A stretch of DNA of 64,000 bases from a virus (Duplodnaviria > Caudoviricetes). The notes below the pieces were generated by a model. That model was given only the letters and a program-made list of their open reading frames with translations, was not told the DNA's origin and searched no databases. The DNA lies in the IMG/VR virus record IMGVR_UViG_3300037483_000352, positions 1 to 64,000 of that record. One strand, written 5' to 3'. The translations under genes and the position numbers were made by a program. Shown one piece after another: positions 1-64,000 of the stretch; within the stretch, counting starts at the first letter, position 1, and each line of letters starts with the position of its first letter.

Positions 1-483
1 GACGTCCAGACGGGCGCTCAGGGCCGGGTCGGGGTCCATGACGGACACCATGAGCCCGTAGTGGTCCAGGCCAGCTTCACGGGCCCAAAATGCGTCACAT
101 TGGTTGTCGTCCTTGAAGATCAATGCCGCCCGGCGCCGGGCCGCCAGCATCATTTCCGCCTTGTCGGCGTTCCCGTTCCCGGTGGCGAACTTCTTGAGCG
201 TCTTGACCGGCACCAGGGCGTAGGGGACGCCTTGATCCATCAGTTCGGTCCGGACGGCCCCTTGGACCATGCCGAGGACGGCCGCCGAGAAAGACGAATG
301 GATCTTGTCCTCGATCACCACCAGGTCGACCGTGGCGAGGCGCCGCCGGACCACATCCCGGATCAAGGTCAGCCGGGTGTCACCCCACTCGGGTTTGCAC
401 TTGACCGTCATCACTGATCCGTCCGGCAGGCACACGCCGGTGGCGCTGATCGACAAGTCCAGGCCCATTACGCGAAGCGTCAT
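1..483 (-). CDS. RuvC-like Holliday junction resolvase (runs off window edge; not in ORF track)
   Basis: Manual translation from ATG at 483 (GGAAGGAG RBS upstream): MTLRVMGLDLSISATG...VVIED...TLKKFATGNGNADKAEM...DNQCDA. These are the RuvC acidic motifs and the KKFATGxGNAxK signature. Confidence 0.8.
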   Translation of the reverse strand, partial: MTLRVMGLDLSISATGVCLPDGSVMTVKCKPEWGDTRLTLIRDVVRRRLATVDLVVIEDKIHSSFSAAVLGMVQGAVRTELMDQGVPYALVPVKTLKKFATGNGNADKAEMMLAARRRAALIFKDDNQCDAFWAREAGLDHYGLMVSVMDPDPALSARLDV

Positions 484-827
484 GATCGACTCCTTCCGGC
501 CCTGGTGCACGCCGAGCAGATGCCCACGTAGTACCAAGGTCCGTTCGGCCCCGGAGGGGGCATGGTGGGGTCCGGCACCGACCCTGCCAACTCGTGTCCG
601 CCGTAGGAACGGCCGCACAGGTCGCAGGGCAGCCAGAAGAACCCGTGAGCGCGCGCGTAGGCCCTGTGAAACGCCCGGTCCTCATATGGGACCAGACGGG
701 CCCAATCGGAGCCCGCAGGGCCCGGTGTGGACACCACGGCGGGCGCTGGGATCCCCAGGTACGAGAACCACAGCCGGTGATGCCAGCCCGGAGGCCGGAG
801 GGTGATCGTTATACGGTGTTCCTCCAT
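480..827 (-). CDS. hypothetical protein with CxxC pairs
   Basis: ORF track 480..863; internal ATG at 827; overlaps the next start by 4 nt. Confidence 0.55.
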   Translation of the reverse strand: MEEHRITITLRPPGWHHRLWFSYLGIPAPAVVSTPGPAGSDWARLVPYEDRAFHRAYARAHGFFWLPCDLCGRSYGGHELAGSVPDPTMPPPGPNGPWYYVGICSACTRAGRSRS

Positions 828-834
828 GATCCCC

Positions 835-1032
835 TCAGTCCCGGTACCGGTAGTTCTTGCCACTGGTCTTGGCCTTGCTGGTCAGGTGGTACATCTCGTG
901 CCGTGCACACCAGTGTGTGCCGTTGCAACGCATATCGCCCCTCTCCCACCGCTTCAGGAGGTACTCACGGGCCTCCAGCCGGTCTGTCCATCCGTAGAGC
1001 TTCTGACATCCGGGCACTGGCTCGATCTTCAC
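835..1032 (-). CDS. hypothetical protein
   Basis: 65-aa ORF in a tightly packed minus-strand operon. Confidence 0.5.
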   Translation of the reverse strand: MKIEPVPGCQKLYGWTDRLEAREYLLKRWERGDMRCNGTHWCARHEMYHLTSKAKTSGKNYRYRD

Positions 1033-1045
1033 TGGCGTGCTCCGC

Positions 1046-1321
1046 TCATCGCCAGATACCCGGGTGGTCGTTGTATTTGATCTTCTCGGCTTCCATGATC
1101 GCCTCCTCGGTCTTCCGGACCGCCATTCTGAGCCGGACCATCAGCGGGTACCCCAGCGCCCAGTGAGCCGCTGTCGGGTACGCGCGTCGGACGTCGGCCA
1201 GCCGGGCCGCCAGACGGTCCCTCAGGACCTCCAGATCACGTTCCAGGGCCTCGTGCTCCTCCAGGGTGTAGCGGGGCTTGGCCCTGTTGCACCCACGGCC
1301 ACGACCGGTCGACTCGGTCAT
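1046..1321 (-). CDS. hypothetical protein
   Basis: ATG at 1321 with GGAG RBS, coupled to the upstream gene. Confidence 0.55.
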   Translation of the reverse strand: MTESTGRGRGCNRAKPRYTLEEHEALERDLEVLRDRLAARLADVRRAYPTAAHWALGYPLMVRLRMAVRKTEEAIMEAEKIKYNDHPGIWR

Positions 1322-1572
1322 GGCTCCTCCCCGGTGTCCATGAGCCACACGGCGTAGAACTCCAGGCGGCCCCTGATCTGCCGCACCCCGTCGTCCCCGA
1401 ACTTCTTGATCAGGTCATCCGGCTCCCAGCCGTCCTCAAGAGCTGAAATGATCAGCTCACCGGCTATGCGACGGGCCACCCTCCGGGCACGGATCTTGTT
1501 GATCGGCTTCTTGGCCCAGTCCCGTCCCCGGCCGGTGTAGCGAGCGCTGTGGCGCTTGTCGACGTAGGTCAC
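1318..1572 (-). CDS. hypothetical protein
   Basis: 4-nt overlaps with both neighbours. Confidence 0.55.
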   Translation of the reverse strand: MTYVDKRHSARYTGRGRDWAKKPINKIRARRVARRIAGELIISALEDGWEPDDLIKKFGDDGVRQIRGRLEFYAVWLMDTGEEP

Positions 1573-2150
1573 AGCCCGGCCGCCTTTCGGATCAAGTACT
1601 CAGCAGCCGCCTTGAGCATGTCCGGGTTGTCCTCGAAATGGCCGATGCCTTGATTGCAGTGGTGGCAGAGCACGCCCCGGATCTTTCCCGTTACGTGATC
1701 GTGGTCAACAGCTTGGGCCGGTTGATCACAGATCTCGCACGTCCTACCGGTGCGCAGTGCCCTGGCTTGAGTGATCGTGAGGCCGTGGCCCCGCCGACCT
1801 TGAGCCTTCCGGAACATGTGCGCGCCGTTCCGGCACTTTCCATCAGACGTCAGGGTGACGGGGCCGCACCACACGCACACGCATGTACGGGTAGTCGGAT
1901 CTTTGCTGATCAACCGGTGAGCAAACCCGGATTTGATCTTCACCGGACCCCGGCATTGGTTGTAAACACCGTAGATCCGAACAGTGGACCGACAGCGATC
2001 ACACCACCCGCGTTGGCGCCTGGCATAGACCACACTGACCGGATGTACTTTGTCTTTAGCCCTGGCGCAGGCGGGACTACAGAACCGGGTCCTGGAGTCA
2101 GCCGAATCAACGGGCTCCCCGCATCCCGCCTCACACAGTTTCTTGGTCAT
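1569..2150 (-). CDS. recombination endonuclease VII domain protein with Cys-rich N-terminus
   Basis: C-terminal CEIC...VDHDHVTGKIRGVLCHHCNQGIGHFEDNPDMLKAAAEYL is the endonuclease VII signature; ATG at 2150 overlaps the polymerase stop. Confidence 0.85.
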   Translation of the reverse strand: MTKKLCEAGCGEPVDSADSRTRFCSPACARAKDKVHPVSVVYARRQRGWCDRCRSTVRIYGVYNQCRGPVKIKSGFAHRLISKDPTTRTCVCVWCGPVTLTSDGKCRNGAHMFRKAQGRRGHGLTITQARALRTGRTCEICDQPAQAVDHDHVTGKIRGVLCHHCNQGIGHFEDNPDMLKAAAEYLIRKAAGL

Positions 2151-4024
2151 TTCTCTGAGATCGCCCCCCAGCTCGGACCCGGGCCCGCCAGGTCGCACAA
2201 GATCGGCACGTTCTGCCACTCCCACGTAAAAGCCGCCCGAATGTCCTCGCCAACCCTTTCAGCATCCGCTTCGGGGACCATGAACACGAACTCGTCGTGC
2301 GCGTGACCTACCAAGTACGGGATGTACTCTGGGTGTCGATCAATCAAGATCAACAACACTTCGCAGGTAATATCGCGCGCCGTCCCCTGTCCCATGAGGG
2401 CCGGAGCGACGGTGTAGGCCGACTGGGGAGCGCAACGCATCTTGCGGCCGAAACCGTTGTCCAAGTATTCGCCGTCCATGCCCTGCTCGCGGATCTCCTC
2501 GCGCCACTCACAGAGCCTCGGGAATCGCCTCTCCATTCCGTTGACGAAAGCCCACACCACCTGAGGATCAGCGCCCTCGCGGATCATGCGCTTGGCGCCC
2601 AGGCCGTAGTTCCATCCGTGGCCGCGCGCCTTGGCCTCCTGGCGCGGGATGCCCAGCATGTCCGCGATCAGTTGGTGCGCGTCCTTCTGGGTACCGTCGT
2701 CCTCCCACCCGAAGAGGTCCATGTACGCCCGGTCCTGGCTGTGCCCGGCCACAGCGCGCATGTCGACCTGTGCGAGGTCGCAGGAGATCACTACGTACCC
2801 GGGAAGACCAATAAAGATCTCCCGTTCGACGTGCCTCCCGGCATGCTTGCCGTACACCGTCATGCCCGGTTTGGTGACCGACCACCGGCCGGACGCCTGC
2901 CGCATAGACACCACGGGGTGCACCCGGCCGTCAGGGGCCAGGTTGTTCATGGCGGTTTGGTAGACCGTCCGGGTCGTCGTGACGATGGTCACCAGGTCGC
3001 ACAGGCGCTGCAAGTCAACCAGGCCCAGCTTGGTGACATAGTGAGCGATGATCTTTTCCATGCCCTCGCGCCCGGCCGCGATGTCCTTGATCTCCTGGCC
3101 GGTGACCGGGTGCGTGATCTTGTTCTTGTCGACCTTGGGGTAGTGCTTGGCCCCCAGGTCCCACAGAGCCTTGATCAACGCGTCTTTACCAGCCCTGGTC
3201 GCCAGGGGTGCCTTGGACGGGATCCAATGCTCGGTCTTGTTCGGCTTACGGCCCCTCAGGACCGTGGCGCCCAGGGGGATGCCGTACGCCTCACTCAGCT
3301 CAGCAAGGGCCGCCTGCTTGCGTGCCTCGCCCTCCTTGATCCTCGTTTCCAACAGGGGGACGTCCACTGGGAAGCCCGTCAGGGTCATGTGCCCGGCCAG
3401 GGTCAGCAACTTGTGCTCACGGCGCCCGTAGGTGGTCATGGGGAGCCGTCCGGCCACCTGGTAGGACGCCTGGACGTCCTGCGCAAGGTAGGCCCGGTAG
3501 TCGGGATCGTCCAGCGGGATCCGGTCGTACCCGTCGTGCCGCCGCTTCAGGGCCGCGAGACCGTTCTCACCAGTGATCTTTCCTTCGACCCCGAGCCGCA
3601 GGGCGACATGGTCAAGGTCGTAGTGGTCCTCGGAGCCGTGTTCGCGTGAGCGGGGCGGGGTGTGCTGCCGGGACAGCGGGTCGGTGTCATGTGCCTTGGC
3701 GGCGAACATGGCCCACCAGGTGTGGCGGTCATCCACAGGGATGTGGTGCCAGGCCAGCGCGAGGCCGTCGAACCCCATGATGTTATGGCCGGTGACCACG
3801 TCGGCCGTACCGATCTCCGACAGCAAGTCATCCATGTTCGTGGTGATCACCACGGGACCGTCGTTGATCTTATATCCGGCGATCCGGCAGAAGTCCCCTT
3901 CCACCGGCCGCGCGTTGTCCTTACCGGCGTCCACGATGCCGGTGAACATCGAATCAGCACTGGCGGTTTCAAGGTCGAATGTCAGCGTCCGCAGGGCGCC
4001 GAAGGTGGCTTCAGGACTACTCAT
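2147..4024 (-). CDS. DNA polymerase, family A, with 3'-5' exonuclease domain
   Basis: ExoI FDLET, ExoII GHNIMGFD, ExoIII YLAQD; motif A DLAQVDMR, motif B RQEAKARGHGWNYG, motif C HDE. Confidence 0.93.
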   Translation of the reverse strand: MSSPEATFGALRTLTFDLETASADSMFTGIVDAGKDNARPVEGDFCRIAGYKINDGPVVITTNMDDLLSEIGTADVVTGHNIMGFDGLALAWHHIPVDDRHTWWAMFAAKAHDTDPLSRQHTPPRSREHGSEDHYDLDHVALRLGVEGKITGENGLAALKRRHDGYDRIPLDDPDYRAYLAQDVQASYQVAGRLPMTTYGRREHKLLTLAGHMTLTGFPVDVPLLETRIKEGEARKQAALAELSEAYGIPLGATVLRGRKPNKTEHWIPSKAPLATRAGKDALIKALWDLGAKHYPKVDKNKITHPVTGQEIKDIAAGREGMEKIIAHYVTKLGLVDLQRLCDLVTIVTTTRTVYQTAMNNLAPDGRVHPVVSMRQASGRWSVTKPGMTVYGKHAGRHVEREIFIGLPGYVVISCDLAQVDMRAVAGHSQDRAYMDLFGWEDDGTQKDAHQLIADMLGIPRQEAKARGHGWNYGLGAKRMIREGADPQVVWAFVNGMERRFPRLCEWREEIREQGMDGEYLDNGFGRKMRCAPQSAYTVAPALMGQGTARDITCEVLLILIDRHPEYIPYLVGHAHDEFVFMVPEADAERVGEDIRAAFTWEWQNVPILCDLAGPGPSWGAISEK

Positions 4025-5700
4025 ACGGACTCTCCGGGCAGTCGTCGATCACCAGCATGTCCCGGGGACGGACGGACACCGTCACCCCGGTACTGATCCA
4101 GTAGCCTCCGTCATCCTCGCCGTGCCGGGCCAGGCCGACCCGGACCTTCCCCCAGAACCCATAGCCCACCACCAGCCCGATGTGCAGCGCCGGGCGGGTC
4201 CGGCCGAGACGGCCGAACCACACCACAGCGTCACCGTGCTCGATGGACACGCCCCGGGTGTCCACGCTCATCGGGGGCCGTCCTCGTCGCCAGCCCAGAT
4301 GACAATCTTCTTGTGCTCGGCGACCAGCTTGATCAGCTCGTCGGCGTCGTCCACACCACAGGCCGCCAGGCCCTGGATGAACGCCAGCAGTCGGTGATCG
4401 TCATAGCTGATCTCGTACCCGGAGTTGTACTCCCAGTGATCATCGAACAGGTAGGACTCCAGCTTGAACATCAGGTCGGTGCCGAGCTGGTTGTCAACCG
4501 GGGGAGGCGGCACCGGCCGCCAGTGCATGGACCGGCTCATGCGTGCCTCCCTGAGGGGCCGTGAGCACGGTCACACTGCCGGTTCATGCACTCAGCGGGG
4601 ATCTCGTCCACCGGGTCGCCCACAGGCCGCGAGACGGCCGCTGACGGCCCCGGGACATCCGTGTCGTACCCCAGGGTCTGGATCTCCCGAATGGTGTCCT
4701 GGACAGCCCCCATGATCCCGTACAGCAGCCCCGCGCGTAGCGGGTCGGCCTCCACTCCGTACATGCCGTTGATCTTCTCGTGCAGGCCGGTCAGGGCGCC
4801 CGTTACGATCTTGGTGGCATCGGCTCGCGCCACCGTGCGGATGTGCTCTTCGCGCATGCCATCCCAGGGAACGATCATGACCGGCCCGCCGACCGGTAGC
4901 GCTGGATGGTGATCGTCTGGGGCTCGAAGCCCTTGTCCAGCTTGGACAGGAGCTGTGCGAACTGACCGTGGTACTCGCTGCCGATCTTCACGACCGCCAC
5001 CGACGTGCCGTACGGGTTGTAGTTGTTGCCCTCGGTCCAGGCGAAGTCGCCGACCTCCAGGTCCCCCACACCGGGCGCCACGGCGTACGCGTAGGTGCGT
5101 CCGTTGCCCCCGGGGAACCTGACCTGGACGATCTGCCGCCCGTGCTCGTCCCGCTCCCTGAAGGGGCCTTTGCTGCCTGCCATGATCAGCCTTCCTCTCG
5201 CAAGAACGAATCGATGCCGTTCCTGATCAGTACGAAGAACTCCCCCAGGGCCGAGGCGGTGTCGGGGGACAGGTTCGCGATCTGCCGGGCGCCAGCCTCA
5301 GGCAGTTCGACGTGGACACTGACCCGGCATCCGGGGAGGGACACCGGAATCAGCAAGTTGACGGTCCGGGCGGATCCGGGTTCCGGACGGGCATCGTTCT
5401 GGTCGTAGGGCTTGTAGGGGAAGGTCATCACTGCCTCCGGTACGGGTCGTTGGGGACCCCGGCGTTGCGCAGGTCGCCGGGGGAGTTGAGGACCACGGAG
5501 CTGACGTCCCACAAACAGACCGGACGGTCCACCACCCACCCGACCCCCAGCACTTCCGGGCGTCCGTCCAGGGTCACCGCGCGAAGCCACACGGACGCCA
5601 GAGCGCCTTGGACGGCGGGGCCGGGGGAATCGGTCACCTCGAACGCCATAGCCACGTAGGCGCCCTCCGGGGGCACCAGGAGACGCGGTGTGCCGGTCAT
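4017..5700 (-). other. six small hypothetical genes (4017-4271, 4268-4540, 4537-4878, 4875-5183, 5186-5428, 5428-5700)
   Basis: Head-to-tail ORFs with 1-8 nt overlaps or gaps and phage-like composition; no family recognised. Confidence 0.55.
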
Positions 5701-5981
5701 CGGGGCCTCTTTCCGCCACGGGGCCACGCGCGAGGGCGCGGCGGGTCGTACGACTTGCGGACAGCATCGCGTGCGCGGTCCATGCCGTCGCGAGCCACGT
5801 CCGTCAGAGTGAACGACCCGTCCTTGTCGGTGATCCACCCGTTGGACTCAAGCCGGTCGATCACCGGCCACAGGGCCGGGAAGCTGATGTTGGTGTCCGC
5901 GCTGATCTCCAGCCCTGTGGCCGGAGACTTGGCCAGCCTCTCGACCACCCGGCGGACCTTTCGGGTCACTCGGACACTCAC
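5697..5981 (-). CDS. winged helix-turn-helix (PadR/MarR-like) DNA-binding protein
   Basis: GTG start at 5981; ATGLEISADTNISFPALWPVIDRLESNGWI...SFTLTDVAR fits the wHTH pattern. Confidence 0.6.
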   Translation of the reverse strand: MSVRVTRKVRRVVERLAKSPATGLEISADTNISFPALWPVIDRLESNGWITDKDGSFTLTDVARDGMDRARDAVRKSYDPPRPRAWPRGGKRPR

Positions 5982-6190
5982 AGCCGGTGATCCTTGTCGT
6001 AGGCGGCCTCGCGGTTGTGCGGCAGGGACAGGACCACCCTCAGGGTCCTCAGCGTGCTCCGGAACGTCCCCTTGTACCTGACCACGTCGTCGTTGGTCCC
6101 GCCCTGCTGCCGGGCCAGTCGGCAGAAGGCCTCGATGTCCGAGAGGGTCATGTCCTCGTCCGTGGACAGCTCCACGGGCTTCCTGATCAC
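5978..6190 (-). CDS. hypothetical protein
   Basis: GTG at 6190, GTGA overlaps at both ends. Confidence 0.5.
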   Translation of the reverse strand: MIRKPVELSTDEDMTLSDIEAFCRLARQQGGTNDDVVRYKGTFRSTLRTLRVVLSLPHNREAAYDKDHRL

Positions 6191-6396
6191 TGGCTGGCCT
6201 CTGCGCCTGCAAACCAGTCGGCCAGGGCCCACCTGATCACTACGGACTGCGGGACGCCGTCCTTGGCTGCTGCCGCCCGGAGGGTGCTGAACATGGCCGG
6301 GGGGATGTCCGCGCCGATGTGGTGCCAGTCGGCGCGAGCCTCGCTCTTTCCGGTCCGCTTGGGTGTTCCGCTCTTTGATCGCATGTGATGAATCAT
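6187..6396 (-). CDS. ribbon-helix-helix (CopG/Arc-like) regulator
   Basis: HIGADIPPAMFSTLRAAAAKDGVPQSVVIRWALADW fits a beta-strand plus two-helix RHH pattern. Confidence 0.65.
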   Translation of the reverse strand: MIHHMRSKSGTPKRTGKSEARADWHHIGADIPPAMFSTLRAAAAKDGVPQSVVIRWALADWFAGAEASQ

Positions 6397-6496
6397 AACT
6401 CCATGTGGTGATCGTCGGGAGGCGATCTACAACCCCTTTTGGATCTTGCCGTGGAGATCTTTGATCAAGGTCCCTGGAGGTAAAGGATTCCCCATA

Positions 6497-6715
6497 GATG
6501 CACGTGCATGGAGCGCATCCCTAGCACTGCTAGTTGTAGTGTGAAGGGATGCAGGATGCACCAGGGATGCACCAGGGATGCACTTGATCTTTAAACACAT
6601 CCTGACCTGCGCTTAGTCCGCATCCCTCAGTGCATCCCTCCAGGGATGCACCGGGGATGCAGGGTGAGTGCATCCCTGCATCCCATCCCTGAAAGGGATG
6701 CGGGGGATGCACCCT
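6497..6715. repeat. iteron-like array of GGGATGC(A)/GCATCCC; candidate replication origin
   Basis: About a dozen copies in both orientations counted by eye, including tandem GCACCAGGGAT; non-coding; lies between the primase-helicase and RHH genes. Confidence 0.7.
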
Positions 6716-6741
6716 CGCTTCCTGATCTTCACTAGTCATGT

Positions 6742-8865
6742 TCATTCAAAACCGGCCGGGGCCTGATCGGGGTCGGTCCTGCCCCGGGCCTGACGTGCCG
6801 CATGGGCGTTCTGCCAGTCGACGCCCTTCCCCGTGATCGGCCCGCCGTTGTCCTTGAGCCATTCGCGCGCGGGGCGCTGCGCCAGGCTCATGGGGAGGCC
6901 GCGCTGATCCATTTCGCGGATGATCCGTTCGACGTTCGTCTCCGGGGTGCGGCTGTCCTCCGTGACCCACGTCGGCTCGTCACTGAAGGGGTCCGGCTCA
7001 CAGAACGCCGTATCCACGCGACCGGCCAGCCCCCCGGCGTCCACCTGTGACGTCATGACCGCCACGGCCAGCGTGCGGCCGTCCAGGTTGCCCAGCGACC
7101 CCCGGTTGTCCTTGCGCAGCACCAGCCGCGTCCGGCCGGTCGTGCCCGGCTTCAGCGTGACCACCTTGCACGCCTCGTACAGCGCCCCCTGGACGGCCTG
7201 CGCCTTACGGATGGACCCGTGCTGCCGTTCCTTGTTCTCGTGCCCCACGTGGTCCAGGAACAGCCCGCAGGCGCCGTTCAGGGTGAACGGCTGGAAACAT
7301 TCCTGGATCACCGTGTCGATGCCGCCGGGGTGGTACGGGTCCAGGTCGAACGACGTCACGGCCGGGTTGAGCGCGTCCAGGGTCACGAGCTTCGCCGCCT
7401 GGCGCACGGCCGCAGGCAGTACGTCCCGGCCGCTCTTGTCGTAGAGGACGTGCAGCCGGTTGCGGATGCCGTCCGGCTCCGCGTCCGCGTCGATCAGCCG
7501 CTTCACGATGGACATGATCGGGTTGTTGTCGAATTCCCAGTGGATCACCGTGCCCCCGGCGTTCAGCTCCCGGGCTTGCAGCTCGGCCAGGATGACGGTC
7601 TTGCCGACCGAGCCGTCCCCGAAGATCCCGTTGACGTGCCCCGGGTAGAACAGCCCCCACCCCTTGTCGTTGCCTTCGATCACCCCTACCGACGGAACGT
7701 CGAGCTGTGCGCCGCCGAGCAGCGCGTCAAGAGCGTCGCCCACGGTCAGGTTGCCGGACGTCCTCTGCTTGGCCTTGTGGTTGCGGACGATCTCCATTGC
7801 CTTTTCACGGCGCAGGATCCGCAGGGCCTCGACCCGGACCTCCCGGTGGACCTCCGGGCCGAACGTGGGTTCTCCTGTGTCCTGCTCCTCCTCGTCCTCG
7901 TACTCGTCGTCCTTGACGTCCTCGTCTGGCTCCGGGGTGTCCCGGACCGCAGTTTCCAGCAGGCTGCTGTGAGACCCGCTGAACTCATCGGGTCCGGCTT
8001 CCGGCTTGGCCGCCCACCACGCGTCCTCAAGCGCGTCGAACAGGGGACCGGCCGCCACCTTGCCGTAGGTGGACTCCCGGCATGCCCACCCCAGGGCCTT
8101 CAGCATCGAGTCGTGGCGGCATCCGTCCCGGGTGTCGAACCGGTCCAGGATGCGCTGTACAAGGTCGGGGTCAGACTCCCCGGTGTACCGCTGCCGGAAC
8201 TCCTTCACACCTAGACCGGCGCCCTCGTGGTACCCGCGCTGAGGCTTACTGAGGTGTTCCAGCCACGTGGCGGGTAGGTCTGCTATCAGGTCCAGCCGGG
8301 GCGGTGTGTCCGACCGCACGCCGTTGTACCAGGCATAGGTGTTGCCGGTCTTGGCGTGCACGGACGGCCAGACCATGGCGTACCGATGGTGGTGCTGGAT
8401 GACCTCTATGGACTCCGACAGTGATCCCCGCAGCTCTCCGCAGTCCTCGGGGACCCTGAAGAAGTAGATCCGCGACGGTCCGTCGCCGCGCGCCGTGGAA
8501 GACCATGTGGACGGGAGTGGACCGAGATCGTTTTCCAGCTCCTTGAGATCATCTGCGCCGTGCTTGTCGTCGTACTGGTCGATGTCGATGCCGATGACCC
8601 CGTAGGGCAGCCGCCACCCGATGTTGAAGTCCTTGAACTTGGGCAGCGCGTTGGGACCGGCGTAAAGCCTTGCTGGGGTCTGTATCCCCTTGCGGCCCGA
8701 CACCTTCCTGATCGCGATCGTCTTGGCCTTGTCACCCTGGGTGCGCACCGGAACCATGCCGGTGTACTCCAGGCGCGCGTACACCGGCACTCCGGTGCCG
8801 TACGGCCCGGAGGGCGGTGTCTCGTCCTCCGCAGGGCCCATGAGGAAGTCGGTGGCCGACGTCAT
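6742..8865 (-). CDS. bifunctional DNA primase/polymerase fused to a P-loop (RecA-like) helicase
   Basis: N-terminal prim-pol (NIGWRLPYGVIGIDID...RIYFFRVP...RYAMVWPSVH); C-terminal Walker A GDGSVGKT and LVTLDAL/FLDH motifs. Confidence 0.85.
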   Translation of the reverse strand: MTSATDFLMGPAEDETPPSGPYGTGVPVYARLEYTGMVPVRTQGDKAKTIAIRKVSGRKGIQTPARLYAGPNALPKFKDFNIGWRLPYGVIGIDIDQYDDKHGADDLKELENDLGPLPSTWSSTARGDGPSRIYFFRVPEDCGELRGSLSESIEVIQHHHRYAMVWPSVHAKTGNTYAWYNGVRSDTPPRLDLIADLPATWLEHLSKPQRGYHEGAGLGVKEFRQRYTGESDPDLVQRILDRFDTRDGCRHDSMLKALGWACRESTYGKVAAGPLFDALEDAWWAAKPEAGPDEFSGSHSSLLETAVRDTPEPDEDVKDDEYEDEEEQDTGEPTFGPEVHREVRVEALRILRREKAMEIVRNHKAKQRTSGNLTVGDALDALLGGAQLDVPSVGVIEGNDKGWGLFYPGHVNGIFGDGSVGKTVILAELQARELNAGGTVIHWEFDNNPIMSIVKRLIDADAEPDGIRNRLHVLYDKSGRDVLPAAVRQAAKLVTLDALNPAVTSFDLDPYHPGGIDTVIQECFQPFTLNGACGLFLDHVGHENKERQHGSIRKAQAVQGALYEACKVVTLKPGTTGRTRLVLRKDNRGSLGNLDGRTLAVAVMTSQVDAGGLAGRVDTAFCEPDPFSDEPTWVTEDSRTPETNVERIIREMDQRGLPMSLAQRPAREWLKDNGGPITGKGVDWQNAHAARQARGRTDPDQAPAGFE

Positions 8866-8994
8866 GCCGGACCTCCCGGCACGGATGAGTTAATGTGGTT
8901 CATGGCAGCTCGCTCCTGCTTCATTGGCCCCCAGTGACCATGCGCCTGGTCCTGGGGGTCACTTGTGTCCGGGCTGTGGTGGTGGGTGTCCATC

Positions 8995-9648
8995 TTAGGA
9001 GCGGGCGGACCCAGGGGATTCCCCGTGCTCGAACCGGGCCGACCGGGCAGCGTCGTACGCGGCGTGGATACGCGGCCACCAGGTGTCGTGATCTTTCTGG
9101 AGCATGCTCCCCCATGACCCCCGGAGAAACCATTGGATCATCCGAGGTGCGGTGAGGGACGGGTCTTGATCTGCTATGCAGAGGTCATCCCACGCGCCCC
9201 CGTCATGTGCGATCACTGGACTGTTCGTGGTCATCAACGGACATTGACCACTGCCCGCTAGATCCCACGGCAGCGCGTGCAGGTACCCCTTGTGCAGATG
9301 CAGGCGGGTGGGCACCCGGTCGCTCTGCACCATGTACCCGTCCGGCAGGCGGCTCGGGCGAGGAAGCCGCCCGAACACGATCAGGTCCCCGCCCTCTCCG
9401 TCGGAGAGGCCGACGGCGGAACGCAGGATCTTCGTCAGGTCATGTTCTGTGATCTCCCCTTTCACCTCCCCGTAGATCTTCAGGTCCGGGAACCAGAAGT
9501 CCGGCAGGTAGTACCCGTGAGGGAGATCGAATCCCTCGTGTTCGTACTCCCATGCGATGCCCAGGTGATCGAAGAACACCGCGTAACGCGCCTCCAGGCG
9601 GCTGCGGAACCGGCACCCCGCGTAGCGGGTCTCAATGGCTTTGATCAT
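8995..9648 (-). CDS. PD-(D/E)xK-like phage nuclease family protein
   Basis: MIKAIETRYAGCRFRSRLEARYAVFFDHLGIAWEYE..GF...YLPDFW...YGEVKG, a common phage PD-(D/E)xK pattern. Confidence 0.7.
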   Translation of the reverse strand: MIKAIETRYAGCRFRSRLEARYAVFFDHLGIAWEYEHEGFDLPHGYYLPDFWFPDLKIYGEVKGEITEHDLTKILRSAVGLSDGEGGDLIVFGRLPRPSRLPDGYMVQSDRVPTRLHLHKGYLHALPWDLAGSGQCPLMTTNSPVIAHDGGAWDDLCIADQDPSLTAPRMIQWFLRGSWGSMLQKDHDTWWPRIHAAYDAARSARFEHGESPGSARS

Positions 9649-9728
9649 GACGCAGCCCCTTTGCGATCGGTTTGCTGGTGCATACCGGCTGTTGATCCAC
9701 TTCCGCTTGTTACTGACGCGTAAGAGAT

Positions 9729-9817
9729 CCAAAGCTCTGTGCGCCCGTCTGCGGGCCTCCCGGCGGTGCCCCGGTACCCGTGGACCCCCGCGCGGAGATA
9801 GGGATTCGCGCAGGTCA
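9729..9817 (-). repeat. dispersed composite repeat, full copy (TGACCTGCG...GGGTACC-N21-CAGACGGGCGCACAGAGCTTT)
   Basis: Collinear with the copies at 29542-29642 and 50497-50596. Confidence 0.8.
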
Positions 9818-9868
9818 GCGGGTGGTTGGAGCGATACGGACATCCCGGGCGCGTTTGCTCCCGGCCGG

Positions 9869-10078
9869 TCATGCCGTCGGCCGCTGCGCCGGAACCGGCT
9901 TGGGAGCGAAGGCCGTCAGATCGTCGATCTCTTCAGGGTCCAGTCGGACCTGACCGCGCGCGTTCCAGTACGTGGTGATCTTCTCGTGCTTCCTCCAGTA
10001 GTCGATCGTGCGCGGTCCGACCCCGGCGCGCGCTGCTGCCTCGTTCCGGGTGATCAGGTTCTGCGGTGTGTGTGTCAT
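9869..10078 (-). CDS. excisionase/MerR-like helix-turn-helix DNA-binding protein
   Basis: LITRNEAAARAGVGPRTIDYWRKHEKITTY...VRLDPEEIDDL, a Xis/HTH_17-like pattern. Confidence 0.75.
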   Translation of the reverse strand: MTHTPQNLITRNEAAARAGVGPRTIDYWRKHEKITTYWNARGQVRLDPEEIDDLTAFAPKPVPAQRPTA

Positions 10079-10218
10079 GGCCAAGAATCTACATCGCCTT
10101 ACACACCCCGTGGTTTGTGATCTACATTTGGACATTCGTTTGCATGGATCTCCATCTACATGTAGGTTGGCCAGGCACTGTAAAAACAGCCCGATGATCA
10201 CCGACACGAAGGATCAAC
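10079..10218. promoter_or_regulatory. divergent promoter region with three phased ATCTACA boxes
   Basis: Lower-GC spacer between divergent genes; ATCTACA at 10087, 10120 and 10154. Confidence 0.6.
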
Positions 10219-11385
10219 ATGGAATTCCACGCACTGGCGAACGCCTTCCCCCTGCTGGAGGGCGAGGAGTTCGATCAGCTGGTTGCCGACATCGAGAAGA
10301 GCGGCCAGCTCCACCCGGTCGTCCGTTACGAGGGGAAGATCCTCGACGGCCGCAACCGGTACAACGCCTGCCAGCGTCTGGGCATCCCGCACCGTGAGAC
10401 CGAGTTCCGGGGCGAGGACCCGGTGGCGTTCGTGGTCAGCGAGAACCTGGCCCGCCGTCACATGAGCCCCGCGCAGCTGGCCGTGGCTGCCGAGAAGCTC
10501 GCCACCGCCGCTCAGGGCCGCCCCCGCACAAAGGGACCGGACGGGACGGAGGCCGAGCACGCGACCACGATCGACGAGGCGGCCAAGCTCACCGGCGCCT
10601 CCGGTACGTCCGTCAAGCGGGTGCGCCGGGTGCGCAAGGAGGCCGACCCCGCCGTGGTCGCCGCCATGGACGCCGGGGAGATCACCCCCACCGCCGCCGA
10701 GGCTCTTGCCAGCCGCTCCGCCGAGGAGCAGCAGGCCGCCGTGGCCGCCGGTCCCAGGGCTGCCGCTGCCAAGGCCAACCAGGTGCAGCGTGCGCAGCGC
10801 AACGGCTCTGCCGTGTCCAGGCGCACGGACCCCAAGGTGGTCATGTCCCGTCAGATGGATCTCCCGGACCTGCGCATGGTCCAGGACGTGGCCGCCGACT
10901 GGAGCGAGCGCAGCGAGCTGATCCACGAGCTGGACGGCGAGCGGGTGACGGAGTTCCTCAAGAACCTCCGCGCCTCCCGCGCCGCCACCACCAAGCTGAT
11001 CGAGCTGGTGGAGAAGGAGACGTCCCAGGCCGCCGCTGCCGCGCGGATCAAGGAGGCCGAGGCCGCCGAGGTCGCGGCCAAGGCTGAGGCCCCCGGTGCG
11101 GGTACCGAGGACTCCAAGGTCACCAGCCTGGCCGACGTCAAGGCCAAGAAGTCGGCCGCGAGCGGAGCGAGTGGGAAGGCGGCTGCCCCGAGCCTGGCTA
11201 CCAAGACCATCGCCGCGCGCAAGGCACCGGCCAGGGCCGCCGCGCCTGCCAAGAAGGCCACTGCCCCGGTCAAGGCGGAGACCGAGTCCAAGGCTGGGAC
11301 GGCCAGCGAGGCCAAGGCCACCGCGCCCGTGGTCCCCGCCGCCGACTTCAAGGCGCCGGTCACCAAGGACGACAGCTCCGCATGA
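10219..11385 (+). CDS. ParB/Srx N-terminal domain protein with HTH and Ala/Lys-rich C-terminal tail
   Basis: FDQLVADIEKSGQLHPVV...ILDGRNRYNAC...VVSENLARRH is ParB-like; TIDEAAKLTGASGTSVKR is an HTH; KKSAA/KAPARAAAPAKKA tail. Confidence 0.85.
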   Translation: MEFHALANAFPLLEGEEFDQLVADIEKSGQLHPVVRYEGKILDGRNRYNACQRLGIPHRETEFRGEDPVAFVVSENLARRHMSPAQLAVAAEKLATAAQGRPRTKGPDGTEAEHATTIDEAAKLTGASGTSVKRVRRVRKEADPAVVAAMDAGEITPTAAEALASRSAEEQQAAVAAGPRAAAAKANQVQRAQRNGSAVSRRTDPKVVMSRQMDLPDLRMVQDVAADWSERSELIHELDGERVTEFLKNLRASRAATTKLIELVEKETSQAAAAARIKEAEAAEVAAKAEAPGAGTEDSKVTSLADVKAKKSAASGASGKAAAPSLATKTIAARKAPARAAAPAKKATAPVKAETESKAGTASEAKATAPVVPAADFKAPVTKDDSSA

Positions 11386-13232
11386 TCTGCGGCGGATGTA
11401 CCCGGGGCGATCACTGTGGTCGCCCCGGGCCCGTCGGACTCCGGACCGGGACGTGTGCGTGCCAGCACCTCCCGCCGGGGTCCTGGAGGGGCGTGGAGAC
11501 CGGTCTGACGGCCCCGGGGAATGTCCCGGGGCCGGACCCCCAGGGCGATGTCATTGGCCCGGCAGACGCCGCCACAGGGGACCTGGTGACCATTCTCACG
11601 GCCTGGCAGCGGCTCCACCGGGCGGGCCGGTTCATCGAGGCCGCCGCCCTGCGCCGGGGACTGATCCACAAGCTGAGCCGACTCGGACCGAAGGAGTGAC
11701 CATGACTGTGCAGTATGTACCGGCCGGATCCCTGGTGGCCGGTGACGTGATCTCGTACCCGGGACGCCCCGAAGCCGTGGTGGTCCGGGCCGCCGAATCG
11801 CTGGCAGATCTCTTCGGCCGTGAGATGTCCGCGCACTGGTGCCGTCTGACGGACGGCGCGCAGGCGCGCGAAGGCTGGGTCCCCTACGGGCCCGGCGGGG
11901 TCCTGCCCGTAGTGAAGGAGGACTGACCATGGCCATGACCCACATTGATCACGACGGCCACACCCTGGAGATCAGCACAGAGATGATTGAAGTTACTTCA
12001 ATGGGTCCGGAGCCGAATCCCGGGTGGAAGTTCACCGACGGCCAGGGCCATGAGCACGACGCGCAGCAGGCCGAGGAGGGACACGTCCTGTACCCCACCC
12101 TGCGCCTGGAGTCCGGCCCTGCGTCGTGGTGTCCGGACTGCCGGGACGACCATACGGACTCGTGGTTCGTCTGCCGCCAGTGCGAGGAGAAGATCATCCC
12201 GGGCGTCGTGTACCCGTCCGGACCCCGGTTCGTCCGGGGCCTGACCTCGTACGAGATCGACGGCGAGCCGGTCGACCCGGCCACCGCGCGCGCCTTCGTC
12301 ACCGCGTGGCAGCGCAGCATTGACGACGCCAACAACGACGCCGTGGCCGCGCTGATCGACCTGCGCATGGAGGGGAACGGCCATGCTTGACGATGCGTTC
12401 AACAAGATCGTCGATTACGCGGCGACCCGTGCCGGGGACGCCACCGCAGACCGCTGCCGACCGCAGCTCCGCCCCCTGGTCCAGGAACTCCTGAACGAGA
12501 TCTCCGGGGAGATCGCCGCTGCCTGGGGACCGACCGACGCCGAGGCGGAAGGCCTGGTGTTCGCGCTCGGTTACCTGCGCACCCGGTACGCCGGTCCGCA
12601 GGATCCGGCGCCGGGGTGTCCGTTCACCCACACCCGCGCGTTCTGCGGTTACGAAGGGTGCCGTGAGTCATGACCTGGAAGATGGTGATCACTACATCGG
12701 CCAGTTTGTACGCCGACGGGATCTACCGGCTGTTCGGCCGGGAGACAGCCGATCCGTCACTGGAGGTCTCCGTGCGCGGCCGGTACGTCACCGCCAAGTC
12801 CGACGACCCGGCCAGGCTGCTGCACATCGCCAACAGGTCCACCGGCCGCGAGATGCAGCGCGGGTTCGTCGTGAAGATCCAGATACAGGAGAACCGGTCA
12901 TGAGGACCCGCCGCCGTCACTGGCCGACCTGGCGCATGCCGAGGTTCTTCGTGTCCGACGCCGCACATGTGCGCCTGTCCCTGCCGTGGCACGGGGTGGC
13001 CTCGTGGGACGACATGCACGCGTACGTGGTCGCCGCGATCATGGATAACACCGTACCCAACGCGTTCCGTGGACGAGGAGGCAAGACCGATCAAGAGCTT
13101 GCCGAGTCGCTCGCGCGCGGCATCCTGCTGTCGCTGTGCCACCGGCTCGGGGTCGAACCGGTCGGCGCGTTCACCTACCACCTGCCCGACGACGAGCGAG
13201 AGGCCGAGGAGGCCGAGATCCATGGACAGTGA
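11382..13232 (+). other. six hypothetical genes (11382-11699, 11702-11926, 11929-12390, 12383-12673, 12670-12903, 12900-13232)
   Basis: Tightly coupled ORFs with GGAG-type RBSs; no family recognised. Confidence 0.55.
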
Positions 13233-14040
13233 CATCGACCGGTGGGACCGGACGAACAACATCCTGGCCGAGATCATGGAGGAGCGTGAGAAGCAGTTCG
13301 AGAAGTGGGGCGATCAGCGACTGCCGTTCACCGACCCACAGGACCCGACCGGGGTCTACCTCATGGGGCGGACGTACGCGGCCCTTGAGCGGGCCGCCAA
13401 GGCCCGGTGCGACGCCTACCGGGACACCTACCTGAAGGGGGACGACGACCCCCGCAACGACGCCACCGTCCTGCTCGAAGAGGTCTTCGAAGCCCTGGCC
13501 GCCGGGTCCCCGGAAGACCTCCGGACGGAGATGATCCAGGTCGCCGCTGTGGCTGTGAAGATCATCGCATGTCTGGACCGCGCGGCCGGTCCCCCGATGG
13601 TGGACGACGTCACCCGGCCGGTCGATGTGTTCCTGCCGGGCGACGGCAGCGTCATCACAACCGAGGTGGACGGGACGATCAGGGTCCGTCCCGAGGATGA
13701 CGCGCTGCACGTCGGCCGGTGGGCCGTGGAGAGTCCCCCGGAGACGATCGAACCCCGTTGGAAGGATCACCCGGAGCTTGGTCCGCAGGTGACCGGGTCG
13801 CTGATCCCGCCGGAGCCGGTCACCTTCGATGACACCCCCACCCGGGACCTGCGAGCCATCGACGCACAGACCGGCCATCCGTTCGTACCCCGGGGTCTGT
13901 TCGTTCCCTCGGTCACTCCCGAGGAGATCGATTCGAACTACTCGAAAGATCTTGTCGAGGACGCGCCGTCGCACGTCCACCGGCACACCTTCGACCGGTT
14001 GCACGGCCTGTGCCGCTGCGGCGAGGCAGGGACCCCGTGA
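13222..14040 (+). CDS. MazG-like all-alpha nucleotide pyrophosphohydrolase with C-terminal extension
   Basis: EREKQFEKWGDQ...VLLEEVFEALA...DLRTEMIQVAAVAVKII resembles phage MazG-like proteins. Confidence 0.6.
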   Translation: MDSDIDRWDRTNNILAEIMEEREKQFEKWGDQRLPFTDPQDPTGVYLMGRTYAALERAAKARCDAYRDTYLKGDDDPRNDATVLLEEVFEALAAGSPEDLRTEMIQVAAVAVKIIACLDRAAGPPMVDDVTRPVDVFLPGDGSVITTEVDGTIRVRPEDDALHVGRWAVESPPETIEPRWKDHPELGPQVTGSLIPPEPVTFDDTPTRDLRAIDAQTGHPFVPRGLFVPSVTPEEIDSNYSKDLVEDAPSHVHRHTFDRLHGLCRCGEAGTP

Positions 14041-14309
14041 GGGCCCCCCAGGGCCCCAAGCCCTGGAAGCCCTACCCCTCGCAGCTCGCGGTGCTGCGGG
14101 CCGTGGCTGACGGCCGGTCCCTGGCGGAAGCGGGCCGTGAGCTGGGCCTGACCCACATGGATGTGGGTTCCCGCCTGTCCGGCTGTTACGACCGGTTGGG
14201 GATCAAGGAGCCGGGCACCCTCGCGGAGTCCCGTCAGCACCCCCTCAGCCCGTGGCGCCGGGACAAGGCCGTCAAGATCTGCAAGGCGCATGGGTGGTGG
14301 GACGAGTGA
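14037..14309 (+). CDS. LuxR-type HTH DNA-binding protein
   Basis: PSQLAVLRAVADGRSLAEAGRELGLTHMDVGSRLSGCYDRLG. Confidence 0.7.
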   Translation: MRAPQGPKPWKPYPSQLAVLRAVADGRSLAEAGRELGLTHMDVGSRLSGCYDRLGIKEPGTLAESRQHPLSPWRRDKAVKICKAHGWWDE

Positions 14310-14742
14310 GCGAGTACCTGGTCACCGGCGAGGACGGCGGCAAGCTGACGATCACACAGTCCGTGCCGCCGGTCTACCTGATCAATGGCGGGGTGGTCAA
14401 CGAGGCCGCCGCGTACGCCTGGATCCGGCACTGGCACGCCGTTCGGGACAACGCGATCCACGCCGACCCGCCGCTGTCCTGCATCTGTGAGCCGTGCCAG
14501 AAGACCCGGGAGCTGCACCGGTGACCGGGCGCCGGACCACCAGGCCCCGGCCGACTAAGCACTCCGGGCTGCTGGGGGTACAGGCCGACTGCGATGACTG
14601 CCCCTGGCGCAGTCAGGAACGCAACGCCGCTGGCACGGCCGCCTGTCATGCCAGGGACTACGGGCACACCGTGCGCGTGGAACAGACCACCATCGTCATC
14701 TACAACAAGCGATCAACGACCACCACCAAAGGATCATCGTGA
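14306..14742 (+). other. two small hypothetical genes (14306-14524, 14521-14742)
   Basis: GTGA-coupled ORFs; the second has CDDC..H motifs. Confidence 0.5.
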
Positions 14743-15089
14743 ACAAGATCACTCACGGCATCAAGCACTACTGGCGCCGGACCGCGCTCACCCTCGCGGC
14801 CGTCGGCATGGCCGCCGGGTCTCTCGTGGGCTGCGGCGCCTCGGACTCCGACTGCCAGGGAGACCCCGGCAAGGTCACTGCGAAGGACACCGACACGGAC
14901 TCGAAGACCACCGGGACCGGCAAGAACCGGCACACCTCGACGACCACCGAGTACGAGCTGACCGTCCTGCGGGCCGACGGCAGCACGTACGAGAAGTCGG
15001 TCAGCAGCTCCGCGTACGACGACTGGTACAAGGTCGGCAGCCGGTTTCCGTCCACCGCGCACTGCGCCGACGGCAAGGCCAAGGACTGA
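14739..15089 (+). CDS. putative lipoprotein
   Basis: Basic N-terminus, hydrophobic stretch, lipobox LVGC. Confidence 0.7.
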   Translation: MNKITHGIKHYWRRTALTLAAVGMAAGSLVGCGASDSDCQGDPGKVTAKDTDTDSKTTGTGKNRHTSTTTEYELTVLRADGSTYEKSVSSSAYDDWYKVGSRFPSTAHCADGKAKD

Positions 15090-15095
15090 TCCGGG

Positions 15096-15563
15096 ATGGC
15101 TGAGTGGCTGATCAGCTACGGATCGTGGGCCCTGGCCCCGTGGGGCCTGCTGGGCATGTGGGCGACCGGGCGCAAGAAGACGTGGGGGTGGCTCCTGGCA
15201 CTGACCACCCAGTGCCTGTGGGCCCTGTACGCCGTCGGAACCGCACAGTACGGCTTCCTCCTGGGGACCACGGCCTACGCCGCCGTGTACCTCAAGAACT
15301 GGGTCACATGGCGCCGGGACGACCGGGCCGTGACCGACGAGGCACCGGCCCCCGTGACCGGAATGCAGCAGGTGTTCCGCGTCCACTGCACCGGCCGGTG
15401 CGGGAGCTACCTCCGCAAGGGCCGGACCATACCGGCCCACTGGGGTGAGGCGTACGCGGAGGTGTTCCCCACCGGGCAGCAGGCCGCTGCTGCGGCCGTG
15501 GCTGCCGGGTGGACCGGCGGAGTGTGCCCCAAGGACCAGGTCACGGAAGGAGCGATGACATGA
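15096..15563 (+). CDS. PnuC-like membrane protein
   Basis: WGLLGMWATGRKKTWGWLLALTTQCLWALYAVGTAQYGFLLGTTAYAAVYLKNWVTW matches the short PnuC-like repeat seen in actinophages. Confidence 0.65.
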   Translation: MAEWLISYGSWALAPWGLLGMWATGRKKTWGWLLALTTQCLWALYAVGTAQYGFLLGTTAYAAVYLKNWVTWRRDDRAVTDEAPAPVTGMQQVFRVHCTGRCGSYLRKGRTIPAHWGEAYAEVFPTGQQAAAAAVAAGWTGGVCPKDQVTEGAMT

Positions 15564-17248
15564 TCGAGATGCTGAGTCTCCGTGACTACCAGCGCGAGGC
15601 CGTCGACGCGATCGACGACGCGCACACGGCCGGGATGCGCTTCCCCGCCGTGGTCCTCCCCTGCGGTTCCGGCAAGTCGGTGATCACAGCTCACCTGGCC
15701 GCCGAGAACCTCGCCGCCCACAACAACCGGGTCCTGGTTCTGGCCCACCGTGACGAGCTGCTCGACCAGGTGGCCGACAAGATCCGCCGGGTGGCCCCGA
15801 GCCTGAGTGTCGGCAAGGTCAAGGCGGACGACGACGACGTGTTCGCCGACGTGGTGGTTGCCTCCGTCCAGACGGCCGCCAGGCCGCTGCGCCTGGCCCG
15901 CCTGGTGGCGTCCCAGAAGTCCTCGCCGGACCGCAAGCCCCGGCAGTTCGGGCTGGTGGTCACGGACGAATGTCACCGCGCTGCGGCCATGTCGTACGGC
16001 AAGATCTACGACGCCCTGCCCCGTGCCCGTAAGGCCGGGTTCACGGCCACGCTGTCGCGCGGTGACGGGGTCGGCCTGGGGTCCGTGATCGATGATGTGG
16101 TCTACAGCAAGTCATGGCTGTGGATGATCAAAAACGGCTACCTCGTCGACCCGGTCGGCCAGGTCGTCTCCGTCGATGATCTGGACCTGTCCGGCGTCCG
16201 GCGTTCCGGTGGTGACTACGCGGCCGGATCCCTCGGGGACGCAATGATCGACACCGGGGCGCCGGACGTGATCGCGTCGGCGTACCGGCGCTACGCGTCC
16301 AACCGGTCAGGGGTGGTGTTCACACCGACCGTGGCAGCCGCCTACGGCGTGCGCGAGGCGCTGGCCGACGCGGGTACCACGGCGGCCGTGGTGGACGGGA
16401 ACACCCCCCGCGCCGAACGGCTGCGGATCTACGAGGATTCCCGGACCGGCCGCGTCCAGGTCATCGTGAACTGTGCCGTGCTGACCGAAGGGTTCGACGC
16501 ACCGTGGGTGTCCGCCGTGGTCCCGCCGATCACCCGGTCCGAGGGGCGGTTCCAGCAGTCGGTGGGCCGGTCCATGCGCCTGTACCCCGGCAAGACCGAT
16601 GCGCTGGTCCTGTCCGTCGGCGGCATGTCCGGCCGTCTGTGCACCTTGGTCGACCTTCAGCCGGGATCGGTCAAGGAGATCCGGCCGGGCGAGTCGCTGA
16701 CCGACGCGGAAGCCCGGGAGGAGACGGCGGCCGAGACGGTGATCCCCGGCAGCGCCAAGGGGTTCGGTCTCAAGGTCAAGCACGTCGACATGTTCTCCGC
16801 GTCCAAGTCGCTGTGGCTGCGCACCGACGGCGGGGTGATGTTCGTCCCGGTGGCCGACGGCGAGGTATTCCTGTGGAAGGGCGAGGACGGGCTGTGGGAC
16901 GTGCGGCACGCGCCCCGGCCCACGGCTCGGCTGAAGATCCGGTGGCCGAAGCTGTACAGCGGCCTGTCCCTGGAAATGGCCATGGCCTGGGGTGAGGCCG
17001 CCGCCGAGGACATGGGCACCACTGCGACGGGTACGGCCCTGTCCACCCGGTCCGCGTCCTGGCGCCGTAAGAAGGAACCGCCGTCGCCCGGACAGATCGA
17101 CGCCGCCCGGTACCTGGACGTCGTGATCCCCGAGGGGGCCACCAAGGCGGAAGTAAGCGACCTGCTGTCAGTGCGGACAGCCACACTCAAGTTCGATCCG
17201 TTCGCTGCCAGGTTGGCAGCGCGCGACAGTCAGGAGGAACACGTATGA
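15560..17248 (+). CDS. superfamily 2 (DEAD/DEAH-like) DNA helicase
   Basis: Q motif LRDYQREAV, Walker A PCGSGKS, motif II DECH, motif III TAT, VLTEGFD, QQSVGRSMR. Confidence 0.92.
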   Translation: MIEMLSLRDYQREAVDAIDDAHTAGMRFPAVVLPCGSGKSVITAHLAAENLAAHNNRVLVLAHRDELLDQVADKIRRVAPSLSVGKVKADDDDVFADVVVASVQTAARPLRLARLVASQKSSPDRKPRQFGLVVTDECHRAAAMSYGKIYDALPRARKAGFTATLSRGDGVGLGSVIDDVVYSKSWLWMIKNGYLVDPVGQVVSVDDLDLSGVRRSGGDYAAGSLGDAMIDTGAPDVIASAYRRYASNRSGVVFTPTVAAAYGVREALADAGTTAAVVDGNTPRAERLRIYEDSRTGRVQVIVNCAVLTEGFDAPWVSAVVPPITRSEGRFQQSVGRSMRLYPGKTDALVLSVGGMSGRLCTLVDLQPGSVKEIRPGESLTDAEAREETAAETVIPGSAKGFGLKVKHVDMFSASKSLWLRTDGGVMFVPVADGEVFLWKGEDGLWDVRHAPRPTARLKIRWPKLYSGLSLEMAMAWGEAAAEDMGTTATGTALSTRSASWRRKKEPPSPGQIDAARYLDVVIPEGATKAEVSDLLSVRTATLKFDPFAARLAARDSQEEHV

Positions 17249-18915
17249 GCAGGTGGGGAGAACTGATCCCGCACCGGGAGGACGACCCGTCGTGTCTGTG
17301 CGGGTGCCAGGACGAACAGGGAACCACCGAACCGATCGAGCCCCGGACCACCCGGATCCTGGTCACGGTGACATGGAACGACTACGACGAGGACGACCGC
17401 GAGGGGCGCCGGTACTACTACGACGACCGCGTGCTGTTCGACACGGCCGGGGACTGGATCGCTGCTGCGTTCGAGGACCGCGACGACTCGCCTGGGATCA
17501 AGCTCAAGGACGTCACCGGCGCCGATATCGACATCACCCCGGAGGCCAAGCCGTGACGCTCGGAGAACTGGCCGTCGCCCTGCGCGCCGTGGACCGGTCA
17601 CGGAAGATCGTGATCTGTCCTGTGGGGCTGGGACTCAATGTCGAATCCCTGGTCCTGCGATACGGAATGGATCATCTGTGGACCGTCCGCGAGTCGGCTC
17701 GGTGCGGCGACAAGATCCTGTTGATCAACGACATGGGAGCGTAGCGATCATGAACGACACCGACTGGGCATCGATCGAAGACAGCGAGAACGACCACCCA
17801 TACGCACCTGAGAGGCGCACCGTGACCCCACCGCCCGCCGACACGAACGACTTTTTCATGGGCGATCCGCCCGCCGACGAACCGGAGGACGACGGCCCGC
17901 CGTTCATCACGGCCAGGTACGACGGCCCGTGTTCGGCGTGCGAGGAGTACCACATCACTGCCGGTGAGACCCGCATCCGTGCGGACGGCTCCGGTGGCTG
18001 GGAAGCAGAGGGGTGTGCCTGGTGAGGATCAGGACGATTCATCTGGACGACAAGGAGCGGCCGTCATCCGTGGTCGCTGAGATGACCATCGAAGAGGCGG
18101 CGCAGATCGCCAAGTGGGCGGGGTCATTGTCCCCTGACACAGGGATGACCGGTGAGACGTCGGAACTGTACGGCAGCTTGGTCGGCTCTGTGTTCAATCG
18201 GTTCTGGTCGGACGGGGTCGACGGGTACCGGCGGGGTGATGACGAATGACCGGACGAGTGAACCACCAGCGGATCAAAGGCTTCTGCCCGGCGTGCGGCG
18301 GGGCGACGCTCTACCGACGCCAGCGGGACAGCCAGATCGTGTGCTCAGAGTTCTCGTGCGCAGAACCGTTGGCCGCGCACCAGATCCTCGCCGACCGCAT
18401 GACGGATCACGTCGTGCAGTTCCATCCGGGTCAGGGCTTCAGCATCTGGCACCCGCTGAGGGAACGGATCGACCGGCGGATCCTGGTCTGTGATCTTCAC
18501 GCCTGGCTGGAGGACCACCGCCCGTCTGAAGCGGACCGGCCGGGCCAGTACCGCGCTGCGGAGCACGGACCCTACTGGGTGTTCCTGCCCCTGGAATTGG
18601 AAGTGAGGGATGACGATGTCTACCCCGGAAGCTGACCCGGACCACCCGCGCGGCCGTGAGTCCGGCGAGGCGCTGACCGAGGTCCGTACGGTCCTGTCCC
18701 GCGCTGAGTCCGCGCTACGCCGGATCGGCCCGCCCGGTCACGAGACCGAGTGGACCGGGCGTAAGGCCGGAGTCCGAATGGACTACGACGAACGCAAGGC
18801 CGGTCGGCACGAGGACCCGGACGCCGACGCCATGCGCGCCGCCCTTCAACGGGTAATCGATGAGCTGGAGCCGTGGCGCAAGACAGGGTCCACCCGGTGG
18901 ACCACATGCCTGTGA
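17245..18915 (+). other. six hypothetical genes (17245-17556, 17553-17744, 17750-18025, 18022-18249, 18246-18635, 18610-18915)
   Basis: Coupled ORFs; several carry Cys pairs. Confidence 0.55.
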
Positions 18916-18928
18916 GGAGCGAGCGATC

Positions 18929-20716
18929 ATGACCACTGAGACACCCCCGATGTACCCGTGCACGGTGTGCGGCCGGACCGACCTGAAGCTGACACAGCAC
19001 TCCAAGATCCGTAAGCACACATCCAACGGGAAGCGCGCGTCCGAGGACAACCCGCACTGCGCCGGGTCGGGCACCGTGCCCGCTGGCAATGGCGCAGCGG
19101 CCCCGCAGAGCGCGTTCCACGCGGCCCCGGTACCGGGTGACCCTGCCGCCGTGGCAGGCCCGGAGCGGGGCGATGTGGCAACCGCCGGTGACGGCAGCTG
19201 GACCAGCCCGGTTGTCCAGGCTGGCTCGGTACCCGACCAGTGCCCTGGCTGCGGTCATGCCGGGCACTCCGGGATCTGCCGTGAGCTGACCATGGACGGT
19301 CCCCCCGGCGATGTGGACGAGTGCGGCTGCCTGGATGACCAAGAACCTGTAGCCGCCGGTGCCGTGGTACGCGTGGCCGACTGCCGCCAGTGCGATCAGG
19401 ACCTCCACGTGTGCCCCGGGTGTGGTGAGCCGGTCAAGCACGGCGTGACCGTGTGCGCCGACTGCAACGCCCCTGACGTCCATGTCGCGGCTCCCCAGAG
19501 TGCGGCCGGGTCGTTCCTCATGGGCACGGCTCACGACGCGTCAGACGGCTACGGGGACGCCATGGATGCCCTCATGGCGGGCGACCGTCCCAGCGACGGC
19601 ACGGACCAGCTCTACAAGAACGGCCGCTACGCGCTGCCGGACCCGGTCACCGGCGTGCCCCGTACCTGGACGCGGTCCACCACCATGGCCGAGACCCTGA
19701 GCGATCTCTACTCGCTGAACCTGTGGAAAGTCCGCATGGCCATGATCGGGGTAACCCGGTTCCCGGACCTGCTGGACGAGCTGCGGGAGATCGACGCCCA
19801 GGACTCCGACGAGGGCAACCTGTCCCCCAAGGTCCACCGGGAGATCCTGAACCGCGTCGGCCTGCGCGCTCAGGATCTCGCCGGTGCCAAGGTCCCCGCG
19901 AGCTGGGGAACCGACATGCACAACAACATCGAGGCCCTGTCCCGGGACGAGATCACCTTGGACGACGTCCCCGAGAAGTACCGTCGCGAGGTCACCGCCT
20001 GGGCCGCCGCCATGAGCGACGCGGACCTGTCGGCCGTTCCCCACCTGATCGAACGCGTGATCTCCGTGCCCCTGTACGGGGTGGCAGGGAGGTTCGACCA
20101 GATCGACCGTATCCACCGTTCCCGGTCCATCCGGCTCGGCAACCGGATTGTCCGGCTGAACGCCGGTGACCACATTCCAGGTGACGTGAAGTCGGGACGT
20201 GACCTTGATTACGGCTGGGGTGAGATCTCCATCCAGATGTCCCTGTACGCGCACGGCGCGCGGGAGGGCAAGGTCGCCAAGTGGGACCCCGAGGGCGGGG
20301 ACGGCGAGGGCGCCTGGGTGTGGGAGGACATCGGCATCCCGGCCAAGTCCATCCGCACAGACGTCGGGGTGGTCATGCACGTGCCGATCGGCGGGGGTCA
20401 GTGCACGCTGCACTGGATCGACCTGGAGGAGGGGTGGAAGGCCGTGCAGCTCTGTGAGGCCGTCAAGGACTGGCGCAGGGCCAAGGGGCTGCACACCCCG
20501 TTCTCGATTGCCGAGGTGCCCACCGGCGAGGCCGCGCGGCCGGTCGTACGTCAGCCGGACTGGGACGAAAAATTCTCAGGTGTGACCACCACGGACCAGG
20601 CCCGCGAGGTCTATCGCGCCTACCTCGCGGCAGGTGGGTCTAAGGGCCTGGAGCTTGCTCGGCTGGTGGACCTGGCCAAGACCCACCTGCGACAGCTCAC
20701 CGAGGAAAGTGCCTGA
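18929..20716 (+). CDS. PD-(D/E)xK (RecB/Cas4-like) exonuclease with Cys-rich N-terminal extension
   Basis: TWTRSTTMA...WGTDMH...VAGRFDQID...GDVKSG...IQMSLYA, typical of actinophage recombination exonucleases. Confidence 0.8.
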   Translation: MTTETPPMYPCTVCGRTDLKLTQHSKIRKHTSNGKRASEDNPHCAGSGTVPAGNGAAAPQSAFHAAPVPGDPAAVAGPERGDVATAGDGSWTSPVVQAGSVPDQCPGCGHAGHSGICRELTMDGPPGDVDECGCLDDQEPVAAGAVVRVADCRQCDQDLHVCPGCGEPVKHGVTVCADCNAPDVHVAAPQSAAGSFLMGTAHDASDGYGDAMDALMAGDRPSDGTDQLYKNGRYALPDPVTGVPRTWTRSTTMAETLSDLYSLNLWKVRMAMIGVTRFPDLLDELREIDAQDSDEGNLSPKVHREILNRVGLRAQDLAGAKVPASWGTDMHNNIEALSRDEITLDDVPEKYRREVTAWAAAMSDADLSAVPHLIERVISVPLYGVAGRFDQIDRIHRSRSIRLGNRIVRLNAGDHIPGDVKSGRDLDYGWGEISIQMSLYAHGAREGKVAKWDPEGGDGEGAWVWEDIGIPAKSIRTDVGVVMHVPIGGGQCTLHWIDLEEGWKAVQLCEAVKDWRRAKGLHTPFSIAEVPTGEAARPVVRQPDWDEKFSGVTTTDQAREVYRAYLAAGGSKGLELARLVDLAKTHLRQLTEESA

Positions 20717-20912
20717 TCAGCGGCCTGTAAAAATTCGTCTGTAGATCACCAACAACGTTCATGGTTTCCGTAGATACCATGAACCCAAGGGGGTCACCGG
20801 TCCACGGGATCTCCCGCCGGATCACCTGTTGAACCGGCACAACTGAACAGCCGGGCCCCGGTCCGCAGCCGGGGGCCCGGCCACCAGATCACCCAACGAA
20901 GATCGGAAACAG

Positions 20913-21464
20913 ATGTCACACCTGCTCACGAAGGAAGGCGGACCGGTAACGGTCACGTCCCGTTTCGTCGCCGTCACCCTCACGTGGGAGACGTCGACCG
21001 GCGGACAGGGCGGCATGAGTGGCGCCTTCAAGAAGTTCAAGGGCGTGAACCTGGACAACGTCGGAATCCTGGTCCAGGGCACCCGGCCGGTGAACTACGC
21101 CGGTCTGGACAACCTCACCCCCGAGGACGGCGTGAGCCACTCCGGGGACGACAAGAAGGGCAAGCGCCCGGAGACGCTCACGGTCGAACCGGCCAAGGTC
21201 CCCGGTCACATCACCGAGGTACTCCTGTCCGTGGCCGCGTTCCAGCCGGGCCAGTCGTTCCGCAACGCCAAGAACGTCCGGGTCACGATCAAGGCGGACG
21301 AGGACTACGTGATCCAGCCGTCCCTGGTCGGCCACGCCAACTTCATCGGCGCCGCCAAGCTCGTGCGCGCCGGTGCGGGGTGGCAGCTCGTTGTGGTCGA
21401 CGAGCACCGCCAGATCGCACAGGGCGACCGCGATTCACTCGTGCTCGCTGCTCAGGGTATGTGA
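20913..21464 (+). CDS. TerD-family protein
   Basis: LTKEGGP...LTWE...GVNLD...AGLDNL...HSGDDKKG...ETLTVEPAKVP...FRNAKN...QGDRDSL, collinear with Streptomyces TerD-domain proteins as recalled. Confidence 0.8.
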   Translation: MSHLLTKEGGPVTVTSRFVAVTLTWETSTGGQGGMSGAFKKFKGVNLDNVGILVQGTRPVNYAGLDNLTPEDGVSHSGDDKKGKRPETLTVEPAKVPGHITEVLLSVAAFQPGQSFRNAKNVRVTIKADEDYVIQPSLVGHANFIGAAKLVRAGAGWQLVVVDEHRQIAQGDRDSLVLAAQGM

Positions 21465-21525
21465 CCTTCACAGCCCGGCACCACACAATCCAGCAGATCA
21501 ACACATCGGCAAAGGATCAAGTCAC

Positions 21526-22074
21526 ATGACGACAGCACCGCAGGACTCCATCGGCGTTCTGATGCAGGGTGGCGGCCAGGGGGCACAGTTCCCCAAGGTC
21601 GGCCACAGCTACTCCGGCACCATCCTCTCGATCGGCAAGCCCCGGCAGCAGACGGATCTGTCCACCGGCAAGCTGAAGACGTTCGAAGACGGCTCGCCCC
21701 GCATGCAGGTTCCGGTGACCCTGGCTACCTCCGCTCGCGGCAAGTTCGTCCGCGAGGACAACAGTTCCCCGTGGGAGCTGGAAGAGATCCCGGACGACGA
21801 CGGGGTCCGCACCCTGTGGGTCGCCGCCGACATGCAGCGCGCCCTGCGGGACGCGGTTCTCAAGGCCCGCAAGGAGTACGGCCTGTCGGCCGAGCAGCTC
21901 CCCGGCCCGGAGGTCGGCGGCCACCTCACCATGACGCGTGGCAAGTCCAAGGCCAAGAAGCAGGCCGGATGGTCCGGGCAGCACACGTTCGACGCGGTGT
22001 ACGTGCCCCGGTCCCAGAACGAGGGCGCTCAGTCGATCATGGACGACGCGGACCCGTTCGCCGACGGCGAATGA
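21526..22074 (+). CDS. single-stranded DNA-binding protein (actinophage type)
   Basis: GGQGAQFPKVG...QQTD...DGSPRMQVPVTLAT...DDDGVRTLWV...VGGHL, acidic tail DDADPF; follows the exonuclease. Confidence 0.7.
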   Translation: MTTAPQDSIGVLMQGGGQGAQFPKVGHSYSGTILSIGKPRQQTDLSTGKLKTFEDGSPRMQVPVTLATSARGKFVREDNSSPWELEEIPDDDGVRTLWVAADMQRALRDAVLKARKEYGLSAEQLPGPEVGGHLTMTRGKSKAKKQAGWSGQHTFDAVYVPRSQNEGAQSIMDDADPFADGE

Positions 22075-22125
22075 CGGACTCCCCGCCCGTCCTTTCTGAC
22101 GCCAGGGACGGTCGGGGTGCATAGC

Positions 22126-22167
22126 CGGTGGCCCCCTTATGACTAGCCCGTCGTAAGGGGGCCACCG
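22126..22167 (+). terminator. 18-bp-stem hairpin, putative terminator, within a hairpin cluster
   Basis: CGGTGGCCCCCTTATGAC-TAGCCC-GTCGTAAGGGGGCCACCG just downstream of the SSB gene. Confidence 0.6.
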
Positions 22168-22292
22168 TGCACCACAGCGGGGTCGCTGGGCTCCGCAGGG
22201 GACCGGGTGGGTGCCCGCGTACCACCCCGGTTCCGTACCGCGCTCAGACGGCCGCACAGACATTTCGATCAAGTAAGGACTTGAGGTTGATC

Positions 22293-23869
22293 ATGCGTAA
22301 GAAGGACAAGCCGGAGACGCCGCGCCAGGCCGGTACCTGGCAGAACACCAAGACCAAGTACCTCGCCGCCGGGCTGTGCAACGGGTGCGCGGGGCAGGCC
22401 GCGTACGGCCACCAGATGGGCTTCCACCGGATCCACGCGCCCTGCCCGGACGATGCGGGCAGGACCCTGCCGGACGCGCTGACCGCGCGGCACGGCGACC
22501 GTGGCGCGCGCTGGCTGCGCGGCGAGTTCCACCTGGTAACCGAGCAGGTGGCCCGATGAGGGAAGAAATCTGGGTCCTGATTGACACGGTGTCCACGCTT
22601 CACGAGGTGGGTGTCCGGGTGTGTGGCACCACCAAAGATCACAACATGGCGCGTGACTGGTCGTACTCCCGGCCGACGCGCAACGCGATCAAGGTTCCCA
22701 TGAATGGCCTCGCCGATGGCGAGGTGCTGTGACCGTGAACGGCGAACGGCCCAAGGGCGGACGGCGGCCCGAGGACTTTCCCGAGGCGAGGGCCCGGGAC
22801 AGGGCGGTCCTGGAGTACGTGCGGGACGATCGGTACGGACTGCCGCACCTGCGCAACAAGGCCACCCGGAACATGATCGCGTACGACCTGGACGAGGACA
22901 ATCCGCGATTGATCAGCCGGTCCCTGGAACGGCTCAAGCGCCGGGGACTGGTCCGGCACGTAGCCAAGGGCAACGAGGGACACGGCTACTGGGTCGCGGT
23001 ACGCGACGGTGAAACGACCGAGGAAGGAGGGCAGGAGCGATGAGCAGTGAGACCGAGGGCCCCCGGTGCGGAGCGTCGATCCTGCGCCCCGGTGGGGGGC
23101 GCCGCCGGGCATGCGTGCTGGCCGCCGGTCACTACAACGGCCCGGCAACCGGGACCCATCTGGGCCAGCACGCCATGACCGATCGCGAGAGCTGGCACAC
23201 GGACTGCCCGCAGGTGACCGGTATGAACCGGCCGCTGGACGACCACGATCACCGCCACCTCGGGGGAGTGCCGCCGGAGACGTGCATGGTGTGGGCCGAC
23301 ACTGCCGACGGCGCCACACCGTCCGAGGTGACGGTCAGCCAGCCGGATCCCGACTCCGAGATCCGTAAAGGGACCGGCCGGACCGTGACGGATCTGGGCA
23401 ACTACGAAGCGACCGTCATGATCGGCGGCGCCAGTATGCGGGCGCGCGGCCCCGCTCGGTTCGTGGCCTACCTGGTCCGCGAGTTCGCGACCGCGTTCGA
23501 AGAGGAGTCGGAGCGATGAACTGGAAGATCTTCCGGCAGCGATCGGTCACGTACACCCCGACGCTCCGGACCTCCGTACATCCACCGGAACCCCCGCCCG
23601 CCGTGCTGCCGGTTCACAAGATCCAGGTGACCGAGGGCATGAGCCACGACGAACTCAAGAAGATCGTCCTCCCCGAGGGTGCGCGCGTCGACCCCGGACC
23701 GCTGCCGGTCGAAGCTCAGATCATCCTCCGGGTCATGGGCGAAGACCTGGCCACGGCGGACGAACTGATCAAGGGCATGCGGCCGGTCGACCGTGCCGTT
23801 CTGGTCTTCTACGCGGACGAGATCCACAACAGGGTGAACAAGATCAACGAAGACGAGGGGAGGTACTGA
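22293..23869 (+). other. five hypothetical genes (22293-22559, 22556-22732, 22729-23043 wHTH-like, 23040-23519, 23516-23869)
   Basis: 4-nt overlaps throughout; 22729-23043 has LISRSLERLKRRGLV, which is wHTH-like. Confidence 0.55.
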
Positions 23870-23871
23870 CC

Positions 23872-24369
23872 ATGCTGACCATGACCTTGGCAGGCGGACA
23901 CGACCACGTGGTCACGCCCGGGGACCTGGAAAGGTTCTGGGTGAAGGTCGACAAGTCGGGTCCCGTCCCGCCTGCGAGGCCAGATCTCGGGCCGTGCTGG
24001 TTGTGGACAGCAAAGATCAATCAGTACGGGTACGGGGATTTCGGGCTCCGGTCGCGGTTGGTGAAAGCTCATCGACTCAGCTATACGATCTTGGTCGGCA
24101 GCATTCCGGACGGCTTGACGTTGGACCACTTGTGCCGCGTTCGAAACTGCGTGAACCCCCGTCATCTGGAAGCCGTCACCCAGCGCGTGAACACGCTCCG
24201 AGGTGACGGGTTCGCGGCTGATCACGCTGCCAAGACCAAGTGCCCGAATGACCATCCGTACGACGAAGCCAACACCTACGTGAGCAATGTCAACGGGAGG
24301 CACTGCCGTACCTGCCACAGGGACCGCGAACGAGCCCGTAAGAGGGAGATCAGGAAGAGGGGTGAGTGA
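23872..24369 (+). CDS. HNH endonuclease
   Basis: RFWVKVDK...CWLWTA...GYG...KAHRLSY...LDHLCRVRNCVNPRHLEAVTQRVN. Confidence 0.92.
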   Translation: MLTMTLAGGHDHVVTPGDLERFWVKVDKSGPVPPARPDLGPCWLWTAKINQYGYGDFGLRSRLVKAHRLSYTILVGSIPDGLTLDHLCRVRNCVNPRHLEAVTQRVNTLRGDGFAADHAAKTKCPNDHPYDEANTYVSNVNGRHCRTCHRDRERARKREIRKRGE

Positions 24370-25469
24370 CCATGTCGGATCGGCGCGGTACCCCGGCGTA
24401 CGTGCAGCGGATCATCACCGCCATTGCAGGTGTCTTGACGGTCTTCCTGACGGCCGTGGCGTTCTGGCTATCATTTGAGCACCTGCACGACGTGGCCGCC
24501 GACCATGGTCTGTCGGGGGTCCGCGCGTGGGCATGGCCTGCCACCCTGGACACGTTCATCGTGATCGGTGAGGTGCTGATCCTCCGCGCGTCGATCGTCC
24601 AGAAGGTGGACGCCTGGGCGTGGTGCTGCGCGGCAGCCGGGTCCCTCGGTTCGATCACGCTCAACGTGGTCGGGGTCGGGGCCGACGCCGGGGCGCTGGA
24701 CTACACCGTCGCCGCCGTTCCTCCGGTGGCCGCGCTGTTCGCCTTCGGGATCCTGATGCGTCAGTTGCACCAGGCGCTCGCGTCGTACATGACCAAGGCC
24801 GACCCGGTGGACGTCATCGCTGGTGCGTTCGATGTCCCCCGGGACCTGATCATGGGAGACGCCGATGGGGGTCCGGAGCCTGAGTACGACGCGTCAGGAC
24901 TGCCGGTCAACGATCGTCCTGGGGACGAGGAAACGACCGGCATGGACGCCGGTATCGGCTACCTCCGGGGGACACCGATCGACGTGTCCGACGCCGTTGT
25001 CCCGGGCGCTTGGGACGAAGAGATGCGTGCCCGGCTGGCATCCCTGCCGGACGCGTCCTTGTCCCTGGACCTGACTCCGTACCCGGTCTACGCGGACAGT
25101 GTCCCCGCGCGGCCGACCGTGGCCCCGGTCAACGGGACACCCCGGCCGGGACATGTCCCGGACAGGGGACACGGGGACACAGCCGCGCGGGGACAGACGG
25201 CCGTCTCCCGGCCTGTCCCCGGGACAGGGGACACGGATGCCGGGGACATGGGGACAGGCCCCGGACAGTCCCGGACAGTCCCGGACAGTCCCGGACAGCG
25301 CCGGACACGGGCCGCCCGGACAGGTCTCACCCAGCGGGTCAGGGACATGTTGGAGATCAACCCCGGTATGACCAACGAGGACGTCCGGGACGCGTGTCCC
25401 GGCGACAACCCGGACAGCGTCAAGAAGTCGATCAGCCGGGTAAGGAGGGAGCTGGGCGAGACAAGCTGA
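24366..25469 (+). CDS. DUF2637-like membrane protein (Streptomyces plasmid Spd-type) with repeat linker and C-terminal HTH-like region
   Basis: AFWLSFEHLHDVAA..GL...AWAWPATLD...SITLNV...VAAVPPVAALF, four predicted TM segments; PDSPGQSRTV repeats. Confidence 0.8.
   Translation: MTMSDRRGTPAYVQRIITAIAGVLTVFLTAVAFWLSFEHLHDVAADHGLSGVRAWAWPATLDTFIVIGEVLILRASIVQKVDAWAWCCAAAGSLGSITLNVVGVGADAGALDYTVAAVPPVAALFAFGILMRQLHQALASYMTKADPVDVIAGAFDVPRDLIMGDADGGPEPEYDASGLPVNDRPGDEETTGMDAGIGYLRGTPIDVSDAVVPGAWDEEMRARLASLPDASLSLDLTPYPVYADSVPARPTVAPVNGTPRPGHVPDRGHGDTAARGQTAVSRPVPGTGDTDAGDMGTGPGQSRTVPDSPGQRRTRAARTGLTQRVRDMLEINPGMTNEDVRDACPGDNPDSVKKSISRVRRELGETS
25090..25420. repeat. dense GGGACA/CCGGACAG repeat tract, including (CCGGACAGTC)x3
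   Basis: About 20 GGACA copies by eye in ~330 bp inside the CDS. Confidence 0.85.
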
Positions 25470-25524
25470 CGGACCCCGGGGGCACCGCGCCCCACATGAT
25501 CGAACCTGAGCGAGAGGCACCATC

Positions 25525-26013
25525 ATGGCGACACCGCCTGTAGCACCGGCCAAGAAGGCCACCACACCGCGCAAGACCACCACCGGCGGATCCCGCCCCG
25601 TGCCCGAGGATTCCGGACCGGTGTCCAGCGGCAGCGACAAGCTTGACGCTCTCGTCCGCGCGCTGGACGACGTGGAGCTGTCCGACCAGCACTCGCTGAA
25701 CGCCTTCTGCGAGGCGCTCCGCAAGCTGGCCAGCCGCCTGGCCGTGGAGACCGCCATCGGATCCGGGCAGCTCACGGCCGGAGCCAAGGTCATGGCCAAG
25801 GGCACCGGTAACCCGCTGCTCATGGGCCTGGACGTCCGGCTCAAGATGCGCAAGGTCACCAAGGCACTGGACTCCGCGAGTGACCACCTCGGGGACGCCG
25901 CAGCCCAGGCCGTCACGGCATGGTCCGTGTTCGAGGCCGAGTTCGAAGAAGCCCTGAACAAGTCGGCCCGGAAGGCCGCCACCCCCAGGGGCTTCACGAT
26001 CAAGGAGGACTGA
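25525..26013 (+). CDS. plasmid transfer protein, TraA-like
   Basis: SLNAFCEALRKLASRLAVE...RLKMRKVTKALDSASDHLGDAAAQAVTAWSVFEAEF; lies immediately upstream of traB, as on Streptomyces plasmids. Confidence 0.65.
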   Translation: MATPPVAPAKKATTPRKTTTGGSRPVPEDSGPVSSGSDKLDALVRALDDVELSDQHSLNAFCEALRKLASRLAVETAIGSGQLTAGAKVMAKGTGNPLLMGLDVRLKMRKVTKALDSASDHLGDAAAQAVTAWSVFEAEFEEALNKSARKAATPRGFTIKED

Positions 26014-26015
26014 CC

Positions 26016-28061
26016 ATGGGCAGGCAGGGCGTCCGACGTGGACCAGTGAGGACCCGGGGGTTCGGGCTCGGAGAGCTGGCAGGCTCCCGTGTGCTCCCGT
26101 ACCTGGTGCCCTGGCTGCTGTGCGTCCTGGCCATGCCGGTCGCCCTGCTTGCCCGCTGGCGCTGGGGGGACGACCCCCGGATGACGGCGGTCATGGGGGC
26201 TACGGCCGTGTTCCTGTCCGGCATGACGTATGTCACCTGGGGACGCCGCCACCGGCACACCCGGAACACGGCGACCCTGGTTGCCGGGGTCGTCCTCGGG
26301 TGGACAGCCGTTGCTGTGTCCGGGGATCCGTTGTCCCGGGGGACACTGGACGCGTGGATCATCGGGACAGTCATCGTGTCTGTCTCCTGGGATGTCCGGT
26401 ACGCAGCATGGTCTGTCCCCCACGAGGAGGACAAGTCGGGGGACAACGAAGATCCTTTGTTCAGCCGGATCAAGTCCCTGAACGGCGCGAGGACAAAGAA
26501 GATCAAGGAGACACCTGGACGGGTCGAGGCGCAGATCCGGCTGAAGCCCGGGGAGCACACGATGTCCGAGGTCCAGGGGGACAAAGAGCGGATAGCTCAG
26601 ATCGTCGGCATGGGGACAGAGGACATCACGGTGACCGGTGTCCCGGGACACGCGGACACCGTGACCATGTCCTTCCAGTTCGCCAACGGGCTGCGCCGGT
26701 CGATCTACTGGAACGGCCCGTCCATGGCCGGTGGCTCGGTCTATGACGCGCCCCTGCGGCCGGGCATCCGGGCGGACGGAAAGGATCTGGCCCTATGGCT
26801 GTGCGGGGACAGCTCCGCAGACCCCGTGCGGCAGCTCACCCATTGCCTGGCTACCGGGGTGACCGGATCCGGCAAGACGGAGACGGTGAAGACCGTGATC
26901 CTGGACGGCCGGTGGCGCCGGGACTTCGTTCCGATCGTCGCCGACCCGGCCAAGTTCAATCAGTCGTTCGGGGACATCAAGGAGTGCCTGGAGCTGTACG
27001 CGGACGGTCCGGAACAATGCGCCCGGCTGGTCCGTAATCTGAAGGACACGATCCTGTACCGCGCACAGATCTTCGGGGAGCTGACCAGGTCGGACGGCAC
27101 CCAGGGCTACTCACAGTGGGAGCCGGAGCTGTGGACCCTGCACGGCATCCCCCTGGTTTTCATCGACCTGGAGGAGGCCGCCGACCTGGTGGACTCCGAT
27201 CTCGATGATCCGGTCCGTAAGGCCCGGTCAGTCGGGATCTTCCTGTGGGTGTCGCTTCAGACGGCGATCTTCCAGAACCTGGACCGCAAGACCCGGGGGC
27301 AGTTCGGGCAGTCCGCGTGCCACGGAATGAACGAGATGCAGGACGCCAAGTTCGGACTGAACGCCAACACGATCAACGCCGGGGCCGACCCCACGAAGTG
27401 GGGAGCGGACAGCGCGGGATCTTTCTACGCGGAGTTCACCGGGACACCGAAGAACGAATGGCCGGTGGATGCGCGTGCGTACGCCTGGGGACGCAACGAG
27501 TCCGAAGCCAGGCAGGCCCGGCGCGCGGAGATGACGGCGTCCCGGGACGCGGGTGTCTGGGCTGTCCTGGACGAGGGGACATCCGACTATCTGTCCCGTG
27601 GGCTGTCTGTCCCCTGCGGGGACACAGCCGCTGTCCCCTGCGGGGACACCACGACTGTCCCTGTCCCGGGGGACACGGGGGCGGGATACACCGCGACTGT
27701 CCCGGCAGGGGACAACGAGGACAAGATCACCCAACTGAAGGAAAGGCCCGAAGTGACACAGGAGATCGCACCCCCGAAGCACGACGTCGTGTTCTCCCTG
27801 GGTGTCCCCCAGAACGACGTGACCACCGAGCAGGCACGGAAGATCATCGAGGACAGGATCGACGAGATGGAGGCCGGTGGCCGGGACATGGTGGGCTACC
27901 GGGACATTGCCGACCTGGCCGCCAAGTGCGGACGCCGCCGGTCGTGGCTGTACAAGGAACTGGCGCGGCTGGTCGAGGCCGGACGGCTGGAGCAGGGGGT
28001 GAAGCCGCCATACCGGATCAAGCCCCGTATCCAGAACGGGCACCGGGTTCCGGTGAGCTGA
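26016..28061 (+). CDS. traB: TraB-like FtsK/SpoIIIE conjugative DNA translocase
   Basis: N-terminal TM segments, Walker A GVTGSGKT, Walker B IDLEEA, VSLQTA, C-terminal wHTH (GRRRSWLYKELARLVEAGRL). Confidence 0.88.
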   Translation: MGRQGVRRGPVRTRGFGLGELAGSRVLPYLVPWLLCVLAMPVALLARWRWGDDPRMTAVMGATAVFLSGMTYVTWGRRHRHTRNTATLVAGVVLGWTAVAVSGDPLSRGTLDAWIIGTVIVSVSWDVRYAAWSVPHEEDKSGDNEDPLFSRIKSLNGARTKKIKETPGRVEAQIRLKPGEHTMSEVQGDKERIAQIVGMGTEDITVTGVPGHADTVTMSFQFANGLRRSIYWNGPSMAGGSVYDAPLRPGIRADGKDLALWLCGDSSADPVRQLTHCLATGVTGSGKTETVKTVILDGRWRRDFVPIVADPAKFNQSFGDIKECLELYADGPEQCARLVRNLKDTILYRAQIFGELTRSDGTQGYSQWEPELWTLHGIPLVFIDLEEAADLVDSDLDDPVRKARSVGIFLWVSLQTAIFQNLDRKTRGQFGQSACHGMNEMQDAKFGLNANTINAGADPTKWGADSAGSFYAEFTGTPKNEWPVDARAYAWGRNESEARQARRAEMTASRDAGVWAVLDEGTSDYLSRGLSVPCGDTAAVPCGDTTTVPVPGDTGAGYTATVPAGDNEDKITQLKERPEVTQEIAPPKHDVVFSLGVPQNDVTTEQARKIIEDRIDEMEAGGRDMVGYRDIADLAAKCGRRRSWLYKELARLVEAGRLEQGVKPPYRIKPRIQNGHRVPVS

Positions 28062-28069
28062 CCATGGTC

Positions 28070-28157
28070 CGTCCGGGGGACGTCCAGATCATCGGGCGTC
28101 CCTCGTCCGGGGGATGTTCCGTTTCGTCCACCGTCCCTCGTCCGGGGGATTGTTCCG
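28070..28157 (+). repeat. three CGTCCGGGGGA direct repeats downstream of traB; candidate clt
   Basis: Copies at 28070, 28104 and 28139; the last two extend to CGTCCCTCGTCCGGGGGAT(T)GTTCCG. Confidence 0.6.
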
Positions 28158-28247
28158 GAACAGATCACATCTCCCACCTAGGTATATCCGTGCGGAACAC
28201 GCCGCACGTCCACGGTCCGCGTCCAGCGGGCACCCAAGGAGACAACC

Positions 28248-29476
28248 GTGAAGATCAAGACTCGCAAGCTCAGCAAGATCATGACGGAGGTCCGGTGGTT
28301 CACTCACGCGCTGGTGGCCGCTCTTCTGTTCATCCCCGTCGCCGGGCTCGTTCCGGGGGACAGCGTCAACCTGAACGTGATCGGATCGCTGGGTCTGATC
28401 GCCATACTGGTGGCCGCCGACCTGGCGATCACTGTCCCCCTGTCCCTGTGGCTGCGGAGGCTGAACCGCCCGGCGTTCGTGCCGGTCCGCAGCTACGCCA
28501 AGAGGTGACCCGCAACCGTCGCCGGACCGGGCGCAAAACCCGGTCCCGCGCAACCCTGATCATCGTGGTCGGCCTGTTCCTTCTGGCCGTGGTGATCGCT
28601 GATGAGATGGGACTGACGAACCACTCATGAGCGGAGTGAATGGAACCATGCCTGACACCCTGCACCCGGCGGATGCCGAGTACTTCCGGACCCTGGCCCG
28701 GAACGCCGATCCCCTGTACGGGATGATCAACCTCGTCCGGTTCCAGGACAGGCTGATCGTCACCATGGCCCCCACCGTGGGGCTGATCAACCCGGAGATC
28801 CTTTTCCATGACCGGGTCCGGGGTGTCCGGGTCCACGGAGACCTGATCGAACTGTGCGACCAGGTGACCTACCGGATCACCGGGTGGGACCCCGACCAGA
28901 AGTCACTGATCGTTCTACTGGAGGCTGATCACCGATGACCGATGACCGGAAGGTGATCGTCCCCACGTCGGTCGACTCACCGACACAGAAGATCCACCTG
29001 ACCGCTTCCGATCTTGCCCGGCTGAACCAGGTGCCGGACGGGATGATGCCGGGCGCCCGGCCGGTCGTGATCAACGTGGTCCAGCAAGATCCCCCGGCCG
29101 ACCGTCAGTACCGGGGTGACGATCTTCTTCGGAGGTTCGTCCCCTACTTCGTGATCACCATGATGGGTCTGGTGATCGTCGGTGGCCTCGCGGCGATCCT
29201 GGGTCTGGTGGTCCCGGTGATCATGGCGGGCATCCTGTCGATCGTCGCGTCATTCGTGTCGATCATCATGAGCCTCGTTCTGTCGATCATCGCCGGGGTC
29301 GTGATCGCGCTCGGCATCGCGTACTGCCAGACGGTCAACATCAAGAACAAGGGCCGATGAGCGCCAGGCACCGGCGACCGAACAAGATCAGGGCCGCAGT
29401 GAAGGGGATGATCCTCTTGGCTGCGGCCCTGTTTTTGATCTTGGCTCCGGCCTGGACTCTGATGTCCATGCGCTGA
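28248..29476 (+). other. five small, mostly membrane, genes (28248-28508, 28505-28630, 28627-28938, 28935-29360, 29357-29476); Spd-like spreading functions likely
   Basis: Coupled ORFs after traB; four have hydrophobic TM stretches; 28935-29360 has the Pro-rich then long hydrophobic layout of SpdD-like proteins. Confidence 0.6.
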
Positions 29477-29541
29477 GCCATGCATAATTTCCCGGCCGAA
29501 GATCAATGTCCGTTTTTCCCGTATCGTGAAAACCAATGTTC

Positions 29542-29642
29542 GTGATCACGCCCCTGGCCTGCGGAAATCCCTAACCCAAAGTGGGTGGTACGCGGGTACC
29601 AGGAAGGGGGTCCAGGCCCGCAGACGGGCGTACAGAGCTTTT
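29542..29642 (+). repeat. dispersed composite repeat, full copy
   Basis: GTGATCACG..CTGGCCTGCG-N30-GGGTACC-N20-CAGACGGGCGTACAGAGCTTTT. Confidence 0.8.
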
Positions 29643-30340
29643 AAGTACCACTGTTTGTACCGCGCTTCCCCAGCATAACTACTCACCCCCGTGCATAAGT
29701 TGTTGGAGAACGCCATTTCCGCATGGTGGAAATGCCGGCTTTCCGATCTACGAAAACGCCATTCTCCACGTGCCGGGAAACGGTCCGGCCGGTCCCCTTG
29801 CTCCCGCGCTCATGTCCCCGGGAGCGCGGGTGAGTTGACCCCTCCAGAAAACTTTCTAAAGAATCTTGACGAAACCTATTGCATCCCCCGAACGGGGGGC
29901 GCACATTGGAGACACAACAAAACAACGGGTGATCGGCCCCGAAGATCCAAAATCGGACGTCGCACAGGCCACCAGGCCTCGTGATCACCCGGAGCCCCCG
30001 GACGGCGGGGGCGGGCCTTCGCACCGGGCCCCGGAAGTTCATCAGGTGGAGACGGCCTTACCGAAGGGCCCCAAAAAATCTTCGTAGATCCAAAGGGAAC
30101 GGACCGGGTACCCCGGACGGTCGCGATCATCACCCCCGCTCACGCGGACCGGCGATCACGGCACATGGGTGATACGGAAACCCACTACCGGCGGAACGAC
30201 AGCTCAAGGATCGCTAGGAGTTGATCCGGTGGTGACCATGCGACCCGGTACCTCGTGCCGGATGGACACCCAGGGGAACAACCCGGAACGATCAAGGCGG
30301 GCATGATCTGGTGGTAGGTCCCATCGGGTGTCCGCAACAT

Positions 30341-30417
30341 GGCACGGAGGCGATAGACACCGGCACTGGAAGCCGGGACCGAGAGGCGCCTAGCGGGTTC
30401 GGATCCCGCCCCTGCCA
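30341..30417 (+). other. tRNA-like element (degenerate tRNA or pseudogene)
   Basis: Acceptor GGCACGG/CCCTGCC-A with one mismatch; T-arm GCGGG-TTCGGAT-CCCGC; stem CCGGC-ACTGGAA-GCCGG; D region only 12 nt; 16-nt variable region. Confidence 0.6.
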
Positions 30418-30970
30418 CTGATCACCGGTTGCCAGGAACGATGGGTCACGAACCCGGGAAACAAACAGGCACGGTGTGATCAACCACTAATCATCCGGTC
30501 AACCCGAGGAGCCGATCATGGCGAACCGCCAGGAGATCTTCCGGAAGGGATTCACCTACGTGATCACCCGCCGGATCGTCCAGCGGAAGACGTCGACCGT
30601 CCTCCGGGTCCGGGTCACCGCATACAAGGGCATGGCCATTCGCAGCAAGACCCCGGAGTTCAACGAGTACCGCGACTACGCCAGCATCGCCGAGGGCGAC
30701 ATGGTGTACGCCCGTCACATCGACAAGATCAACAAGTGAGGTACCCCATGTTCCAGATCACGGTCACCGACAGCACTGACCTGCTGGGTATCCGCACTGC
30801 CAGGACCGCCTCCGAGATGGAGGACGTTGTCACCGCGCTGCACAAGGAGTTCCCCGGGGCCCACGTCGACGTCAGGACGTTCGCTCAGATCCAGGCCGAG
30901 GACGACTACCTCGGTCGTCAGGAGACGCTGGCCGACGCAGCAGCCTGGTACGACATGGACCGCTGATCGA

Positions 30971-31026
30971 TGATCTCCGCTCGGGTGCGCGTCCCAACGG
31001 ACGTGCACCCCCTGAGGCTGATCACC
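30971..31026 (+). repeat. 56-bp intergenic hairpin element, copy 1
   Basis: 48/56 identical to 31750-31805; 12-bp stem GGGTGCGCGTCC/GGACGTGCACCC. Confidence 0.8.
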
Positions 31027-31749
31027 GATCAACCACCCCGTCCGGACCTACCAGGGAGCTGGCCATCATGACGAACGAGCTGACCAAGGATGAGTTCCTG
31101 AAGATCCACGGTACGCCGACTGCGGCCGTATGGGTCACCCAGAACAGTCACCCGGCCAGCCGGACGGCCTACCAGGAGATGACCATCGGGTCCGTCGTGT
31201 GGGCCAGGGTCACCGTGAACGGCCGGGAGATCGTCAAGCCCCGCCGGAACCTGGACCTCGTGCACCAGGGCTACAACAACCTGGTGAACCAGGCCATCAG
31301 CAGTTACGAGGACTGATCATGGACCCCGCGACCGAGATCAAGAACTTCGCCGCCGCGTGCTGCGCGGTCGACATGATCGACGAACTGCCCCACGCCGACG
31401 CGGACAGGGACGCGATGATCCGCGACCTGGCCTCGTACGGACCCGCGATCCAGAACCGCAACCACGACGACAAGGACTGATCATAATGTCTGACACCCGC
31501 ATCCGCTCGCGCAACGTAGCGGTCGACGACACCGCGTCCCTCCACTACGACCAGGCCACCATGACCGGGACGGTCACCATGGTGGTCCGTCACACATCCG
31601 GCCCGCGCATGGGCCGTGTGGCGAAGATCCAGCTTCGTCCGGCGAACGCGTCCCGGTCCATCATGTGGTTCGTCCCCGCGCGGGACGGTGACCACTGGAA
31701 CTCGGTGGGCGGGTACGTCACGGCCACGTTCTGAATGATCGCGTATCCA

Positions 31750-31805
31750 TGATCTCCACTCGGGTGCACGTCCTCCGGGACGTGCGCCCCCTGGGGCTGA
31801 TCACC
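31750..31805 (+). repeat. 56-bp intergenic hairpin element, copy 2
   Basis: Stem GGGTGCACGTCC/GGACGTGCGCCC with a different loop. Confidence 0.8.
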
Positions 31806-32352
31806 AGACACCCCGCTCCGACCACCAAGGAGTGACCATGACCGACACCAAGATCCCCACCCCGCTGCGCCCCGGAGACAACTGGGTGCCCAAGGTGTAC
31901 GCGAACGGCACCTACACCACGGCCGACGGCACTGAGGGTGTCGAGGTAGCCGAGCACACCGAAGAGGCCGTGTGGTTCCGCTACCACAACAGCGACTACA
32001 CGTTCCCGGTGACACCGTCCGAATGGCCGCACCTGGCCGACGCGATCAGCTTCCCGGTGGCCACGTGGGGCCTGCGCTACTCCCGTATCTACGACTGACA
32101 CACCACCCGGCCGGGGGTCCATCCGGCTGGTCCCCGACGCTTTCACCGGCGCCGGGGGCGCGGCGGTCATCACACTGGCGAGGGCCCCCCGGGGGCATGA
32201 GGGCCTGTGATCATCGCGTACAACCCACCGGCCGGACATGCGACCGTGATCACTGACTCGCTCCCGCACCTGGGCATGCGACCCGATCACACCGACTCGC
32301 TTCCGGCCGGTGGCCCCCGTCATGCATCACCCGTTCAATCGTAGGAGCGACC

Positions 32353-33558
32353 ATGCAACTCACCATCCGCAAGGGATCCCTTCAGGACCTGGCTGAGGAG
32401 CTTCAGGAGCAGCAGGACCGGAAGGTCGACCTGGTGGTCCCGGCGTCCAAGCTGTGGTCCCGTAACGGCAACGTCCTCGTTGCCGGGCACGGTGCACCGA
32501 AGATCACCAGCGATGGTGTCACCGCGTCGAACCTCGAACTGGCTCCGTCCCGTGTGTTCGACAACGGCATGGTGTCCAAGCTGTCCGAGGTCGGCCGCCC
32601 GCTCGGTCAGCGGTTCATCACCGGCCTGCGCGAGACCGGCCGGACGGACATCATCGACTCGGTGTACAACGGCCTGCTTCACGGGAACCGTGAGCTGGGT
32701 GCCCCCGGCGACCCCCGGTCGTTCTTCGTCCGGACGTTCTCCGGGCGGGAGCCGGTCGGTGCCGACGACCCCGGGACCCTGGGCTACGCCCGCGCGGTCC
32801 TGTCCGACAAGTACCGGCCGATCGACAACCTTGACGTTCTGATGACCGTGATCAAGGGTCTCCAGTCCGCCGGGTTCTCCGCGCACACCGTCCGTCAGGC
32901 CGACCTGACCGACGACAAGATGTACCTGCGTATCTCGGTCCCCGAGATCACCGCGCTGGCGCCCGGTCTGCTGCACGGCTACACCTCGCCCTACGGCGGG
33001 GCGCGCGGTGCGGACAACCCGGTCGTTGAGGCGGGCATCGTGATCTCCAACTCGGAGACCGGGGGCGCGGCCTTCACGATCACTCCCGAGCTGGTCATCC
33101 GGATCTGCACGAACGGGATGACGATCAAGAAGGACATGATCCGGAAGACGCACCTCGGATCGAAGATGGAGGAGGGTGTGCGCGTCAGTCAGCGCACGCT
33201 GGACGCCAACCGCGAGCTGGTGGCGTCGCAGACCCGGGACGCCATCGAAACGTTCCTGGACGTGGACTACATGAACCGCGTCCTCCGACAGATCGAGTCG
33301 GGGTCGGACGAGAAGATCGACGACGTGGAAAAGGCCATCGAGGTGGTCACGTCCCGCGCCGCGTTCAGCAAGTCCGACACGAAGGGTCTGCTCGCAGCGT
33401 TCATGGACGGGGGCGACCGCACGCGCGGCGGACTGGTCAACGCCGTCACGGCGTACAGCCAGTCGCTGGATGACGCGGACCGCGCGTACGAGATGGACGC
33501 GGACGCCCTTCCGGCGGCCGGGTTCGCCAACGTGTCCGGCCTGGTGGCCGCACGCTGA
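32353..33558 (+). CDS. DUF932-family phage/plasmid protein
   Basis: ARAVLSDKYRPIDN...KMYLR...AGIVISNSETGGAAFTITPELVIRICTNGM...HLG. Confidence 0.75.
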   Translation: MQLTIRKGSLQDLAEELQEQQDRKVDLVVPASKLWSRNGNVLVAGHGAPKITSDGVTASNLELAPSRVFDNGMVSKLSEVGRPLGQRFITGLRETGRTDIIDSVYNGLLHGNRELGAPGDPRSFFVRTFSGREPVGADDPGTLGYARAVLSDKYRPIDNLDVLMTVIKGLQSAGFSAHTVRQADLTDDKMYLRISVPEITALAPGLLHGYTSPYGGARGADNPVVEAGIVISNSETGGAAFTITPELVIRICTNGMTIKKDMIRKTHLGSKMEEGVRVSQRTLDANRELVASQTRDAIETFLDVDYMNRVLRQIESGSDEKIDDVEKAIEVVTSRAAFSKSDTKGLLAAFMDGGDRTRGGLVNAVTAYSQSLDDADRAYEMDADALPAAGFANVSGLVAAR

Positions 33559-33643
33559 TGGTGTGAGCCATTGATCATGGTGACCGGGGGTCCTTCGGGT
33601 TCCCCGGCTGCCATGGCCAATCGATCACACAGGAGGAGAGATC

Positions 33644-34721
33644 ATGCCCAACCCGATCCCTCGGTACAGCGTCGGGACCGAACGGCCCAAGGGCTATCCG
33701 GTACTGAAGACCACCGAGCGACAAACCACGGTCCGGGTGTACCGGACCCGGCATGCGGCGCAGGCCGTTGCCGACACCCTGAACCAATGGGCCGGACAGG
33801 AGCGCTGATCATGGCCGCGAAGATCACCGACCCCGCCGACTTCGAGACCACCTCGTTCGGCTACTTCGAAATGCTGGCCTGGGCCACCTCGGACACCGGA
33901 GGTGGCCTGCCGGACGTGTCCGCGCGGCCGTTCGCCGCATGGCTCGACGGCGTGTGGAATCAGTTCGACGACGGGTCCGGCACCCAGACCAACGAAGACG
34001 TCCTGAAGGGTGCCCTGTCGGACTGGACGGGGGGCCGGTCATGACCGGCGTCGATACAGAGATCTACTTCACCCGTTCCGCGTACTGGGGGTCCGACGTC
34101 TGGTTCGCCCACGTGTCCGGGCGGGATCTCGGCAGGGTGGCGCGGTGCTCCCGGTTCGGTGCGTGCTGCACCGGGTGGCACGGATGGCCCGACCAGTACC
34201 CCGCGTCCGGAAACGACCCGGACGCCAACAAACCCACGGTGCGCGGAGCCCGGACCCGGCGGCATGCCGCCGAACTCCTGCGTGACCGTGCCGACCACCC
34301 CGAGGAGTTCCGGGATGTCTGAGCCCTACGGATGGACCTACACCGAGGACGGCATCAATCGTCAGGTGAAGATCCACACCACCCGCGACGGATGCACGGT
34401 CGTATGGGCCCCTCGGTTCGTCGGGGACCCGTACCCGTGGTTCGACGCCGACCGCGCCGAGACCGACCCGTCCGCGTACTACGGGGACGTCGACCTGATC
34501 ACGCTCGGGGTGCCGGTCACATCGTGGTCGGGGTTCGACTCATGACCTTCGACGTCAACGACCTGAGTCAGTTGCCGGACCCTGAATGGTTCGAAGACCC
34601 CCCGGCATGGTTCCTGTACTTCGTCCACCGTCTGTCGGCCGACACCAGTGCAGGTGGGGTCCGGGACGCACTGGAGAAGATCAGTCCCTCGGGCTCCGTT
34701 CCGGAATGGTTCGACGCCTGA
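33644..34721 (+). other. five small hypothetical genes (33644-33808, 33811-34044, 34041-34322, 34315-34545, 34542-34721)
   Basis: Coupled ORFs with RBSs. Confidence 0.55.
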
Positions 34722-34863
34722 CCCACCATCGGGGCCGTACGCGAGGCCCATGCCATGTCCGTCCAGGCCCCTGGCTGCCGCTGTGGCGGCCGGGGGCCGC
34801 TAGGTGGGGAGGTTGTTCCACCGTGGTCCTGTTCGGCCCTTACGGGCCCGTACAGGGCCCCAA

Positions 34864-34935
34864 GGGCCCGTAGCTCAGCGGTAGAGCCCCTGCGTAGCAA
34901 GCAGGCGCGCGCTGGTTCGAATCCAGTCGGGTCCA
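34864..34935 (+). tRNA. tRNA-Ala, anticodon AGC
   Basis: Full cloverleaf: GGGCCCG/CGGGTCC-A (G3:U70, A73), D-stem GCTC/GAGC, anticodon arm CCTGC-GTAGCAA-GCAGG, T-arm GCTGG-TTCGAAT-CCAGT; CCA not encoded. Confidence 0.88.
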
Positions 34936-34953
34936 CGCATCGAGGAGGTGCCC

Positions 34954-35228
34954 ATGGCAGATCGCCACGACCAGAACACCGAGGACAGCTACCCCCGCGA
35001 GGTGGACTTCACCCCGGCGCCGGAGCTGTTCGACCCGGCCGCGCTCCAGGCGGAGATCGAAGCCTCCGTCAACCCGGAGGGCAACCGTTGATCGACTTTT
35101 TCCTGTCCGGCAACCGGGCCCGCCTGGCCTTGATCGTCCTGGCGTTGATCGGCGTCTTCGTACTCGCCAAGTGCGGTGAAGGCGGGATGTACCAGGGCGG
35201 GGGCGAGGACACACCTGGCTGGAGGTAG
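34954..35228 (+). other. two small genes between the tRNAs (34954-35091 acidic; 35088-35228 single-TM)
   Basis: GGAGG RBS before 34954; TTGA coupling. Confidence 0.5.
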
Positions 35229-35263
35229 GCATGACGGCCGCCGGGAGCCGTAATCCCGCGCAC

Positions 35264-35335
35264 GCCCCCATGGTCCATGGGAAAGATGTCCGGCCCCTCA
35301 AGCCGGAGACGCGGGTTCGAATCCCGCTGGGGGTA
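35264..35335 (+). tRNA. tRNA-Glu, anticodon CTC (C at position 33)
   Basis: GCCCCCA/TGGGGGT-A acceptor (G1:U72, as in actinobacterial tRNA-Glu), anticodon arm CCGGC-CCCTCAA-GCCGG, T-arm GCGGG-TTCGAAT-CCCGC; weak D-stem. Confidence 0.8.
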
Positions 35336-35387
35336 CGCACGACGGGCCACAAGGCCAGTTGATCTCAACCGGAAGGGGACGCCGTCC

Positions 35388-38300
35388 ATGGGAGACGACG
35401 CAGCGCAGTACCGGGCCGAATGGTCCACCCGGGCGGACCGCGCGCCGTCTGATGTCTACGTACCGGCGGCCCTGCGCGAGGCCGCCGACGTGGCCCCCAG
35501 GGCCTGCCCGGAGGGCGGTACGGCAGCAGCCATCGACAATACCGCCGACACGGTCCAGCCGGGCGATACGGCCACCGTGGTCTACCGGCGCCAGGGCCAG
35601 GAGTACGTCATCCGGCTGACCGACACCCACCGGTCCCCGGGCCGGGTGTCCGGCCGGATAACCGGTATCGAGGAGGTACCGCAGGGATGAGCACACGCCG
35701 ACGCACCACCACCCGGCGCCGGACCGTCCGCCAGGATCACCGGCGCGGCCACGGACACCGGAGCCGTAACGGGTCTGGGTGGATCACAACACTCGTCATC
35801 ATCGCAATGATCGTCATCGCCGCTGGCAATGACATGATCCAGATCACAGGGAAGTGACCACATGACAGACAAGATCACGTGGGAGCGCAGTACGGGAGTC
35901 GGCCGGTCCGGGTGGACCGGAACCGTCGGCGGCCGTCGGCTGTTCACGATCGAGGTTTCCGTCACGCGCGGGGTCGGCTGGCAGCTCCGTTCGACGCTGC
36001 CGTACGGCCTTGTACCGGAGAAGGCGACAGGTCAGGACGAGGCCGTCATCAAGGAGTACGCGGAACGCGTGCTGACCAGGTTCGTCCGTTCGCTCGGGGC
36101 CGCATGGCCCGATGGGAAGTGATCACATGTCCGACAAGATCAGTACCTGGTACGTGGTGTCCGACGCATCCGACCGCATCGAACCGGTGGACGAGGACAC
36201 ACCCACCCACTACCAGACCCCCCAGGAGGCCGGAGACGGCATCGTGAACGGCTTCCACGGGGAGACGGGCACACGGTACGTCCTGGAGGTGGAGGTCGCT
36301 CCTGTGGCCATCTACGACCGCACATGGACCCTCGCCCGTAGCCAGCCGGACCCCGGCCCCCCGGTCGACCCGTTCTTCGACTCCCGGCAGTTCAACTCCG
36401 GGCCGGAGGTCAGCTGACCATGGCAACGATCATCACCCTGCCGGACCGCGACGAGATGGCCAACCGCCTCGTCGCGGTCGACGGCAGCGGGGACCTGGTC
36501 CGCCACTTCTACCCGCGTCTGCTGAGCAAGACCGGGAAGTCGAGCGGTCCCGCCGGGTTCGTGGTGCTCATGAACGAAGCCCTGGGGAACTACGCCACCG
36601 GGTCGCCCAAGGAGGGACGACCCGGCCGGGTCGTGAGTCTGATCACGCGCGTCGGGGAGTTCACCCGCGCGCTGATCGACGACGAGGACGCCCGGACCGA
36701 GATCTTCGACGTGTTCGAGTCGGCCGGGGTCCCGGTCCGGCGGGAGGTCTGATCATGAGCGCTCTCACGCACAACGAGTCGAGCGAGGCGCTCGCCCGGG
36801 GCCCCTACGCGAAGCGCTACCGGCCGTGGCCCCCGGAAGGGTACGCCCCACCGACCGGCGAGGAGTTCCGGCAGCTTGCGGAGAAGATCCGCAGGCACGG
36901 TACCTACACGCTCACGCGCATGGGTCGGGACAAGATCCAGGACGAGGTGATCATCCGGCACATGCAGCTGATCGAGATCTTCCCCGACCAACGCGGGGCC
37001 AAGATCTACGACTACACCCGGTGGCTCCGGGAAGAGATGAACCGCCGGAAGATCACACACAAGTCGATCAAGCTGCCCCGCTGCGGTCTCTGCTCGCACG
37101 CGAGCGAGCGTCTGTGGGAGGTCACCCCGGAAACGCACAACATCATCGAGCACGACAAGCCGTGGTCGGGATTCGTCTGCTCCCGCTGCTGGTCGGAGTA
37201 TCTGATCACTGAAGACTGATCAAGGAGACAGCAGAATGAAGATCGAAGACATCTTCCCCCTGGGAAACGTCTGGGCCGGTGCGTTCGAAAAGATGGAGTG
37301 GGCCGACGACGAGATCGACAAGGCCCGTGCCCGGCACGGCGAGACGGACCGGGGGCCGCTGTGGCACAGCTTCCTGACCGTCTGTCAGAACGAGCCGTAC
37401 ATGGCCGACGAGATCATCTACCGGGCCCACGCGCGGGAAATCCTCGAACGGGTGGCCGCCGGTCACGACGTCCGGCCGGGCACCGACGCCGAGATGATCG
37501 CGGCCCTGAGGGATTCCAGCAAGACGGCTCCGCTGTCGTCGTCGGCTGTGTGCCTGTATTTCCGCATCGCGGCCCGGTCGTTCCCGGACCTGTGGGCCAA
37601 GGCCGGAGATCATTCCGACCTGACCGCGTACGAGTCCGTGCACGGGTCGGCCGCCGATGATCACGAATCGTGGCTCCGGGCCAAGATGACCCGGAACCGA
37701 GAGGTCTGATCGCGAATGGTCAGCTACCTGCGCTGCTGCGCCGGGTGCGGCGGGTCGTTCGCCGTCGCGTACACCACTAACGAAGCGTGGTTCTGCCCGA
37801 AGTGCACGGCCGCGCTTCCCGAGTTCAATCCCCAGCCCTACGGCCGGGGGCGCCCGGACGATCAGAGCGTCCGCTACGGGCCCTACCTCGTTCAATATGT
37901 CGTCCTTGATCGCAAGGGCGACATGGTGACGATCAGGCCCATGGGCAACCCGGACGCGATGTCGTTCGAGGTCCACGTCAACAACCTGCGACCGATGTGG
38001 GTCACCTACGGCCGCTGAGAAGGGAGAGGTCATGAGCGCTGCCCGGCGCTGGACGCTGTGGGGGTGGACGGCCCGGTTCCGGCTGGATCCGGAGATCCCG
38101 ATCCGGATCACGACAGGCAGCCTCCGGGACTGCAACACACGGGAACGCCAGTTCCGTCAGGACTACCCGGACGCACTGACCGGGGTCTACGAGTTCGGAG
38201 ACAAGCCGGTAGGCCTGTCGATCCAGGTACAGCAGCGCATCGCGGAGACGTGACCATGACGACGCGCGAGGTGAGCATCCTGGCGACCGAGGCATGCCGG

Positions 38301-41300
38301 TTGCTGACGGCCGCAGGATGGGCCGTGACGTACGAGGAGCACGCCGTGGTCCTGCGCAGCGGACGGATGGTTCGGGAGATCGTCTATGACGACTCTCTTG
38401 GATCACTCGTCCCGAAACCCGAGGTCGACGTCTTGGTTCTCCTCGGGAAGAGGCGGCACGGGTGAAGCAGCGGAACGTGATCAACCCCGACGGCAAGGGC
38501 CCCCGGATCTGGTGCGGACGCTGCGCCCGGCATGTTCCGGCGCAACAGGCCCCGTGGCCCAGCAGCCGGTACGTGGCGAAGCAGCACACCCATTCGACCA
38601 AGGAGAATTGATCATGACATGGGACAACCCACAGCCCGGCGAGGCCGGGCACGACGACGATCCCGCGAGCAAGAACCCGACAGGGCGCAAGCGGAAGTCG
38701 TCCGCAGGGCAGCGCCGCAAGAAGGACCGGAAGCTCTTCGGCGGGACCCCTTGGGCCAAGCCGAAGCCTGAAGATCCCAAAAAGAAGTGAGTCCCTGTTC
38801 GCGACCTGCGCCCGTCTCGTACGGGCGCAGTGCGGGGCAACAGGGCCCTACGGCACAGGAGAGATGACCATGGCATTCGATGACAGCCCCGCCGACAACA
38901 ATGATCGGCCGTTCGACTATGCCGACGCCAACGACTCGGAAGAGAATGGCGACTGGGAGCCCGTGGGGGTTCACCGGAACTCCGGCCCGTGGTTCACGCC
39001 GTCCGGCGACGGAGACGCCACCGGCGGAGGGCCGTACACCTCGGGGTCCGCGATCGAGGAGTTCGGGAGCGAGGACTGATCATGCCACGTGCCAACGAGG
39101 TCAGCCGCGTACTCGCCGCAGCAGGTCACCGGCGCACGTCGACTTCCCGCACGGAGGTGCACGGCTGGACCGTCCACCATCGGGGGTTCCGGTGTTCGAA
39201 CATGTCCTACGGCAAGGTGCGGGTAGAGCATGTGATCGGCAGTGCTTCCAACGACGTGCCGGAGGAACACCGGCGTGCGACATGCGCGCGGTTCATCGCG
39301 CGATACGCCGAAGACCTGGATCAGAGCTACGACGTGACCGAGATCGAGAACATGTCAGGGCAACCGGTCCTGATCATCCGGGACAGGAAGGAGGACCGAT
39401 CGTGATCCGGCGCTGGAATGGCCAGATCGGAGGCTTCGGCCGTCGACTGGTCCACACGTACGAGAAGCGCGGCGGCATCGACAGGCTGAGCACCTCGGAA
39501 TACATGGTCCACATCACGGTGGGGATCACCTCGGGGCCGGAGGCGGAGAAGGGCCGACGCGTCGACATCGATCTGACCGCTGCACAGGCTCGGCAGATCG
39601 GCAAGGATCTGATCCGCCTCGCCGAGACCGTGGAGAAGGAGAACGACAGCACATGAGCAGTCACCGCGCCGGGGGACCGGCGCAGCACACCAGGGCGCCC
39701 CTGACCACGGGGCGCCTCGCATTGTGGCTGGGGTTCTGGCTGATCATTGCCCTGATGTTCATGGGCCTGGTCGTCACCCTGGCCGGGAAGGGATCGGCAT
39801 GAACCAGCGACGTGATGCCAAGACCGACGCCGCCGAGGTCGACCTGACCGAAGCACGGCGCGCGGCCGACGCGTATCTGTCGGTCGCCCTGCGCCGCCTG
39901 GCTGATGACGACGACGCCATGGCTGGCGTCCGTGACCGGCTGCTGAGCAGGTTCGACTACGGGGACGCTGTTCCGGTCGAGCAAGTGATCGAGGCCTTGG
40001 CCGATCACCTCGGAGGCACGGCATGAGCAAAGACAACTACGGGTCGGTCGACGACAGTCACGCGGTCACCCGGTACGCGATCGTGGAGTGGTTCCCTGCC
40101 GACCATCCCGGTCTCCGGTACGGGTGGTCCGTGGTGACCCGGCTCATGTCCACCCCGGAGCGTGCGCGGGAACGCCTCGCCGAGGTACGCGCGGAACACC
40201 CGGACAAACCCGCTCTGTACTTCCGCGCGGCAGTGATCATCCGGACCTATGAGATCAAGGAGCTGGAAGAGTGGCCAGCAGGATTGCCAAGTACGTGATC
40301 CACGGGGTGGTGGTCAGAGACCCTGGGGGCGGGTGGTGTCGGCCACATGGTGGGGGCGCGTCCCCTGGGGGACGTTCCATCCGTTCGCCACGTGGGCCGA
40401 CGCCGCCGACTATCTGTCTCTGCGGCACCACCTCATGACCGAGGACAAGCCGTACCGGCCGGAACCGCACCGGCCCGGCCGGTCCATTCAGGAGGTACCC
40501 AAGTCCATGCTGCACACCAGCGAGCAGGCCACATGCCCGATCGTGGACGCCCCGGACAACTACCACTTCGAGAGGCTGTGCGAGGACTGCGACGTCAAGG
40601 TCATGGCCGGACTCAACCTGGGTCAGGTGGAGGACCGGTTCGGTCAGGCCCGGATCAGCCGGAACCAACTGGACGCGTACCGGTGGGTGTGGGCTCTGCT
40701 GTCCCCTGCGGGCAGTAACCCGCACTGGAAGAACCAGCCGTATGTGACCGACCCCGACGTCCGCAGGATCTCCCGGAAGCTGCTCCGTTTCCGGGGTCAC
40801 CCGGTACCTGACGTTCTGTCGGAGACCGCGTCATAACCCGGCGGTACGACAACATCAAGGACCTCTGGCCCGAGCCGCCCGTCACCATGATGGACCGGCT
40901 CCGCCAGACCATCGACGTGTGGGGCGACTACCCGGACGACTTCGTGATCGTGATAGCTACGATCGAGGTGTACGGATCCCACGTGTCCACCGGCCTGACG
41001 GTCGGTGATCTCAAGGAGCTGTACTGCCGGGAGCGTCTCGGCACGGACACGGTGATGTACGGCAGCGCGGCCGACAGGCTGCGTGACCGCCTGCGCGAGG
41101 ACATCGAGAAACATGGTCCTCCCCCCGGAGATCCCCACCAGCCCTGAAGGGTGCGGTCATGGGACACAAGCGCGTGCAGCTCAACAAGACCCGGACCACC
41201 AAACGATCAACGACCACAGACAACCGGCACAGCAACCCGGCGACCGACCGAAGCGAGATCCGCAAGGACGTCGCGAAGGTCTGGTGGCCGGACGCCTGAC

Positions 41301-41666
41301 CGCCGCACCACAGCGAGCCCCGGAGCAGTCGGCCGGGGCTCGCTGTGGCACTACGGAAGGAGGCCGCCAGCCATGCGCGACTACGACCCGGAGAAGGACG
41401 GCTGGGTCCACCGGGTCACCCCGCGAGCGGACCGATTCCCCAGTGGCGATCTGTGCCACAACGGGCGTGATCATGAGTTCGCCTCGGGTGAGTGCGTCCA
41501 CTGCCTGAAGCCGGATCCGTACCAGGACCGGCCCGCCATGGTGCACGCGTACGACACCCGGAACGATCACATCTGCTTCGCCGGTTGCCGACACGCGCGT
41601 ACCCCGGACGGCCGGTACCTCCGGAACCGTCCGCCGGATTTCGATGATCTGTACCCCGACGACTGA
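35388..41666 (+). other. array of ~20 small hypothetical accessory genes (e.g. 35388-35690, 35862-36122, 36127-36417, 36420-36752, 36755-37219, 37236-37709, 37716-38018, 38032-38253, 38256-38465, 38614-38790, 38870-39079, 39082-39405, 39402-39656, 39799-40026, 40023-40298, 41373-41666)
   Basis: Co-oriented, mostly coupled ORFs with RBSs; no family recognised by eye. Confidence 0.55.
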
Positions 41667-41677
41667 GAGAGATCCGT

Positions 41678-42010
41678 ATGAGCACCCATACGAAAGCGAC
41701 CGGCTACCTGAATCACACGGGTCTGGTCGACGCGGTAGCAGCTGAATCCGGAGTCGACCGGGAGACCGTGGGCAGGGTTCTGCGGGCCACGTTCGACGTC
41801 GTCGGCCGGACCGTGTCCGCCGGTCTGGAGGTCCGCGTGACCAACTTCGGCACGTGGAGCCGCCGGATGATCCGCGCAACCCGCAACCCGCAGACCGGTG
41901 AGACCTCCGGCCCTTCGGCATCCGTAGGGTTCCGTCCCACCGGCAGGCTGACCGAGTGGGTCAAGTCGGGCCAGCCGTCGGCCACCCTCAAGAAGGACCG
42001 GAGCCACTGA
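41678..42010 (+). CDS. HU/IHF-like histone-like DNA-binding protein
   Basis: LNHTGLVDAVAAESGVDRETVGRVLRATFDVVGRTVSAGLEVRVTNFGTW..R...TRNPQTGE...VGFRPTGRL. Confidence 0.9.
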   Translation: MSTHTKATGYLNHTGLVDAVAAESGVDRETVGRVLRATFDVVGRTVSAGLEVRVTNFGTWSRRMIRATRNPQTGETSGPSASVGFRPTGRLTEWVKSGQPSATLKKDRSH

Positions 42011-42316
42011 TCACGTACTGGACAAGGTCCGGCTGATCACCCACCACCCACAGATGTCCGGGTCCATGATGGTCCGGACGGGATACCACAACTCAACAGA
42101 TCCGAGATGATCGCCATGAACGGCGAGATCCGATCGACAGCAGTAACCGCGTCGTGCATACCGGCCGTCGAACTGGCCCACTACCTGGACCCGTACGACT
42201 ACGACGGCGGCCCGTTCCAGTGTCTGGCCCCGGGGCGTCCCCGGACCGTAGCGGAGACCACCCGTGATGCGGGCCCTGTGCCCGTCTCTGACCTCCCGAG
42301 CACACCCCCGGACGTG

Positions 42317-42364
42317 GGGTACCCGCTCGCGGGGTGAGGCCGTCAGACGGCCGTACAGAGCTTC
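42317..42364 (+). repeat. dispersed bipartite repeat, short copy
   Basis: GGGTACC-N20-CAGACGGCCGTACAGAGCTTC. Confidence 0.75.
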
Positions 42365-42482
42365 GGGCCGGGGAGGTGAACCGCATGCTGAACTACGCGA
42401 TCGGGGTTGTTGTCCTGATCATCCTGGTAGTCATCCTCATATCCATCATCTAGCGCGTGAAGCCCCGGGCAGCCGGGGTGAT

Positions 42483-42556
42483 GTGCACGTAGCTCAGCCC
42501 GGTAGAGCGCGGTCCTGATAAGGCCGGAGCCGCTGGTTCGAATCCAGCCGTGCGCA
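42483..42556 (+). tRNA. tRNA-Ile, anticodon GAT
   Basis: GTGCACG/CGTGCGC-A, D-stem GCTC/GAGC, CGGTC-CTGATAA-GGCCG, T-arm GCTGG-TTCGAAT-CCAGC. Confidence 0.92.
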
Positions 42557-42594
42557 CTCCTGACCACCACCCGCACCCACGAGAAGGATCACCT

Positions 42595-42864
42595 ATGTCA
42601 TTCAACGACCGCTTGATCGGTGCGTTCACCGTCCAGCCGAACAGGTTGGCGCCGGGCGACGTGATCGCCGACATGGAGGGACGCCGGGCAATCCGGATAG
42701 ACCAGATCAAGCCCATACTGATCAACTGCCACGGACACGAGACCCCGGTCTGGTGGATCAAGGGAACGCAGGACAGGGATGACGGGTGGTTCAACATCCC
42801 GGTCATCACAGTCTGTGTCCCCCGCCAGCCCTGGTACCGGCTCGCACGTTCCGACAGGGCGTGA
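42595..42864 (+). CDS. hypothetical protein
   Basis: AAGGA RBS and ATG at 42595. Confidence 0.55.
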   Translation: MSFNDRLIGAFTVQPNRLAPGDVIADMEGRRAIRIDQIKPILINCHGHETPVWWIKGTQDRDDGWFNIPVITVCVPRQPWYRLARSDRA

Positions 42865-42949
42865 CACACCCGCTGTCCGCAACGGTCCTGGCATCCGCCG
42901 GGGCCGTTGCCCGGTGGCAGCTCAACCGAGCACCGGAAGGAGGTACATC

Positions 42950-43198
42950 GTGGACGCTCTGACGAAACGTCAGCTGGAGGTCACCCGGCTTGCCGCCGGG
43001 GGACTGACCAACGCCGAGATAGCAACTGAACTGGGGATCAAGCCGGAGTCCGTGAAGTCCCACCTCTCCGGCGCGTGCAGGAAAATGGGTGCGCGCAACC
43101 GCGCGCACCTGGTGCACCTGGCCCACGGGGCCGGGCTCTTCGAGGGGACGAAGGCCGGTGTGCGCTCACGAGACACCACAGGAAGCCGCGCGTTGTAG
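42950..43198 (+). CDS. LuxR-type HTH DNA-binding protein
   Basis: LTKRQLEVTRLAAGGLTNAEIATELGIKPESVKSHLSGACRKMGARNRAHLV; GGAGG RBS. Confidence 0.9.
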   Translation: MDALTKRQLEVTRLAAGGLTNAEIATELGIKPESVKSHLSGACRKMGARNRAHLVHLAHGAGLFEGTKAGVRSRDTTGSRAL

Positions 43199-45442
43199 TT
43201 GCACGGGGTACGGGTTCGGAGATCCCCCGTGCCGGTGCGGTCACCCCAGGTCCCAGCACCTGGACGGCACCGGAGCCTGCGTGATCGCAGCCTCCCGGTG
43301 CCACGAGTTCGTGATCCGGATGGACGAGCCGTTCCCGGTGACCGTCGCCCTGGTGAACGCAGCCGCCGACGCGATCATGATCGAGATGGGGTTCGATCCG
43401 GCCGTTGCCCAGCAGACCGCCATGTCCGCACTCTTCGCGGGCCGCCGTCATGCCACCGAACGAGACACGGAGCTGGACCGTGTCCGTGCCCAGAACGACC
43501 GCCTGCGCAAGCAACTGGCGCGGGCAGAACGGAGGTTCACCCCAGATGACCGATGACACCAACCGCATACCGGGCTCGTGCCCCTGGTGCGTCCGGGTGC
43601 GCTGCGACCATATGCACAGGACCGGGGATCCACGGCTGCACTGGCCGTGCAACTGGTCGGGGTACCGGCGCCGGGGTGACGCACACAAGCCGTGCCCGTG
43701 GTGCTGGACGACCGTGGGCCCGTTCACCGTCAGCCCGGTGTTCCACCGGATGGGCCACATCTGTACGAGCAAGCCGAGGGAGAAGCGGTGAGCACGGTTC
43801 ACGGCCTCGCGTGCAACGGGTGCAGGGCCAGCATCCTGTTCACCCGGGAGCGCGGCGGCCAGGTTCCGACCAAGGCCGTCATGGAACAGGTCGCGCGGGA
43901 CACAGGATGGAACGCACCGGACAAGCTCGGACGTCACTGGTGCCCGAAGTGCCGAGCAAACGGAAGGAAGCGCAAGCAGTGATCATAAATAGTCTGATGC
44001 CGCAATCGGAGTTCGAGGCTGAGCGGCTGCGGATAGGGTCCACCCCGGCCGCTCCGTGCCCCCCGGAGCTGGAGACCTACTGCCTGGTGTGCCGCCGCAT
44101 GGTGGAGGCCAGGCCGTGCGACAGGGGCCGGTCGTTCATCCCGGTCCGGCACTTCCGGGTGGACCTCAGCTTGCAGGACCGCGAGACCGTCATGTGCACC
44201 GGGACGTACGTCCAGGGTCCCGGCCCGGGGTTCGGGGCCGAGGATCCCATGGCCGTATTCCACGGTGAGCCGGAGAGGAAGGCGGTCTGGACATGGCAAT
44301 AGAACCGCTGCCGGGAGACCCACCGTGGCTGACCGACCGTCGCCGGGAGTTCGTCCGCCGGGTCGAGGAGGCCCACGAGGCCGGTCGGCCGTACACCGGT
44401 GATCCGTATGATGATCAATTCGCTCCGCGAGATCCACGGTTCGAGTGGGTCAATACCCAGACCATGGGCGAGGCCGCACCGACATGGCTCAAGGCAGGGT
44501 GCCGTCACCTCACCCCGGCGCCGGTCGACCTGCGCACAACGGAGCTGGTGGCCTGGTGGTGCCCTGACTGCGGGCGGCAGTTCGACCGCGACCGCTGGCC
44601 GGTGCCCGATGGTATGTGGGTGCCGCTGCCGGACGTCATCCGGCCGGTGTCCGGCCTGGCCCATGAGGTCACGGTGTTGCCGTCCAACGGGTTCGAGCAG
44701 TGCGAGAAGTGGGTTGGGGCGGACGCCCTGATCGATCGGGCGCACATCGACAACGTCCCGGTGGTTCTTCCGGACGGGTCGACCTACATCCCGCTGTGGC
44801 AGAACCCCCGGATGACCGGCTCCGGGGACCTGATCCCGTGGACCACGTGGGCCAGGAAGTTGCTCGCACCCGCATGGGACTTGGCCAAGAACATGATCGT
44901 CATCATGGCTTCGACATCCCCGTTCCTGGTCCCGCTCCTGTACATCGTCGGCTCGATGATCGGATGGTGGTCCTGATGGGCGACACCGACCCGGACCGCG
45001 AGGAAGAGTTCACCGACCACCTCCAGGACAACGACCCCGACCGGGCCGCGACGGCATGGGTCACCCTGTGCCTGATCGTGGCCGTCCTGCTCGTAACGAT
45101 CGCCGTGGAGGCACTCCTATGAGGGAGTACAGCATGCCGGACGGAACGCCTGTACCGGCCGAACTGCAAGAGAAGATCGCCGCCGACGTCCGGGACTTCG
45201 ACCGGGCGCAGACCCCGGAGGCCCGCCAGGCCGTGGCGCTGCGGAAGATCTCCGCCGAGCTGCCGCGCATCCGCGCGGCGATGACCGGTGAGGATCAGTC
45301 CGTCCAGGCGCGGCAGGCCACGGCCCTGGAGATCATGGCCCTGAGCGAGCTGGGATTCCCCGCAGACACCCTGCGGTCTACTCCCCTGGCTCAGCGGCTC
45401 ATGTTCCGCTACGGGCTGACCGGCTCGGAGCCGCTGCTGTGA
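43199..45442 (+). other. hypothetical genes (ending 43556; 43546-43791, 43788-43982, 43979-44302, 44293-44976, 44976-45122, 45119-45442), several Cys/His-rich
   Basis: Coupled ORFs; 44293-44976 ends in a TM helix. Confidence 0.5.
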
Positions 45443-45469
45443 ATGAATCCGGGCACTAGGCTGACCGCC

Positions 45470-46012
45470 ATGACTCGATACGCACCGAAGCCCGGGGACA
45501 TCGGCCTGGTCGCCATCCCCGGGACCGGAGGCAAGTTGATCAGGGCCCTTCAGTGGGCGAATGCGGACGGCTGGTCCGAGTGGCAGCACGCGTTCACCTG
45601 CGTCGGCTGGGGCAAGGTGATCGAGGCCATGCCGGGAGGCGCCCGCCAGGCTCCGGTCGGCCACTACAACGAAGACGAGATCCTGTGGCTGCGGTGCCCT
45701 CCGCAGTACGGGGTGGCTGTGGCGCAGGCCGCCCTCGGGATGATCGGCACACCGTACAGCTTCCTGGACTATGGTGCCCTCGCGCTGCACCGGTTCCGCA
45801 TCCCGGCGCCGCACCTGCGCGCGTACATCGAGACGTCCAAGCACCAGATCTGTAGCCAGCTGGCCGACCGGGCGGCCCTGCTGGGCGGCTGGTACATCTT
45901 TGATGACGGCCGGTGGCCGGGGTACGTCACGCCTAACGATCTAGTACGGGTGGCCCTGGCGCAGTCCCGGGACATCACCACGTACATCGAACGGTGGAAG
46001 GGCCCGCGCTAA
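45470..46012 (+). CDS. permuted papain-like amidase (YiiX/YaeF, permuted NlpC/P60)
   Basis: PKPGDIGLV...WQHAF...VIEAMPGG...IGTPYSFLDY...ICSQLADRA...VTPNDL; catalytic His precedes Cys. Confidence 0.8.
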   Translation: MTRYAPKPGDIGLVAIPGTGGKLIRALQWANADGWSEWQHAFTCVGWGKVIEAMPGGARQAPVGHYNEDEILWLRCPPQYGVAVAQAALGMIGTPYSFLDYGALALHRFRIPAPHLRAYIETSKHQICSQLADRAALLGGWYIFDDGRWPGYVTPNDLVRVALAQSRDITTYIERWKGPR

Positions 46013-46021
46013 CCTGTCGGC

Positions 46022-46458
46022 ATGACGGACGTGCGCGCATCGAAGCTCCCCTTCGGACCCGGGTCGTCTCTGTGGGCCTATTGGACGAAGGGGAAGGGCG
46101 CGGCCAAGTGGACCGGCGCGGCCAAGAAGTGGTCCACCCTGAACAAACTGCTCAAGGCGGCAGGTGTCCCGGCCAAGGTGGTTGACGGCCTGACAACGAA
46201 CATCATCGAAGCCGTGATGCCTGGCTATATGGACTCCAAGCAGAAGAAAGGCAAGTACGCTAAATGATCACCGACCCCGACAAGAAGGCCACCAAGCGCG
46301 GCTGGTTCCGCACGCTGTTCTCGCCATTCATGGGCGCCAACATCCGGCGCGCGCGGCTACAGACCCGCGACGTCCAGGACGCACGCGCGAATCTTCGCGC
46401 CCAGCGGTCCGCCAACGCCGACGTGAAGGAACTCCGTCGGCGCGGCATCCTCAAGTAG
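46022..46458 (+). other. two small basic hypothetical genes (46022-46267, 46264-46458)
   Basis: Coupled Lys/Arg-rich ORFs. Confidence 0.55.
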
Positions 46459-46459
46459 A

Positions 46460-47245
46460 TCACTGCACGTACGGCAGGCGCCGGGTCCGGACCATGTCCG
46501 GGTCGGCGCCCTTCGCATGCCGCCCGTTGCTCTTCCGGGGCCGCTCCGCCTTCCGCGCGTAGGCCCGTGCGAAGTACCCCAGGGTCAGGCCGTAGGTGCC
46601 GTGTCCCAGGCAGGAGTTCACGAACGTCTGCCAGCTCAGCCGGAACAGCTGGGTCTGCGCCTGGGGAAAGATCCACAGAGTCAGGATCATCCCGAGGCCG
46701 ATCATCGACGCGTACCCCAGGCCGGTCTTCGGCCCCCACCACTTCCGGGGCATGAGAACCCCGTAGACGACCCCGAGCCCCGCGCCGTTGCCGAAGGTCC
46801 GCCACAGGTACCCGAGCCACCACGGAGCGCCGTCGCCGACCAGCATCGTGCCGATGTGCGGTATCGGGTCGGCTCCGCCCTGGCTGTAGCTCAGGGCCAG
46901 GCGCATCAGGTCATACAGCAGGACCGCCACCACCCCGGCCACGAAACCGGTGAGCGCTCCCCGGCCGACCGCCGGGAGGAGCGACCCCAGGACGATGATG
47001 GCGATGTACGCCGGGACGACCACCAGACCCAGGACGACAGGCAGCGGTACGAATCCTGCGTACGCGGCAGACAGGCACAGGATCGGCGTCGCCCCGCATG
47101 CCGCGCACGCCAGCCTGGCGCCCGCGTCGGTGATCTGCTCGAAGCCCAGACCGGCCGGAAGAGTGCCGGTGGGGGGTCCGGTCAGGAAGACCAGGCACCC
47201 GACCCCGAGCAGGACGAATCCCACCAGCGGGATCAGGGCGGTCAC
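46460..47245 (-). CDS. multi-pass membrane protein
   Basis: GTG at 47245 overlaps the upstream stop; about seven hydrophobic segments; conserved-looking YDLMR, NGAGLG, HGTYG. Confidence 0.75.
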   Translation of the reverse strand: MTALIPLVGFVLLGVGCLVFLTGPPTGTLPAGLGFEQITDAGARLACAACGATPILCLSAAYAGFVPLPVVLGLVVVPAYIAIIVLGSLLPAVGRGALTGFVAGVVAVLLYDLMRLALSYSQGGADPIPHIGTMLVGDGAPWWLGYLWRTFGNGAGLGVVYGVLMPRKWWGPKTGLGYASMIGLGMILTLWIFPQAQTQLFRLSWQTFVNSCLGHGTYGLTLGYFARAYARKAERPRKSNGRHAKGADPDMVRTRRLPYVQ

Positions 47246-48096
47246 CGCCCAATGACCTTGAAGTCGAACGTGTCGAACGCCTGCACCTCGGTCGCCTTGG
47301 ACGTCGGGAGCTGCGGGTGTCCGGGCACCGAGCAGTAGACATCGCCCCGGTACGTGCCGCGCGGCAGACCGGTGATCTTCGCCGTCACGTCGCCCTTGAA
47401 CCCCTGGATCCCGGAGAACGCCGCGTCGTAGTCCTCGCCCGGCAGCGCGTTGAACCCGCGCAGGGTGGTCACCCCGAGGTGGCAGTGCAGCAACGGCCGT
47501 CCGTTGGCGTCCAGCTCCCCGGGCCGCTCGTGCAGCGTCGTTCCGGCGCCGCCGGTCGCGTCGAACGTGAACGCGTTGAGATCCAGTACGCCCTGGTTGT
47601 CCGCCACCACGATGCGCACCTTGATGCCCGCGCTCCTGCGCACGAGGAGCGGCGCCTGTGTGGTCACCCGGACCGGGTGGTCGGCGATCTCGCCCAGCGG
47701 GGTCGAGACGCACGTGTTGCCCTTGTCGGCCAGACCCTCGCCCGGCGGCAGACCGGAGTCGTCGCAGTAGTTCGAGGTCTCCGGGTCGGCCGGGGTCTGC
47801 CGGATGTTCTCCACCGGCGTCCCGCGCACGATGGTCACGGTTCCCGGCCGGACGGCCGCCACCGGGGGGGCCGTCGTCGTGGCGGGTGCCGTGACGGTCC
47901 CTGACGGGGTCTGTGACGCGCTCTCCCCGTGCCCCTGGTGGTCCTGTACCACCGGGGCTGTCGTCGTGGCCGACGCGGACGCTGAGGGGTCCGGGGTCTG
48001 GTGCGCGCTGGCCGTGGTGCAACCGGCGAGGAGCGCCATCCCGGCCGCCCCGGCAGACAGACGCTTCACGTAGATCGTGCGGATCTTGAGAGGCAT
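47242..48096 (-). CDS. secreted lipoprotein with Cys/His-containing C-terminal domain
   Basis: Lipobox LAGC, Thr/Pro/Ala linker, then NYC...NTCVSTPLGEI...LDANGRPLLHCH...AFSGI...GLPRGTYR...GHP. Confidence 0.8.
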   Translation of the reverse strand: MPLKIRTIYVKRLSAGAAGMALLAGCTTASAHQTPDPSASASATTTAPVVQDHQGHGESASQTPSGTVTAPATTTAPPVAAVRPGTVTIVRGTPVENIRQTPADPETSNYCDDSGLPPGEGLADKGNTCVSTPLGEIADHPVRVTTQAPLLVRRSAGIKVRIVVADNQGVLDLNAFTFDATGGAGTTLHERPGELDANGRPLLHCHLGVTTLRGFNALPGEDYDAAFSGIQGFKGDVTAKITGLPRGTYRGDVYCSVPGHPQLPTSKATEVQAFDTFDFKVIGR

Positions 48097-48161
48097 GGTG
48101 TGGTCCTTACGTGGGTGCCGACTGGCATCGATCAGCATACAGATCGTTGAAGGGAGTACAG

Positions 48162-49339
48162 ATGAGCAGGAAGAGCCGCATGGCCCGGAGCCTGGCAGCC
48201 ATGGACACATGGACGAGTCTCGCCCACCGGGAATCCAAACTTCCCCGGTGGTACTGCCCGTCCTGCGGGATGGTCCGCGCCGAGGAGTCATGGGGCAGCC
48301 AGCAGGTGATCGGGGACCGGGTGATCGCCCATTACAAGAACACCGACGTGAAGGACAAGGTGCTCTGTCCCGGAGGGAAGATCGACGTGGTCAGGGACCG
48401 GGCGCCGTGACCACCTACGACGAAGACGGCCGCCGGTCGGACGTCGCGGAGCCGGGCGAGATCCGGCTGTGCGCGCGCATGTGCGGCACGTGCATCTTCC
48501 GGCCGGGCAACCTCATGCACCTCGCACCCGGACGGGTGGCCGACATGGTCAAGTCTGCGCGGGCCGATGAGGGTCACATCACGTGTCACAAGACGCTGGA
48601 CACGGACGCCCCGGCGATCTGCCGTGGCTACGCGGACGGACCCGATCAGGGCCGGAGCCTCGCGCTGCGGATCGGCCGTATCGCGGGGTGGCTCCGCGAG
48701 GTCGAGCCCCCGGACAAGGAGGAGTGACCGTGGACGGAAGGGACATGCGGCCGGTCCGGTACACCAACATCGATCCGCCGCCGGACAACAGCTGTGCGGA
48801 CTGCGCAGCGCTGAACACCCACCGCGCGTTCTGCCCGGCTCACCGGCGCCCCGGGGCACCCTGCCTGTGGTGCGGCGGCCGGGGGTTCCGGGTGGCCTAC
48901 GACCGATGGATCCGATGCAAGGAAGGATGACCATGTACAACTGCTTCGCGCCCCGCTGCCGGTTCCGTACCGAGGACCGGGCCGCGTTCGCCGACCACAC
49001 CCGGAAGGCGCACGGTGAACCGCCGCTCGGAGAAGTGCAGCTGACGGACTGCGTGTTCCATGGTCATGTGTACCCCGAGCACGATTTCACCTACGGCAAC
49101 GAGTGCCGCCGGTGCGGAGCGGAGGCCGAGTGATCCCGCCGGGCGAGTCTACGATCACCGTCCCGCCGCTGACCGCGTTCATGGTCGCCATGATCCGGAT
49201 CAACGGCGACATGGGCCGGGCCCTGCGGTACCGGACCGGCCGGGCCGGATACATCGTCCTGGCGTTCCTGGTCTGCCTGTGGCTGCGACTGGTGATGGAC
49301 ATGCTCCCCGGCCTGGCCGACTTCCTGCTCAACCCGTGA
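48162..49339 (+). other. five small genes (48162-48410, 48407-48727, ~48730-48930, ~48927-49133, 49130-49339), four Cys-rich and one membrane
   Basis: Coupled ORFs. Confidence 0.5.
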
Positions 49340-49348
49340 CACAACCTG

Positions 49349-49393
49349 CGCAAAAATGCCCCCTCTCCGATCCGGAGAGGGGGCATTTTTGCG
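49349..49393. terminator. bidirectional rho-independent terminator
   Basis: CGCAAAAATGCCCCCTCTCCG-ATC-CGGAGAGGGGGCATTTTTGCG, a perfect 21-bp stem between convergent genes. Confidence 0.9.
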
Positions 49394-49394
49394 T

Positions 49395-49769
49395 TCAGGA
49401 CGTCAGCTTGCCGGGCACCGACCCGGCATGGGACGAGGAGACCGGGGCGCCCACGTACTTGCGCAGGAAGAACGATCCGACGACGGTGATCAGGGCGAGC
49501 ACGTTGGTCTGAGCTTCGGCGGCCCACTCCAGGCCGAACGCTGCGAACAGGGATCCGGCCGCAACCACGATGCCGGACGCGAGGGCGATCAGGCCCTCGT
49601 TCACCGCGATGGCCGTGACGACCGCGAAGACGAACACGATGCCCGCGTTGACCCAGCCCTGAACGTGGCCGTCCAGGTCGAGTCCGTAGCCCGTGAGTAC
49701 CTGGCCTACACCGGCGACCAGCGCCAGGTAGATCGTGATCTCTCGGCCGAAAATCTTGACGGGGTTCAT
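49395..49769 (-). CDS. holin
   Basis: MNPVKIFGRE...; four TM segments; IFGRE start typical of Streptomyces phage holins. Confidence 0.75.
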   Translation of the reverse strand: MNPVKIFGREITIYLALVAGVGQVLTGYGLDLDGHVQGWVNAGIVFVFAVVTAIAVNEGLIALASGIVVAAGSLFAAFGLEWAAEAQTNVLALITVVGSFFLRKYVGAPVSSSHAGSVPGKLTS

Positions 49770-49784
49770 TTGGTGGTCCTTCCA

Positions 49785-49964
49785 CTATCCGATGATCTCT
49801 ACCAGTCGGCGAAGACCCCCTGTGATGTAACCCCCCGGGCCTGTGTCCCCAACGAGACACCCGGCCACGAAGAACACGGATGCGATCAGTATTGCGGGGT
49901 GCCTTCGGCCCATGATGAGCGCGATGCCCACGACGAGCGACAGAATGGCCAGGGGGATCCACAC
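49785..49964 (-). CDS. small two-TM membrane protein
   Basis: VWIPLAILSLVVGIALIMGRRHPAILIASVFFVAGCLVG; start approximate. Confidence 0.5.
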   Translation of the reverse strand: MWIPLAILSLVVGIALIMGRRHPAILIASVFFVAGCLVGDTGPGGYITGGLRRLVEIIG

Positions 49965-50198
49965 ACGGGGAATGTAGCACCCCGACCAGCAGGCCCGAGG
50001 CGCTGCCCGGCGGGGGTCCTGACGCGTTCCTGGGGGGTACCCGGTACCGGCGCCCCGCACCACCCTGGAACGGGCGCAGACGGGCACACAGGGGTTTAGA
50101 TCTCCGGGCCCGACGAATTTAGATGTAGGGACCAAGTCCACCAATGCGATCCTGGCACGACGAAGGGCCCCCGCTTCCGCGAGGGCCCTGGTGGTCGG

Positions 50199-50306
50199 TT
50201 ACTTCTTGATCTTCGGGGTGGTCACCGACTTGGCGTTCGGTGTCCTGCGGGCGATCTTGATTGCGGAGAAGAAGATCGCTGCCGCTACGCCGGGAGTCTT
50301 GTTCAT
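50199..50306 (-). CDS. 35-aa basic small protein (not in ORF track)
   Basis: MNKTPGVAAAIFFSAIKIARRTPNAKSVTTPKIKK*; GGAG RBS, upstream promoter, downstream hairpin at 50162-50188. Confidence 0.55.
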   Translation of the reverse strand: MNKTPGVAAAIFFSAIKIARRTPNAKSVTTPKIKK

Positions 50307-50345
50307 GATCTGCTCCGTTGCTCGCTGTTTAGTTTGTCTAGTAAG

Positions 50346-50375
50346 AACCTATTGCCCATGTTGGTACCGAGTCAA
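50346..50375 (-). promoter_or_regulatory. HrdB/sigma70-type promoter
   Basis: Minus strand TTGACT-N18-TAGGTT in an AT-rich patch. Confidence 0.7.
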
Positions 50376-50496
50376 TACGTTTCGTAGAGATTCGTAAAGA
50401 TTGTTTACGTAGTTGACTTGGTCCCTACATCTAAATTCATCCGGTCGGTTTGTACCATGGTCATCCGGAGCCTGGTTACCGCCAGGTATTCGCCAA

Positions 50497-50596
50497 AACG
50501 CCCTGTGTGCCCGTCTGACGAGATCCTTTGTCTCCGGGGTACCCGTGGACCACCGGGCTTGGGTTAGGGATTCGCGCAGGTCAGAAGCGTGATCAC
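50497..50596 (-). repeat. dispersed composite repeat, full copy
   Basis: GTGATCACG..CTGACCTGCG-N30-GGGTACC-N20-CAGACGGGCACACAGGGCGTTTT on the minus strand. Confidence 0.8.
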
Positions 50597-50642
50597 GGGT
50601 ATTGGTTGGAACGAAACGGACATTCAGGACCTCGGGTTTGTA

Positions 50643-51152
50643 TCAGCTCGCGGCGATCTTTTCGTAGATCACGGCGACCCTGGTCCCGTAGTCGGCGGCC
50701 GGTGCCCAGCGGGTCCCGAGGCGTTCGACCACCGTGGCCGATCCGTAACCGGCGCTGCCGGGGGAGACCCACACCGCGCGCGGGTCCGGGCTGTCGTCCG
50801 GCACCGGGAGACCTGCGTACAGCCTCAGGTGGTGAGCGTGCGCCAGCGCCCCCAACCGTGGGTAGCCGAACGGATCAAGAGCGAATCGGGCATGGTCCGC
50901 CGGGAGGTCGCCGGTGGCTGTGCGGATCTTTAGGCCGCACGTGTTGCCGTACGTCTCGTCGATCACCCCGCCGAACCGGCCGTAGCTGGTCTCGTGCGCG
51001 CACTGCGCCGCGAGGACGGCCGGATCGACCCCGGTCGACAGCCCGGCGTCGTACAGAGCGATGACCGCGCGCCGGTACCAGTCCGGGTACGTCAGGGCAA
51101 AGTTCTGGATCTTCCACAGCGGGATGCTCGGGGGAGCGATGATTGCGATCAT
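50643..51152 (-). CDS. glucosaminidase (GH73-like) cell wall hydrolase
   Basis: GVDPAVLAAQCAHETSYG...NTCGLK...HAHHL...WAPAADYG. Confidence 0.75.
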   Translation of the reverse strand: MIAIIAPPSIPLWKIQNFALTYPDWYRRAVIALYDAGLSTGVDPAVLAAQCAHETSYGRFGGVIDETYGNTCGLKIRTATGDLPADHARFALDPFGYPRLGALAHAHHLRLYAGLPVPDDSPDPRAVWVSPGSAGYGSATVVERLGTRWAPAADYGTRVAVIYEKIAAS

Positions 51153-51154
51153 GG

Positions 51155-51619
51155 TCAGCCTCCAACCAGGACGTTCACTGCGATGACCACGGACACGATC
51201 AGACCGGCCGCTGCCACCACCCACCCGTACAGCGCGGCCTGTCCGCCGGACCGGCCCGCTGAGCGGTCGGACTGCTTCTTGAGGTTGTCGATCTGGTCCT
51301 TGAAGGACCCCAGCTTGGCATCGAACTCCACGCGCGTGATGAACGAGGCATTCTGGTCGGAAAGCTGCGCGCGGAACTCGTTGACCGCCTCGAACCGCTT
51401 CTCAGCCGCCAGTTCAGCCTTGCTCACCGCCCGGTCCGCCGAATCCAGGGCCGTGGTCACGGCCTTCTCCGCCGCGACGAACGCCGCGTCCAGTGCCTTG
51501 GTCTGGGTCTGGTACCTCTCGTCGAGCAGCCTGCGAAGATCACGGATCTCCTGCTGCGTGGCCGCGCGGAGAGTATTGATCGTCCATCCGCTCACGGGAT
51601 CATCGATCTCACCGCTCAC
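51155..51619 (-). CDS. coiled-coil protein with C-terminal TM helix (lysis region)
   Basis: AAEKAV...EKRFEAVNEFRAQL coiled coil plus terminal hydrophobic helix. Confidence 0.7.
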   Translation of the reverse strand: MSGEIDDPVSGWTINTLRAATQQEIRDLRRLLDERYQTQTKALDAAFVAAEKAVTTALDSADRAVSKAELAAEKRFEAVNEFRAQLSDQNASFITRVEFDAKLGSFKDQIDNLKKQSDRSAGRSGGQAALYGWVVAAAGLIVSVVIAVNVLVGG

Positions 51620-51801
51620 CGGTCGCCCCCCTGAAGTAGAGATGGATTCCAGTCCCTCACTTCGTTGTACGCCCAGTCGAACGCTTCACGCCAGCTCCCG
51701 AATGGCCGACTCTCGTCTTCGTAGTTTCCTGAGAAACCACGGGTGATGGTGACCATCCACTGGCACCCCCACCTGAATACCACCGGCTTGGGGTATATCA
51801 C
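51616..51801 (-). CDS. hypothetical protein
   Basis: 61 aa, coupled at both ends. Confidence 0.5.
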   Translation of the reverse strand: MIYPKPVVFRWGCQWMVTITRGFSGNYEDESRPFGSWREAFDWAYNEVRDWNPSLLQGGDR

Positions 51802-52700
51802 TGGTATCGGACCTTGTCCCCGATGCCGATGTTGGAGTCCTTGATCGCCGGATTCAGCTTCTCTAGCGCGGCCACCGTGGTCTTGTACCGCTTAGCGATC
51901 GAGTACAGGGTGTCGCCGGACACCACAGTGTGGAACCTCTGCCCGGCCGACACGGTGATCTTCTGGCCGACGGACAGGACGTCGTTCTTCACCGAGGGGT
52001 TCAGCGCCCGGAGGACGGCCACGGTGACCCCGTACTTCCGGCCGATCGACCACAGGGTGTCGCCGTCCACCACGGTGTGCGTCCTGGCCGCCGGTGCGGC
52101 CGTGGCCACGGTCATGCGCCTCTCGATCCGCTTCCGCATGGACGTCATGGTGAACCCGCGCGGGTCGACCTTGCCGGGCTGCCACTCCAGGTGACCGATC
52201 ACGTGGTTCTCGTTCCAGCCGTGATACTTGCAGATCGCCGCGCTCACACGCTCGACGGTGAGCAGCTGAGCGGCAGGCCACGGGTCCTGGCCGTCCCCGA
52301 GGTTCTCGCACTCGAAGCCGTAGAACGACCGGTTGCCGTCCGTGTTGGATTCGTTCCGGACGGGCGCCGCGCGCCCCGCCTTGACGGCCGTCAGAACGTC
52401 GTCGTCCCCCAGCCCGGCATGATTCGCGCGGCCGTATCCGACGAGGTGGACCCTTCCGTCCTTGGTGATCACGCCGTGGCACAGCGGGCCGGGCAGCGTG
52501 CTGTGTCCCGTCCGGCAGATGTCCACCGTGCGCTGGCTTCCCCGGGTGACCGTGTGGTGGATCATCACGCCGTGCACCGGCCCCCATGATCCCTTACTGT
52601 TGCGGTTGTGCGTCTCCCAGTCGCCGACCTCCACCACGGTCACACCGGCCGCCCGCAGAACGGATGCGAACTTACTGGCGCTCATCGGAACAGTGCTCAT
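51798..52700 (-). CDS. endolysin: N-acetylmuramoyl-L-alanine amidase plus two LysM domains
   Basis: GVMIHHT...GPLCH...GRANHAG...YGFECEN...HLEW..GKVDP; two HTVVxGDTLxSI LysM repeats. Confidence 0.93.
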   Translation of the reverse strand: MSTVPMSASKFASVLRAAGVTVVEVGDWETHNRNSKGSWGPVHGVMIHHTVTRGSQRTVDICRTGHSTLPGPLCHGVITKDGRVHLVGYGRANHAGLGDDDVLTAVKAGRAAPVRNESNTDGNRSFYGFECENLGDGQDPWPAAQLLTVERVSAAICKYHGWNENHVIGHLEWQPGKVDPRGFTMTSMRKRIERRMTVATAAPAARTHTVVDGDTLWSIGRKYGVTVAVLRALNPSVKNDVLSVGQKITVSAGQRFHTVVSGDTLYSIAKRYKTTVAALEKLNPAIKDSNIGIGDKVRYQ

Positions 52701-53029
52701 GATCGGTGCCCCCCCTTCGAACGAGCGGTCCTCCGGTCCACCAGCTGGACCCTGAGAAGAGCGATCACGTGGCCGAGGATCGCAGTCCCGATGACGATCA
52801 CCAGGACTATGCGGATCATACGGACCGCGTCCAGGTTCTCCCACCGGGAGAAGACCAGGGACAGTGCGGCCAGACCGGCCAGGCCGCCCATCATCATCAT
52901 GATCAGTCTGCCGGTGGACGTCCTCCACCACGGGGTGATCAAGCTGTAGACAGTAGCGAACAGCATGGCCATGGCGGAGGCGTACGCGCTGGCCCATATG
53001 TTGATCGTTTCTAGCAGCTCACTTTCCAC
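52697..53029 (-). CDS. putative holin (three TM)
   Basis: FATVYSLITPWWRTSTGR...; directly upstream of the endolysin. Confidence 0.65.
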   Translation of the reverse strand: MESELLETINIWASAYASAMAMLFATVYSLITPWWRTSTGRLIMMMMGGLAGLAALSLVFSRWENLDAVRMIRIVLVIVIGTAILGHVIALLRVQLVDRRTARSKGGHRS

Positions 53030-53255
53030 CGGGCGCCGCTCCGTTCTTGATCGCCGATCTGATCAGTTCAGCGAAGTGGTTGGTCTCCCGGAGTGTACGC
53101 AACTTGTTGGACAGTACAGTGATCTCCCCTGTCTGCTCCACCGCATCGTTGTGCACATTCTCAGCGTGGGCGACCGCCCGCCGGGCGTCCCGCTGGCCCG
53201 TGTCCTTCTTCAGGTCAACGGTCCTCCCGGACATCCGCCGGATCCAGTGCAGCAC
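53019..53255 (-). CDS. lysis-region hypothetical protein
   Basis: ends LRETNHFAELI, a motif common in actinophage lysis cassettes. Confidence 0.6.
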   Translation of the reverse strand: MLHWIRRMSGRTVDLKKDTGQRDARRAVAHAENVHNDAVEQTGEITVLSNKLRTLRETNHFAELIRSAIKNGAAPGGK

Positions 53256-53541
53256 GGTGATTGCCTCCCTCCGGAGTGATTGCCTGGGGGATGGCTTCGA
53301 TCACGTGGGTGGTGGTCCTGGCCATTTCCATCAGCTGGCCTATCTGCCGGTCCTTGACCCCGATTGTTTCTAGACCTTGCTCGTACGCCGTTTTGTACAG
53401 AGCTATCTGCTCATCCTTGGCGATCAGCAGGGACCGGACCGTCGCCTTGGGCAGAAGTATGCCCCACAGGATCAGCATCACAACGATCACCAGAATGCCG
53501 ATCGCCCCGACGTCCGGAGTCAGGAACTTGGAGAAATCCAT
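53215..53541 (-). CDS. lysis-region membrane protein
   Basis: GAIGILVIVVMLILWGILLPK followed by a coiled coil. Confidence 0.65.
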   Translation of the reverse strand: MDFSKFLTPDVGAIGILVIVVMLILWGILLPKATVRSLLIAKDEQIALYKTAYEQGLETIGVKDRQIGQLMEMARTTTHVIEAIPQAITPEGGNHRAALDPADVREDR

Positions 53542-53658
53542 GCAGGTCACGTCCTCCGGTCACGTGCGGTATGGCTCGCCGCTAGGCGAACGTGATCACT
53601 ACCAGAAAGATGACTGCCGTCACCAGCACGGCGATCCCGAGAACTCTCATCACTCACC

Positions 53659-54780
53659 TCACAAGAAATATTCAAGGCCGTCGAAGTAGACCGTGGTCGG
53701 AAGGGCCAGGGTCAGCGTGTGCGAATGGCTGTACGTGTGGTTGTGGGAATAGGTGTGGTCATGGTTGTAGGTGTGCGCGTGGGCGTCCCCCGCGTGTGAA
53801 TGGCTGTAGGTGTGATCATGGCTGTAGGTGTGATCATGGCTGTAGGTGTGATCATGGCTGTAGGTGTGCTGGTGGTTGTAGGTGTGCGTATGCCCACCGG
53901 ACGACGACGTTCCTCCGGACCCGAAGAACGACGTCCCCTGGCTGCCGGATGCCGACGTCCCCTGGCTGCCCGTGGTCGACGTGCCCTGGCTGCCGTTGAA
54001 GGACGTCCCGCCGGACCCCGTCGTGCTGGTCGTCCCGCCTCCGTCGGTCGACGTGCCCTGGCTGCCGTTGAAGGACGTCCCGCCGGATCCCGTGGTCGAC
54101 GTGCCCTGGTCGCCGTCCGCGTCCGTGGACCCCAGGGTCTGGGTGCCGCCGACCAGGGTCACCGCGCCGGTGGTGGCCGCGATCTGCACCAGCACGGACG
54201 TGGACTCCCCGTTCCGGCCTGCCCGCAGGGTCCGCGTGGCCGACGGAACGTACCCGGCGGCCACGGTGAACAGGGACGCGCCGGACACCGTGAACGCGCC
54301 CTTGAACTGGACCTTGGCCTCACCGTTGTCGACCACCCGGCGGTAGGACACGCCGCCGGACGTCTGCCAGCCCTGCGCGGCCGGGGTGGCCGGGGTGTCG
54401 TTGATCTGGCCCAGGACCGTGAGATCCGTCCCCTGCTTGCAGACCAGGACCGTGTCACCGACCACCGGAGAGTAGCTGTCCAGGTAGCGGACGCCCTCGA
54501 TGGTGACCGTCGTGTCTCCGGAGATCTGGAGGCTGACCGTGGGCGGTGTGGCCGTGGCCGCGTCGGCGGTGACCTGCGCTTTGCGGATGGTGGCGGGGTC
54601 GAACTCCAGCAAGGTCTGTTTGGCGATCTCCGTTGCCAGCGCCTTGATCTGGTCGTTCAGCGCGGCCTCCGCAGCGGCAGCTTCCGCCGCAGCCTGCTGC
54701 GCGGCGGCCTCCTCCGGGGTCGGCTCAGGGCTGGGGGGTACGGGGACGGCCGGGTCACTGCCTTCGGTCGGTGTGGTCAT
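53659..54780 (-). CDS. minor tail / fibre-like protein with GSQGTS and HTYSH repeats
   Basis: GVRYLDSYSPVVGDTVLV (OB-like segment), Gly/Ser/Thr repeats, tandem HxH array; downstream of tail genes. Confidence 0.75.
   Translation of the reverse strand: MTTPTEGSDPAVPVPPSPEPTPEEAAAQQAAAEAAAAEAALNDQIKALATEIAKQTLLEFDPATIRKAQVTADAATATPPTVSLQISGDTTVTIEGVRYLDSYSPVVGDTVLVCKQGTDLTVLGQINDTPATPAAQGWQTSGGVSYRRVVDNGEAKVQFKGAFTVSGASLFTVAAGYVPSATRTLRAGRNGESTSVLVQIAATTGAVTLVGGTQTLGSTDADGDQGTSTTGSGGTSFNGSQGTSTDGGGTTSTTGSGGTSFNGSQGTSTTGSQGTSASGSQGTSFFGSGGTSSSGGHTHTYNHQHTYSHDHTYSHDHTYSHDHTYSHSHAGDAHAHTYNHDHTYSHNHTYSHSHTLTLALPTTVYFDGLEYFL
53797..53885. repeat. 18-bp coding tandem repeat (GATCATGGCTGTAGGTGT)
   Basis: Three to four near-perfect units encoding HTYSHD. 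Confidence 0.85.
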
Positions 54781-55901
54781 GCCAGTGTCCTCTTCGCCCT
54801 CAGGGTGATGTTCTGGAGGTCGGCCGCGCGGAGCGGGACATTGAACGCGTCCACCGCGTACAGCCCGGACACCCGGCTCCGCAGGCGTTCGACCTGGACG
54901 ACGTGACCGGCCTCGTACGAGGAGTTCACGACTCCCGTGACCGACAAGCCGGAGGAGAAGCCCAGCAGGTTGCGCAGGAGCTGATCGGCCGTGGCCTGCG
55001 CTTCCTGCACGGTCTTGATCGTCTGGTCCGTGATGAACATCGGGACCTCGCCGTACGGACCGAGGTGGTACGTGGCCGACGTCGGCTCCTCGTCCCAGGC
55101 GACCGCGCGGACGGCAGGCAGCTCGTCCCCGGGGCTCTCACCCGTGATGACCACCCCGTTGTAGCCGGGCTCGTCCGTGAACGACCGGGACAGTGACGTC
55201 ATGACGCAGCCCTGGCCTTCGATGTACGTGAAATCCGGGGACGGCAGTGCGTCGATGTCCACCGGCGGAGCGATCACGACGGTGCCTTCCACGTCGAAGT
55301 AGATCTCACACCCGAGGGACTGCGCCAGATCCGCGCAGGCCTTCCAGGGATCGTCGCTCACGTCGTACAGCTTCGGCGCCGTGGTCTCCCTGGTCGTGCT
55401 GATCGAGTCGTAGGTCAGGTCCGGGAACGTCCGGGCCAGGATCGACTTGATGGCGTCGATCAGATTGGTTCCCTCTTCGATCACGTACGGGCTGATGAAC
55501 TTGTCCCGCTGCACGGTCCGGCTGAGGTCATAGGCCTCAAGCTGAATGTCCGGAGATCCTCCCACCGAGTCGTTGACGTTCGACTTGGACAGCCGGAACA
55601 CTCCGAGCGGCATGACCTCGGTGGTTCCGTCGGTGTACTGGACGCCCCGGTAAGGCCGCAGGATGGTCCCGTACGGGGTCAGCAGACTGTCTTGGGACGC
55701 CGGGACCAGCAGGCCCGAAGGATCTATGCACGTGGCCCTGCACGCCCTCCGGATCTCCGCCGTCCGGTCGCACGTCACCTCGCCGCCGGTCGCCGGAAGC
55801 CGCAGCGTCTCCTCGGTGGGAGAAACCACGTCGATGTAGCTGTACACCCGGTGGGACTTCCTGATCTCCGCCAGGAAGCGCGGGGTGGCCCGGCTGGTCA
55901 T
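54777..55901 (-). CDS. minor tail protein (DUF5047-like)
   Basis: GGEVTCDRTAEIRRAC...LLTPYG...PLGVF...YNGVVITGE...YGEVP; sits downstream of the tape measure gene. Confidence 0.75.
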   Translation of the reverse strand: MTSRATPRFLAEIRKSHRVYSYIDVVSPTEETLRLPATGGEVTCDRTAEIRRACRATCIDPSGLLVPASQDSLLTPYGTILRPYRGVQYTDGTTEVMPLGVFRLSKSNVNDSVGGSPDIQLEAYDLSRTVQRDKFISPYVIEEGTNLIDAIKSILARTFPDLTYDSISTTRETTAPKLYDVSDDPWKACADLAQSLGCEIYFDVEGTVVIAPPVDIDALPSPDFTYIEGQGCVMTSLSRSFTDEPGYNGVVITGESPGDELPAVRAVAWDEEPTSATYHLGPYGEVPMFITDQTIKTVQEAQATADQLLRNLLGFSSGLSVTGVVNSSYEAGHVVQVERLRSRVSGLYAVDAFNVPLRAADLQNITLRAKRTLA

Positions 55902-56010
55902 CCCACGGTTCCCCGTCCGTCACACAGCCCGATGACACGGAAAATCCAGTGCACCGGGGAGGTCTTCAGCCGGATGCACCCGGGGCAGACCCATGAGTCT
56001 TTCATCATGG

Positions 56011-59000
56011 TCACCCTTCTGGCTTGGTCTGGACAAAGGTGATCTTGAAGAACCTTATCGGATTGGTGAACCGCTGCCCTGTGTACTGGATCGCGGCGGA
56101 CAGGTCACCGACCGGTCGGACCCACCACGCATGATCCACCGGCGACTGGAGAAAAAGGGTCCGGCCGGTCCTGAGCTGTGCACGCAGCAGCGCGTGCTCC
56201 TCGCGGTTGAGCACGAGGGACAGTTCGAACGCGTCGCCCTTGTAGCCCTCGGTCAGCACGACCGGGTAGTCCTCACCCAGCGGCTGGAACGCCACCGCCG
56301 TGTTGGTCGTGCCCACGGTCACCGGCCCGGCAGGGACGTGCACCCGCAGGGCCATGGACCAGCCGGTGGTCAGATCCTTCAGCCACCACTCCCGGGCGGT
56401 CAGCGATGCTTCGTCCGAGTCAGGCCCGTACCCTGAGACGAACCGGTCCCCGGCCAGTCCGTAGCTGACTGTCTGTGCCCGGTACTTGCGCCGCTGGAGG
56501 GGGATCACGGTGTTGTCGGTGTAGGTCATGAGGCCGGTCAGGACGTCGAACACCGGGGGGTTGATCTGCTGGCCGGGGAGGTCGTACCAGTCCCCGTACC
56601 CGGACCCGTCATCGTCGGCGTACTGGAGGAACGGCCCGGACCACACAGCGTGTGTACTGCGGCCGGTCCCGTTACGCCATACCGTGGTGTCCCCCAGCAT
56701 GATCCCGATGCGGTCGAAATAGACGAAGTCACCCACCTGGCGGTCCGTCACCGAGACCTCGCCCTTGATCCGGGTCGTCCCCTCGGGGATGTCCATGACG
56801 GCCGAGGAGAAGTTCCAGATAGCCGTGCCGAACGGGGTCCCCTGCGCGGTCTGAGAACTGATCAGTTGGTTCGCCCGGTAGAAGTACAGCGTCATGTACG
56901 GGGTGCCGGATGTGGACCCGATCCACGAGGACATGAACGTGACCTTGTTACCGGCCTTCGTCATGATCTCCGGTTCGATGGCGGAAATGTCCACCGAGTC
57001 CGGCATGGTCCCCAGAGTCAGGCCGGAGGTCAGCGGGACGGCCGGTTTGATCAACCCGATCCAGGACGCCGCGCTTGCCAGGGACGTACCGGAACCGGGG
57101 GTGAACTGCATGGTGACCGACGTGGCCCCCGCTGCCACCGGCGCGTTGCTGTCGTAGATGCCGGTGTACATGAACGGGCTGGAGGCCCCGGCCACCTCGT
57201 CGACCCGTTCGGTCTCGTTCGCTCCCGGGGCCGGTCCGGTCGGCAGGGCTTTGATCAGTCCGACCCACGATCCGGCCGCGTAGTAGCTCCGGTTCAAGGT
57301 CCCGGTCCGGCTGTGGTTGCCGGTACCCACCGTGCCGTTGCTGTCCGCCGTGGTCAGCGTCGCGGTGCGGTACGAATAGGAGCTAATCTGGTACTCCTCG
57401 GACAGTTCGTCCCTCTCGGTCACCTCGGACGTGTAGGCCGACGTGTAGTAGTCCCCCGAGTACCCGAAGAAGCAGACCCGCCATGACGTCGAATCCGTGT
57501 TGCTGACCGTGGCCGTGGTGATCGTGTTCCCGCTGCCGGACGTCGACTGGTTCTCCGCGACGAACTGATTCGTGTCCAGTTCGCAGTTGCGGTAGGCGAC
57601 CGACTGCACCACCACCGGCTTGACGGTGGCGGACAGAGTGCCGGTCCATGAGCTGGGTTCCGACCCCCCGGCCGTCCGCTTCATGACCGCCATGCGGGCG
57701 GACGCGAAGGAGTCCGACGAGGTGAACTGCCGGACGACTGTCCATCCGGACGGAGCCGTCACCGTGGGCACCACCGAGTCCGACACCACGACGGCCGCGA
57801 GCATGAGATCCCCGGACACCACACCCGACGGCCGGTTGATGGTGAACGACGTGGTGTTGGACGTGTTGGACCATGACGTTCCCTTGCCCACGTACGCGAT
57901 CGGCTGGCTGGCCGTGGGAGGGAGGACGTTGGCCACCATGGTCCCGGACCCGGCGTCGTCGTTGACCGCGAACGCGGCCACCCGCCACGCGTTGGCGTCG
58001 GTGTTGTTGATCACGGCTGACGTCAGGTACAGCGGGGTGTCGGCCGCGCGCGTCAGTACGTTCTCCGCGACGAACTGAACCGACGCGTCAGCCGCGCCGG
58101 AGTACGCCACCACCCGGGCATTGCGCCGGGTGGACGTGGTGCCGAGGATGCCGTCCGTCCAGGAGCCCGGCTCCGAGCCTCCTGCCGTCCGTTTGAGCAC
58201 GAAGAGGGCGGTGTCGGTGCTCCCGTCGTCGATGGACGCCGTGTTGACCGCAGTCCACCCGGCAGGGGGCGTGATGGTGCCGTGCTGGGACGACGTCACG
58301 AACGCCAGCATGAGGTCACCGGTCGCCACCCCGGCCGGAGCATTGAGAGTGAAGTTGGCCCCGGACGATGTGGAGTTGAAGTTGGCGCCGGTCGCCCGGA
58401 ACGCCAGGGTCGGGGTGATCCCGTCGTAGGTCAGCCGCTTAGTGAACAGACCATGGCCGCCGACGCCGGGCGGGGCGACCCGGGAGATGGTCGAGCCGGA
58501 CCCAGCGACCCAGTTGGTTCCCACGGGGTCCTCTGCCGACGCACTGAAGCTGTCCAGGATGTTGCGTGAGTTGTGGCCGCCGTCCGACCACAGCGCTCCG
58601 GCCCCGTACATCAGGCCGACATGATCCACGTTGTGGACTTCCGCGCTGGCCGGGGCGGTGACCTTAAGGATCACCCGGGCCCAGCGCGTGTCGGCCGGGG
58701 ACGTGCCGGTCACCGTCTCTTCGGTCCATGTGTCCGCCGAGTCGGTCGTGCCCGCCGAGTTGATCTGGCTGATGTACGTGAACAGATCATCGTAGAAGTG
58801 CACCTGGACGGTCACTGTGCGGCCGGTGACCGCCGCGCGGAACTGAGAACGCGCCGTGACCGGCACCTCGGGGGCACACCGTATGTAGGTGGTGCCTGCC
58901 GACATGTCGGCCGCCGTGGACGCGGTCAGCTTCCCGGATGCTACCCCGGCGTAGTAGACCGACGTGTCCCGGGCGAACGCACAGTTCACCGTCACGTACT

Positions 59001-59973
59001 CAAGGCCGTCGGTGGACGTCTCGAAGTCGGCCTGCTGTACGGACAACAGGTTCGAACTGTCCCGCAGAGTGAGCGACACGGCGGACCGGAAGCTGTCCGG
59101 TACCACCGAGATGACCCCGATGCCAGGTGTGCCGGACACCGTGTTGTCATCGGACGGTACACCTGGGGAGGGACCCTGCACGGAGAATTCCCGGCCCACC
59201 CAGAGCGACTTGGCCAGGAAGGCGGAGTACACCCTGACGTAGGCGTAGTAGTCGTCCGGGTTGAGTGACGTCGGCAGGATCACGGACGTCGTATCGCCGG
59301 TCACCGTGGCCTGGTACACCGGGTCTGTCACGTCCGGGTTGAACGAGGAGTCGGCCACCTGGATGGACGTAAAGATCTTGTACTCCGCCTTGGCCTGAAG
59401 GTCGCCGTCCGCCTGCGCGTAGGTCCACGAGACCGTGGGCGAAGGGGTCAGCACGGTACCGGTCGGGGCGTCCACGGTGACGGTCGGCCGGACCCGGTAG
59501 TTGATCACCGCGAAGACTTTGTAGACCCGGATGCAGTCGAACGTGCCGGAGTAGCTGAACACCTGGCAGAGAAGCTTGTTGATCCGGTGGATGTCCCAGG
59601 GGTTGCCCAGCGGATCGCGCTGGTACGTGGCTATCTCGTAATCGGCGATTGTCTGCGTGGGGTAGATCGTCCGGGACGTGAACCGCGAGGGGTCGTCGGT
59701 GCACAGCACGTTGACGGTGATCGACCGTGACTGGCTGTCCAGTTTGTTGCACCGGATCTTGATGGTCACCGACGTGATGACCGCACCCTGGTCGACGGTC
59801 GTAATGTCCGTCGGGAACCGGACCGTGCACCGGCCCTTGTTCGGGGGGTTCTTGCAGTACTTCGTGTCGTCGTCGTTGTTCCAGGCCTCGAAGACGCGGG
59901 TCACCCCGGAGCCGACCAGGGTCCACCCTTCGTTGCGGTAGTCCCCGTTGCATATGTGGTTGAGGGTGGTCAT
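56011..59973 (-). CDS. large minor tail / receptor-binding protein with a duplicated internal domain
   Basis: 1320 aa, Ser/Thr-rich beta-type sequence; repeated PxGVxxGDLMLA...PxGWT...KRTAGGSEPxSWT domain. Confidence 0.8.
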   Translation of the reverse strand: MTTLNHICNGDYRNEGWTLVGSGVTRVFEAWNNDDDTKYCKNPPNKGRCTVRFPTDITTVDQGAVITSVTIKIRCNKLDSQSRSITVNVLCTDDPSRFTSRTIYPTQTIADYEIATYQRDPLGNPWDIHRINKLLCQVFSYSGTFDCIRVYKVFAVINYRVRPTVTVDAPTGTVLTPSPTVSWTYAQADGDLQAKAEYKIFTSIQVADSSFNPDVTDPVYQATVTGDTTSVILPTSLNPDDYYAYVRVYSAFLAKSLWVGREFSVQGPSPGVPSDDNTVSGTPGIGVISVVPDSFRSAVSLTLRDSSNLLSVQQADFETSTDGLEYVTVNCAFARDTSVYYAGVASGKLTASTAADMSAGTTYIRCAPEVPVTARSQFRAAVTGRTVTVQVHFYDDLFTYISQINSAGTTDSADTWTEETVTGTSPADTRWARVILKVTAPASAEVHNVDHVGLMYGAGALWSDGGHNSRNILDSFSASAEDPVGTNWVAGSGSTISRVAPPGVGGHGLFTKRLTYDGITPTLAFRATGANFNSTSSGANFTLNAPAGVATGDLMLAFVTSSQHGTITPPAGWTAVNTASIDDGSTDTALFVLKRTAGGSEPGSWTDGILGTTSTRRNARVVAYSGAADASVQFVAENVLTRAADTPLYLTSAVINNTDANAWRVAAFAVNDDAGSGTMVANVLPPTASQPIAYVGKGTSWSNTSNTTSFTINRPSGVVSGDLMLAAVVVSDSVVPTVTAPSGWTVVRQFTSSDSFASARMAVMKRTAGGSEPSSWTGTLSATVKPVVVQSVAYRNCELDTNQFVAENQSTSGSGNTITTATVSNTDSTSWRVCFFGYSGDYYTSAYTSEVTERDELSEEYQISSYSYRTATLTTADSNGTVGTGNHSRTGTLNRSYYAAGSWVGLIKALPTGPAPGANETERVDEVAGASSPFMYTGIYDSNAPVAAGATSVTMQFTPGSGTSLASAASWIGLIKPAVPLTSGLTLGTMPDSVDISAIEPEIMTKAGNKVTFMSSWIGSTSGTPYMTLYFYRANQLISSQTAQGTPFGTAIWNFSSAVMDIPEGTTRIKGEVSVTDRQVGDFVYFDRIGIMLGDTTVWRNGTGRSTHAVWSGPFLQYADDDGSGYGDWYDLPGQQINPPVFDVLTGLMTYTDNTVIPLQRRKYRAQTVSYGLAGDRFVSGYGPDSDEASLTAREWWLKDLTTGWSMALRVHVPAGPVTVGTTNTAVAFQPLGEDYPVVLTEGYKGDAFELSLVLNREEHALLRAQLRTGRTLFLQSPVDHAWWVRPVGDLSAAIQYTGQRFTNPIRFFKITFVQTKPEG

Positions 59974-62900
59974 CAGCTCCTCCTCCCCATGCCCTGTTCA
60001 AGAGCCATCCGGAGTTTGTCCGGCAGGGTCGTCTCCAGCCGCTGCACGGCCGCCTCCGTGGCGCCGCGCGCGTCGATGTGCAGGGTCAGGTTCACGCCCT
60101 GGCCGCCGCGTTCGCTGACCAGCGATTCGAGCGGCCGGATGTCCTCGCCGCCGCGCATCTTCATCAGCTCGATGCCACGGTCCCCGACCACGCCCCAGCC
60201 CGGCGCGGCGGACCTGGTGCCGTAGCCGTACCAGTTGTTGGCCTTCTGGAAGTTGTTGGCCGCATTCGGCGATCCGTAGCGGGACCGGATGTACCCCAGC
60301 CCCCACTTGATCTGGGTTCCGGGGTTCGTCTTCCAGTCCGCACCGGCGCTCGCCATCTTGGACCCCGGGAGGGCCTGAGGGATGCCGTACGCGTCCGAAC
60401 TGGGGTTGTCGGCATTCCACCGCCAGCCCGACTCTCGGGTCCACAGAGCGTCCAGGGCGGGGTACTGCGCGGACCACCCGTACGCCCCTAGCATGCCCTT
60501 GGCCGTGGCCTTGGCCTGCGCCGGGGACGTGCCTCCGGACGCGGTCTTGGACGGCAGGAATCCGTACCAGGAACCGAACATCCCGTTGTTGTAGCCACGC
60601 GCCCCGCCGCCGACCCGCACGCCGACCCCGCCGGACGATTCGACGTTCACACCGTTCAGGGTTCCGGCCGTGTGACCGACCCCGGCATTGGTGATCCCGA
60701 CCATGAACGGGGCCTTCTCCGACTTCTTCCACCCGGCCGGGGCGACCTGCCCGGAGAACGCCGCCGTAGCCCATATCCGTGAGTTCGGCTTGTTGCCCAT
60801 GATGACGTTCTGGATCGCGGACATGAACCCTGAGCAGTCGTATCCGCCAGGTCCCGCGCCGCCCCACTGGTACGGCTTGCCGACCTGGGTACGGGCCCAT
60901 GCCAGGGCCGCTTCCACCGAGCCCCCGGCGATCGTGGGGGCAACGTCCTTCTCCTTGACCCAGTTCTTGATCGTGGTGGCGATCTTGTCGATCATTCCGG
61001 TGCCGAGCTTCTCCATGGCCGCTCCGCTGCCGGGAACCGCAGCCCTGACCGCCGTCTTGCCGATCTTGGCCACGCCGTCCACGGCGGACGAGAACGGCCC
61101 GTAGATCGCACCGAGAGCCAGATCTTTCAGCTTGCCGAACGCGTTTTTGATGATCCCGTCCGGTATCAGGTCGGGGCCGATGTCCGCGCCGATGCCGGTC
61201 CCGAGGAACCCTCCGCCGTCCTCGAAGCTCCGGCCGCCGTACGTCCGTACCCGCTCACCCTTCAGGGCCTGCGACCGCATGCGCGCCACGGCCTCGTGAC
61301 CACCGGCCCCGGCCACCTCGCGCGCCGTCCAGACGTGCTCGTTGGGGTGGAGCAGGGCAGGGAAGCCCCGGTCCTTGCCCGGCCCGTCGCCGGTCGACCC
61401 TCCGGCCTTGAATGCGGGGAGCGTGAAGTTGCTCAGCTTGTCGGCGCCGAACACCCCGGCCACCAGGTTCCACAACTTCACGATGCCGTTGTTGTAGACC
61501 ACGTTCACCACGGCCTGGATGGGGTCCCGGACCAACTTGCGGATCTTGTCCCAGCCCTTGCCCAGTGCGTTGGCCGCTTTTTCGAACGCGTCCGGAATGG
61601 TCTTGGTGAAGAAGTTGCTGACCGGGTTCCAGAACGTGGTACGCAGCCAGTTCGACCCGGCGTTGAACAGCTCCCGAACCTTCGTCCACAGTTCCGCAGC
61701 TTTGTTGACCAGCGCTGTGACAGACGTTCCAAAGAAGTTCTGCACGGTAGTCCAGGATGTGTTCCACACAGCCTTGACGAATTCCAAGAACGTATTGAGT
61801 GCGGCCCGGAGCGTGGCCCAGGCATTCGTGGCGATGTTGACGATGGCCGTGACGATCGTCTGGAAGATCGTACGCATCGCGGTCCATACCGTGTCCCACA
61901 GGTTCTTGACGGCCGTCAGGAATGTCTGGAACAGGTTCTTCAGGGCGTTCCAGAATGTGGCGGCCACGTTCTGGATGGCCGTCCAGAATGCGTTCCATAC
62001 CTGCTTGGCCGTGTTGATGAACCCGGACAGCAGCGTCGACATGACGTCCAGGAACATGGTCCACAGGGCCTTCATGAGGTTCCAGATGGCGGCAGCCGCC
62101 TCCTGGATCGCTTTCCAGGCCTTACCCCAGTTGCCGGTGAAGATCGCCAGGAACACCATGAATGTGGCGGTGATAACTTCCCAGAGAACATCCCATGCCG
62201 CCTTGATGACATTCCAGACGCCCCGGAGTATGGCCCACAAAGTCTTCCACGCTGTCTCGAAAACCCCGGAGAACAGCGCGTACCAGACGTCCCACACACC
62301 CTTGACGATCTCCCATACGACCTTCCAGGCACCGGTCAGAATGGCCCATGCGATCTTGGCCGTCTCAGTGAGGAACGTCCACCCGATCTTCCACGAGCTG
62401 GACAGGATCGCCCATGCCGTGGTGTAGATCCCCTGGATGACCGACCACACCAGGCCCCATCCGGCCTTCAGGAGATCCCAGGCGGCCGACGCGGTATTCG
62501 TGAATCCCTCCCACGAGGACTTCACGGACGGCCCGAACAGGCCCCAGAACTGATCCCACACGAACTGCATCCCGGCCCACAGGACCGACCACGCCGCCTT
62601 CAGGAAGTTCCACACGTTGGATGCGGCCTGCTGCATTTCCGGCCATACCGTGTTCCAGGCCTCGAACACCTCGCCCATGACCGCGAAGTACTTGTCAGAG
62701 ATCCACGCTGTGGTGGTTGCCCACGCGTCCTGTATCCACCCCCAGACGGCGGATGCGACCTGCTTGACCTTCCCCCAGATCTCGTCCCAGTGCAGCGCGA
62801 TGAAGGCGATCACCCCGAGGGGCCCCAGGAGCAGCAGGACGAACTGGCCCCAGCCCTTGGTCAGGAAGTTCCACACGGCGACGGCCGCCGTCTTGATCGC

Positions 62901-64000
62901 ATTCCAGGTGTACTCCCATGCGACCTGAAGGGCGTTCCACACGGCCAGCGCGGCCGTCTTCAGGGCGGCCCACACGGTGTCCCAGTACTTGACCAGGAAG
63001 AATATTCCGACCCCTACCGCGATGATCGCCGCAACCACAGCCGCGATCGTCAGGGCCACTCCGAGCATGAGGAGTCCGAACGGAGCCGCTGCCAGGGTCA
63101 TGGCCGTGGTCGCGGCAGCGGCCACGAAAGCGACCAGTGCGTAGATCTTCAGCGCCGCAGCCCATGCGATGAATCCGTACGTCAGGGCGGTGAGCAGATC
63201 CGGCGGGAACGACGCCAGGACCCTGAGGAACACGCCGAACACGACGAACGCGCCCCCGGACATGTCGCCGACTGCTTTGCCCACGTTGGCCAGGAACGTA
63301 CCGAGATCCTTGGCCGCCGCGATGAGTGCCGGGCTGTTGGCCGACAGCCACTCCATGAACCTCTGGAAACCGCCGCCTTCGGCCCAGCCCTGGAACGCCG
63401 TCATGGTCTTCTGAAGCCAGTCGGTGAACGCAGCTCCCAGTGGCGCCGTGGCTCGCATCCCTACACCCAGCGCGCCGAACAGGGACCGCATCGCGTCCAC
63501 GAACCCCCGGAACGCGGGTACGCCGGACTGCACCAGGAACGCGATGAACCGGTCCAGCCCTCCATCGGTGACCCACTGCTTGGTCAGGGTGGCCACCCGC
63601 TGGATCTCCGGGGATATGGCCCGGATCACGACGCTGAATTTGGGAAGGGCAGCAGTGAACGCTTCCAGCATGGTGGTGGCCGGGCCCAGGGTGAACTTGG
63701 CGTTCTGGTCATTGAACGACTCGACGGACTGCTTCATGTCGTCGTACGACCGGGCGAACTTCTCCTGCACAGCGGGGAGAGACTTGATCGCGGCCTCGTG
63801 CGCCTTCTCCGCCTCGGTGACTTTCTTAAGGACTTTCTCGTAGTCCTTGGTTCCCTTGGCCGTGTTGTTGAGCTGCTTCTCTGCGTTAGCCAGGGCCGTA
63901 GCGGTCTGCCCAACGGCAGAGCTCTGCCCCACGGTCTGTTCTATAGCCCCCTTCATGGCCAGGGCGTAGATGGTGACAACGGCCCCTGCGGACACGAACG
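59973..64000 (-). CDS. tape measure protein with NlpC/P60 and lytic transglycosylase-like C-terminal domains (5' part beyond window)
   Basis: Long Trp/Phe-periodic helical repeats; GKPYQWGG..GYDCSG...H (NlpC/P60); LWTRESGW...AYGIPQ...YIRSRYG (SLT-like); frame open to the window edge. Confidence 0.92.
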   Translation of the reverse strand, partial: FVSAGAVVTIYALAMKGAIEQTVGQSSAVGQTATALANAEKQLNNTAKGTKDYEKVLKKVTEAEKAHEAAIKSLPAVQEKFARSYDDMKQSVESFNDQNAKFTLGPATTMLEAFTAALPKFSVVIRAISPEIQRVATLTKQWVTDGGLDRFIAFLVQSGVPAFRGFVDAMRSLFGALGVGMRATAPLGAAFTDWLQKTMTAFQGWAEGGGFQRFMEWLSANSPALIAAAKDLGTFLANVGKAVGDMSGGAFVVFGVFLRVLASFPPDLLTALTYGFIAWAAALKIYALVAFVAAAATTAMTLAAAPFGLLMLGVALTIAAVVAAIIAVGVGIFFLVKYWDTVWAALKTAALAVWNALQVAWEYTWNAIKTAAVAVWNFLTKGWGQFVLLLLGPLGVIAFIALHWDEIWGKVKQVASAVWGWIQDAWATTTAWISDKYFAVMGEVFEAWNTVWPEMQQAASNVWNFLKAAWSVLWAGMQFVWDQFWGLFGPSVKSSWEGFTNTASAAWDLLKAGWGLVWSVIQGIYTTAWAILSSSWKIGWTFLTETAKIAWAILTGAWKVVWEIVKGVWDVWYALFSGVFETAWKTLWAILRGVWNVIKAAWDVLWEVITATFMVFLAIFTGNWGKAWKAIQEAAAAIWNLMKALWTMFLDVMSTLLSGFINTAKQVWNAFWTAIQNVAATFWNALKNLFQTFLTAVKNLWDTVWTAMRTIFQTIVTAIVNIATNAWATLRAALNTFLEFVKAVWNTSWTTVQNFFGTSVTALVNKAAELWTKVRELFNAGSNWLRTTFWNPVSNFFTKTIPDAFEKAANALGKGWDKIRKLVRDPIQAVVNVVYNNGIVKLWNLVAGVFGADKLSNFTLPAFKAGGSTGDGPGKDRGFPALLHPNEHVWTAREVAGAGGHEAVARMRSQALKGERVRTYGGRSFEDGGGFLGTGIGADIGPDLIPDGIIKNAFGKLKDLALGAIYGPFSSAVDGVAKIGKTAVRAAVPGSGAAMEKLGTGMIDKIATTIKNWVKEKDVAPTIAGGSVEAALAWARTQVGKPYQWGGAGPGGYDCSGFMSAIQNVIMGNKPNSRIWATAAFSGQVAPAGWKKSEKAPFMVGITNAGVGHTAGTLNGVNVESSGGVGVRVGGGARGYNNGMFGSWYGFLPSKTASGGTSPAQAKATAKGMLGAYGWSAQYPALDALWTRESGWRWNADNPSSDAYGIPQALPGSKMASAGADWKTNPGTQIKWGLGYIRSRYGSPNAANNFQKANNWYGYGTRSAAPGWGVVGDRGIELMKMRGGEDIRPLESLVSERGGQGVNLTLHIDARGATEAAVQRLETTLPDKLRMALEQGMGRRS

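Follow-up and report, generated by a model that had tools for sequence, protein, structure and literature searches.

Elements that join virion genes to plasmid transfer genes have been described before. One of them is pZL12, reported as a Streptomyces plasmid-phage (Zhong et al. 2010, J Bacteriol 192:3747). Another is pFP4, a published Streptomyces plasmid-phage (Chen et al. 2012, Plasmid 68:170, cited via PMC6950372). Among transfer systems, pSVH1 encodes a TraB that reads repeated short words via its C-terminal wHTH, and its SpdB2 has been reported as a non-specific DNA binder (PMC4447253). Unregulated TraB is toxic, and TraR is found on all conjugative Streptomyces plasmids (PMC4447253). 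The plasmid pWTY27 is experimentally conjugative, and its clt, which bears repeats and begins within the 3′ end of the pump gene, has been footprinted (PMC3583192). The phages phiC31 and VWB carry an SpdB2-type membrane protein, and Thoma et al. (2015; PMC4447253) suggested that actinophage SpdB2 homologues might help phage DNA to spread. These two phages reportedly have an SpdB2-like gene only (PMC4447253), whereas the phage considered here has TraA, TraB and motif arrays too.

The window analyzed here is a stretch of 64,000 nucleotides from an 88,083-bp record of a tailed phage, which stems from a sediment metagenome assembly and whose host is probably a mycelial actinomycete of the Streptomycetaceae. 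As judged from profile matches, positions 24366–29445 are an intact plasmid-type DNA-transfer module, carried by the phage within its block of replication and recombination genes. The genes of the module and those to which we refer below are as follows.

22729–23043, plus strand: 104-aa protein resembling a transcriptional regulator (phrog_2440, E 3e-6)
23872–24369, plus strand: HNH endonuclease (PF13392, E 4e-10; phrog_826, E 1e-51)
24366–25469, plus strand: DUF2637 (SpdB2-like) membrane protein (PF10935, E 1.9e-12)
25525–26013, plus strand: TraA-like soluble protein, 162 aa (NCBIfam plasmid_TraA NF041213, E 4.6e-13)
26016–28061, plus strand: TraB, 681 aa (NCBIfam plasmid_TraB NF041214, E 2.5e-110)
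28248–28508, plus strand: 86-aa protein with two TM segments, Spd-like (GC3 0.90)
28627–28938, plus strand: 103-aa protein, no family match (GC3 0.83)
28935–29360, plus strand: 141-aa protein with three TM segments, Spd-like (GC3 0.87)
51798–52997, minus strand: amidase/LysM endolysin
59973–63995, minus strand: tape measure

A preliminary description of this DNA had proposed a complete transfer operon on a phage molecule, and this is what we find: DUF2637, TraA, TraB and small membrane genes, in the manner of pWTY27 and pFP4, lie on the same 88-kb record as the tape measure and lysis genes. A protease-capsid fusion, a portal and TerL are encoded outside the window on this record, and virion and tra genes share one replicon.

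The DUF2637/Spd-like and TraA-like genes were both identified correctly at the outset. In the DUF2637 protein a low-complexity linker separates an N-terminal domain with three predicted TM segments from a C-terminal domain of three helices; the last 75 aa form a three-helix bundle in the AF2 model (pLDDT >90). The TraA match scores 49.6 bits, below the NCBIfam equivalog cut-off of 80; TraA-like homologues occur in 21 related loci, and the one in the relative L073 is 63% identical and matches PF28214 (TraA-like). Of the five small genes originally described, three are borne out, since coding-type GC3 downstream of traB is confined to the ORFs for the 86-, 103- and 141-aa proteins; ORF 28114–28251, which overlies direct repeats and is otherwise unsupported, was rejected as a gene. 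Two of the three have TM segments and two have homologues in relatives: the 86-aa protein 3′ of traB in L073 and L040, and the 141-aa protein at the equivalent place in G002/L063, L043 and L040. No homologue of the 103-aa protein was found among the related loci. The start of the 141-aa gene overlaps the stop codon of the 103-aa gene, and the module combines the DUF2637 protein, two small TM proteins and one such start/stop overlap, as expected of Spd genes.

TraB was recognized from the start as an ATPase with TM segments, Walker A/B motifs and a wHTH-like segment, and an alignment of 17 family members and an AF2 model bear this out. Its profile match spans positions 4–634 of 639, with a score of 370 bits that is below the equivalog cut-off of 800. 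The N terminus has TM helices (four helices in the AF2 model); an FtsK-type P-loop motor comes next, and a disordered linker joins it to a wHTH-like domain at the C terminus. The Walker A motif GVTGSGKT (aa 281–288) and the Walker-B-like motif VFIDLEEA (aa 381–388) are conserved across the alignment; the linker is hypervariable in it and has pLDDT <35 in the AF2 model. The C-terminal wHTH is predicted from conservation and the same model. The gene had been thought to start at 25920; its start is instead ATG 26016, which lies 2 bp past the traA stop and is preceded by AAGGAGGA, a strong SD sequence. The best PDB matches of the AF2 model in Foldseek are FtsK motor domains (E 7e-7), and a PDB profile search with the sequence reaches FtsK at E 0.003 only. 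A packaging ATPase was rejected as an identity for TraB, since the record has a separate TerL (phrog_9, E 6e-57) and TraB lacks any terminase match and clusters with TraBs. Chromosomal FtsK was set aside because the protein matches the TraB profile over its full length and Pfam FtsK_SpoIIIE gives no hit at E 0.01; the trees themselves compare only TraBs. The profile searches and TraB phylogeny called for in the preliminary description thus place the ATPase among the TraBs, in a clade of its own, and not with packaging ATPases. Both TraB and TraA of the module are, by these sequence comparisons, homologous to plasmid_TraB and plasmid_TraA but belong to a separate clade.

This clade, which stands apart from plasmid, chromosomal and pFP4 TraBs, occurs on 31 viral contigs and in the assemblies of four Streptomyces isolates. 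The family is monophyletic (SH-aLRT 98–100) and comprises more than 120 protein clusters, all on contigs of at most ~97 kb. Whole records could be searched for 29 of the 31 viral contigs; terminal repeats are present in 10 of these 29, and completeness is 90% or more in 21. A tblastn search with the module's TraB against 50,697 phage records gave nothing at E 1e-5. Homologues of the 104-aa regulator-like protein also lie 5′ of the module in L073, G002 and L049.

Could the module be a plasmid fragment that the phage captured recently and has no use for, or could plasmid and phage contigs have been mis-joined? A mobile HNH gene lies next to the plasmid-type genes and GC is slightly lower past the module, as might be expected in either case. 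However, a Logan contig from a second assembler covers 18–36 kb as a single contig with identical sequence at an even depth of ~15, and G002, a diverged 66-kb relative that carries TraB, is syntenic from polymerase to terminase. On these grounds we rejected an assembly chimera, a concern that had been raised in advance. Synteny is kept in relatives with only 38–70% protein identity, the catalytic motifs are conserved, the clade is monophyletic, and the motifs described below are under selection at the DNA level. Such a passenger or artefact is therefore very improbable in our estimation, and the TraB clade appears to be old and the module a long-term resident of the phage lineage. The HNH gene itself is probably an insertion specific to one genome, there being no HNH gene at the corresponding place in L073, G001 or G002.

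We consider it somewhat better than an even bet that the module is an intact TraB-type system for dsDNA translocation, long resident in the phage lineage, which pumps phage dsDNA without virions. TraB hexamers in the membrane would load onto repeated motifs of the phage DNA and, together with the Spd-like proteins, would pump it across hyphal cross-walls and possibly also into touching hyphae, giving the phage a route of spread that is independent of virions. Here we infer the timing of expression, the pairing of protein with motif, and transfer itself. The earlier suggestion that the element can spread both as virions and by hyphal conjugation, under phage control, is partly supported: the predicted parts for virion-independent transfer are present, and they would fit conjugation or intramycelial spread alike.

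The closest architectural precedent, judged by sequence, is pFP4 rather than pZL12, which had been named as a precedent and for which we used the relative pSLE1. Both pZL12 and pSLE1 are elements of ~86–90 kb with virion and transfer genes, and to that extent the parallel stands. However, pSLE1 has a GntR gene, ParA/ParB and two integrases, its Tra is T4CP-like and adjoins the terminase, and tblastn with the module's TraB finds no match in it. Like the phage, pFP4 (NC_017833.1) unites TerS/TerL, portal, capsid, tape measure and transfer genes on one replicon, and it shares the order of DUF2637 gene, two small genes and TraB-type FtsK/SpoIIIE protein. It differs in its size of 41 kb, in the GntR gene that heads its transfer operon, and in having ParA, Tyr integrase and plasmid primase/iteron. 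The TraB of pFP4 shares only ~28% identity with that of the module and falls outside the clade to which the latter belongs, and the strongest cluster of repeats in pFP4 is its replication iteron rather than an array in the DUF2637 gene. A DUF2637-type gene lies 5′ of traA-traB in both pFP4 and pWTY27. The latter has the order DUF2637 – (small gene) – TraA – TraB, its traA being the TraB homologue (PMC3583192); unlike the phage, it is a plasmid of 14 kb whose GntR gene is divergently oriented and whose only virion gene is a lone capsid-like one, and its TraB is 26% identical to that of the module. In pSVH1, compared here by its published description, the operon spdB3-spd79-spdB2-orf108-traB likewise places a large membrane Spd protein and a small protein before TraB and contains translationally coupled small genes, but it is controlled by the GntR protein TraR (kil-kor) (PMC4447253). 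The portal of the phage had no match among plasmids.

How might the module be expressed? It is co-oriented with, and 3′ of, the helicase and exonuclease genes, an arrangement kept in six compared elements, and the following features surround it.

22217–22265, plus strand: dispersed conserved DNA element, GGGTACC ... CAGACGGNCGYACAGAGCTT (five copies align, with invariant blocks)
29389–29445, plus strand: strong hairpin with a U-run after it (RNA folding energy -44.6 kcal/mol, z -6.6, equalled by none of 200 shuffles; inverted repeat)
29594–29642, plus strand: next copy of the dispersed element, just past the terminator

The overlap of the first module gene with the HNH stop, noted at the outset, is real: the HNH stop and the GTG start of the DUF2637 gene overlap as GTGA at 24366–24369. 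The junction as such is particular to this genome; L073 lacks the HNH gene, yet its DUF2637 gene is still closely coupled to the preceding gene. Gene spacing suggests that the module is co-transcribed with the recombination genes. The copies of the dispersed element at 22217 and 29594 flank the putative transcription unit, and the former may be a promoter or regulator site that heads it. The hairpin is probably the intrinsic terminator of the unit, and a scan for promoter and terminator consensus sequences gave nothing above chance. No GntR gene (PF00392) is found in the whole 88,083-bp record, which extends to the full record the earlier remark that no such repressor is visible nearby. Of the 29 related viral records, 25 likewise lack GntR, and in the others the gene is ~40 kb away from traB; by contrast, it adjoins the transfer operon in pWTY27 and pFP4 and lies next to Tra in pSLE1. 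Expression of a module without a GntR Kor repressor presumably follows the phage programme. Given the toxicity of TraB without TraR (PMC4447253), the module may work differently, or act only in doomed cells. Since the record has no terminal repeats and a CheckV completeness of 82%, a regulator or lysogeny gene could also sit in its missing part.

The distribution of lysogeny and maintenance genes bears on another explanation, namely that the element is a temperate phage that persists as an extrachromosomal plasmid, in the way of pFP4 or pZL12 but through as yet unrecognized functions, with TraB serving ordinary hyphal conjugation of the prophage between strains, as the preliminary description had proposed. 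The same TraB clade occurs in cultured Streptomyces, with elements in S. africanus NRRL B-24243 and Streptomyces NRRL S-455 and on the 98.8-kb plasmid pS1D4-14.2, which has ParA, Tyr integrase, XRE regulators and virion genes. Contigs of 92–96 kb with TraBs of this clade are present in three isolates, the ends of one of these contigs overlap by 99 bp, which points to a circle, and pFP4 and pSLE1 combine virion and transfer genes in like manner. However, the inspection of the rest of the record that had been recommended turned up no integrase, ParA or GntR: Tyr integrase, large Ser recombinase and ParA genes were all missing from the 88-kb record, and its sole ParB-like gene sits in a DNA-methylase cluster. 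Neither G001, a complete relative, nor the syntenic G002 has a Tyr integrase, large Ser recombinase or ParA. Completeness reaches 90% or more in 21 related records; 11 of these lack both Tyr integrase and ParA, and five of the 11 have terminal repeats; moreover, the element is known from metagenomes only. We therefore regard a plasmid-like prophage as unlikely, although it deserves serious consideration, and continue to favor virion-independent pumping of phage DNA.

Candidate cis-acting sites for such a pump are abundant within the module. The module contains 47 copies of the motif GGGACA/TGTCCC where 3.7 would be expected (P 3e-35); they are found in every reading frame and on either strand, with no clear polarity. 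Most copies fall into arrays.

24833–25400, no strand assigned: array 1, 18 copies, in the linker-coding part of the DUF2637 gene
26332–26976, no strand assigned: array 2, 11 copies, in the 5′ third of traB
27441–27906, no strand assigned: array 3, 15 copies, 11 in the linker-coding part of traB and 4 in flanking coding sequence
28070–28158, plus strand: direct repeats in the spacer 3′ of traB (two identical 19-bp copies, at 28097 and 28132, and a partial one at 28070)

The motif count exceeds that in all 2000 synonymous-codon shuffles (for array 1, 18 against 4.2 ± 1.7), control genes show no such excess, and traA (25525–26013) has zero copies. Because the counts beat shuffles that preserve the protein, this comparison shows that the motifs are under selection at the level of DNA. 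TraB has the FtsK motor fold, the arrays recall the logic of FtsK and KOPS, which relies on many oriented short words, and the module lies among replication genes. It is thus conceivable that the pump has been co-opted for a task inside the host, for example to spread replicating phage genomes through the multinucleoid hypha or to deliver them to spore compartments, much as FtsK/SpoIIIE segregate chromosomes. Yet the lack of polarity speaks against this, and the partners of TraB (DUF2637, TraA, small TM proteins) are genes of plasmid transfer and spread operons. Such a role would shade into intramycelial spread and could hardly be told apart from it, and as a distinct explanation we consider it improbable. 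For movement between compartments or hyphae, which we prefer, the direct repeats after traB are a candidate clt by position. Repeats of CTGACA lie just 3′ of traB in the loci of 11 relatives, and both these clusters and the present repeats match the footprinted pWTY27 clt in position. The pWTY27 motif TGACACC is close to the relatives' CTGACA and to the module's GGGACA(C), although that clt has 4–5 motif copies versus 47 in the module.

The arrays within traB are not seen in L073, a 70% relative. An unbiased scan for clustering of 6-mers placed the top-scoring one in the gene 5′ of traA in 6 of 6 elements and 29 of 31 loci, and this 6-mer differs from relative to relative. The union of tra and virion genes was already known from pZL12 and pFP4; what is new are the GGGACA arrays, the upstream 6-mer arrays and the relatives' CTGACA repeats after traB. 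These observations lead us to a two-part proposal, which as a whole is tentative and rather doubtful. During productive infection, phages of ~76–91 kb without integrase, ParA or Kor would use TraA, TraB and Spd proteins to push their replicating DNA through septal cross-walls and into neighbouring hyphae. If true, this would amount to virion-free cell-to-cell spread of a bacterial virus, a counterpart of the movement proteins of plant viruses. In addition, the arrays in the DUF2637 gene would not be the clt of TraB. They would instead serve a second kind of recognition, in which the membrane protein encoded by the same gene would read them through its C-terminal helical domain and thereby tether the DNA at the translocon. 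The second part is suggested because the array motif varies with the type of DUF2637 C-terminal domain, whereas the CTGACA repeats after traB are almost constant across relatives, and because comparable arrays occur on two plasmids, within the DUF2637 gene on pWTY27 and, on one from S. canus, within a gene for 407 aa that lies 3′ of traB. We know of no description of arrays of this kind. As for the pairings, NGGACA goes with the domain class of the present element, CTGAGC with a Sigma70_r4/HTH_24 domain, and CGAAAG and GAGACG with two other C-terminal domains.

TraB-mediated transfer is, to our knowledge, the sole conjugation system that moves unprocessed double-stranded DNA by a single pump. 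It has so far been ascribed to plasmids and integrative elements, where a GntR-type repressor restrains it. Here, we find that a widespread lineage of complete tailed-phage genomes retains the whole TraB module and its putative cis sites within the replication block, without a GntR gene. The 88,083-bp record containing the window comes from a sediment metagenome (ends classed as linear by IMG/VR; completeness 82% by CheckV) and encodes a full set of virion and lysis genes, among them:

51798-52997, minus strand: amidase/LysM endolysin, in the window
59973-63995, minus strand: tape measure, in the window
68979-71534 (4979-7534 of L002, the part past the window), minus strand: capsid gene, an 851-aa fusion of maturation protease and major head protein
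71665-74073 (7665-10073 of L002), minus strand: portal gene, 802 aa

TerL and a head-tail adaptor are also encoded past the window. The portal shares 54% identity with its counterparts in Rhodococcus phages REQ1 and Shagrat; a search of it against plasmids gave no match, and its C-terminal extension of ~350 aa is unmatched in related phages. Adjoining the tape measure is a 1320-aa protein (56011-59973, minus strand) without Pfam or PHROG match, 58% identical to an equally placed protein of the 66-kb viral contig G002 and presumably a tail or host-recognition protein. PF10145 was dropped as a universal tape-measure marker, having failed to detect the window's own tape measure. The record has its own replication genes, for a family A polymerase, primase-polymerase, SF2 helicase, exonuclease and TerD-domain protein. 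GC content stays at 0.62-0.70 over the whole stretch, dropping slightly past 28 kb. That the assembly might be a chimera is ruled out, as independent assembly of the source run yields a 41.5-kb contig identical to 18000-36000 with a flat depth of ~15. A second run, X2, from soil, has a word share of only 0.06 and short diverged pieces, and we draw nothing about habitat from it.

The preliminary description proposed a Streptomyces-type conjugation module in this phage, and every gene it named is there. The block is laid out as follows:

23872-24369: HNH gene (PF13392 match)
24366-25469: DUF2637 gene (E 1.9e-12), encoding three hydrophobic segments
25525-26013: TraA-like gene, 162 aa (NCBIfam plasmid_TraA, E 4.6e-13)
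26016: ATG start of traB, two bases past the traA stop and preceded by AAGGAGGA
29389-29445: hairpin of -44.6 kcal/mol (z -6.6) by RNA folding, followed by a U-run, which closes the block

The HNH stop does overlap the DUF2637 start, in the form GTGA. TraB matches almost the full length of the NCBIfam plasmid_TraB profile (E 2.5e-110); TraA and TraB both score under the equivalog cut-offs of their NCBIfam profiles, and TraB has no match to Pfam FtsK_SpoIIIE at E 0.01. It carries a Walker A motif (GVTGSGKT), a Walker-B-like motif (VFIDLEEA) and a conserved C-terminal segment of wHTH type. An AlphaFold model of moderate quality (pLDDT 64), built on an alignment of 17 family members, predicts a P-loop core behind four N-terminal helices, then a disordered linker leading to a compact C-terminal domain. 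FtsK motor domains make up the top ten PDB matches to this model (E 7e-7 to 6e-6); TcpA, a conjugation coupling protein, and EccC come next. The claim of five small genes downstream of traB survives in reduced form: three ORFs have coding-type composition, two have transmembrane segments, and two have homologues at the same place in relatives. An ORF at 28114-28251, which overlies direct repeats, is unsupported as a gene. A consensus scan for sigma-70 promoters and terminators gave counts at chance level, and it overlooked the long-loop hairpin though folding confirmed it.

In maximum-likelihood trees, 35 family members form a single group (SH-aLRT 98-100) that includes the proteins of the window, the viral relatives G001 and G002, the Streptomyces plasmid pS1D4-14.2 and S. 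africanus. This clade stands apart from the TraB proteins of pWTY27 and an S. canus plasmid, the chromosomal copies of Embleya and Yinghuangia, pSGRIFU2 Tra, pFP4 TraB and the T4CP-like Tra of pSLE1. Since the trees are midpoint-rooted and contain some long branches, we claim the separation without direction.

The module is densely marked at the DNA level. GGGACA/TGTCCC occurs 47 times in 24833-28441, compared with 72 times in the remaining 84 kb and an expectation of 3.7 in the module (Poisson P 3e-35). The copies fall in three patches. The DUF2637 gene contains 18, in its linker-coding half, and traB has 11 in its 5′ third and another 15 in and near the part that codes for its linker; traA has none. 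It is possible to imagine that these are mere peptide repeats, but this is ruled out by the distribution of the copies over both strands, all three frames and varied encoded residues, and by synonymous-codon shuffles with the proteins held fixed. These give 4.2 ± 1.7 copies versus 18 observed, and 6.1 ± 2.0 versus 26 observed; not one of 2000 shuffles came up to the real counts, and neither of two control genes has an excess. It is thus the DNA that is under selection. In an unbiased scan of six elements, the 6-mer with the strongest clustering falls within the transfer module or immediately upstream of it every time, with a word that differs by element.

Most clustered 6-mer in each element, with copies in 1.5 kb
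Window record: GGGACA, 24
G001 (viral relative): CGGACA, 39
G002 (viral relative): GAGACG, 33
S. africanus contig: GGGACA, 48
Streptomyces sp. NRRL S-455 contig: GGGACA, 50
pS1D4-14.2: CGAAAG, 18

For 29 of the 31 viral loci, the top cluster begins 1.3-2.4 kb upstream of traB, that is, in the membrane-protein gene. Eleven loci also have a smaller cluster, of 4-9 CTGACA copies, ~300 bp or less from the traB stop. The window has no such CTGACA cluster; its counterpart near the end of traB consists of GGGACA copies in the 3′ part of the gene and a spacer after traB with a perfect 19-bp direct repeat plus a partial third copy. G001 has a third cluster, of C[GT]GACA (17 copies in 1 kb), at ~32-33 kb, some 32 kb from its transfer module. 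As a control, a scan of pWTY27 recovered both the replication iteron and the experimentally footprinted clt (TGACACC, 9805-9842). The same plasmid has 21 copies of CCGCGA inside its DUF2637 gene (6043-7243 of L070), distinct from the TraB-footprinted clt. The S. canus plasmid has eight CTGACA copies directly after traB and 34 copies of CGCGAC inside a downstream gene of 407 aa (7830-9030 of L071). We know of no earlier description of the arrays in these two genes of classical conjugative plasmids.

What would read the arrays? If pWTY27 and pSVH1 are a guide, the wHTH of TraB should read the repeats beside traB. For the upstream array, the word varies with the C-terminal domain type of the membrane protein encoded by the array-bearing gene: NGGACA-type words go with the class of the window's DUF2637 protein, CTGAGC with a domain matching Sigma70_r4_2 and HTH_24, and CGAAAG and GAGACG with two other types. 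One locus, L048, is an exception, having the window's domain class and the word TCCGGA. We treat this apparent pairing as a lead rather than a result, because the sample is small and kinship was ignored. The window-class domain is confidently modeled as a three-helix bundle; a Pfam search assigned it to no family, and its Foldseek matches, mostly HTH/wHTH proteins, are non-significant (E ~1). A role of this domain in DNA binding is thus hypothetical.

The absence of a GntR repressor, noted previously for the neighborhood of the module, extends to the whole record, which has no PF00392 match. According to Thoma et al. (PMC4447253), every conjugative Streptomyces plasmid encodes TraR, and traB-traR form a kil-kor pair; in pWTY27, pFP4 and pSLE1, a GntR gene heads the transfer operon. 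Against these plasmids, the lack of Kor is a real departure. Control may instead lie with the phage. A dispersed element of ~100 bp, with invariant blocks TCNCT, GGTACC, CAGACGG and ACAG, has five copies:

9729-9779, minus strand: dispersed element
22217-22265, plus strand: dispersed element
29594-29642, plus strand: dispersed element, just past the terminator
42317-42364, plus strand: dispersed element
50497-50544, minus strand: dispersed element

The copies sit at module boundaries, two of them bracketing the transfer-module unit, and may be phage promoters or regulator sites that mark phage-controlled transcription units.

On balance, we think it probable that a putatively functional, phage-controlled TraB/Spd module moves phage double-stranded DNA between hyphal compartments or cells. 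The preliminary description is confirmed in what it observed and partly supported in its interpretation. The main rival, conjugation out of a plasmid-prophage state in the classical manner, is in our estimate rather unlikely. The record has no Phage_integrase, large serine Recombinase domain or ParA (a single weak CbiA match is the P-loop of the helicase), and G001 and G002 likewise lack integrase, large serine recombinase and ParA. Among 29 related records, a tyrosine integrase is found in nine, ParA in five and GntR in four, with the GntR gene lying ~40 kb from traB each time. Taking just the 21 records with a completeness of 90% or more, 11 have neither integrase nor ParA. Such genes do occur in pS1D4-14.2, a 98.8-kb plasmid of a cultured Streptomyces, which combines a 38% identical TraB with terminase, portal, capsid, tape measure, tyrosine integrase, ParA and XRE regulators. 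Clade members are also found in four Streptomyces isolate assemblies, on contigs of 54-96 kb. In the 95,726-bp NRRL S-455 contig (L033/L037), the terminal 99 bp are the same at both ends, and the TraB element therefore assembles as a ~95.6-kb circle in a cultured isolate. The virion genes of this isolate group are taken from the pS1D4-14.2 annotation; phrog_9 terminase matches in the isolate genomes lie on other contigs and were set aside.

None of 50,697 phage records matched the module in DNA or protein searches, so no isolated phage can serve as reference. This TraB is contained in 31 IMG/VR contigs. Whole records are searchable for 29 of them, of which ten carry direct terminal repeats and 21 are rated 90% complete or more. 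A big protein database has more than 120 clusters at a TraB identity of at least 38%; for nearly all of these the longest contig measures 60-97 kb, and no contig reaches the megabase range. G002 is syntenic with the record from polymerase through helicase, TraB, tail, tape measure, capsid and portal to terminase (38-65% protein identity). G001 (87.8 kb, rated complete) shares replication genes, TraA (46%) and TraB (49%), with different virion genes. L073 (88.7 kb, other sample; TraB 70% identical) has the order helicase, TerD, DUF2637, TraA-like, TraB, without the HNH gene, which is probably a local insertion. In six compared elements, traA-traB share a strand with the genes for helicase, exonuclease and a phrog_1911 protein and lie downstream of them; the tie to the replication/recombination block is therefore ancestral.

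Several plasmid-phages invite comparison. The nearest architectural precedent is pFP4, with virion genes, GntR, DUF2637, TraB, ParA and integrase on 41 kb. We compared pZL12 through its relative pSLE1, whose Tra differs from the window TraB type, and through citing papers, a passage in one of which names it a singleton among actinophages (PMC7157519); the pSVH1 TRS was taken from secondary sources. pSGRIFU2 was rejected as a plasmid-phage, being an ordinary linear plasmid with GntR beside Tra. Unlike the known plasmid-phages, the window element has a TraB of a separate clade, no Kor, par or int genes, a module within the phage replication block and far larger repeat arrays. SpdB2 homologues are present on phiC31 and VWB, and it has been suggested that they aid the spread of phage DNA (Thoma et al., PMC4447253). 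Our results suggest that phages of mycelial bacteria may routinely possess a second, virion-free route of spread. If so, this would bear on the spread of infection through a Streptomyces colony, on ways around receptor-based resistance, and on the exchange of modules between phage-plasmids and conjugative elements. The motif arrays offer directly testable DNA-protein pairs, and clade members in cultured Streptomyces strains make the question experimentally tractable.

Other features of these genomes deserve mention. The TerD-domain protein is kept upstream of the module in the replication block of both the window (20913-21464) and L073 (5597-6178), and L073 additionally has a DUF397 protein; the two proteins point to a Streptomyces-type host. 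The SF2 helicase of L073 (1-2512) contains an intein, with Hom_end_hint and a faint LAGLIDADG match, and that of the window (15509-17248) is intein-free. Past the window, the record encodes a ParB-like protein coupled with a DNA methyltransferase and an amidotransferase-like gene (78424-80255, minus strand), and a Ro60/TROVE-like RNA-binding protein (phrog_850; 85650-87290, minus strand).

Follow-up and report, generated by a model that had tools for sequence, protein, structure and literature searches.

Short copies of the word GGGACA and its complement TGTCCC crowd the transfer genes in the DNA analyzed here, a 64,000-nucleotide stretch (the window) of an 88-kb replicon, and the question is what maintains them there and which protein reads them. 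The window's element carries capsid, portal and terminase genes and is a Streptomyces-type phage-plasmid. How Spd proteins engage DNA during mycelial spreading is a standing question in work on Streptomyces conjugation; the known activities of SpdB2 include DNA binding, pore formation and contact with TraB. The SpdB2 of pSVH1, an oligomeric protein of the membrane, is required for spreading, interacts with TraB and binds dsDNA in a manner reported to be nonspecific; homologues have been noted on plasmids and actinophages (PMC4447253). A first-pass annotation had proposed that the genes double as a multi-kilobase cis-acting locus read either by TraB or by the helix-turn-helix (HTH) of a DUF2637 protein. 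We consider it somewhat more probable than even (roughly 0.55) that the copies form putative docking sites for the latter, holding DNA at the membrane beside TraB.

A selected word within the transfer genes

The SpdB2-like membrane protein gene (24366 to 25469, plus strand, 367 amino acids; Pfam DUF2637, E=1.9e-12) encodes an N-terminal DUF2637 region with four hydrophobic helices, counted by eye in the translation, then a low-complexity linker and a C-terminal HTH. Downstream lie a traA-like gene (25525 to 26013, plus strand, 162 amino acids), whose match to NCBIfam plasmid_TraA (E=4.6e-13) is below the curated cutoff, and traB (26016 to 28061, plus strand, 681 amino acids), encoding an FtsK-like conjugative dsDNA translocase with the Walker A motif GVTGSGKT. 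The gene order is that of pWTY27, whose gene is named SpdB2-like (PMC3583192); our assignment to SpdB2 was made through DUF2637 and this gene order. The match of traB to NCBIfam plasmid_TraB (NF041214; E=2.5e-110, covering residues 24 to 670 of 681) scores 370 bits, less than the 800-bit equivalog cutoff, and the protein is 24 to 38% identical to TraB from Streptomyces plasmids, among them pJV1, pSN22 and pWTY27. Judged by these matches, the window's TraB is a divergent member of the plasmid TraB family.

When GGACA/TGTCC (mostly GGGACA) was counted in 500-bp windows across the replicon, three stretches alone passed a Poisson threshold of p<1e-3 and no further enriched window was present, which agrees with the earlier impression that the motif is sparser elsewhere. 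Block 1 (24801 to 25469) holds 28 copies, 18 of them GGGACA, on both strands and in every codon phase, where the SpdB2-like gene codes for its linker. Block 2 (26301 to 26700; 18 copies) covers traB codons ~96 to 228, encoding the final membrane helix and the linker that leads to the motor, and block 3 (27561 to 27730; 13 copies) falls in the hypervariable linker that joins the TraB motor to the winged helix. The copies use both strands, and the block densities of 42, 45 and 77 GGACA per kb, against a background of 3.8, amount to an ~12-fold enrichment. They are discrete, with ~59 to 60 GGACA cores in a total of ~1.2 kb spread over 2.9 kb, so that "multi-kilobase" was an overstatement. The finer features described in the first-pass annotation were recovered: the ~20 GGACA at 25090 to 25420 (counted as 19 GGACA plus 4 TGTCC), the tandem triplet of CCGGACAGTC (starting at 25261, 25271 and 25281), the palindrome GGGACATGTCCC (25148), the inverted pair TGTCCCCTGCGGGGACA occurring twice near 27605 to 27650 (at 27608 and 27632, in block 3), and the low-complexity peptides GQSRTVPDSPGQ and VPCGDTAAVPCGDT encoded within the DUF2637 and traB frames. 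The many further copies that it placed at 26200 to 26670 were likewise present. GGGACA/TGTCCC occurs 40 times in 24900 to 27800 (expected 2.7) versus 79 times in the remaining 85 kb, and GGGGACA 23 times inside that interval and 22 times outside. The traB motor region and the traA-like gene are at background density; the latter has no GGGACA and two GGACA (the chance of two or fewer at its neighbors' density is 5e-4), and in every relative traA has few copies of the motif (none or one in the seven loci counted).

The codon correction called for in the first-pass annotation, made by synonymous-codon shuffling, gave 18 copies observed versus 4.1 +/- 1.7 in the DUF2637 gene and 26 versus 6.1 +/- 1.9 in traB; none of 2000 shuffles attained the observed value. 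The copies occupy all three codon phases. Gly-Thr dipeptides are written GGG-ACA in 9 of 11 cases in the two array genes versus 0 of 168 cases outside them, across the remainder of the replicon, and ACA accounts for 25% of Thr codons in the array genes versus 7% elsewhere. At conserved residues of block 2, the window locus and its 79% relative have GGG ACA and other relatives have GGT ACC, GGC ACG and the like, and the word is retained where flanking residues differ between the window and one relative, L004. The extended consensus is c-S-G-GGACA (cSGGGACA), ~8 bp with an asymmetric GGACA core; the base 3' of this core is not conserved, and TGTCCA accounts for 2 of 71 copies. Helical phasing of the sites was considered and rejected, as the spacings show only a multiple-of-3 bias and some preferred inverted pairs (GGACATGTCC and TGTCC-N4-GGACA). 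The motif is under DNA-level selection within coding sequence and is real and local. Limited to the transfer module, it behaves like a cis-acting protein-binding array.

Covariation of the motif with the upstream HTH

In the search for relatives, an alignment query returned 27 loci; a single-protein scan of viral contigs returned none, and a pattern search of genome and metagenome contigs gave nothing useful because the patterns (Walker A) were too generic. One JGI contig has 71% TraB identity. Of 33 loci with a TraB 36 to 81% identical to the window's, about 25 carry a GGACA-type array in the membrane-protein gene upstream of traA-traB, at 27 to 48 GGACA per kb versus 3 to 7 in the flanks, and the two strands are used about equally. 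The same architecture extends across a large family of ~60- to 98-kb actinobacterial phage-plasmid-like elements and to pWTY27, pJV1 and pSN22.

The upstream protein ends in a predicted three-helix HTH (coding region 25302 to 25466, plus strand; predicted recognition helix DSVKKSISRVRREL), which we propose as the array reader. AlphaFold2, run on a 22-sequence alignment, placed helices at 14 to 26, 32 to 38 and 44 to 57 (core pLDDT ~88), and Foldseek returned weak matches that were all HTH DNA-binding domains, none significant. A helix pattern, [DN][ST][ILV]xK[AS]IxR, is kept in the GGACA-type loci, and exchange of the HTH goes with exchange of the motif, the other types being GCGAAAGC, GCTGAGCC and GAGACG. 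The upstream proteins of L001 and L028 are 79% identical in the N-terminus versus 28% in the C-terminus, and one of the two has a GCGAAAGC array where the other has a GGACA-type array. On a homologous scaffold, L001, L023 and L031 have three HTH types with arrays of GCGAAAGC, GGGACA and GAGACG, each multi-frame and on both strands. Conversely, the window, L004 and L008 have a common HTH type and motif despite unrelated N-terminal membrane domains (26 to 32% identity). A Mantel comparison of array k-mer profiles gave a rho of 0.67 (partial 0.55) with the upstream HTH versus 0.25 (partial 0.11) with the TraB C-terminus. Across these loci, the motif tracks the C-terminal HTH cassette and follows neither the TraB winged helix nor the repeats after traB; block 1 itself lies within the gene of this HTH, its putative reader. 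The first-pass annotation's second option, the HTH of the DUF2637 protein, is the better supported of its two. In L002, GGACTGCC was considered as an alternative motif and rejected, being only a 12 x 15-bp PAVPV tandem repeat; because this repeat is plain and confined to one phase and one strand, we regard L002 as a case of array loss rather than of motif switch.

Repeats after traB and alternative readers

Directly 3' of the traB stop lies a noncoding repeat set (28062 to 28165, no strand assigned) with three copies of CGTCCGGGGGA (28070, 28104 and 28139), TGTTCCG at 28115 and the palindrome TGTTCCGGAACA at 28151 to 28162; the gap from 28062 to 28247 contains no GGACA. Relatives have TGTTCG/TGTTCC, four to eight (G)TGTCAGA, six TGTCACGG or CTGATCAGA at the same place. 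This set is a candidate for the true clt of the window, in contrast to the array blocks, which are coding and start 1.2 kb upstream of traB. In pWTY27, the clt consists of four TGACACC repeats directly after traB that are bound by its TraB homologue, and the tra gene with 175 bp of clt sufficed for transfer (PMC3583192). The clt of pJV1 is nine CCGCACASS after traB. The SpdB2/DUF2637 gene of pWTY27 holds a different word, 15 CGCGAAC in two frames that yield AREQ and ANT peptides, and the SpdB-like gene of pJV1 holds 16 GCTCAC(G), the same embedded motif as in pSN22; for both pWTY27 and pJV1, experimental mapping placed clt at the post-traB set, and the array in the SpdB2-like gene is a different motif. 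The post-traB repeats correlate weakly with the TraB C-terminus (0.28, partial 0.07), and it is their position and the pWTY27 and pJV1 precedents, rather than covariation, that suggest TraB as their reader.

Could the GGACA copies themselves be TraB recognition sequences, making the genes an extended clt that loads TraB hexamers through the C-terminal winged helix? TraB proteins do recognize short 7- to 9-bp repeats near traB (PMC4447253, PMC3583192), and ~59 cores of an array of such words are clustered within or beside traB here. Of the three blocks, 2 and 3 are internal to traB, block 3 in its 3' third, and the array word TGTCCCG is one base off the post-traB TGTTCCG, so TraB could read both sets. 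A winged helix is predicted at the TraB C-terminus (27798 to 28058, plus strand; recognition helix RRSWLYKELARLV), where AlphaFold2 gave an H-beta-H-H-beta-beta order, the best Foldseek matches were IclR, ArsR, GntR and DtxR winged helices (probability up to 0.99, E>=0.03) and sub-threshold Pfam matches were to AbiEi_4 and TrmB. We nevertheless regard this explanation as unlikely. Between L001 and L028 the TraB recognition helix is almost unchanged (GRSRVWVYDELERL and GRSRGWVYDELERL), the TraB C-terminus is 78% identical and the post-traB repeats are shared, yet the arrays are unrelated; most GGACA-type relatives lack enrichment in traB (2.6 to 6 GGACA per kb); and the low partial correlation with the TraB C-terminus, the mapped clt loci of pWTY27 and pJV1 and the sufficiency of the 175-bp clt in pWTY27 all speak against it. 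Of the earlier proposal of a cis-acting locus, the selected array in the transfer module stands, and TraB is probably not its reader: the motif follows the upstream HTH, and the usual clt position is occupied by other repeats.

A third party, either a small regulator encoded nearby that restrains traB expression as a kil-kor type brake or roadblock, or a conserved DNA-binding protein of the host, is a still less probable reader. Without regulation traB is toxic, and TraR/KorA-type proteins normally repress it (PMC4447253); relatives have weak TrmB/MarR-like HTH genes a few genes upstream, and the GGACA core persists in very divergent elements, much as sps is conserved among plasmids (PMC4170104). 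Some of the small neighboring genes, including an annotated HTH protein (L001:706-987), also differ between the cassette-swapped loci. The HTH-motif covariation is confounded by linkage because array and HTH lie within a few hundred bases of one gene, and a cassette exchange would move both even with another protein as reader. On the other hand, known TraR operators are a few 12- to 14-bp promoter repeats, not 30 to 60 coding sites (PMC4447253). The motif changes in exact step with the HTH encoded in the same gene, with at least three cassette types on one scaffold, and a host factor leaves element-specific motifs unexplained. The last explanation denies any DNA-level function and treats the words as by-products of low-complexity linker peptides and tandem-repeat slippage; the blocks do encode disordered, repetitive peptides, the CCGGACAGTC triplet is a short tandem repeat and L002 has its plain PAVPV repeat in the same place. 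It is largely refuted by the codon tests, and we give it very little credence: the excess over shuffles and the use of both strands, all phases and rare codons argue against it, the word survives changes in neighboring residues, and the same word encodes different peptides by frame in the window, pWTY27 and pJV1.

Several other kinds of site were rejected. The Streptomyces DnaA box has the consensus TTGTCCACA, and the copies are not DnaA boxes because TGTCCA is so rare among them; WhiA sites contain GACAC, which is not the conserved core here given the variable base 3' of GGACA. An RNA-level signal was rejected in view of the near-equal strand use across relatives. A pac or terminase site was rejected, as the array lies ~47 kb from the terminase gene and also occurs in plasmid pS1D4-14.2, in which the window's terminase has no match.

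Proposed docking at the membrane and related systems

If the SpdB2-like HTH is the reader, the binding-site arrays would be overprinted on low-constraint linker codons of the SpdB2-like gene and traB, and the most likely partner would be the C-terminal domain of the protein encoded at 24366 to 25469. As a membrane-embedded and putatively oligomeric protein, it could bind many sites at once and thereby keep the DNA of the element close to the TraB pore, at the membrane or septal cross-wall, where it would serve conjugative transfer or mycelial spreading; TraB would load separately, at 28062 to 28165. We offer a broader proposal more tentatively, at slightly less than even odds: SpdB2-type proteins may be sequence specific, and a swappable cassette of HTH and array (15 to 60 cognate sites) may constitute a second cis locus of Streptomyces-type conjugation beside clt. 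Its sites would be overprinted on disordered-linker codons of the protein's own gene and, in the window's element, of traB, and the locus would anchor plasmid or phage DNA at the membrane translocation complex and determine which DNA spreads through the mycelium.

The clt/TRS loci of pSVH1, pJV1, pWTY27 and pIJ101 (54-bp clt) resemble the array in being short, element-specific words clustered at transfer genes, and they act in cis through recognition by an HTH-type domain that belongs to a transfer protein, as the array probably does. The pSVH1 TRS is reportedly an 8-bp repeat. Known clt loci have three to nine copies in ~50 to 200 bp, mostly noncoding and at the 3' end of traB, whereas the array has ~60 copies in three coding blocks on both strands, without TraB covariation. 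KOPS with FtsK-gamma and SRS with SpoIIIE-gamma also pair an 8-bp word with a winged helix on an FtsK-family pump; those words are strand polarized and chromosome-wide, and the window's array is local, on both strands and probably not read by the pump. Noc-NBS, RacA-ram and ParB-parS likewise use many copies of a short site to recruit DNA to an envelope-associated protein, but they are unrelated chromosomal systems with longer palindromic sites that are not packed into the reader's own gene. SpdB2 of pSVH1 resembles the window's protein as an integral membrane protein of about four helices encoded beside traA and traB; its reported nonspecific binding differs from the sequence-specific HTH with its own array that we propose here.

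A close parallel is sps/SpdA2 of pIJ101, in which a spread-module protein binds sites in its own coding sequence, as is putatively the case here; the sps sites impose a peptide motif on SpdA2, and that study removed them by synonymous recoding (PMC4170104). The sps site differs from the asymmetric GGACA in being a 12-bp palindrome, CGTCACGTGACG, present in one to three copies and conserved across plasmids, and its phenotype is segregational stability, not transfer (PMC4170104). SpdA2 is small and soluble and has its DNA-binding domain at the N-terminus, unlike the window's protein, which has a membrane domain and a C-terminal HTH and is not of the SpdA type. We found no published description of such an array, nor, in the accessible papers, of a cognate site array for SpdB2. 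If our reading is correct, the site array in the spdB2-like gene is a concrete cis element for recoding, the odd low-complexity linkers are explained as overprinted DNA signals, and one coding sequence holds two layers of information. As transfer modules also occur on phage-like elements, the same device may aid the passage of phage genomes from one hyphal compartment to another. For annotation, such arrays provide a simple sequence signature of transfer and spread modules that can be separated from the true clt.

The transfer module and its embedded array

The replicon that carries the window is one 88,083-bp contig, and its transfer region consists of three genes in the same orientation. The SpdB2-like gene (24366-25469, plus strand) encodes a 367-aa protein in which a DUF2637 membrane domain (E=1.9e-12) is joined through a low-complexity linker to a short C-terminal domain. 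It is followed on the plus strand by a TraA-like gene (25525-26013; NCBIfam plasmid_TraA, E=4.6e-13, below cutoff) and by traB (26016-28061), a full-length match to NCBIfam plasmid_TraB (E=2.5e-110) with the Walker A motif GVTGSGKT and a score of 370 bits against the curated cutoff of 800. TraB is 24-38% identical to Streptomyces plasmid TraBs, those of pJV1, pSN22 and pWTY27 among them, and pWTY27 has an identical gene order, its first gene having been named SpdB2-like by the authors (PMC3583192). Elsewhere on the replicon (64-88 kb, fetched as L037 and L038, and window 2147-8865) are genes for an 851-aa capsid-protease fusion, a portal, a large terminase with 42% identity to Rhodococcus phage terminases, a DNA methyltransferase, a DNA polymerase and a primase. 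Given that capsid-protease, portal, terminase, polymerase and primase genes are present and that the source record is classed as viral, we consider the element, by its gene content, to be phage-like and to bear a Streptomyces-type conjugation module. Papers that cite pZL12 describe it as a Streptomyces plasmid-phage. An HNH endonuclease gene at 23872-24369 extends into the beginning of the SpdB2-like gene and may be a mobile insertion, because counterparts of this gene and of the two genes upstream of it are absent from the 70% relative L002.

The first-pass annotation had described GGGACA/TGTCCC as crowded into this module and sparser elsewhere; every string that it quoted was found in the sequence, and the local enrichment was confirmed, with 40 copies in 24900-27800 (2.7 expected) compared to 79 across the remaining 85 kb. 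GGGGACA has 23 copies within this interval and 22 beyond it, and an alignment of all copies yielded a word of about 8 bp, c-S-G-GGACA. A Poisson k-mer scan of the whole replicon returned only three enriched stretches: block 1 (24801-25469, both strands) with 28 GGACA cores at 42 per kb, block 2 (26301-26700) with 18 at 45 per kb, and block 3 (27561-27730) with 13 at 77 per kb. The background is 3.8 per kb, and the 5' half of the SpdB2-like gene, traA, the traB motor region and the post-traB gap all lie at or below it. The enrichment in the transfer module was upheld, though as three blocks and not as a continuous field.

Both strands carry copies of the word, which fall in each of the three codon phases. 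The enrichment withstood codon correction by within-gene synonymous-codon shuffling, which gave 4.1 +/- 1.7 copies for the SpdB2-like gene (18 observed) and 6.1 +/- 1.9 for traB (26 observed); 0 of 2000 shuffles reached the observed counts, and resampling by replicon-wide codon usage lowered the expected counts still further. Gly-Thr is written GGG-ACA at 9 of 11 sites in the two array genes compared to 0 of 168 in other genes, and ACA makes up 25% of Thr codons in the array genes compared to 7% elsewhere. Conserved Gly-Thr sites of TraB read GGG ACA in this element and in its 79% relative, and GGT ACC, GGA ACC or GGC ACG in more distant relatives. Selection acts at the DNA level on the array. 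The blocks fall on the least conserved protein segments, which are probably disordered, and overprinting a DNA signal on these variable segments carries the least protein cost.

Arrays in related elements

More than 200 TraB homologues were found, mostly on 60-98-kb contigs, and we sampled 33 loci, window included, measuring k-mer enrichment in each module against its own flanks without a preset motif. The upstream membrane-protein gene contained 27-48 GGACA per kb in about 25 of the 33 loci, compared to 3-7 in the flanks, with G, C or A preferred as the base flanking the core; one relative has 50 GGGACA in this gene. Enrichment within traB was limited to a subset, namely this element (20 per kb), L004, L008, L006, L019, L024 and L033. 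The TraA-like gene was poor in the motif throughout, with at most one copy in each of seven loci where it was counted on its own. Other words occupy the same site in plasmid pS1D4-14.2 (L001; GCGAAAGC), in L017 (GCTGAGCC) and in L031 (GAGACG), and these arrays likewise run in several frames and on both strands, above synonymous shuffles. Judged from these comparisons, the array is a family trait centered on the upstream membrane-protein gene.

At the site of its relatives' GGACA array, L002 has 12 tandem repeats of 15 bp encoding PAVPV (about 9036-9215), and the C-terminal domain of its upstream protein is also of a different type. We considered its word as an alternative array motif and rejected it; since the word is a plain tandem repeat, L002 was counted as an array loss. 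In relatives, the DEAD-box helicase gene that precedes the module encodes the intein-type domains Hom_end_hint and LAGLIDADG (L002 1-2512; L006 1-325). Public collections file this element family both as virus and as plasmid: L025 (IMGVR_UViG_2917791510_000001), filed as viral in IMG/VR, matches L001 (NZ_CP041606.1), the linear Streptomyces plasmid pS1D4-14.2, both being 98,815 bp with identical motif counts and protein segments.

Repeats after traB and a probable clt locus

Directly 3' of the traB stop are CGTCCGGGGGA direct repeats at 28070, 28104 and 28139, 34-35 bp apart, and the same set (28062-28165) includes TGTTCCG and the palindrome TGTTCCGGAACA. At this site the relatives carry TGTTCG/TGTTCC, (G)TGTCAGA in 4-8 copies, TGTCACGG in six copies or CTGATCAGA. 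The interval 28062-28165 is probably the real clt, the cis-acting transfer locus read by TraB. A conserved box containing CCTAGG or CCTAAG follows the repeats in most relatives (window 28170-28185; L006, L007, L013, L014, L016 and L019) and may be the promoter of downstream small membrane-protein genes.

The clt repeat of pWTY27, TGACACC, is bound by TraB as published (PMC3583192) and maps directly after traB, as do the nine published CCGCACASS repeats of pJV1. The SpdB2-like genes of these plasmids carry embedded arrays of their own: 15 CGCGAAC in pWTY27 (L040 262-1359), in two frames that yield AREQ and ANT peptides; 16 GCTCAC(G) in pJV1 (L041 666-1781), spread over both strands and several frames; and GCTCACG, as in pJV1, in pSN22 (L042 5361-6444). 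All three exceed synonymous shuffles and differ from the mapped clt repeats. Given that pWTY27 transfer required no more than its tra gene and 175 bp of clt (PMC3583192), embedded arrays are distinct from clt in those systems with a known clt. The earlier idea that the array is a clt for TraB finds no support in pWTY27 and pJV1, where clt is the post-traB repeats and the array in the SpdB2-like gene has another word.

Candidate readers of the array

Two domains are candidate DNA-binding readers, the TraB C-terminus (about aa 595-681), predicted to form a winged helix (H-beta-H-H-beta-beta), and the C-terminus of the upstream protein (about aa 310-367), predicted to form a three-helix HTH (core pLDDT about 88). 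Fold searches with both matched only HTH/winged-helix DNA-binding domains, at E-values that were not significant, as expected for domains so small. We hypothesize, with a probability of roughly 55%, that the SpdB2-like protein reads the array through its HTH and that the DNA is held at the membrane beside TraB. The first-pass annotation had named the TraB translocase first and the DUF2637 HTH as its alternative; the TraB winged helix now seems an unlikely reader. Plasmid pS1D4-14.2 (L001) and its relative L028 share the N-terminal part of the upstream protein (79% identical), the TraB C-terminus (78%), a nearly identical TraB recognition helix and their post-traB repeats, but differ in the upstream-protein C-terminus (28% identical) and in the array, GCGAAAGC versus GGACA-type. 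On a common scaffold, L001, L023 and L031 combine three HTH types with three array words, and this element, L004 and L008 have the same HTH type and word despite unrelated membrane domains. Recognition helices with K[AS]I-Q/S/K may pair with GGGACA, and those with KAI-T/A with CGGACA. Across 27 loci, array k-mer profiles followed the upstream HTH (Mantel rho 0.67; partial 0.55, with TraB motor divergence removed) more than the TraB C-terminus (0.25; partial 0.11). These natural cassette swaps appear to tell the two candidates apart, with the caveat that array and HTH are linked: as they share the 3' half of a single gene, they would travel together anyway. A third party as reader is less likely still, and an array without function is very improbable beside the selection on its DNA. 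At the level of sequence, the array is selected, element-specific and coupled to the HTH cassette of the membrane protein whose gene neighbors those of TraA and TraB.

If the SpdB2-like protein is the reader, its oligomer would bind the array and keep element DNA at the membrane beside the TraB pore, an arrangement that would aid transfer or else spreading through hyphal cross-walls, and TraB would load at 28062-28165. This mechanism fits the published properties of SpdB2, which is membrane embedded and oligomeric, binds dsDNA, contacts TraB and is required for spreading, and which has known homologues on actinophages (PMC4447253). The DNA binding reported for SpdB2 of pSVH1 is, however, non-specific (PMC4447253), whereas the HTH would bind a specific sequence. 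Arrays of this kind are not described in the literature that we searched; the present analysis contributes the three-block anatomy with its spill-over into traB, the cassette-swap comparisons and the tie to plasmids with experimentally mapped clt. The SpdA2/sps palindromes offer a precedent for a spread-module protein with binding sites inside its own gene (PMC4170104).

Follow-up and report, generated by a model that had tools for sequence, protein, structure and literature searches.

A 336-bp inverted-repeat-bounded unit in a phage lysis operon as a candidate moron-type accessory gene

Morons were defined by Cumby, Davidson and Maxwell (2012; PMC3594210) in the context of lambdoid phages, with the HK97 gene 15 element among them. 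The published criteria are DNA that is extra in comparison with related phages, a promoter and a terminator of its own, and a deviating GC content (PMC3594210). The mycobacteriophage elements MPME1 and MPME2 (Pope et al. 2011; PMC3029335) are a few hundred bp long, have terminal inverted repeats and show presence/absence polymorphism among related phages. In invertons, for example the candidate viral invertons (PMC13501310), perfect inverted repeats flank a short promoter-bearing segment.

Here we describe a locus in the genome of an actinomycete phage which resembles each of these systems in part. As in lambdoid morons, extra DNA is located between conserved late-operon genes, is absent in a related phage, has its own putative promoter and terminator, deviates in GC content and has a product of small size; HK97 gp15, too, is small and was proposed to insert into the inner membrane. 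Unlike lambdoid morons, the unit has inverted repeats of 33 bp with perfect 24-bp cores and adjoins a phage-specific dispersed element, its gene has just 35 codons and no sequence relation to theirs, and expression in a repressed or carrier state and temperate growth are putative here. With the MPMEs it shares the actinophage setting, the small size, the terminal inverted repeats and the presence/absence polymorphism, but its layout is that of a micro-gene between a putative promoter and a terminator. The perfect repeats around a short segment with a promoter recall invertons; in contrast to these, there is no invertase nearby, one orientation was observed, and the segment holds its own ORF and terminator, so that inversion is not needed as an explanation. 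Most likely the unit is an add-on gene, a moron, and not a DNA switch. With its flanking repeats, its 35 codons and its position among lysis genes, this promoter-to-terminator unit is a variation on the moron or ultra-small cassette and no new class.

The lysis operon and the repeat-bounded unit

The window analysed makes up the first 64 kb of a viral record of 88,083 bp in IMG/VR (66% GC), which originates from a sediment metagenome assembly and is approximately 82% complete. The locus belongs to a long operon on the minus strand, at its lysis end. Read in the direction of this strand, the order is Phage_holin_2 (52700-53029), an endolysin with Amidase_2 and two LysM domains (51801-52997), a coiled-coil protein with a C-terminal membrane helix (51158-51619), a glucosaminidase-like endolysin (50643-51152, also given as 50646-51152), the cassette region, a small two-helix membrane ORF of about 59 codons with a GTG start at 49964 (49785-49964), the holin phrog_9752 (49395-49769, also given as 49398-49769), and a perfect 21-bp hairpin terminator (49349-49393). 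The initial annotation had placed the cassette between the holin and the lysin genes. This order holds, with the qualification that the membrane ORF (49964-49785) is interposed between the cassette and the holin gene ending at 49395, and that the Phage_holin_2 gene, a second holin, is located upstream of the lysins. The sequence of the locus is identical base for base in two independent assemblies of the same sample, and an assembler-specific artefact, considered earlier as an explanation of the inverted repeats, is therefore unlikely. In Rfam, both a scan of the window at gathering thresholds and a permissive one of 49900-50700 returned only tRNAs and sub-threshold noise.

The inner inverted repeat, described earlier as a perfect 24-bp match (50115-50138 and 50415-50438), was confirmed. 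The perfect 24-mers are the cores of longer arms of 33 nt with 91% complementarity, the left one at 50109-50141 and the right one at 50412-50444; the chance expectation for a 24-mer match is 0.00. The left arm starts 23 nt past the hairpin described below and the right arm is 35 nt upstream of the -35 hexamer, and together they bound a 336-bp unit and bracket exactly the stretch from putative promoter to terminator. Since both arms are outside the predicted transcript of the micro-gene itself (about 50340 to about 50160), they could act only at the DNA level or within read-through late transcripts. No second copy of the arm was found in the 88-kb genome, even with 6 mismatches or as 14-mers, and exact-match scans of 2.9 million viral contigs, 185,579 reference genomes and the JGI metagenome contigs found it nowhere else. 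BLASTN of the locus, of its copy of the dispersed element (E3, see below) and of the cassette against phage and plasmid records gave 0 matches. There is also no direct repeat flanking the 24-nt or the 33-nt boundaries which would correspond to a target-site duplication.

All parts of the micro-gene are on the minus strand. It starts with promoter-like hexamers (50347-50376), namely TTGACT at -35 (50376-50371) and TAGGTT at -10 (50352-50347) with an 18-nt spacer, matching the consensus of a HrdB/sigma-70-like host type. This arrangement fits the Streptomyces-type pattern TTGACN-N17-19-TAnnnT and is the sole match in the whole 88 kb, where approximately one is expected by chance; a strict scan for E. 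coli-type promoters did not flag the site. Just upstream of the -35 hexamer there are three TACGWA repeats (50381-50411; starts at 50411, 50396 and 50386, 10-15 bp apart), which, judged from their sequence and position, are possibly a regulator site. A GGAG ribosome-binding site (50313-50316) is located 6 nt before the ATG (50306) of the 35-codon micro-ORF (50199-50306; TAA at 50201-50199), which encodes MNKTPGVAAAIFFSAIKIARRTPNAKSVTTPKIKK with a net charge of +8. Nine nt past the stop codon, folding predicts a terminator-type hairpin with an 11-bp GC stem and a GGAA loop (50164-50189). Promoter hexamers, GGAG, ORF and GC hairpin were all found as the initial annotation had described them.

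The GC contents at the three codon positions of the micro-ORF are 0.37, 0.51 and 0.86, a third-position bias like that of the real genes of this genome, while an overlapping antisense ORF has a GC3 of 0.65. The micro-ORF was also called by the gene callers of two pipelines. In a search of 1.84 billion representatives the peptide has one homologue of 36 aa (85% identical, E=1.3e-9), which is encoded on one 821-bp ENA contig from a different source and sample. The differences between the two peptides are conservative, also in the hydrophobic stretch, and AAAIFFSA.KIARRTPNAKS is invariant. The hydrophobic stretch is N-terminal and short, with about 11-14 residues (residues 6-16 or so), and thus the peptide looks amphipathic and located at the membrane surface, not transmembrane. 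PHROGs and TBLASTN against phage and plasmid records gave no match, the protein atlas provided no usable lead, and the back-translated peptide pattern was absent from the viral, reference-genome and JGI metagenome contigs.

The 276 bp enclosed by the inner repeat had been called markedly AT-rich. This applies to the promoter and 5' half together with the arms (42-52% GC at 50250-50450); the half with the ORF and the terminator has 59-66% GC. The region 50301-50500 has 46% GC as compared to 66% for the genome, and is one among five such islands. Since the GC3 of the ORF is 0.86 and low GC values are restricted to the arms and the promoter, which is non-coding, the base composition is no proof of foreign origin.

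Related phages and the dispersed element E

The closest syntenic relative, G004 (L113), was reached via the amidase and is the sole informative relative at this junction. It has the same order of amidase (74% identity), glucosaminidase-like endolysin (64%), element E, small membrane ORF (44%; the homologue has 59 aa) and holin (65-66%), and the E element in its lysis slot is orthologous to E3 (nhmmer 2.5e-31). Between the end of CGGTAACC in E and the GTG of the small ORF, G004 has a spacer of 165 nt (71% GC), as compared to 509 nt here. The difference of 344 nt comes close to the 336 bp of the repeat-bounded unit, the residual spacers being 173 and 165 nt. The cassette is absent from the entire G004 genome, and its junction has no inverted E core. 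Thus the comparison with related phages that had been proposed as a check for an empty site did reveal a relative without the cassette. The local alignment of the cassette and its flanks to the G004 spacer is within the range of shuffled sequences, while the flanking gene, used as a control, is clearly significant; the spacers are too diverged for alignment, and no insertion point is definable from this comparison. With one informative relative, gain in the phage studied here and loss in G004 are inseparable.

The coiled-coil gene (51158-51619) is likewise absent from G004, and this suggests that the lysis module took up accessory DNA twice. The other relatives cover less of the region: the G001 contig ends about 560 nt past the amidase, the endolysin relatives L005-L008 are not syntenic at this junction, and a scan by holin alignment recovered G004 only. 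Repeats that are perfect (24/24 and 17/17) beside spacers diverged beyond recognition hint at recent origin or at selection.

The outer repeat, a perfect 17-bp match (50077-50093 and 50501-50517), was also confirmed (17/17). It is not specific for the cassette, a point missed by the initial annotation, but belongs to a genome-wide element. With up to three mismatches, five occurrences of the 17-mer were found in the window, where chance predicts 0.65. The 17-mer forms the core of an intergenic element of approximately 170 nt which is dispersed over the genome and is here named E. Five full copies are present in the 88 kb (nhmmer E values of 1e-35 to 1e-46): E1 (9700-9865, minus strand), E2 (29504-29672, plus), E3 (50464-50634, minus; E=8.6e-46), E4 (67974-68141, plus) and E5 (85315-85483, plus), together with weaker copies at 22.2 and 42.3 kb. 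E3 follows directly downstream of the glucosaminidase-like endolysin gene, and its 17-nt core is the right outer arm (50501-50517, minus strand). The left outer arm (50077-50093) is part of E3', an inverted partial copy of 28 nt on the plus strand (50076-50104; nhmmer E=0.007), which consists of the core and a GTTTAGATCTCC tail. The two inverted E cores are 424 bp apart.

Overall, E is composed of the blocks CTGACCTGCGG..CCCTAAC, GGGTACC and the core CAGACGGGCRCACAGRG, followed by a tail with a palindrome of the type TTAC-N6-GTAA. In E3 these are CTGACCTGCG..CCCTAAC, 18 nt, GGGTACC, 20 nt, CAGACGGGCACACAGGG and a tail with TAC-N7-GTAA. The spacing is fixed, GGGTACC following CCCTAAC after 17-18 nt and the core following GGGTACC after 20-21 nt, while the letters of the spacers vary. 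The right outer arm conforms to this three-block architecture; the left one has core and tail only, with loose GGTACC motifs 26-33 nt upstream as compared to 20-21 nt in the canonical copies. The tail of E3' is closer to those of E1 and E5 than to that of E3. The orientation of E is independent of the flanking genes, E4 and E5 being antisense to their neighbours.

The positions of E are conserved. In G004, copies at 12.8 (minus), 30.9 (plus) and 51.6 kb (minus) mirror E1 to E3, and in G001 an orthologue of E5 occupies the same slot in the same orientation. The neighbourhoods of E1 and E2 are colinear in the phage studied here and in G004, and hence E junctions are not generally variable. The core of about 35 nt was also found in Streptomyces phages, namely in 78 records, where it usually follows an intrinsic terminator immediately; the carriers include TG1 (after the repressor gene), Shaeky and phages of about 131 kb such as Yaboi. 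No sixth copy of E is formed when the contig ends are joined. Nested repeats comparable to this locus were not found at the other E copies, and four of the five full copies stand alone.

Since E is conserved in place and has neither a convincing RNA fold nor an Rfam match, it is probably a DNA-level signal read by proteins and not a hopping repeat. Repeated intergenic elements with promoter, terminator or boundary functions are known from other phages, such as the PeSL cassettes of T4-type phages and the phiC31 early promoters with CIR operators. In the locus described here, the outer arms, but not the inner ones, are similar to these in that they, too, represent a conserved intergenic element which recurs across the genome and marks the junctions of modules; E differs from them in its sequence, in the fixed spacing of its three blocks, and in an orientation which is not tied to the gene direction. 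Three other assignments of E were rejected. As a structured RNA it reached only -3.8 kcal/mol in RNAalifold on seven copies, with no match in Rfam. The phiC31 early promoter does not correspond to the E core, for which phiC31 has scattered weak matches only and no repeated motif. A phage sigma factor reading E is not supported either: there was no Sigma70_r2 match, and the r4_2 match is a LuxR/GerE-type HTH protein.

The unit as a moron and the alternative readings

The reading that we favour, at somewhat better than even chances, is that the inner repeats are the ends of a 336-bp moron-type accessory unit with a host-type promoter, an RBS, a 35-codon gene for a very basic peptide and a strong hairpin terminator. 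This unit would sit in a spacer of the late lysis operon, with E3 on one side and the pair of small membrane protein and holin on the other. The outer repeat would not be part of it, being formed by two inverted E cores that belong to the full E3 and to the 28-nt fragment E3'. As the unit is self-contained from promoter to terminator, the host RNA polymerase could express it outside the late programme of the phage, for example in a carrier or plasmid state. Comparison with the definition of morons gives a consistent picture: there is extra DNA between conserved genes (a spacer of 509 nt versus 165 nt in G004), a predicted terminator with an 11-bp GC stem and a GGAA loop, and a deviating base composition (46% versus 66% GC). 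The putative promoter TTGACT-N18-TAGGTT is correctly placed before the RBS and the ATG, at a frequency of about one chance match per genome and with a negative result in the strict scan. Expression from this promoter, termination at the hairpin, gain by insertion and a role of the peptide are all inferred from these data. By analogy with the small products of other morons, our guess is that the peptide could be a membrane-associated exclusion factor or a factor modulating lysis. Temperate or carrier growth of this phage is putative: no integrase of the Phage_integrase family was found in the 88-kb record, which is about 82% complete.

Among the four options offered by the initial annotation (an invertible switch, a miniature mobile cassette, a resolution or terminus site, and a looped operator pair), the mobile cassette has the best support, provided that it is taken in a weaker sense, as an accessory insertion of discrete size, since G004 is without it and the size matches. 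Mobility itself would be putative, as neither a second copy nor a target-site duplication was found. The perfection of the repeats next to diverged spacers is left unexplained by a plain moron.

A different explanation, which is compatible with the cassette being an insertion, assigns the repeats a role at the level of RNA. We regard it as unlikely that the nested arms pair in read-through late transcripts, loop out the micro-gene and create an RNase III substrate or an insulator. The corresponding stem would comprise 17 bp, CTCCGG/CCGGAG and 33 bp, and we are just as doubtful that it uncouples the endolysin and holin messages and silences the micro-gene in lytic growth. In the transcripts of the cassette itself no stem could form: both arms are missing if transcription stops at the hairpin, and read-through would add the left arm only. 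That both arms are located beyond the predicted transcript of the micro-gene is nevertheless in line with a device working in late transcripts, and so are the perfect repeats in a spacer which is otherwise unconserved, and a third short complementary pair between the two repeats. A 456-nt minus-strand RNA is predicted to fold both repeats into one extended helix (-197 kcal/mol, z = -8.9); however, any inverted repeat folds in this way. Further, the single example offers no covariation, and among the three mismatches in the 33-nt arms one alone becomes a G-U pair in the sense strand. The internal terminator precedes the left arm, and therefore most transcripts may not contain both arms.

In its most elaborate form, to which we give a little less credence again, this explanation amounts to an RNA gate. 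Late read-through transcription would pair the arms over roughly 56 bp and thereby excise or silence the micro-gene, and RNase III would cut the message of the endolysin apart from that of the holin. The promoter of the unit would be the only active one in the carrier state, and the peptide would then be made. Such a gate would resemble the rRNA processing stems, which loop out their cargo. If it is true, a moron would be switched off by the late transcription of its own phage, something not described for phage accessory genes.

At the DNA level, the inverted E cores and/or the inner arms could bind a dimeric or tetrameric regulator, loop the DNA, and thus control the promoter of the micro-gene or the entry of transcription into the holin pair. 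This is decidedly improbable in our view, although several observations on E are consistent with it. The outer arms are copies of a conserved element which, from its sequence, looks protein-recognised: E has fixed spacing with variable spacer letters and no consensus RNA structure, and its position and orientation are kept in the relatives, all of which is typical of DNA sites that proteins read. The phage also encodes the LuxR/GerE-type HTH protein mentioned above, and the TACGWA repeats adjoin the -35 hexamer. On the other hand, the GGGTACC spacing of E3' is not canonical, G004 has no E3', the inner arm occurs at no other place in the genome, and four of the five full E copies have no partner.

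Weaker still is the possibility of a leader-peptide attenuator, in which host-type promoter, ORF and hairpin would make up a translation-sensing leader. A ribosome positioned at the stop codon or close to it would keep the hairpin from forming and permit read-through into the pair of small membrane protein and holin. The stop codon does end 9 nt before the terminator stem, the unit lies directly upstream of the holin pair in the same orientation, and the Pro/Lys-rich C-terminus of the peptide is conserved in the homologue; yet a peptide acting in trans would explain the high conservation equally well. In G004 the holin pair is present without the unit, which means that the pair does not need it. 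Moreover, the distance from the hairpin to the next start codon is about 200 nt, a stretch which includes the left arm and E3', and a host promoter driving a holin would be risky for the phage.

We assign little probability to an active ultra-small transposable element of the MITE or MPME type, mobilised in trans. The terminal inverted repeats of 24-33 bp, the size of 336 bp, the lack of an own transposase gene and the absence from the relative would all suit such an element. MPMEs, by contrast, are known from several independent sites, where the 439-bp copies are identical and have a characteristic 6-bp addition beside IR-L (PMC3029335). The unit described here is single-copy in the collections searched: no second copy was detected in the genome, in G004, in the viral, reference-genome and JGI metagenome collections (exact-match scans) or in phage and plasmid records, and it has neither a target-site duplication nor a junction signature.

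An inverton, in which a recombinase would invert the 276 bp lying between the 24-bp arms, so that the promoter points at the holin side in one state and away from it in the other, is hardly probable at all. Perfect 24-bp repeats flanking less than 300 bp with a promoter are what such a switch would look like. However, in line with the statement of the initial annotation that no recombinase is visible in the window, neither a serine (Resolvase, PF00239) nor a tyrosine (Phage_integrase, PF00589) recombinase was matched in the 88 kb of this about 82% complete record, with working positive controls; the search covered the phage record and leaves room for host enzymes. An independent assembly has the locus on one contig of 41.5 kb, in a single orientation and without variants, with the reservation that contigs drop rare variants. 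These orientation data are contigs from the single sequencing run listed with the locus, a DNA run and probably its source, in which a rare inverted form could escape; no RNA run was listed with it. The only strand-switch "joints" reported at the locus are cross-matches to other copies of E. A flipped promoter would, in addition, run antisense into the endolysin gene with no obvious gain. The proposal of an invertible switch found no support.

Two further candidates are not supported. A type I toxin-antitoxin system does not agree with a peptide which is hydrophobic over residues 6-16 or so only, nor was a promoter-like site found on the opposite strand. The proposed resolution or terminus site, for instance a hairpin-telomere resolution site of the telRL type, does not agree with arms 270 nt apart that form no contiguous palindrome, and a search of the 88-kb record with the tyrosine-recombinase family profile gave no match.

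Implications for phage accessory genes

Morons are a main route by which phages gain small host-modifying genes, and how such genes are inserted and insulated is poorly understood. In the example described here, perfect inverted repeats set sharp ends, a relative has what looks like an empty site, and the micro-protein is so small that routine annotation would miss it. The unit is located in the lysis operon, where mis-expression would come at a cost. If the repeats are functional, be it as an RNA gate or as a protein-bound loop, they would show how an add-on gene can be kept insulated within an operon that is essential. Last but not least, E may be of broader use, as a conserved, syntenic, three-block intergenic element with a core present in dozens of cultured Streptomyces phages; it can be tested in laboratory phage-host pairs.

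Element E in the phage genome

The intergenic element E, which is about 170 nt long and consists of three blocks with fixed spacing, is dispersed over the 88,083-bp phage record. Three full copies are located in the window, E1 at 9700-9865 (minus strand), E2 at 29504-29672 (plus strand) and E3 at 50464-50634 (minus strand), and two further full copies, both on the plus strand, lie beyond it at positions 67974-68141 (E4) and 85315-85483 (E5) of the record. The distance between copies is 17-21 kb. Their order and orientation are kept in the relatives G004 (12.8 kb, minus; 30.9 kb, plus; 51.6 kb, minus) and G001, and the orientation is not set by gene direction. No RNA structure was found in element E, which is likely a DNA signal read by a protein.

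Weaker copies are present on the plus strand at 22217-22265 and 42317-42364. Their cores (22245-22261 and 42344-42360) are in sense orientation, 24-33 nt upstream of start codons with ribosome binding sites, a placement expected if the core is inside a promoter or leader. Unlike these cores, E4 and E5 are antisense to their neighbours.

Downstream of E2, a stretch of about 850 nt (29672-30518) contains no ORF with coding-type GC3. Within it lie TTGAC motifs that resemble promoters and a block of 86 nt (29843-29928) with 76% conservation in G004; the stretch may be a long leader or encode a non-coding RNA.

A candidate regulator and the lysis module

Directly downstream of the 42.3-kb copy of the core and a tRNA-Ile gene, the plus strand encodes a small helix-turn-helix protein of the LuxR/GerE type (42779-43198; Sigma70_r4_2 match, 31.9 bits), a candidate for a site-specific regulator of the phage. 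Three TACGWA repeats, 10-15 bp apart (50381-50411), directly precede the -35 hexamer of the inverted-repeat-bounded cassette in the lysis region and may be a regulator binding site.

Between the two endolysin genes, the minus strand encodes a coiled-coil protein whose C-terminus carries a membrane helix (51158-51619). This gene is missing from G004, where the interval measures 113 nt versus 577 nt here, and is a second accessory indel of the lysis module.

Contigs of sequencing run X1 were aligned to window positions 49300-51300. The depth of the Logan contig over the lysis/early half was 14.9, and that of the 34-kb contig with the E4 region was 31.3. Possible readings are that co-occurring phages share the two halves of the record to different extents, or that the record is a composite.

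The E core in Streptomyces phages

The core of element E comprises about 35 nt, TTTCATGCCC-KY-AGACGGGCGYACAGRGC. Many Streptomyces phages that are not related to one another (78 records) carry this core, usually behind an intrinsic terminator; it is located, for example, at 19978-20032 in TG1, 36295-36344 in Shaeky and 12282-12323 in Yaboi, and also at loci L099, L013, L014 and others. Those phages with genomes of about 131 kb harbour two cores each, apparently near the right-hand end of the long terminal repeat. Since the core is asymmetric and conserved over diverse phages, our data suggest that it is read by a host factor.
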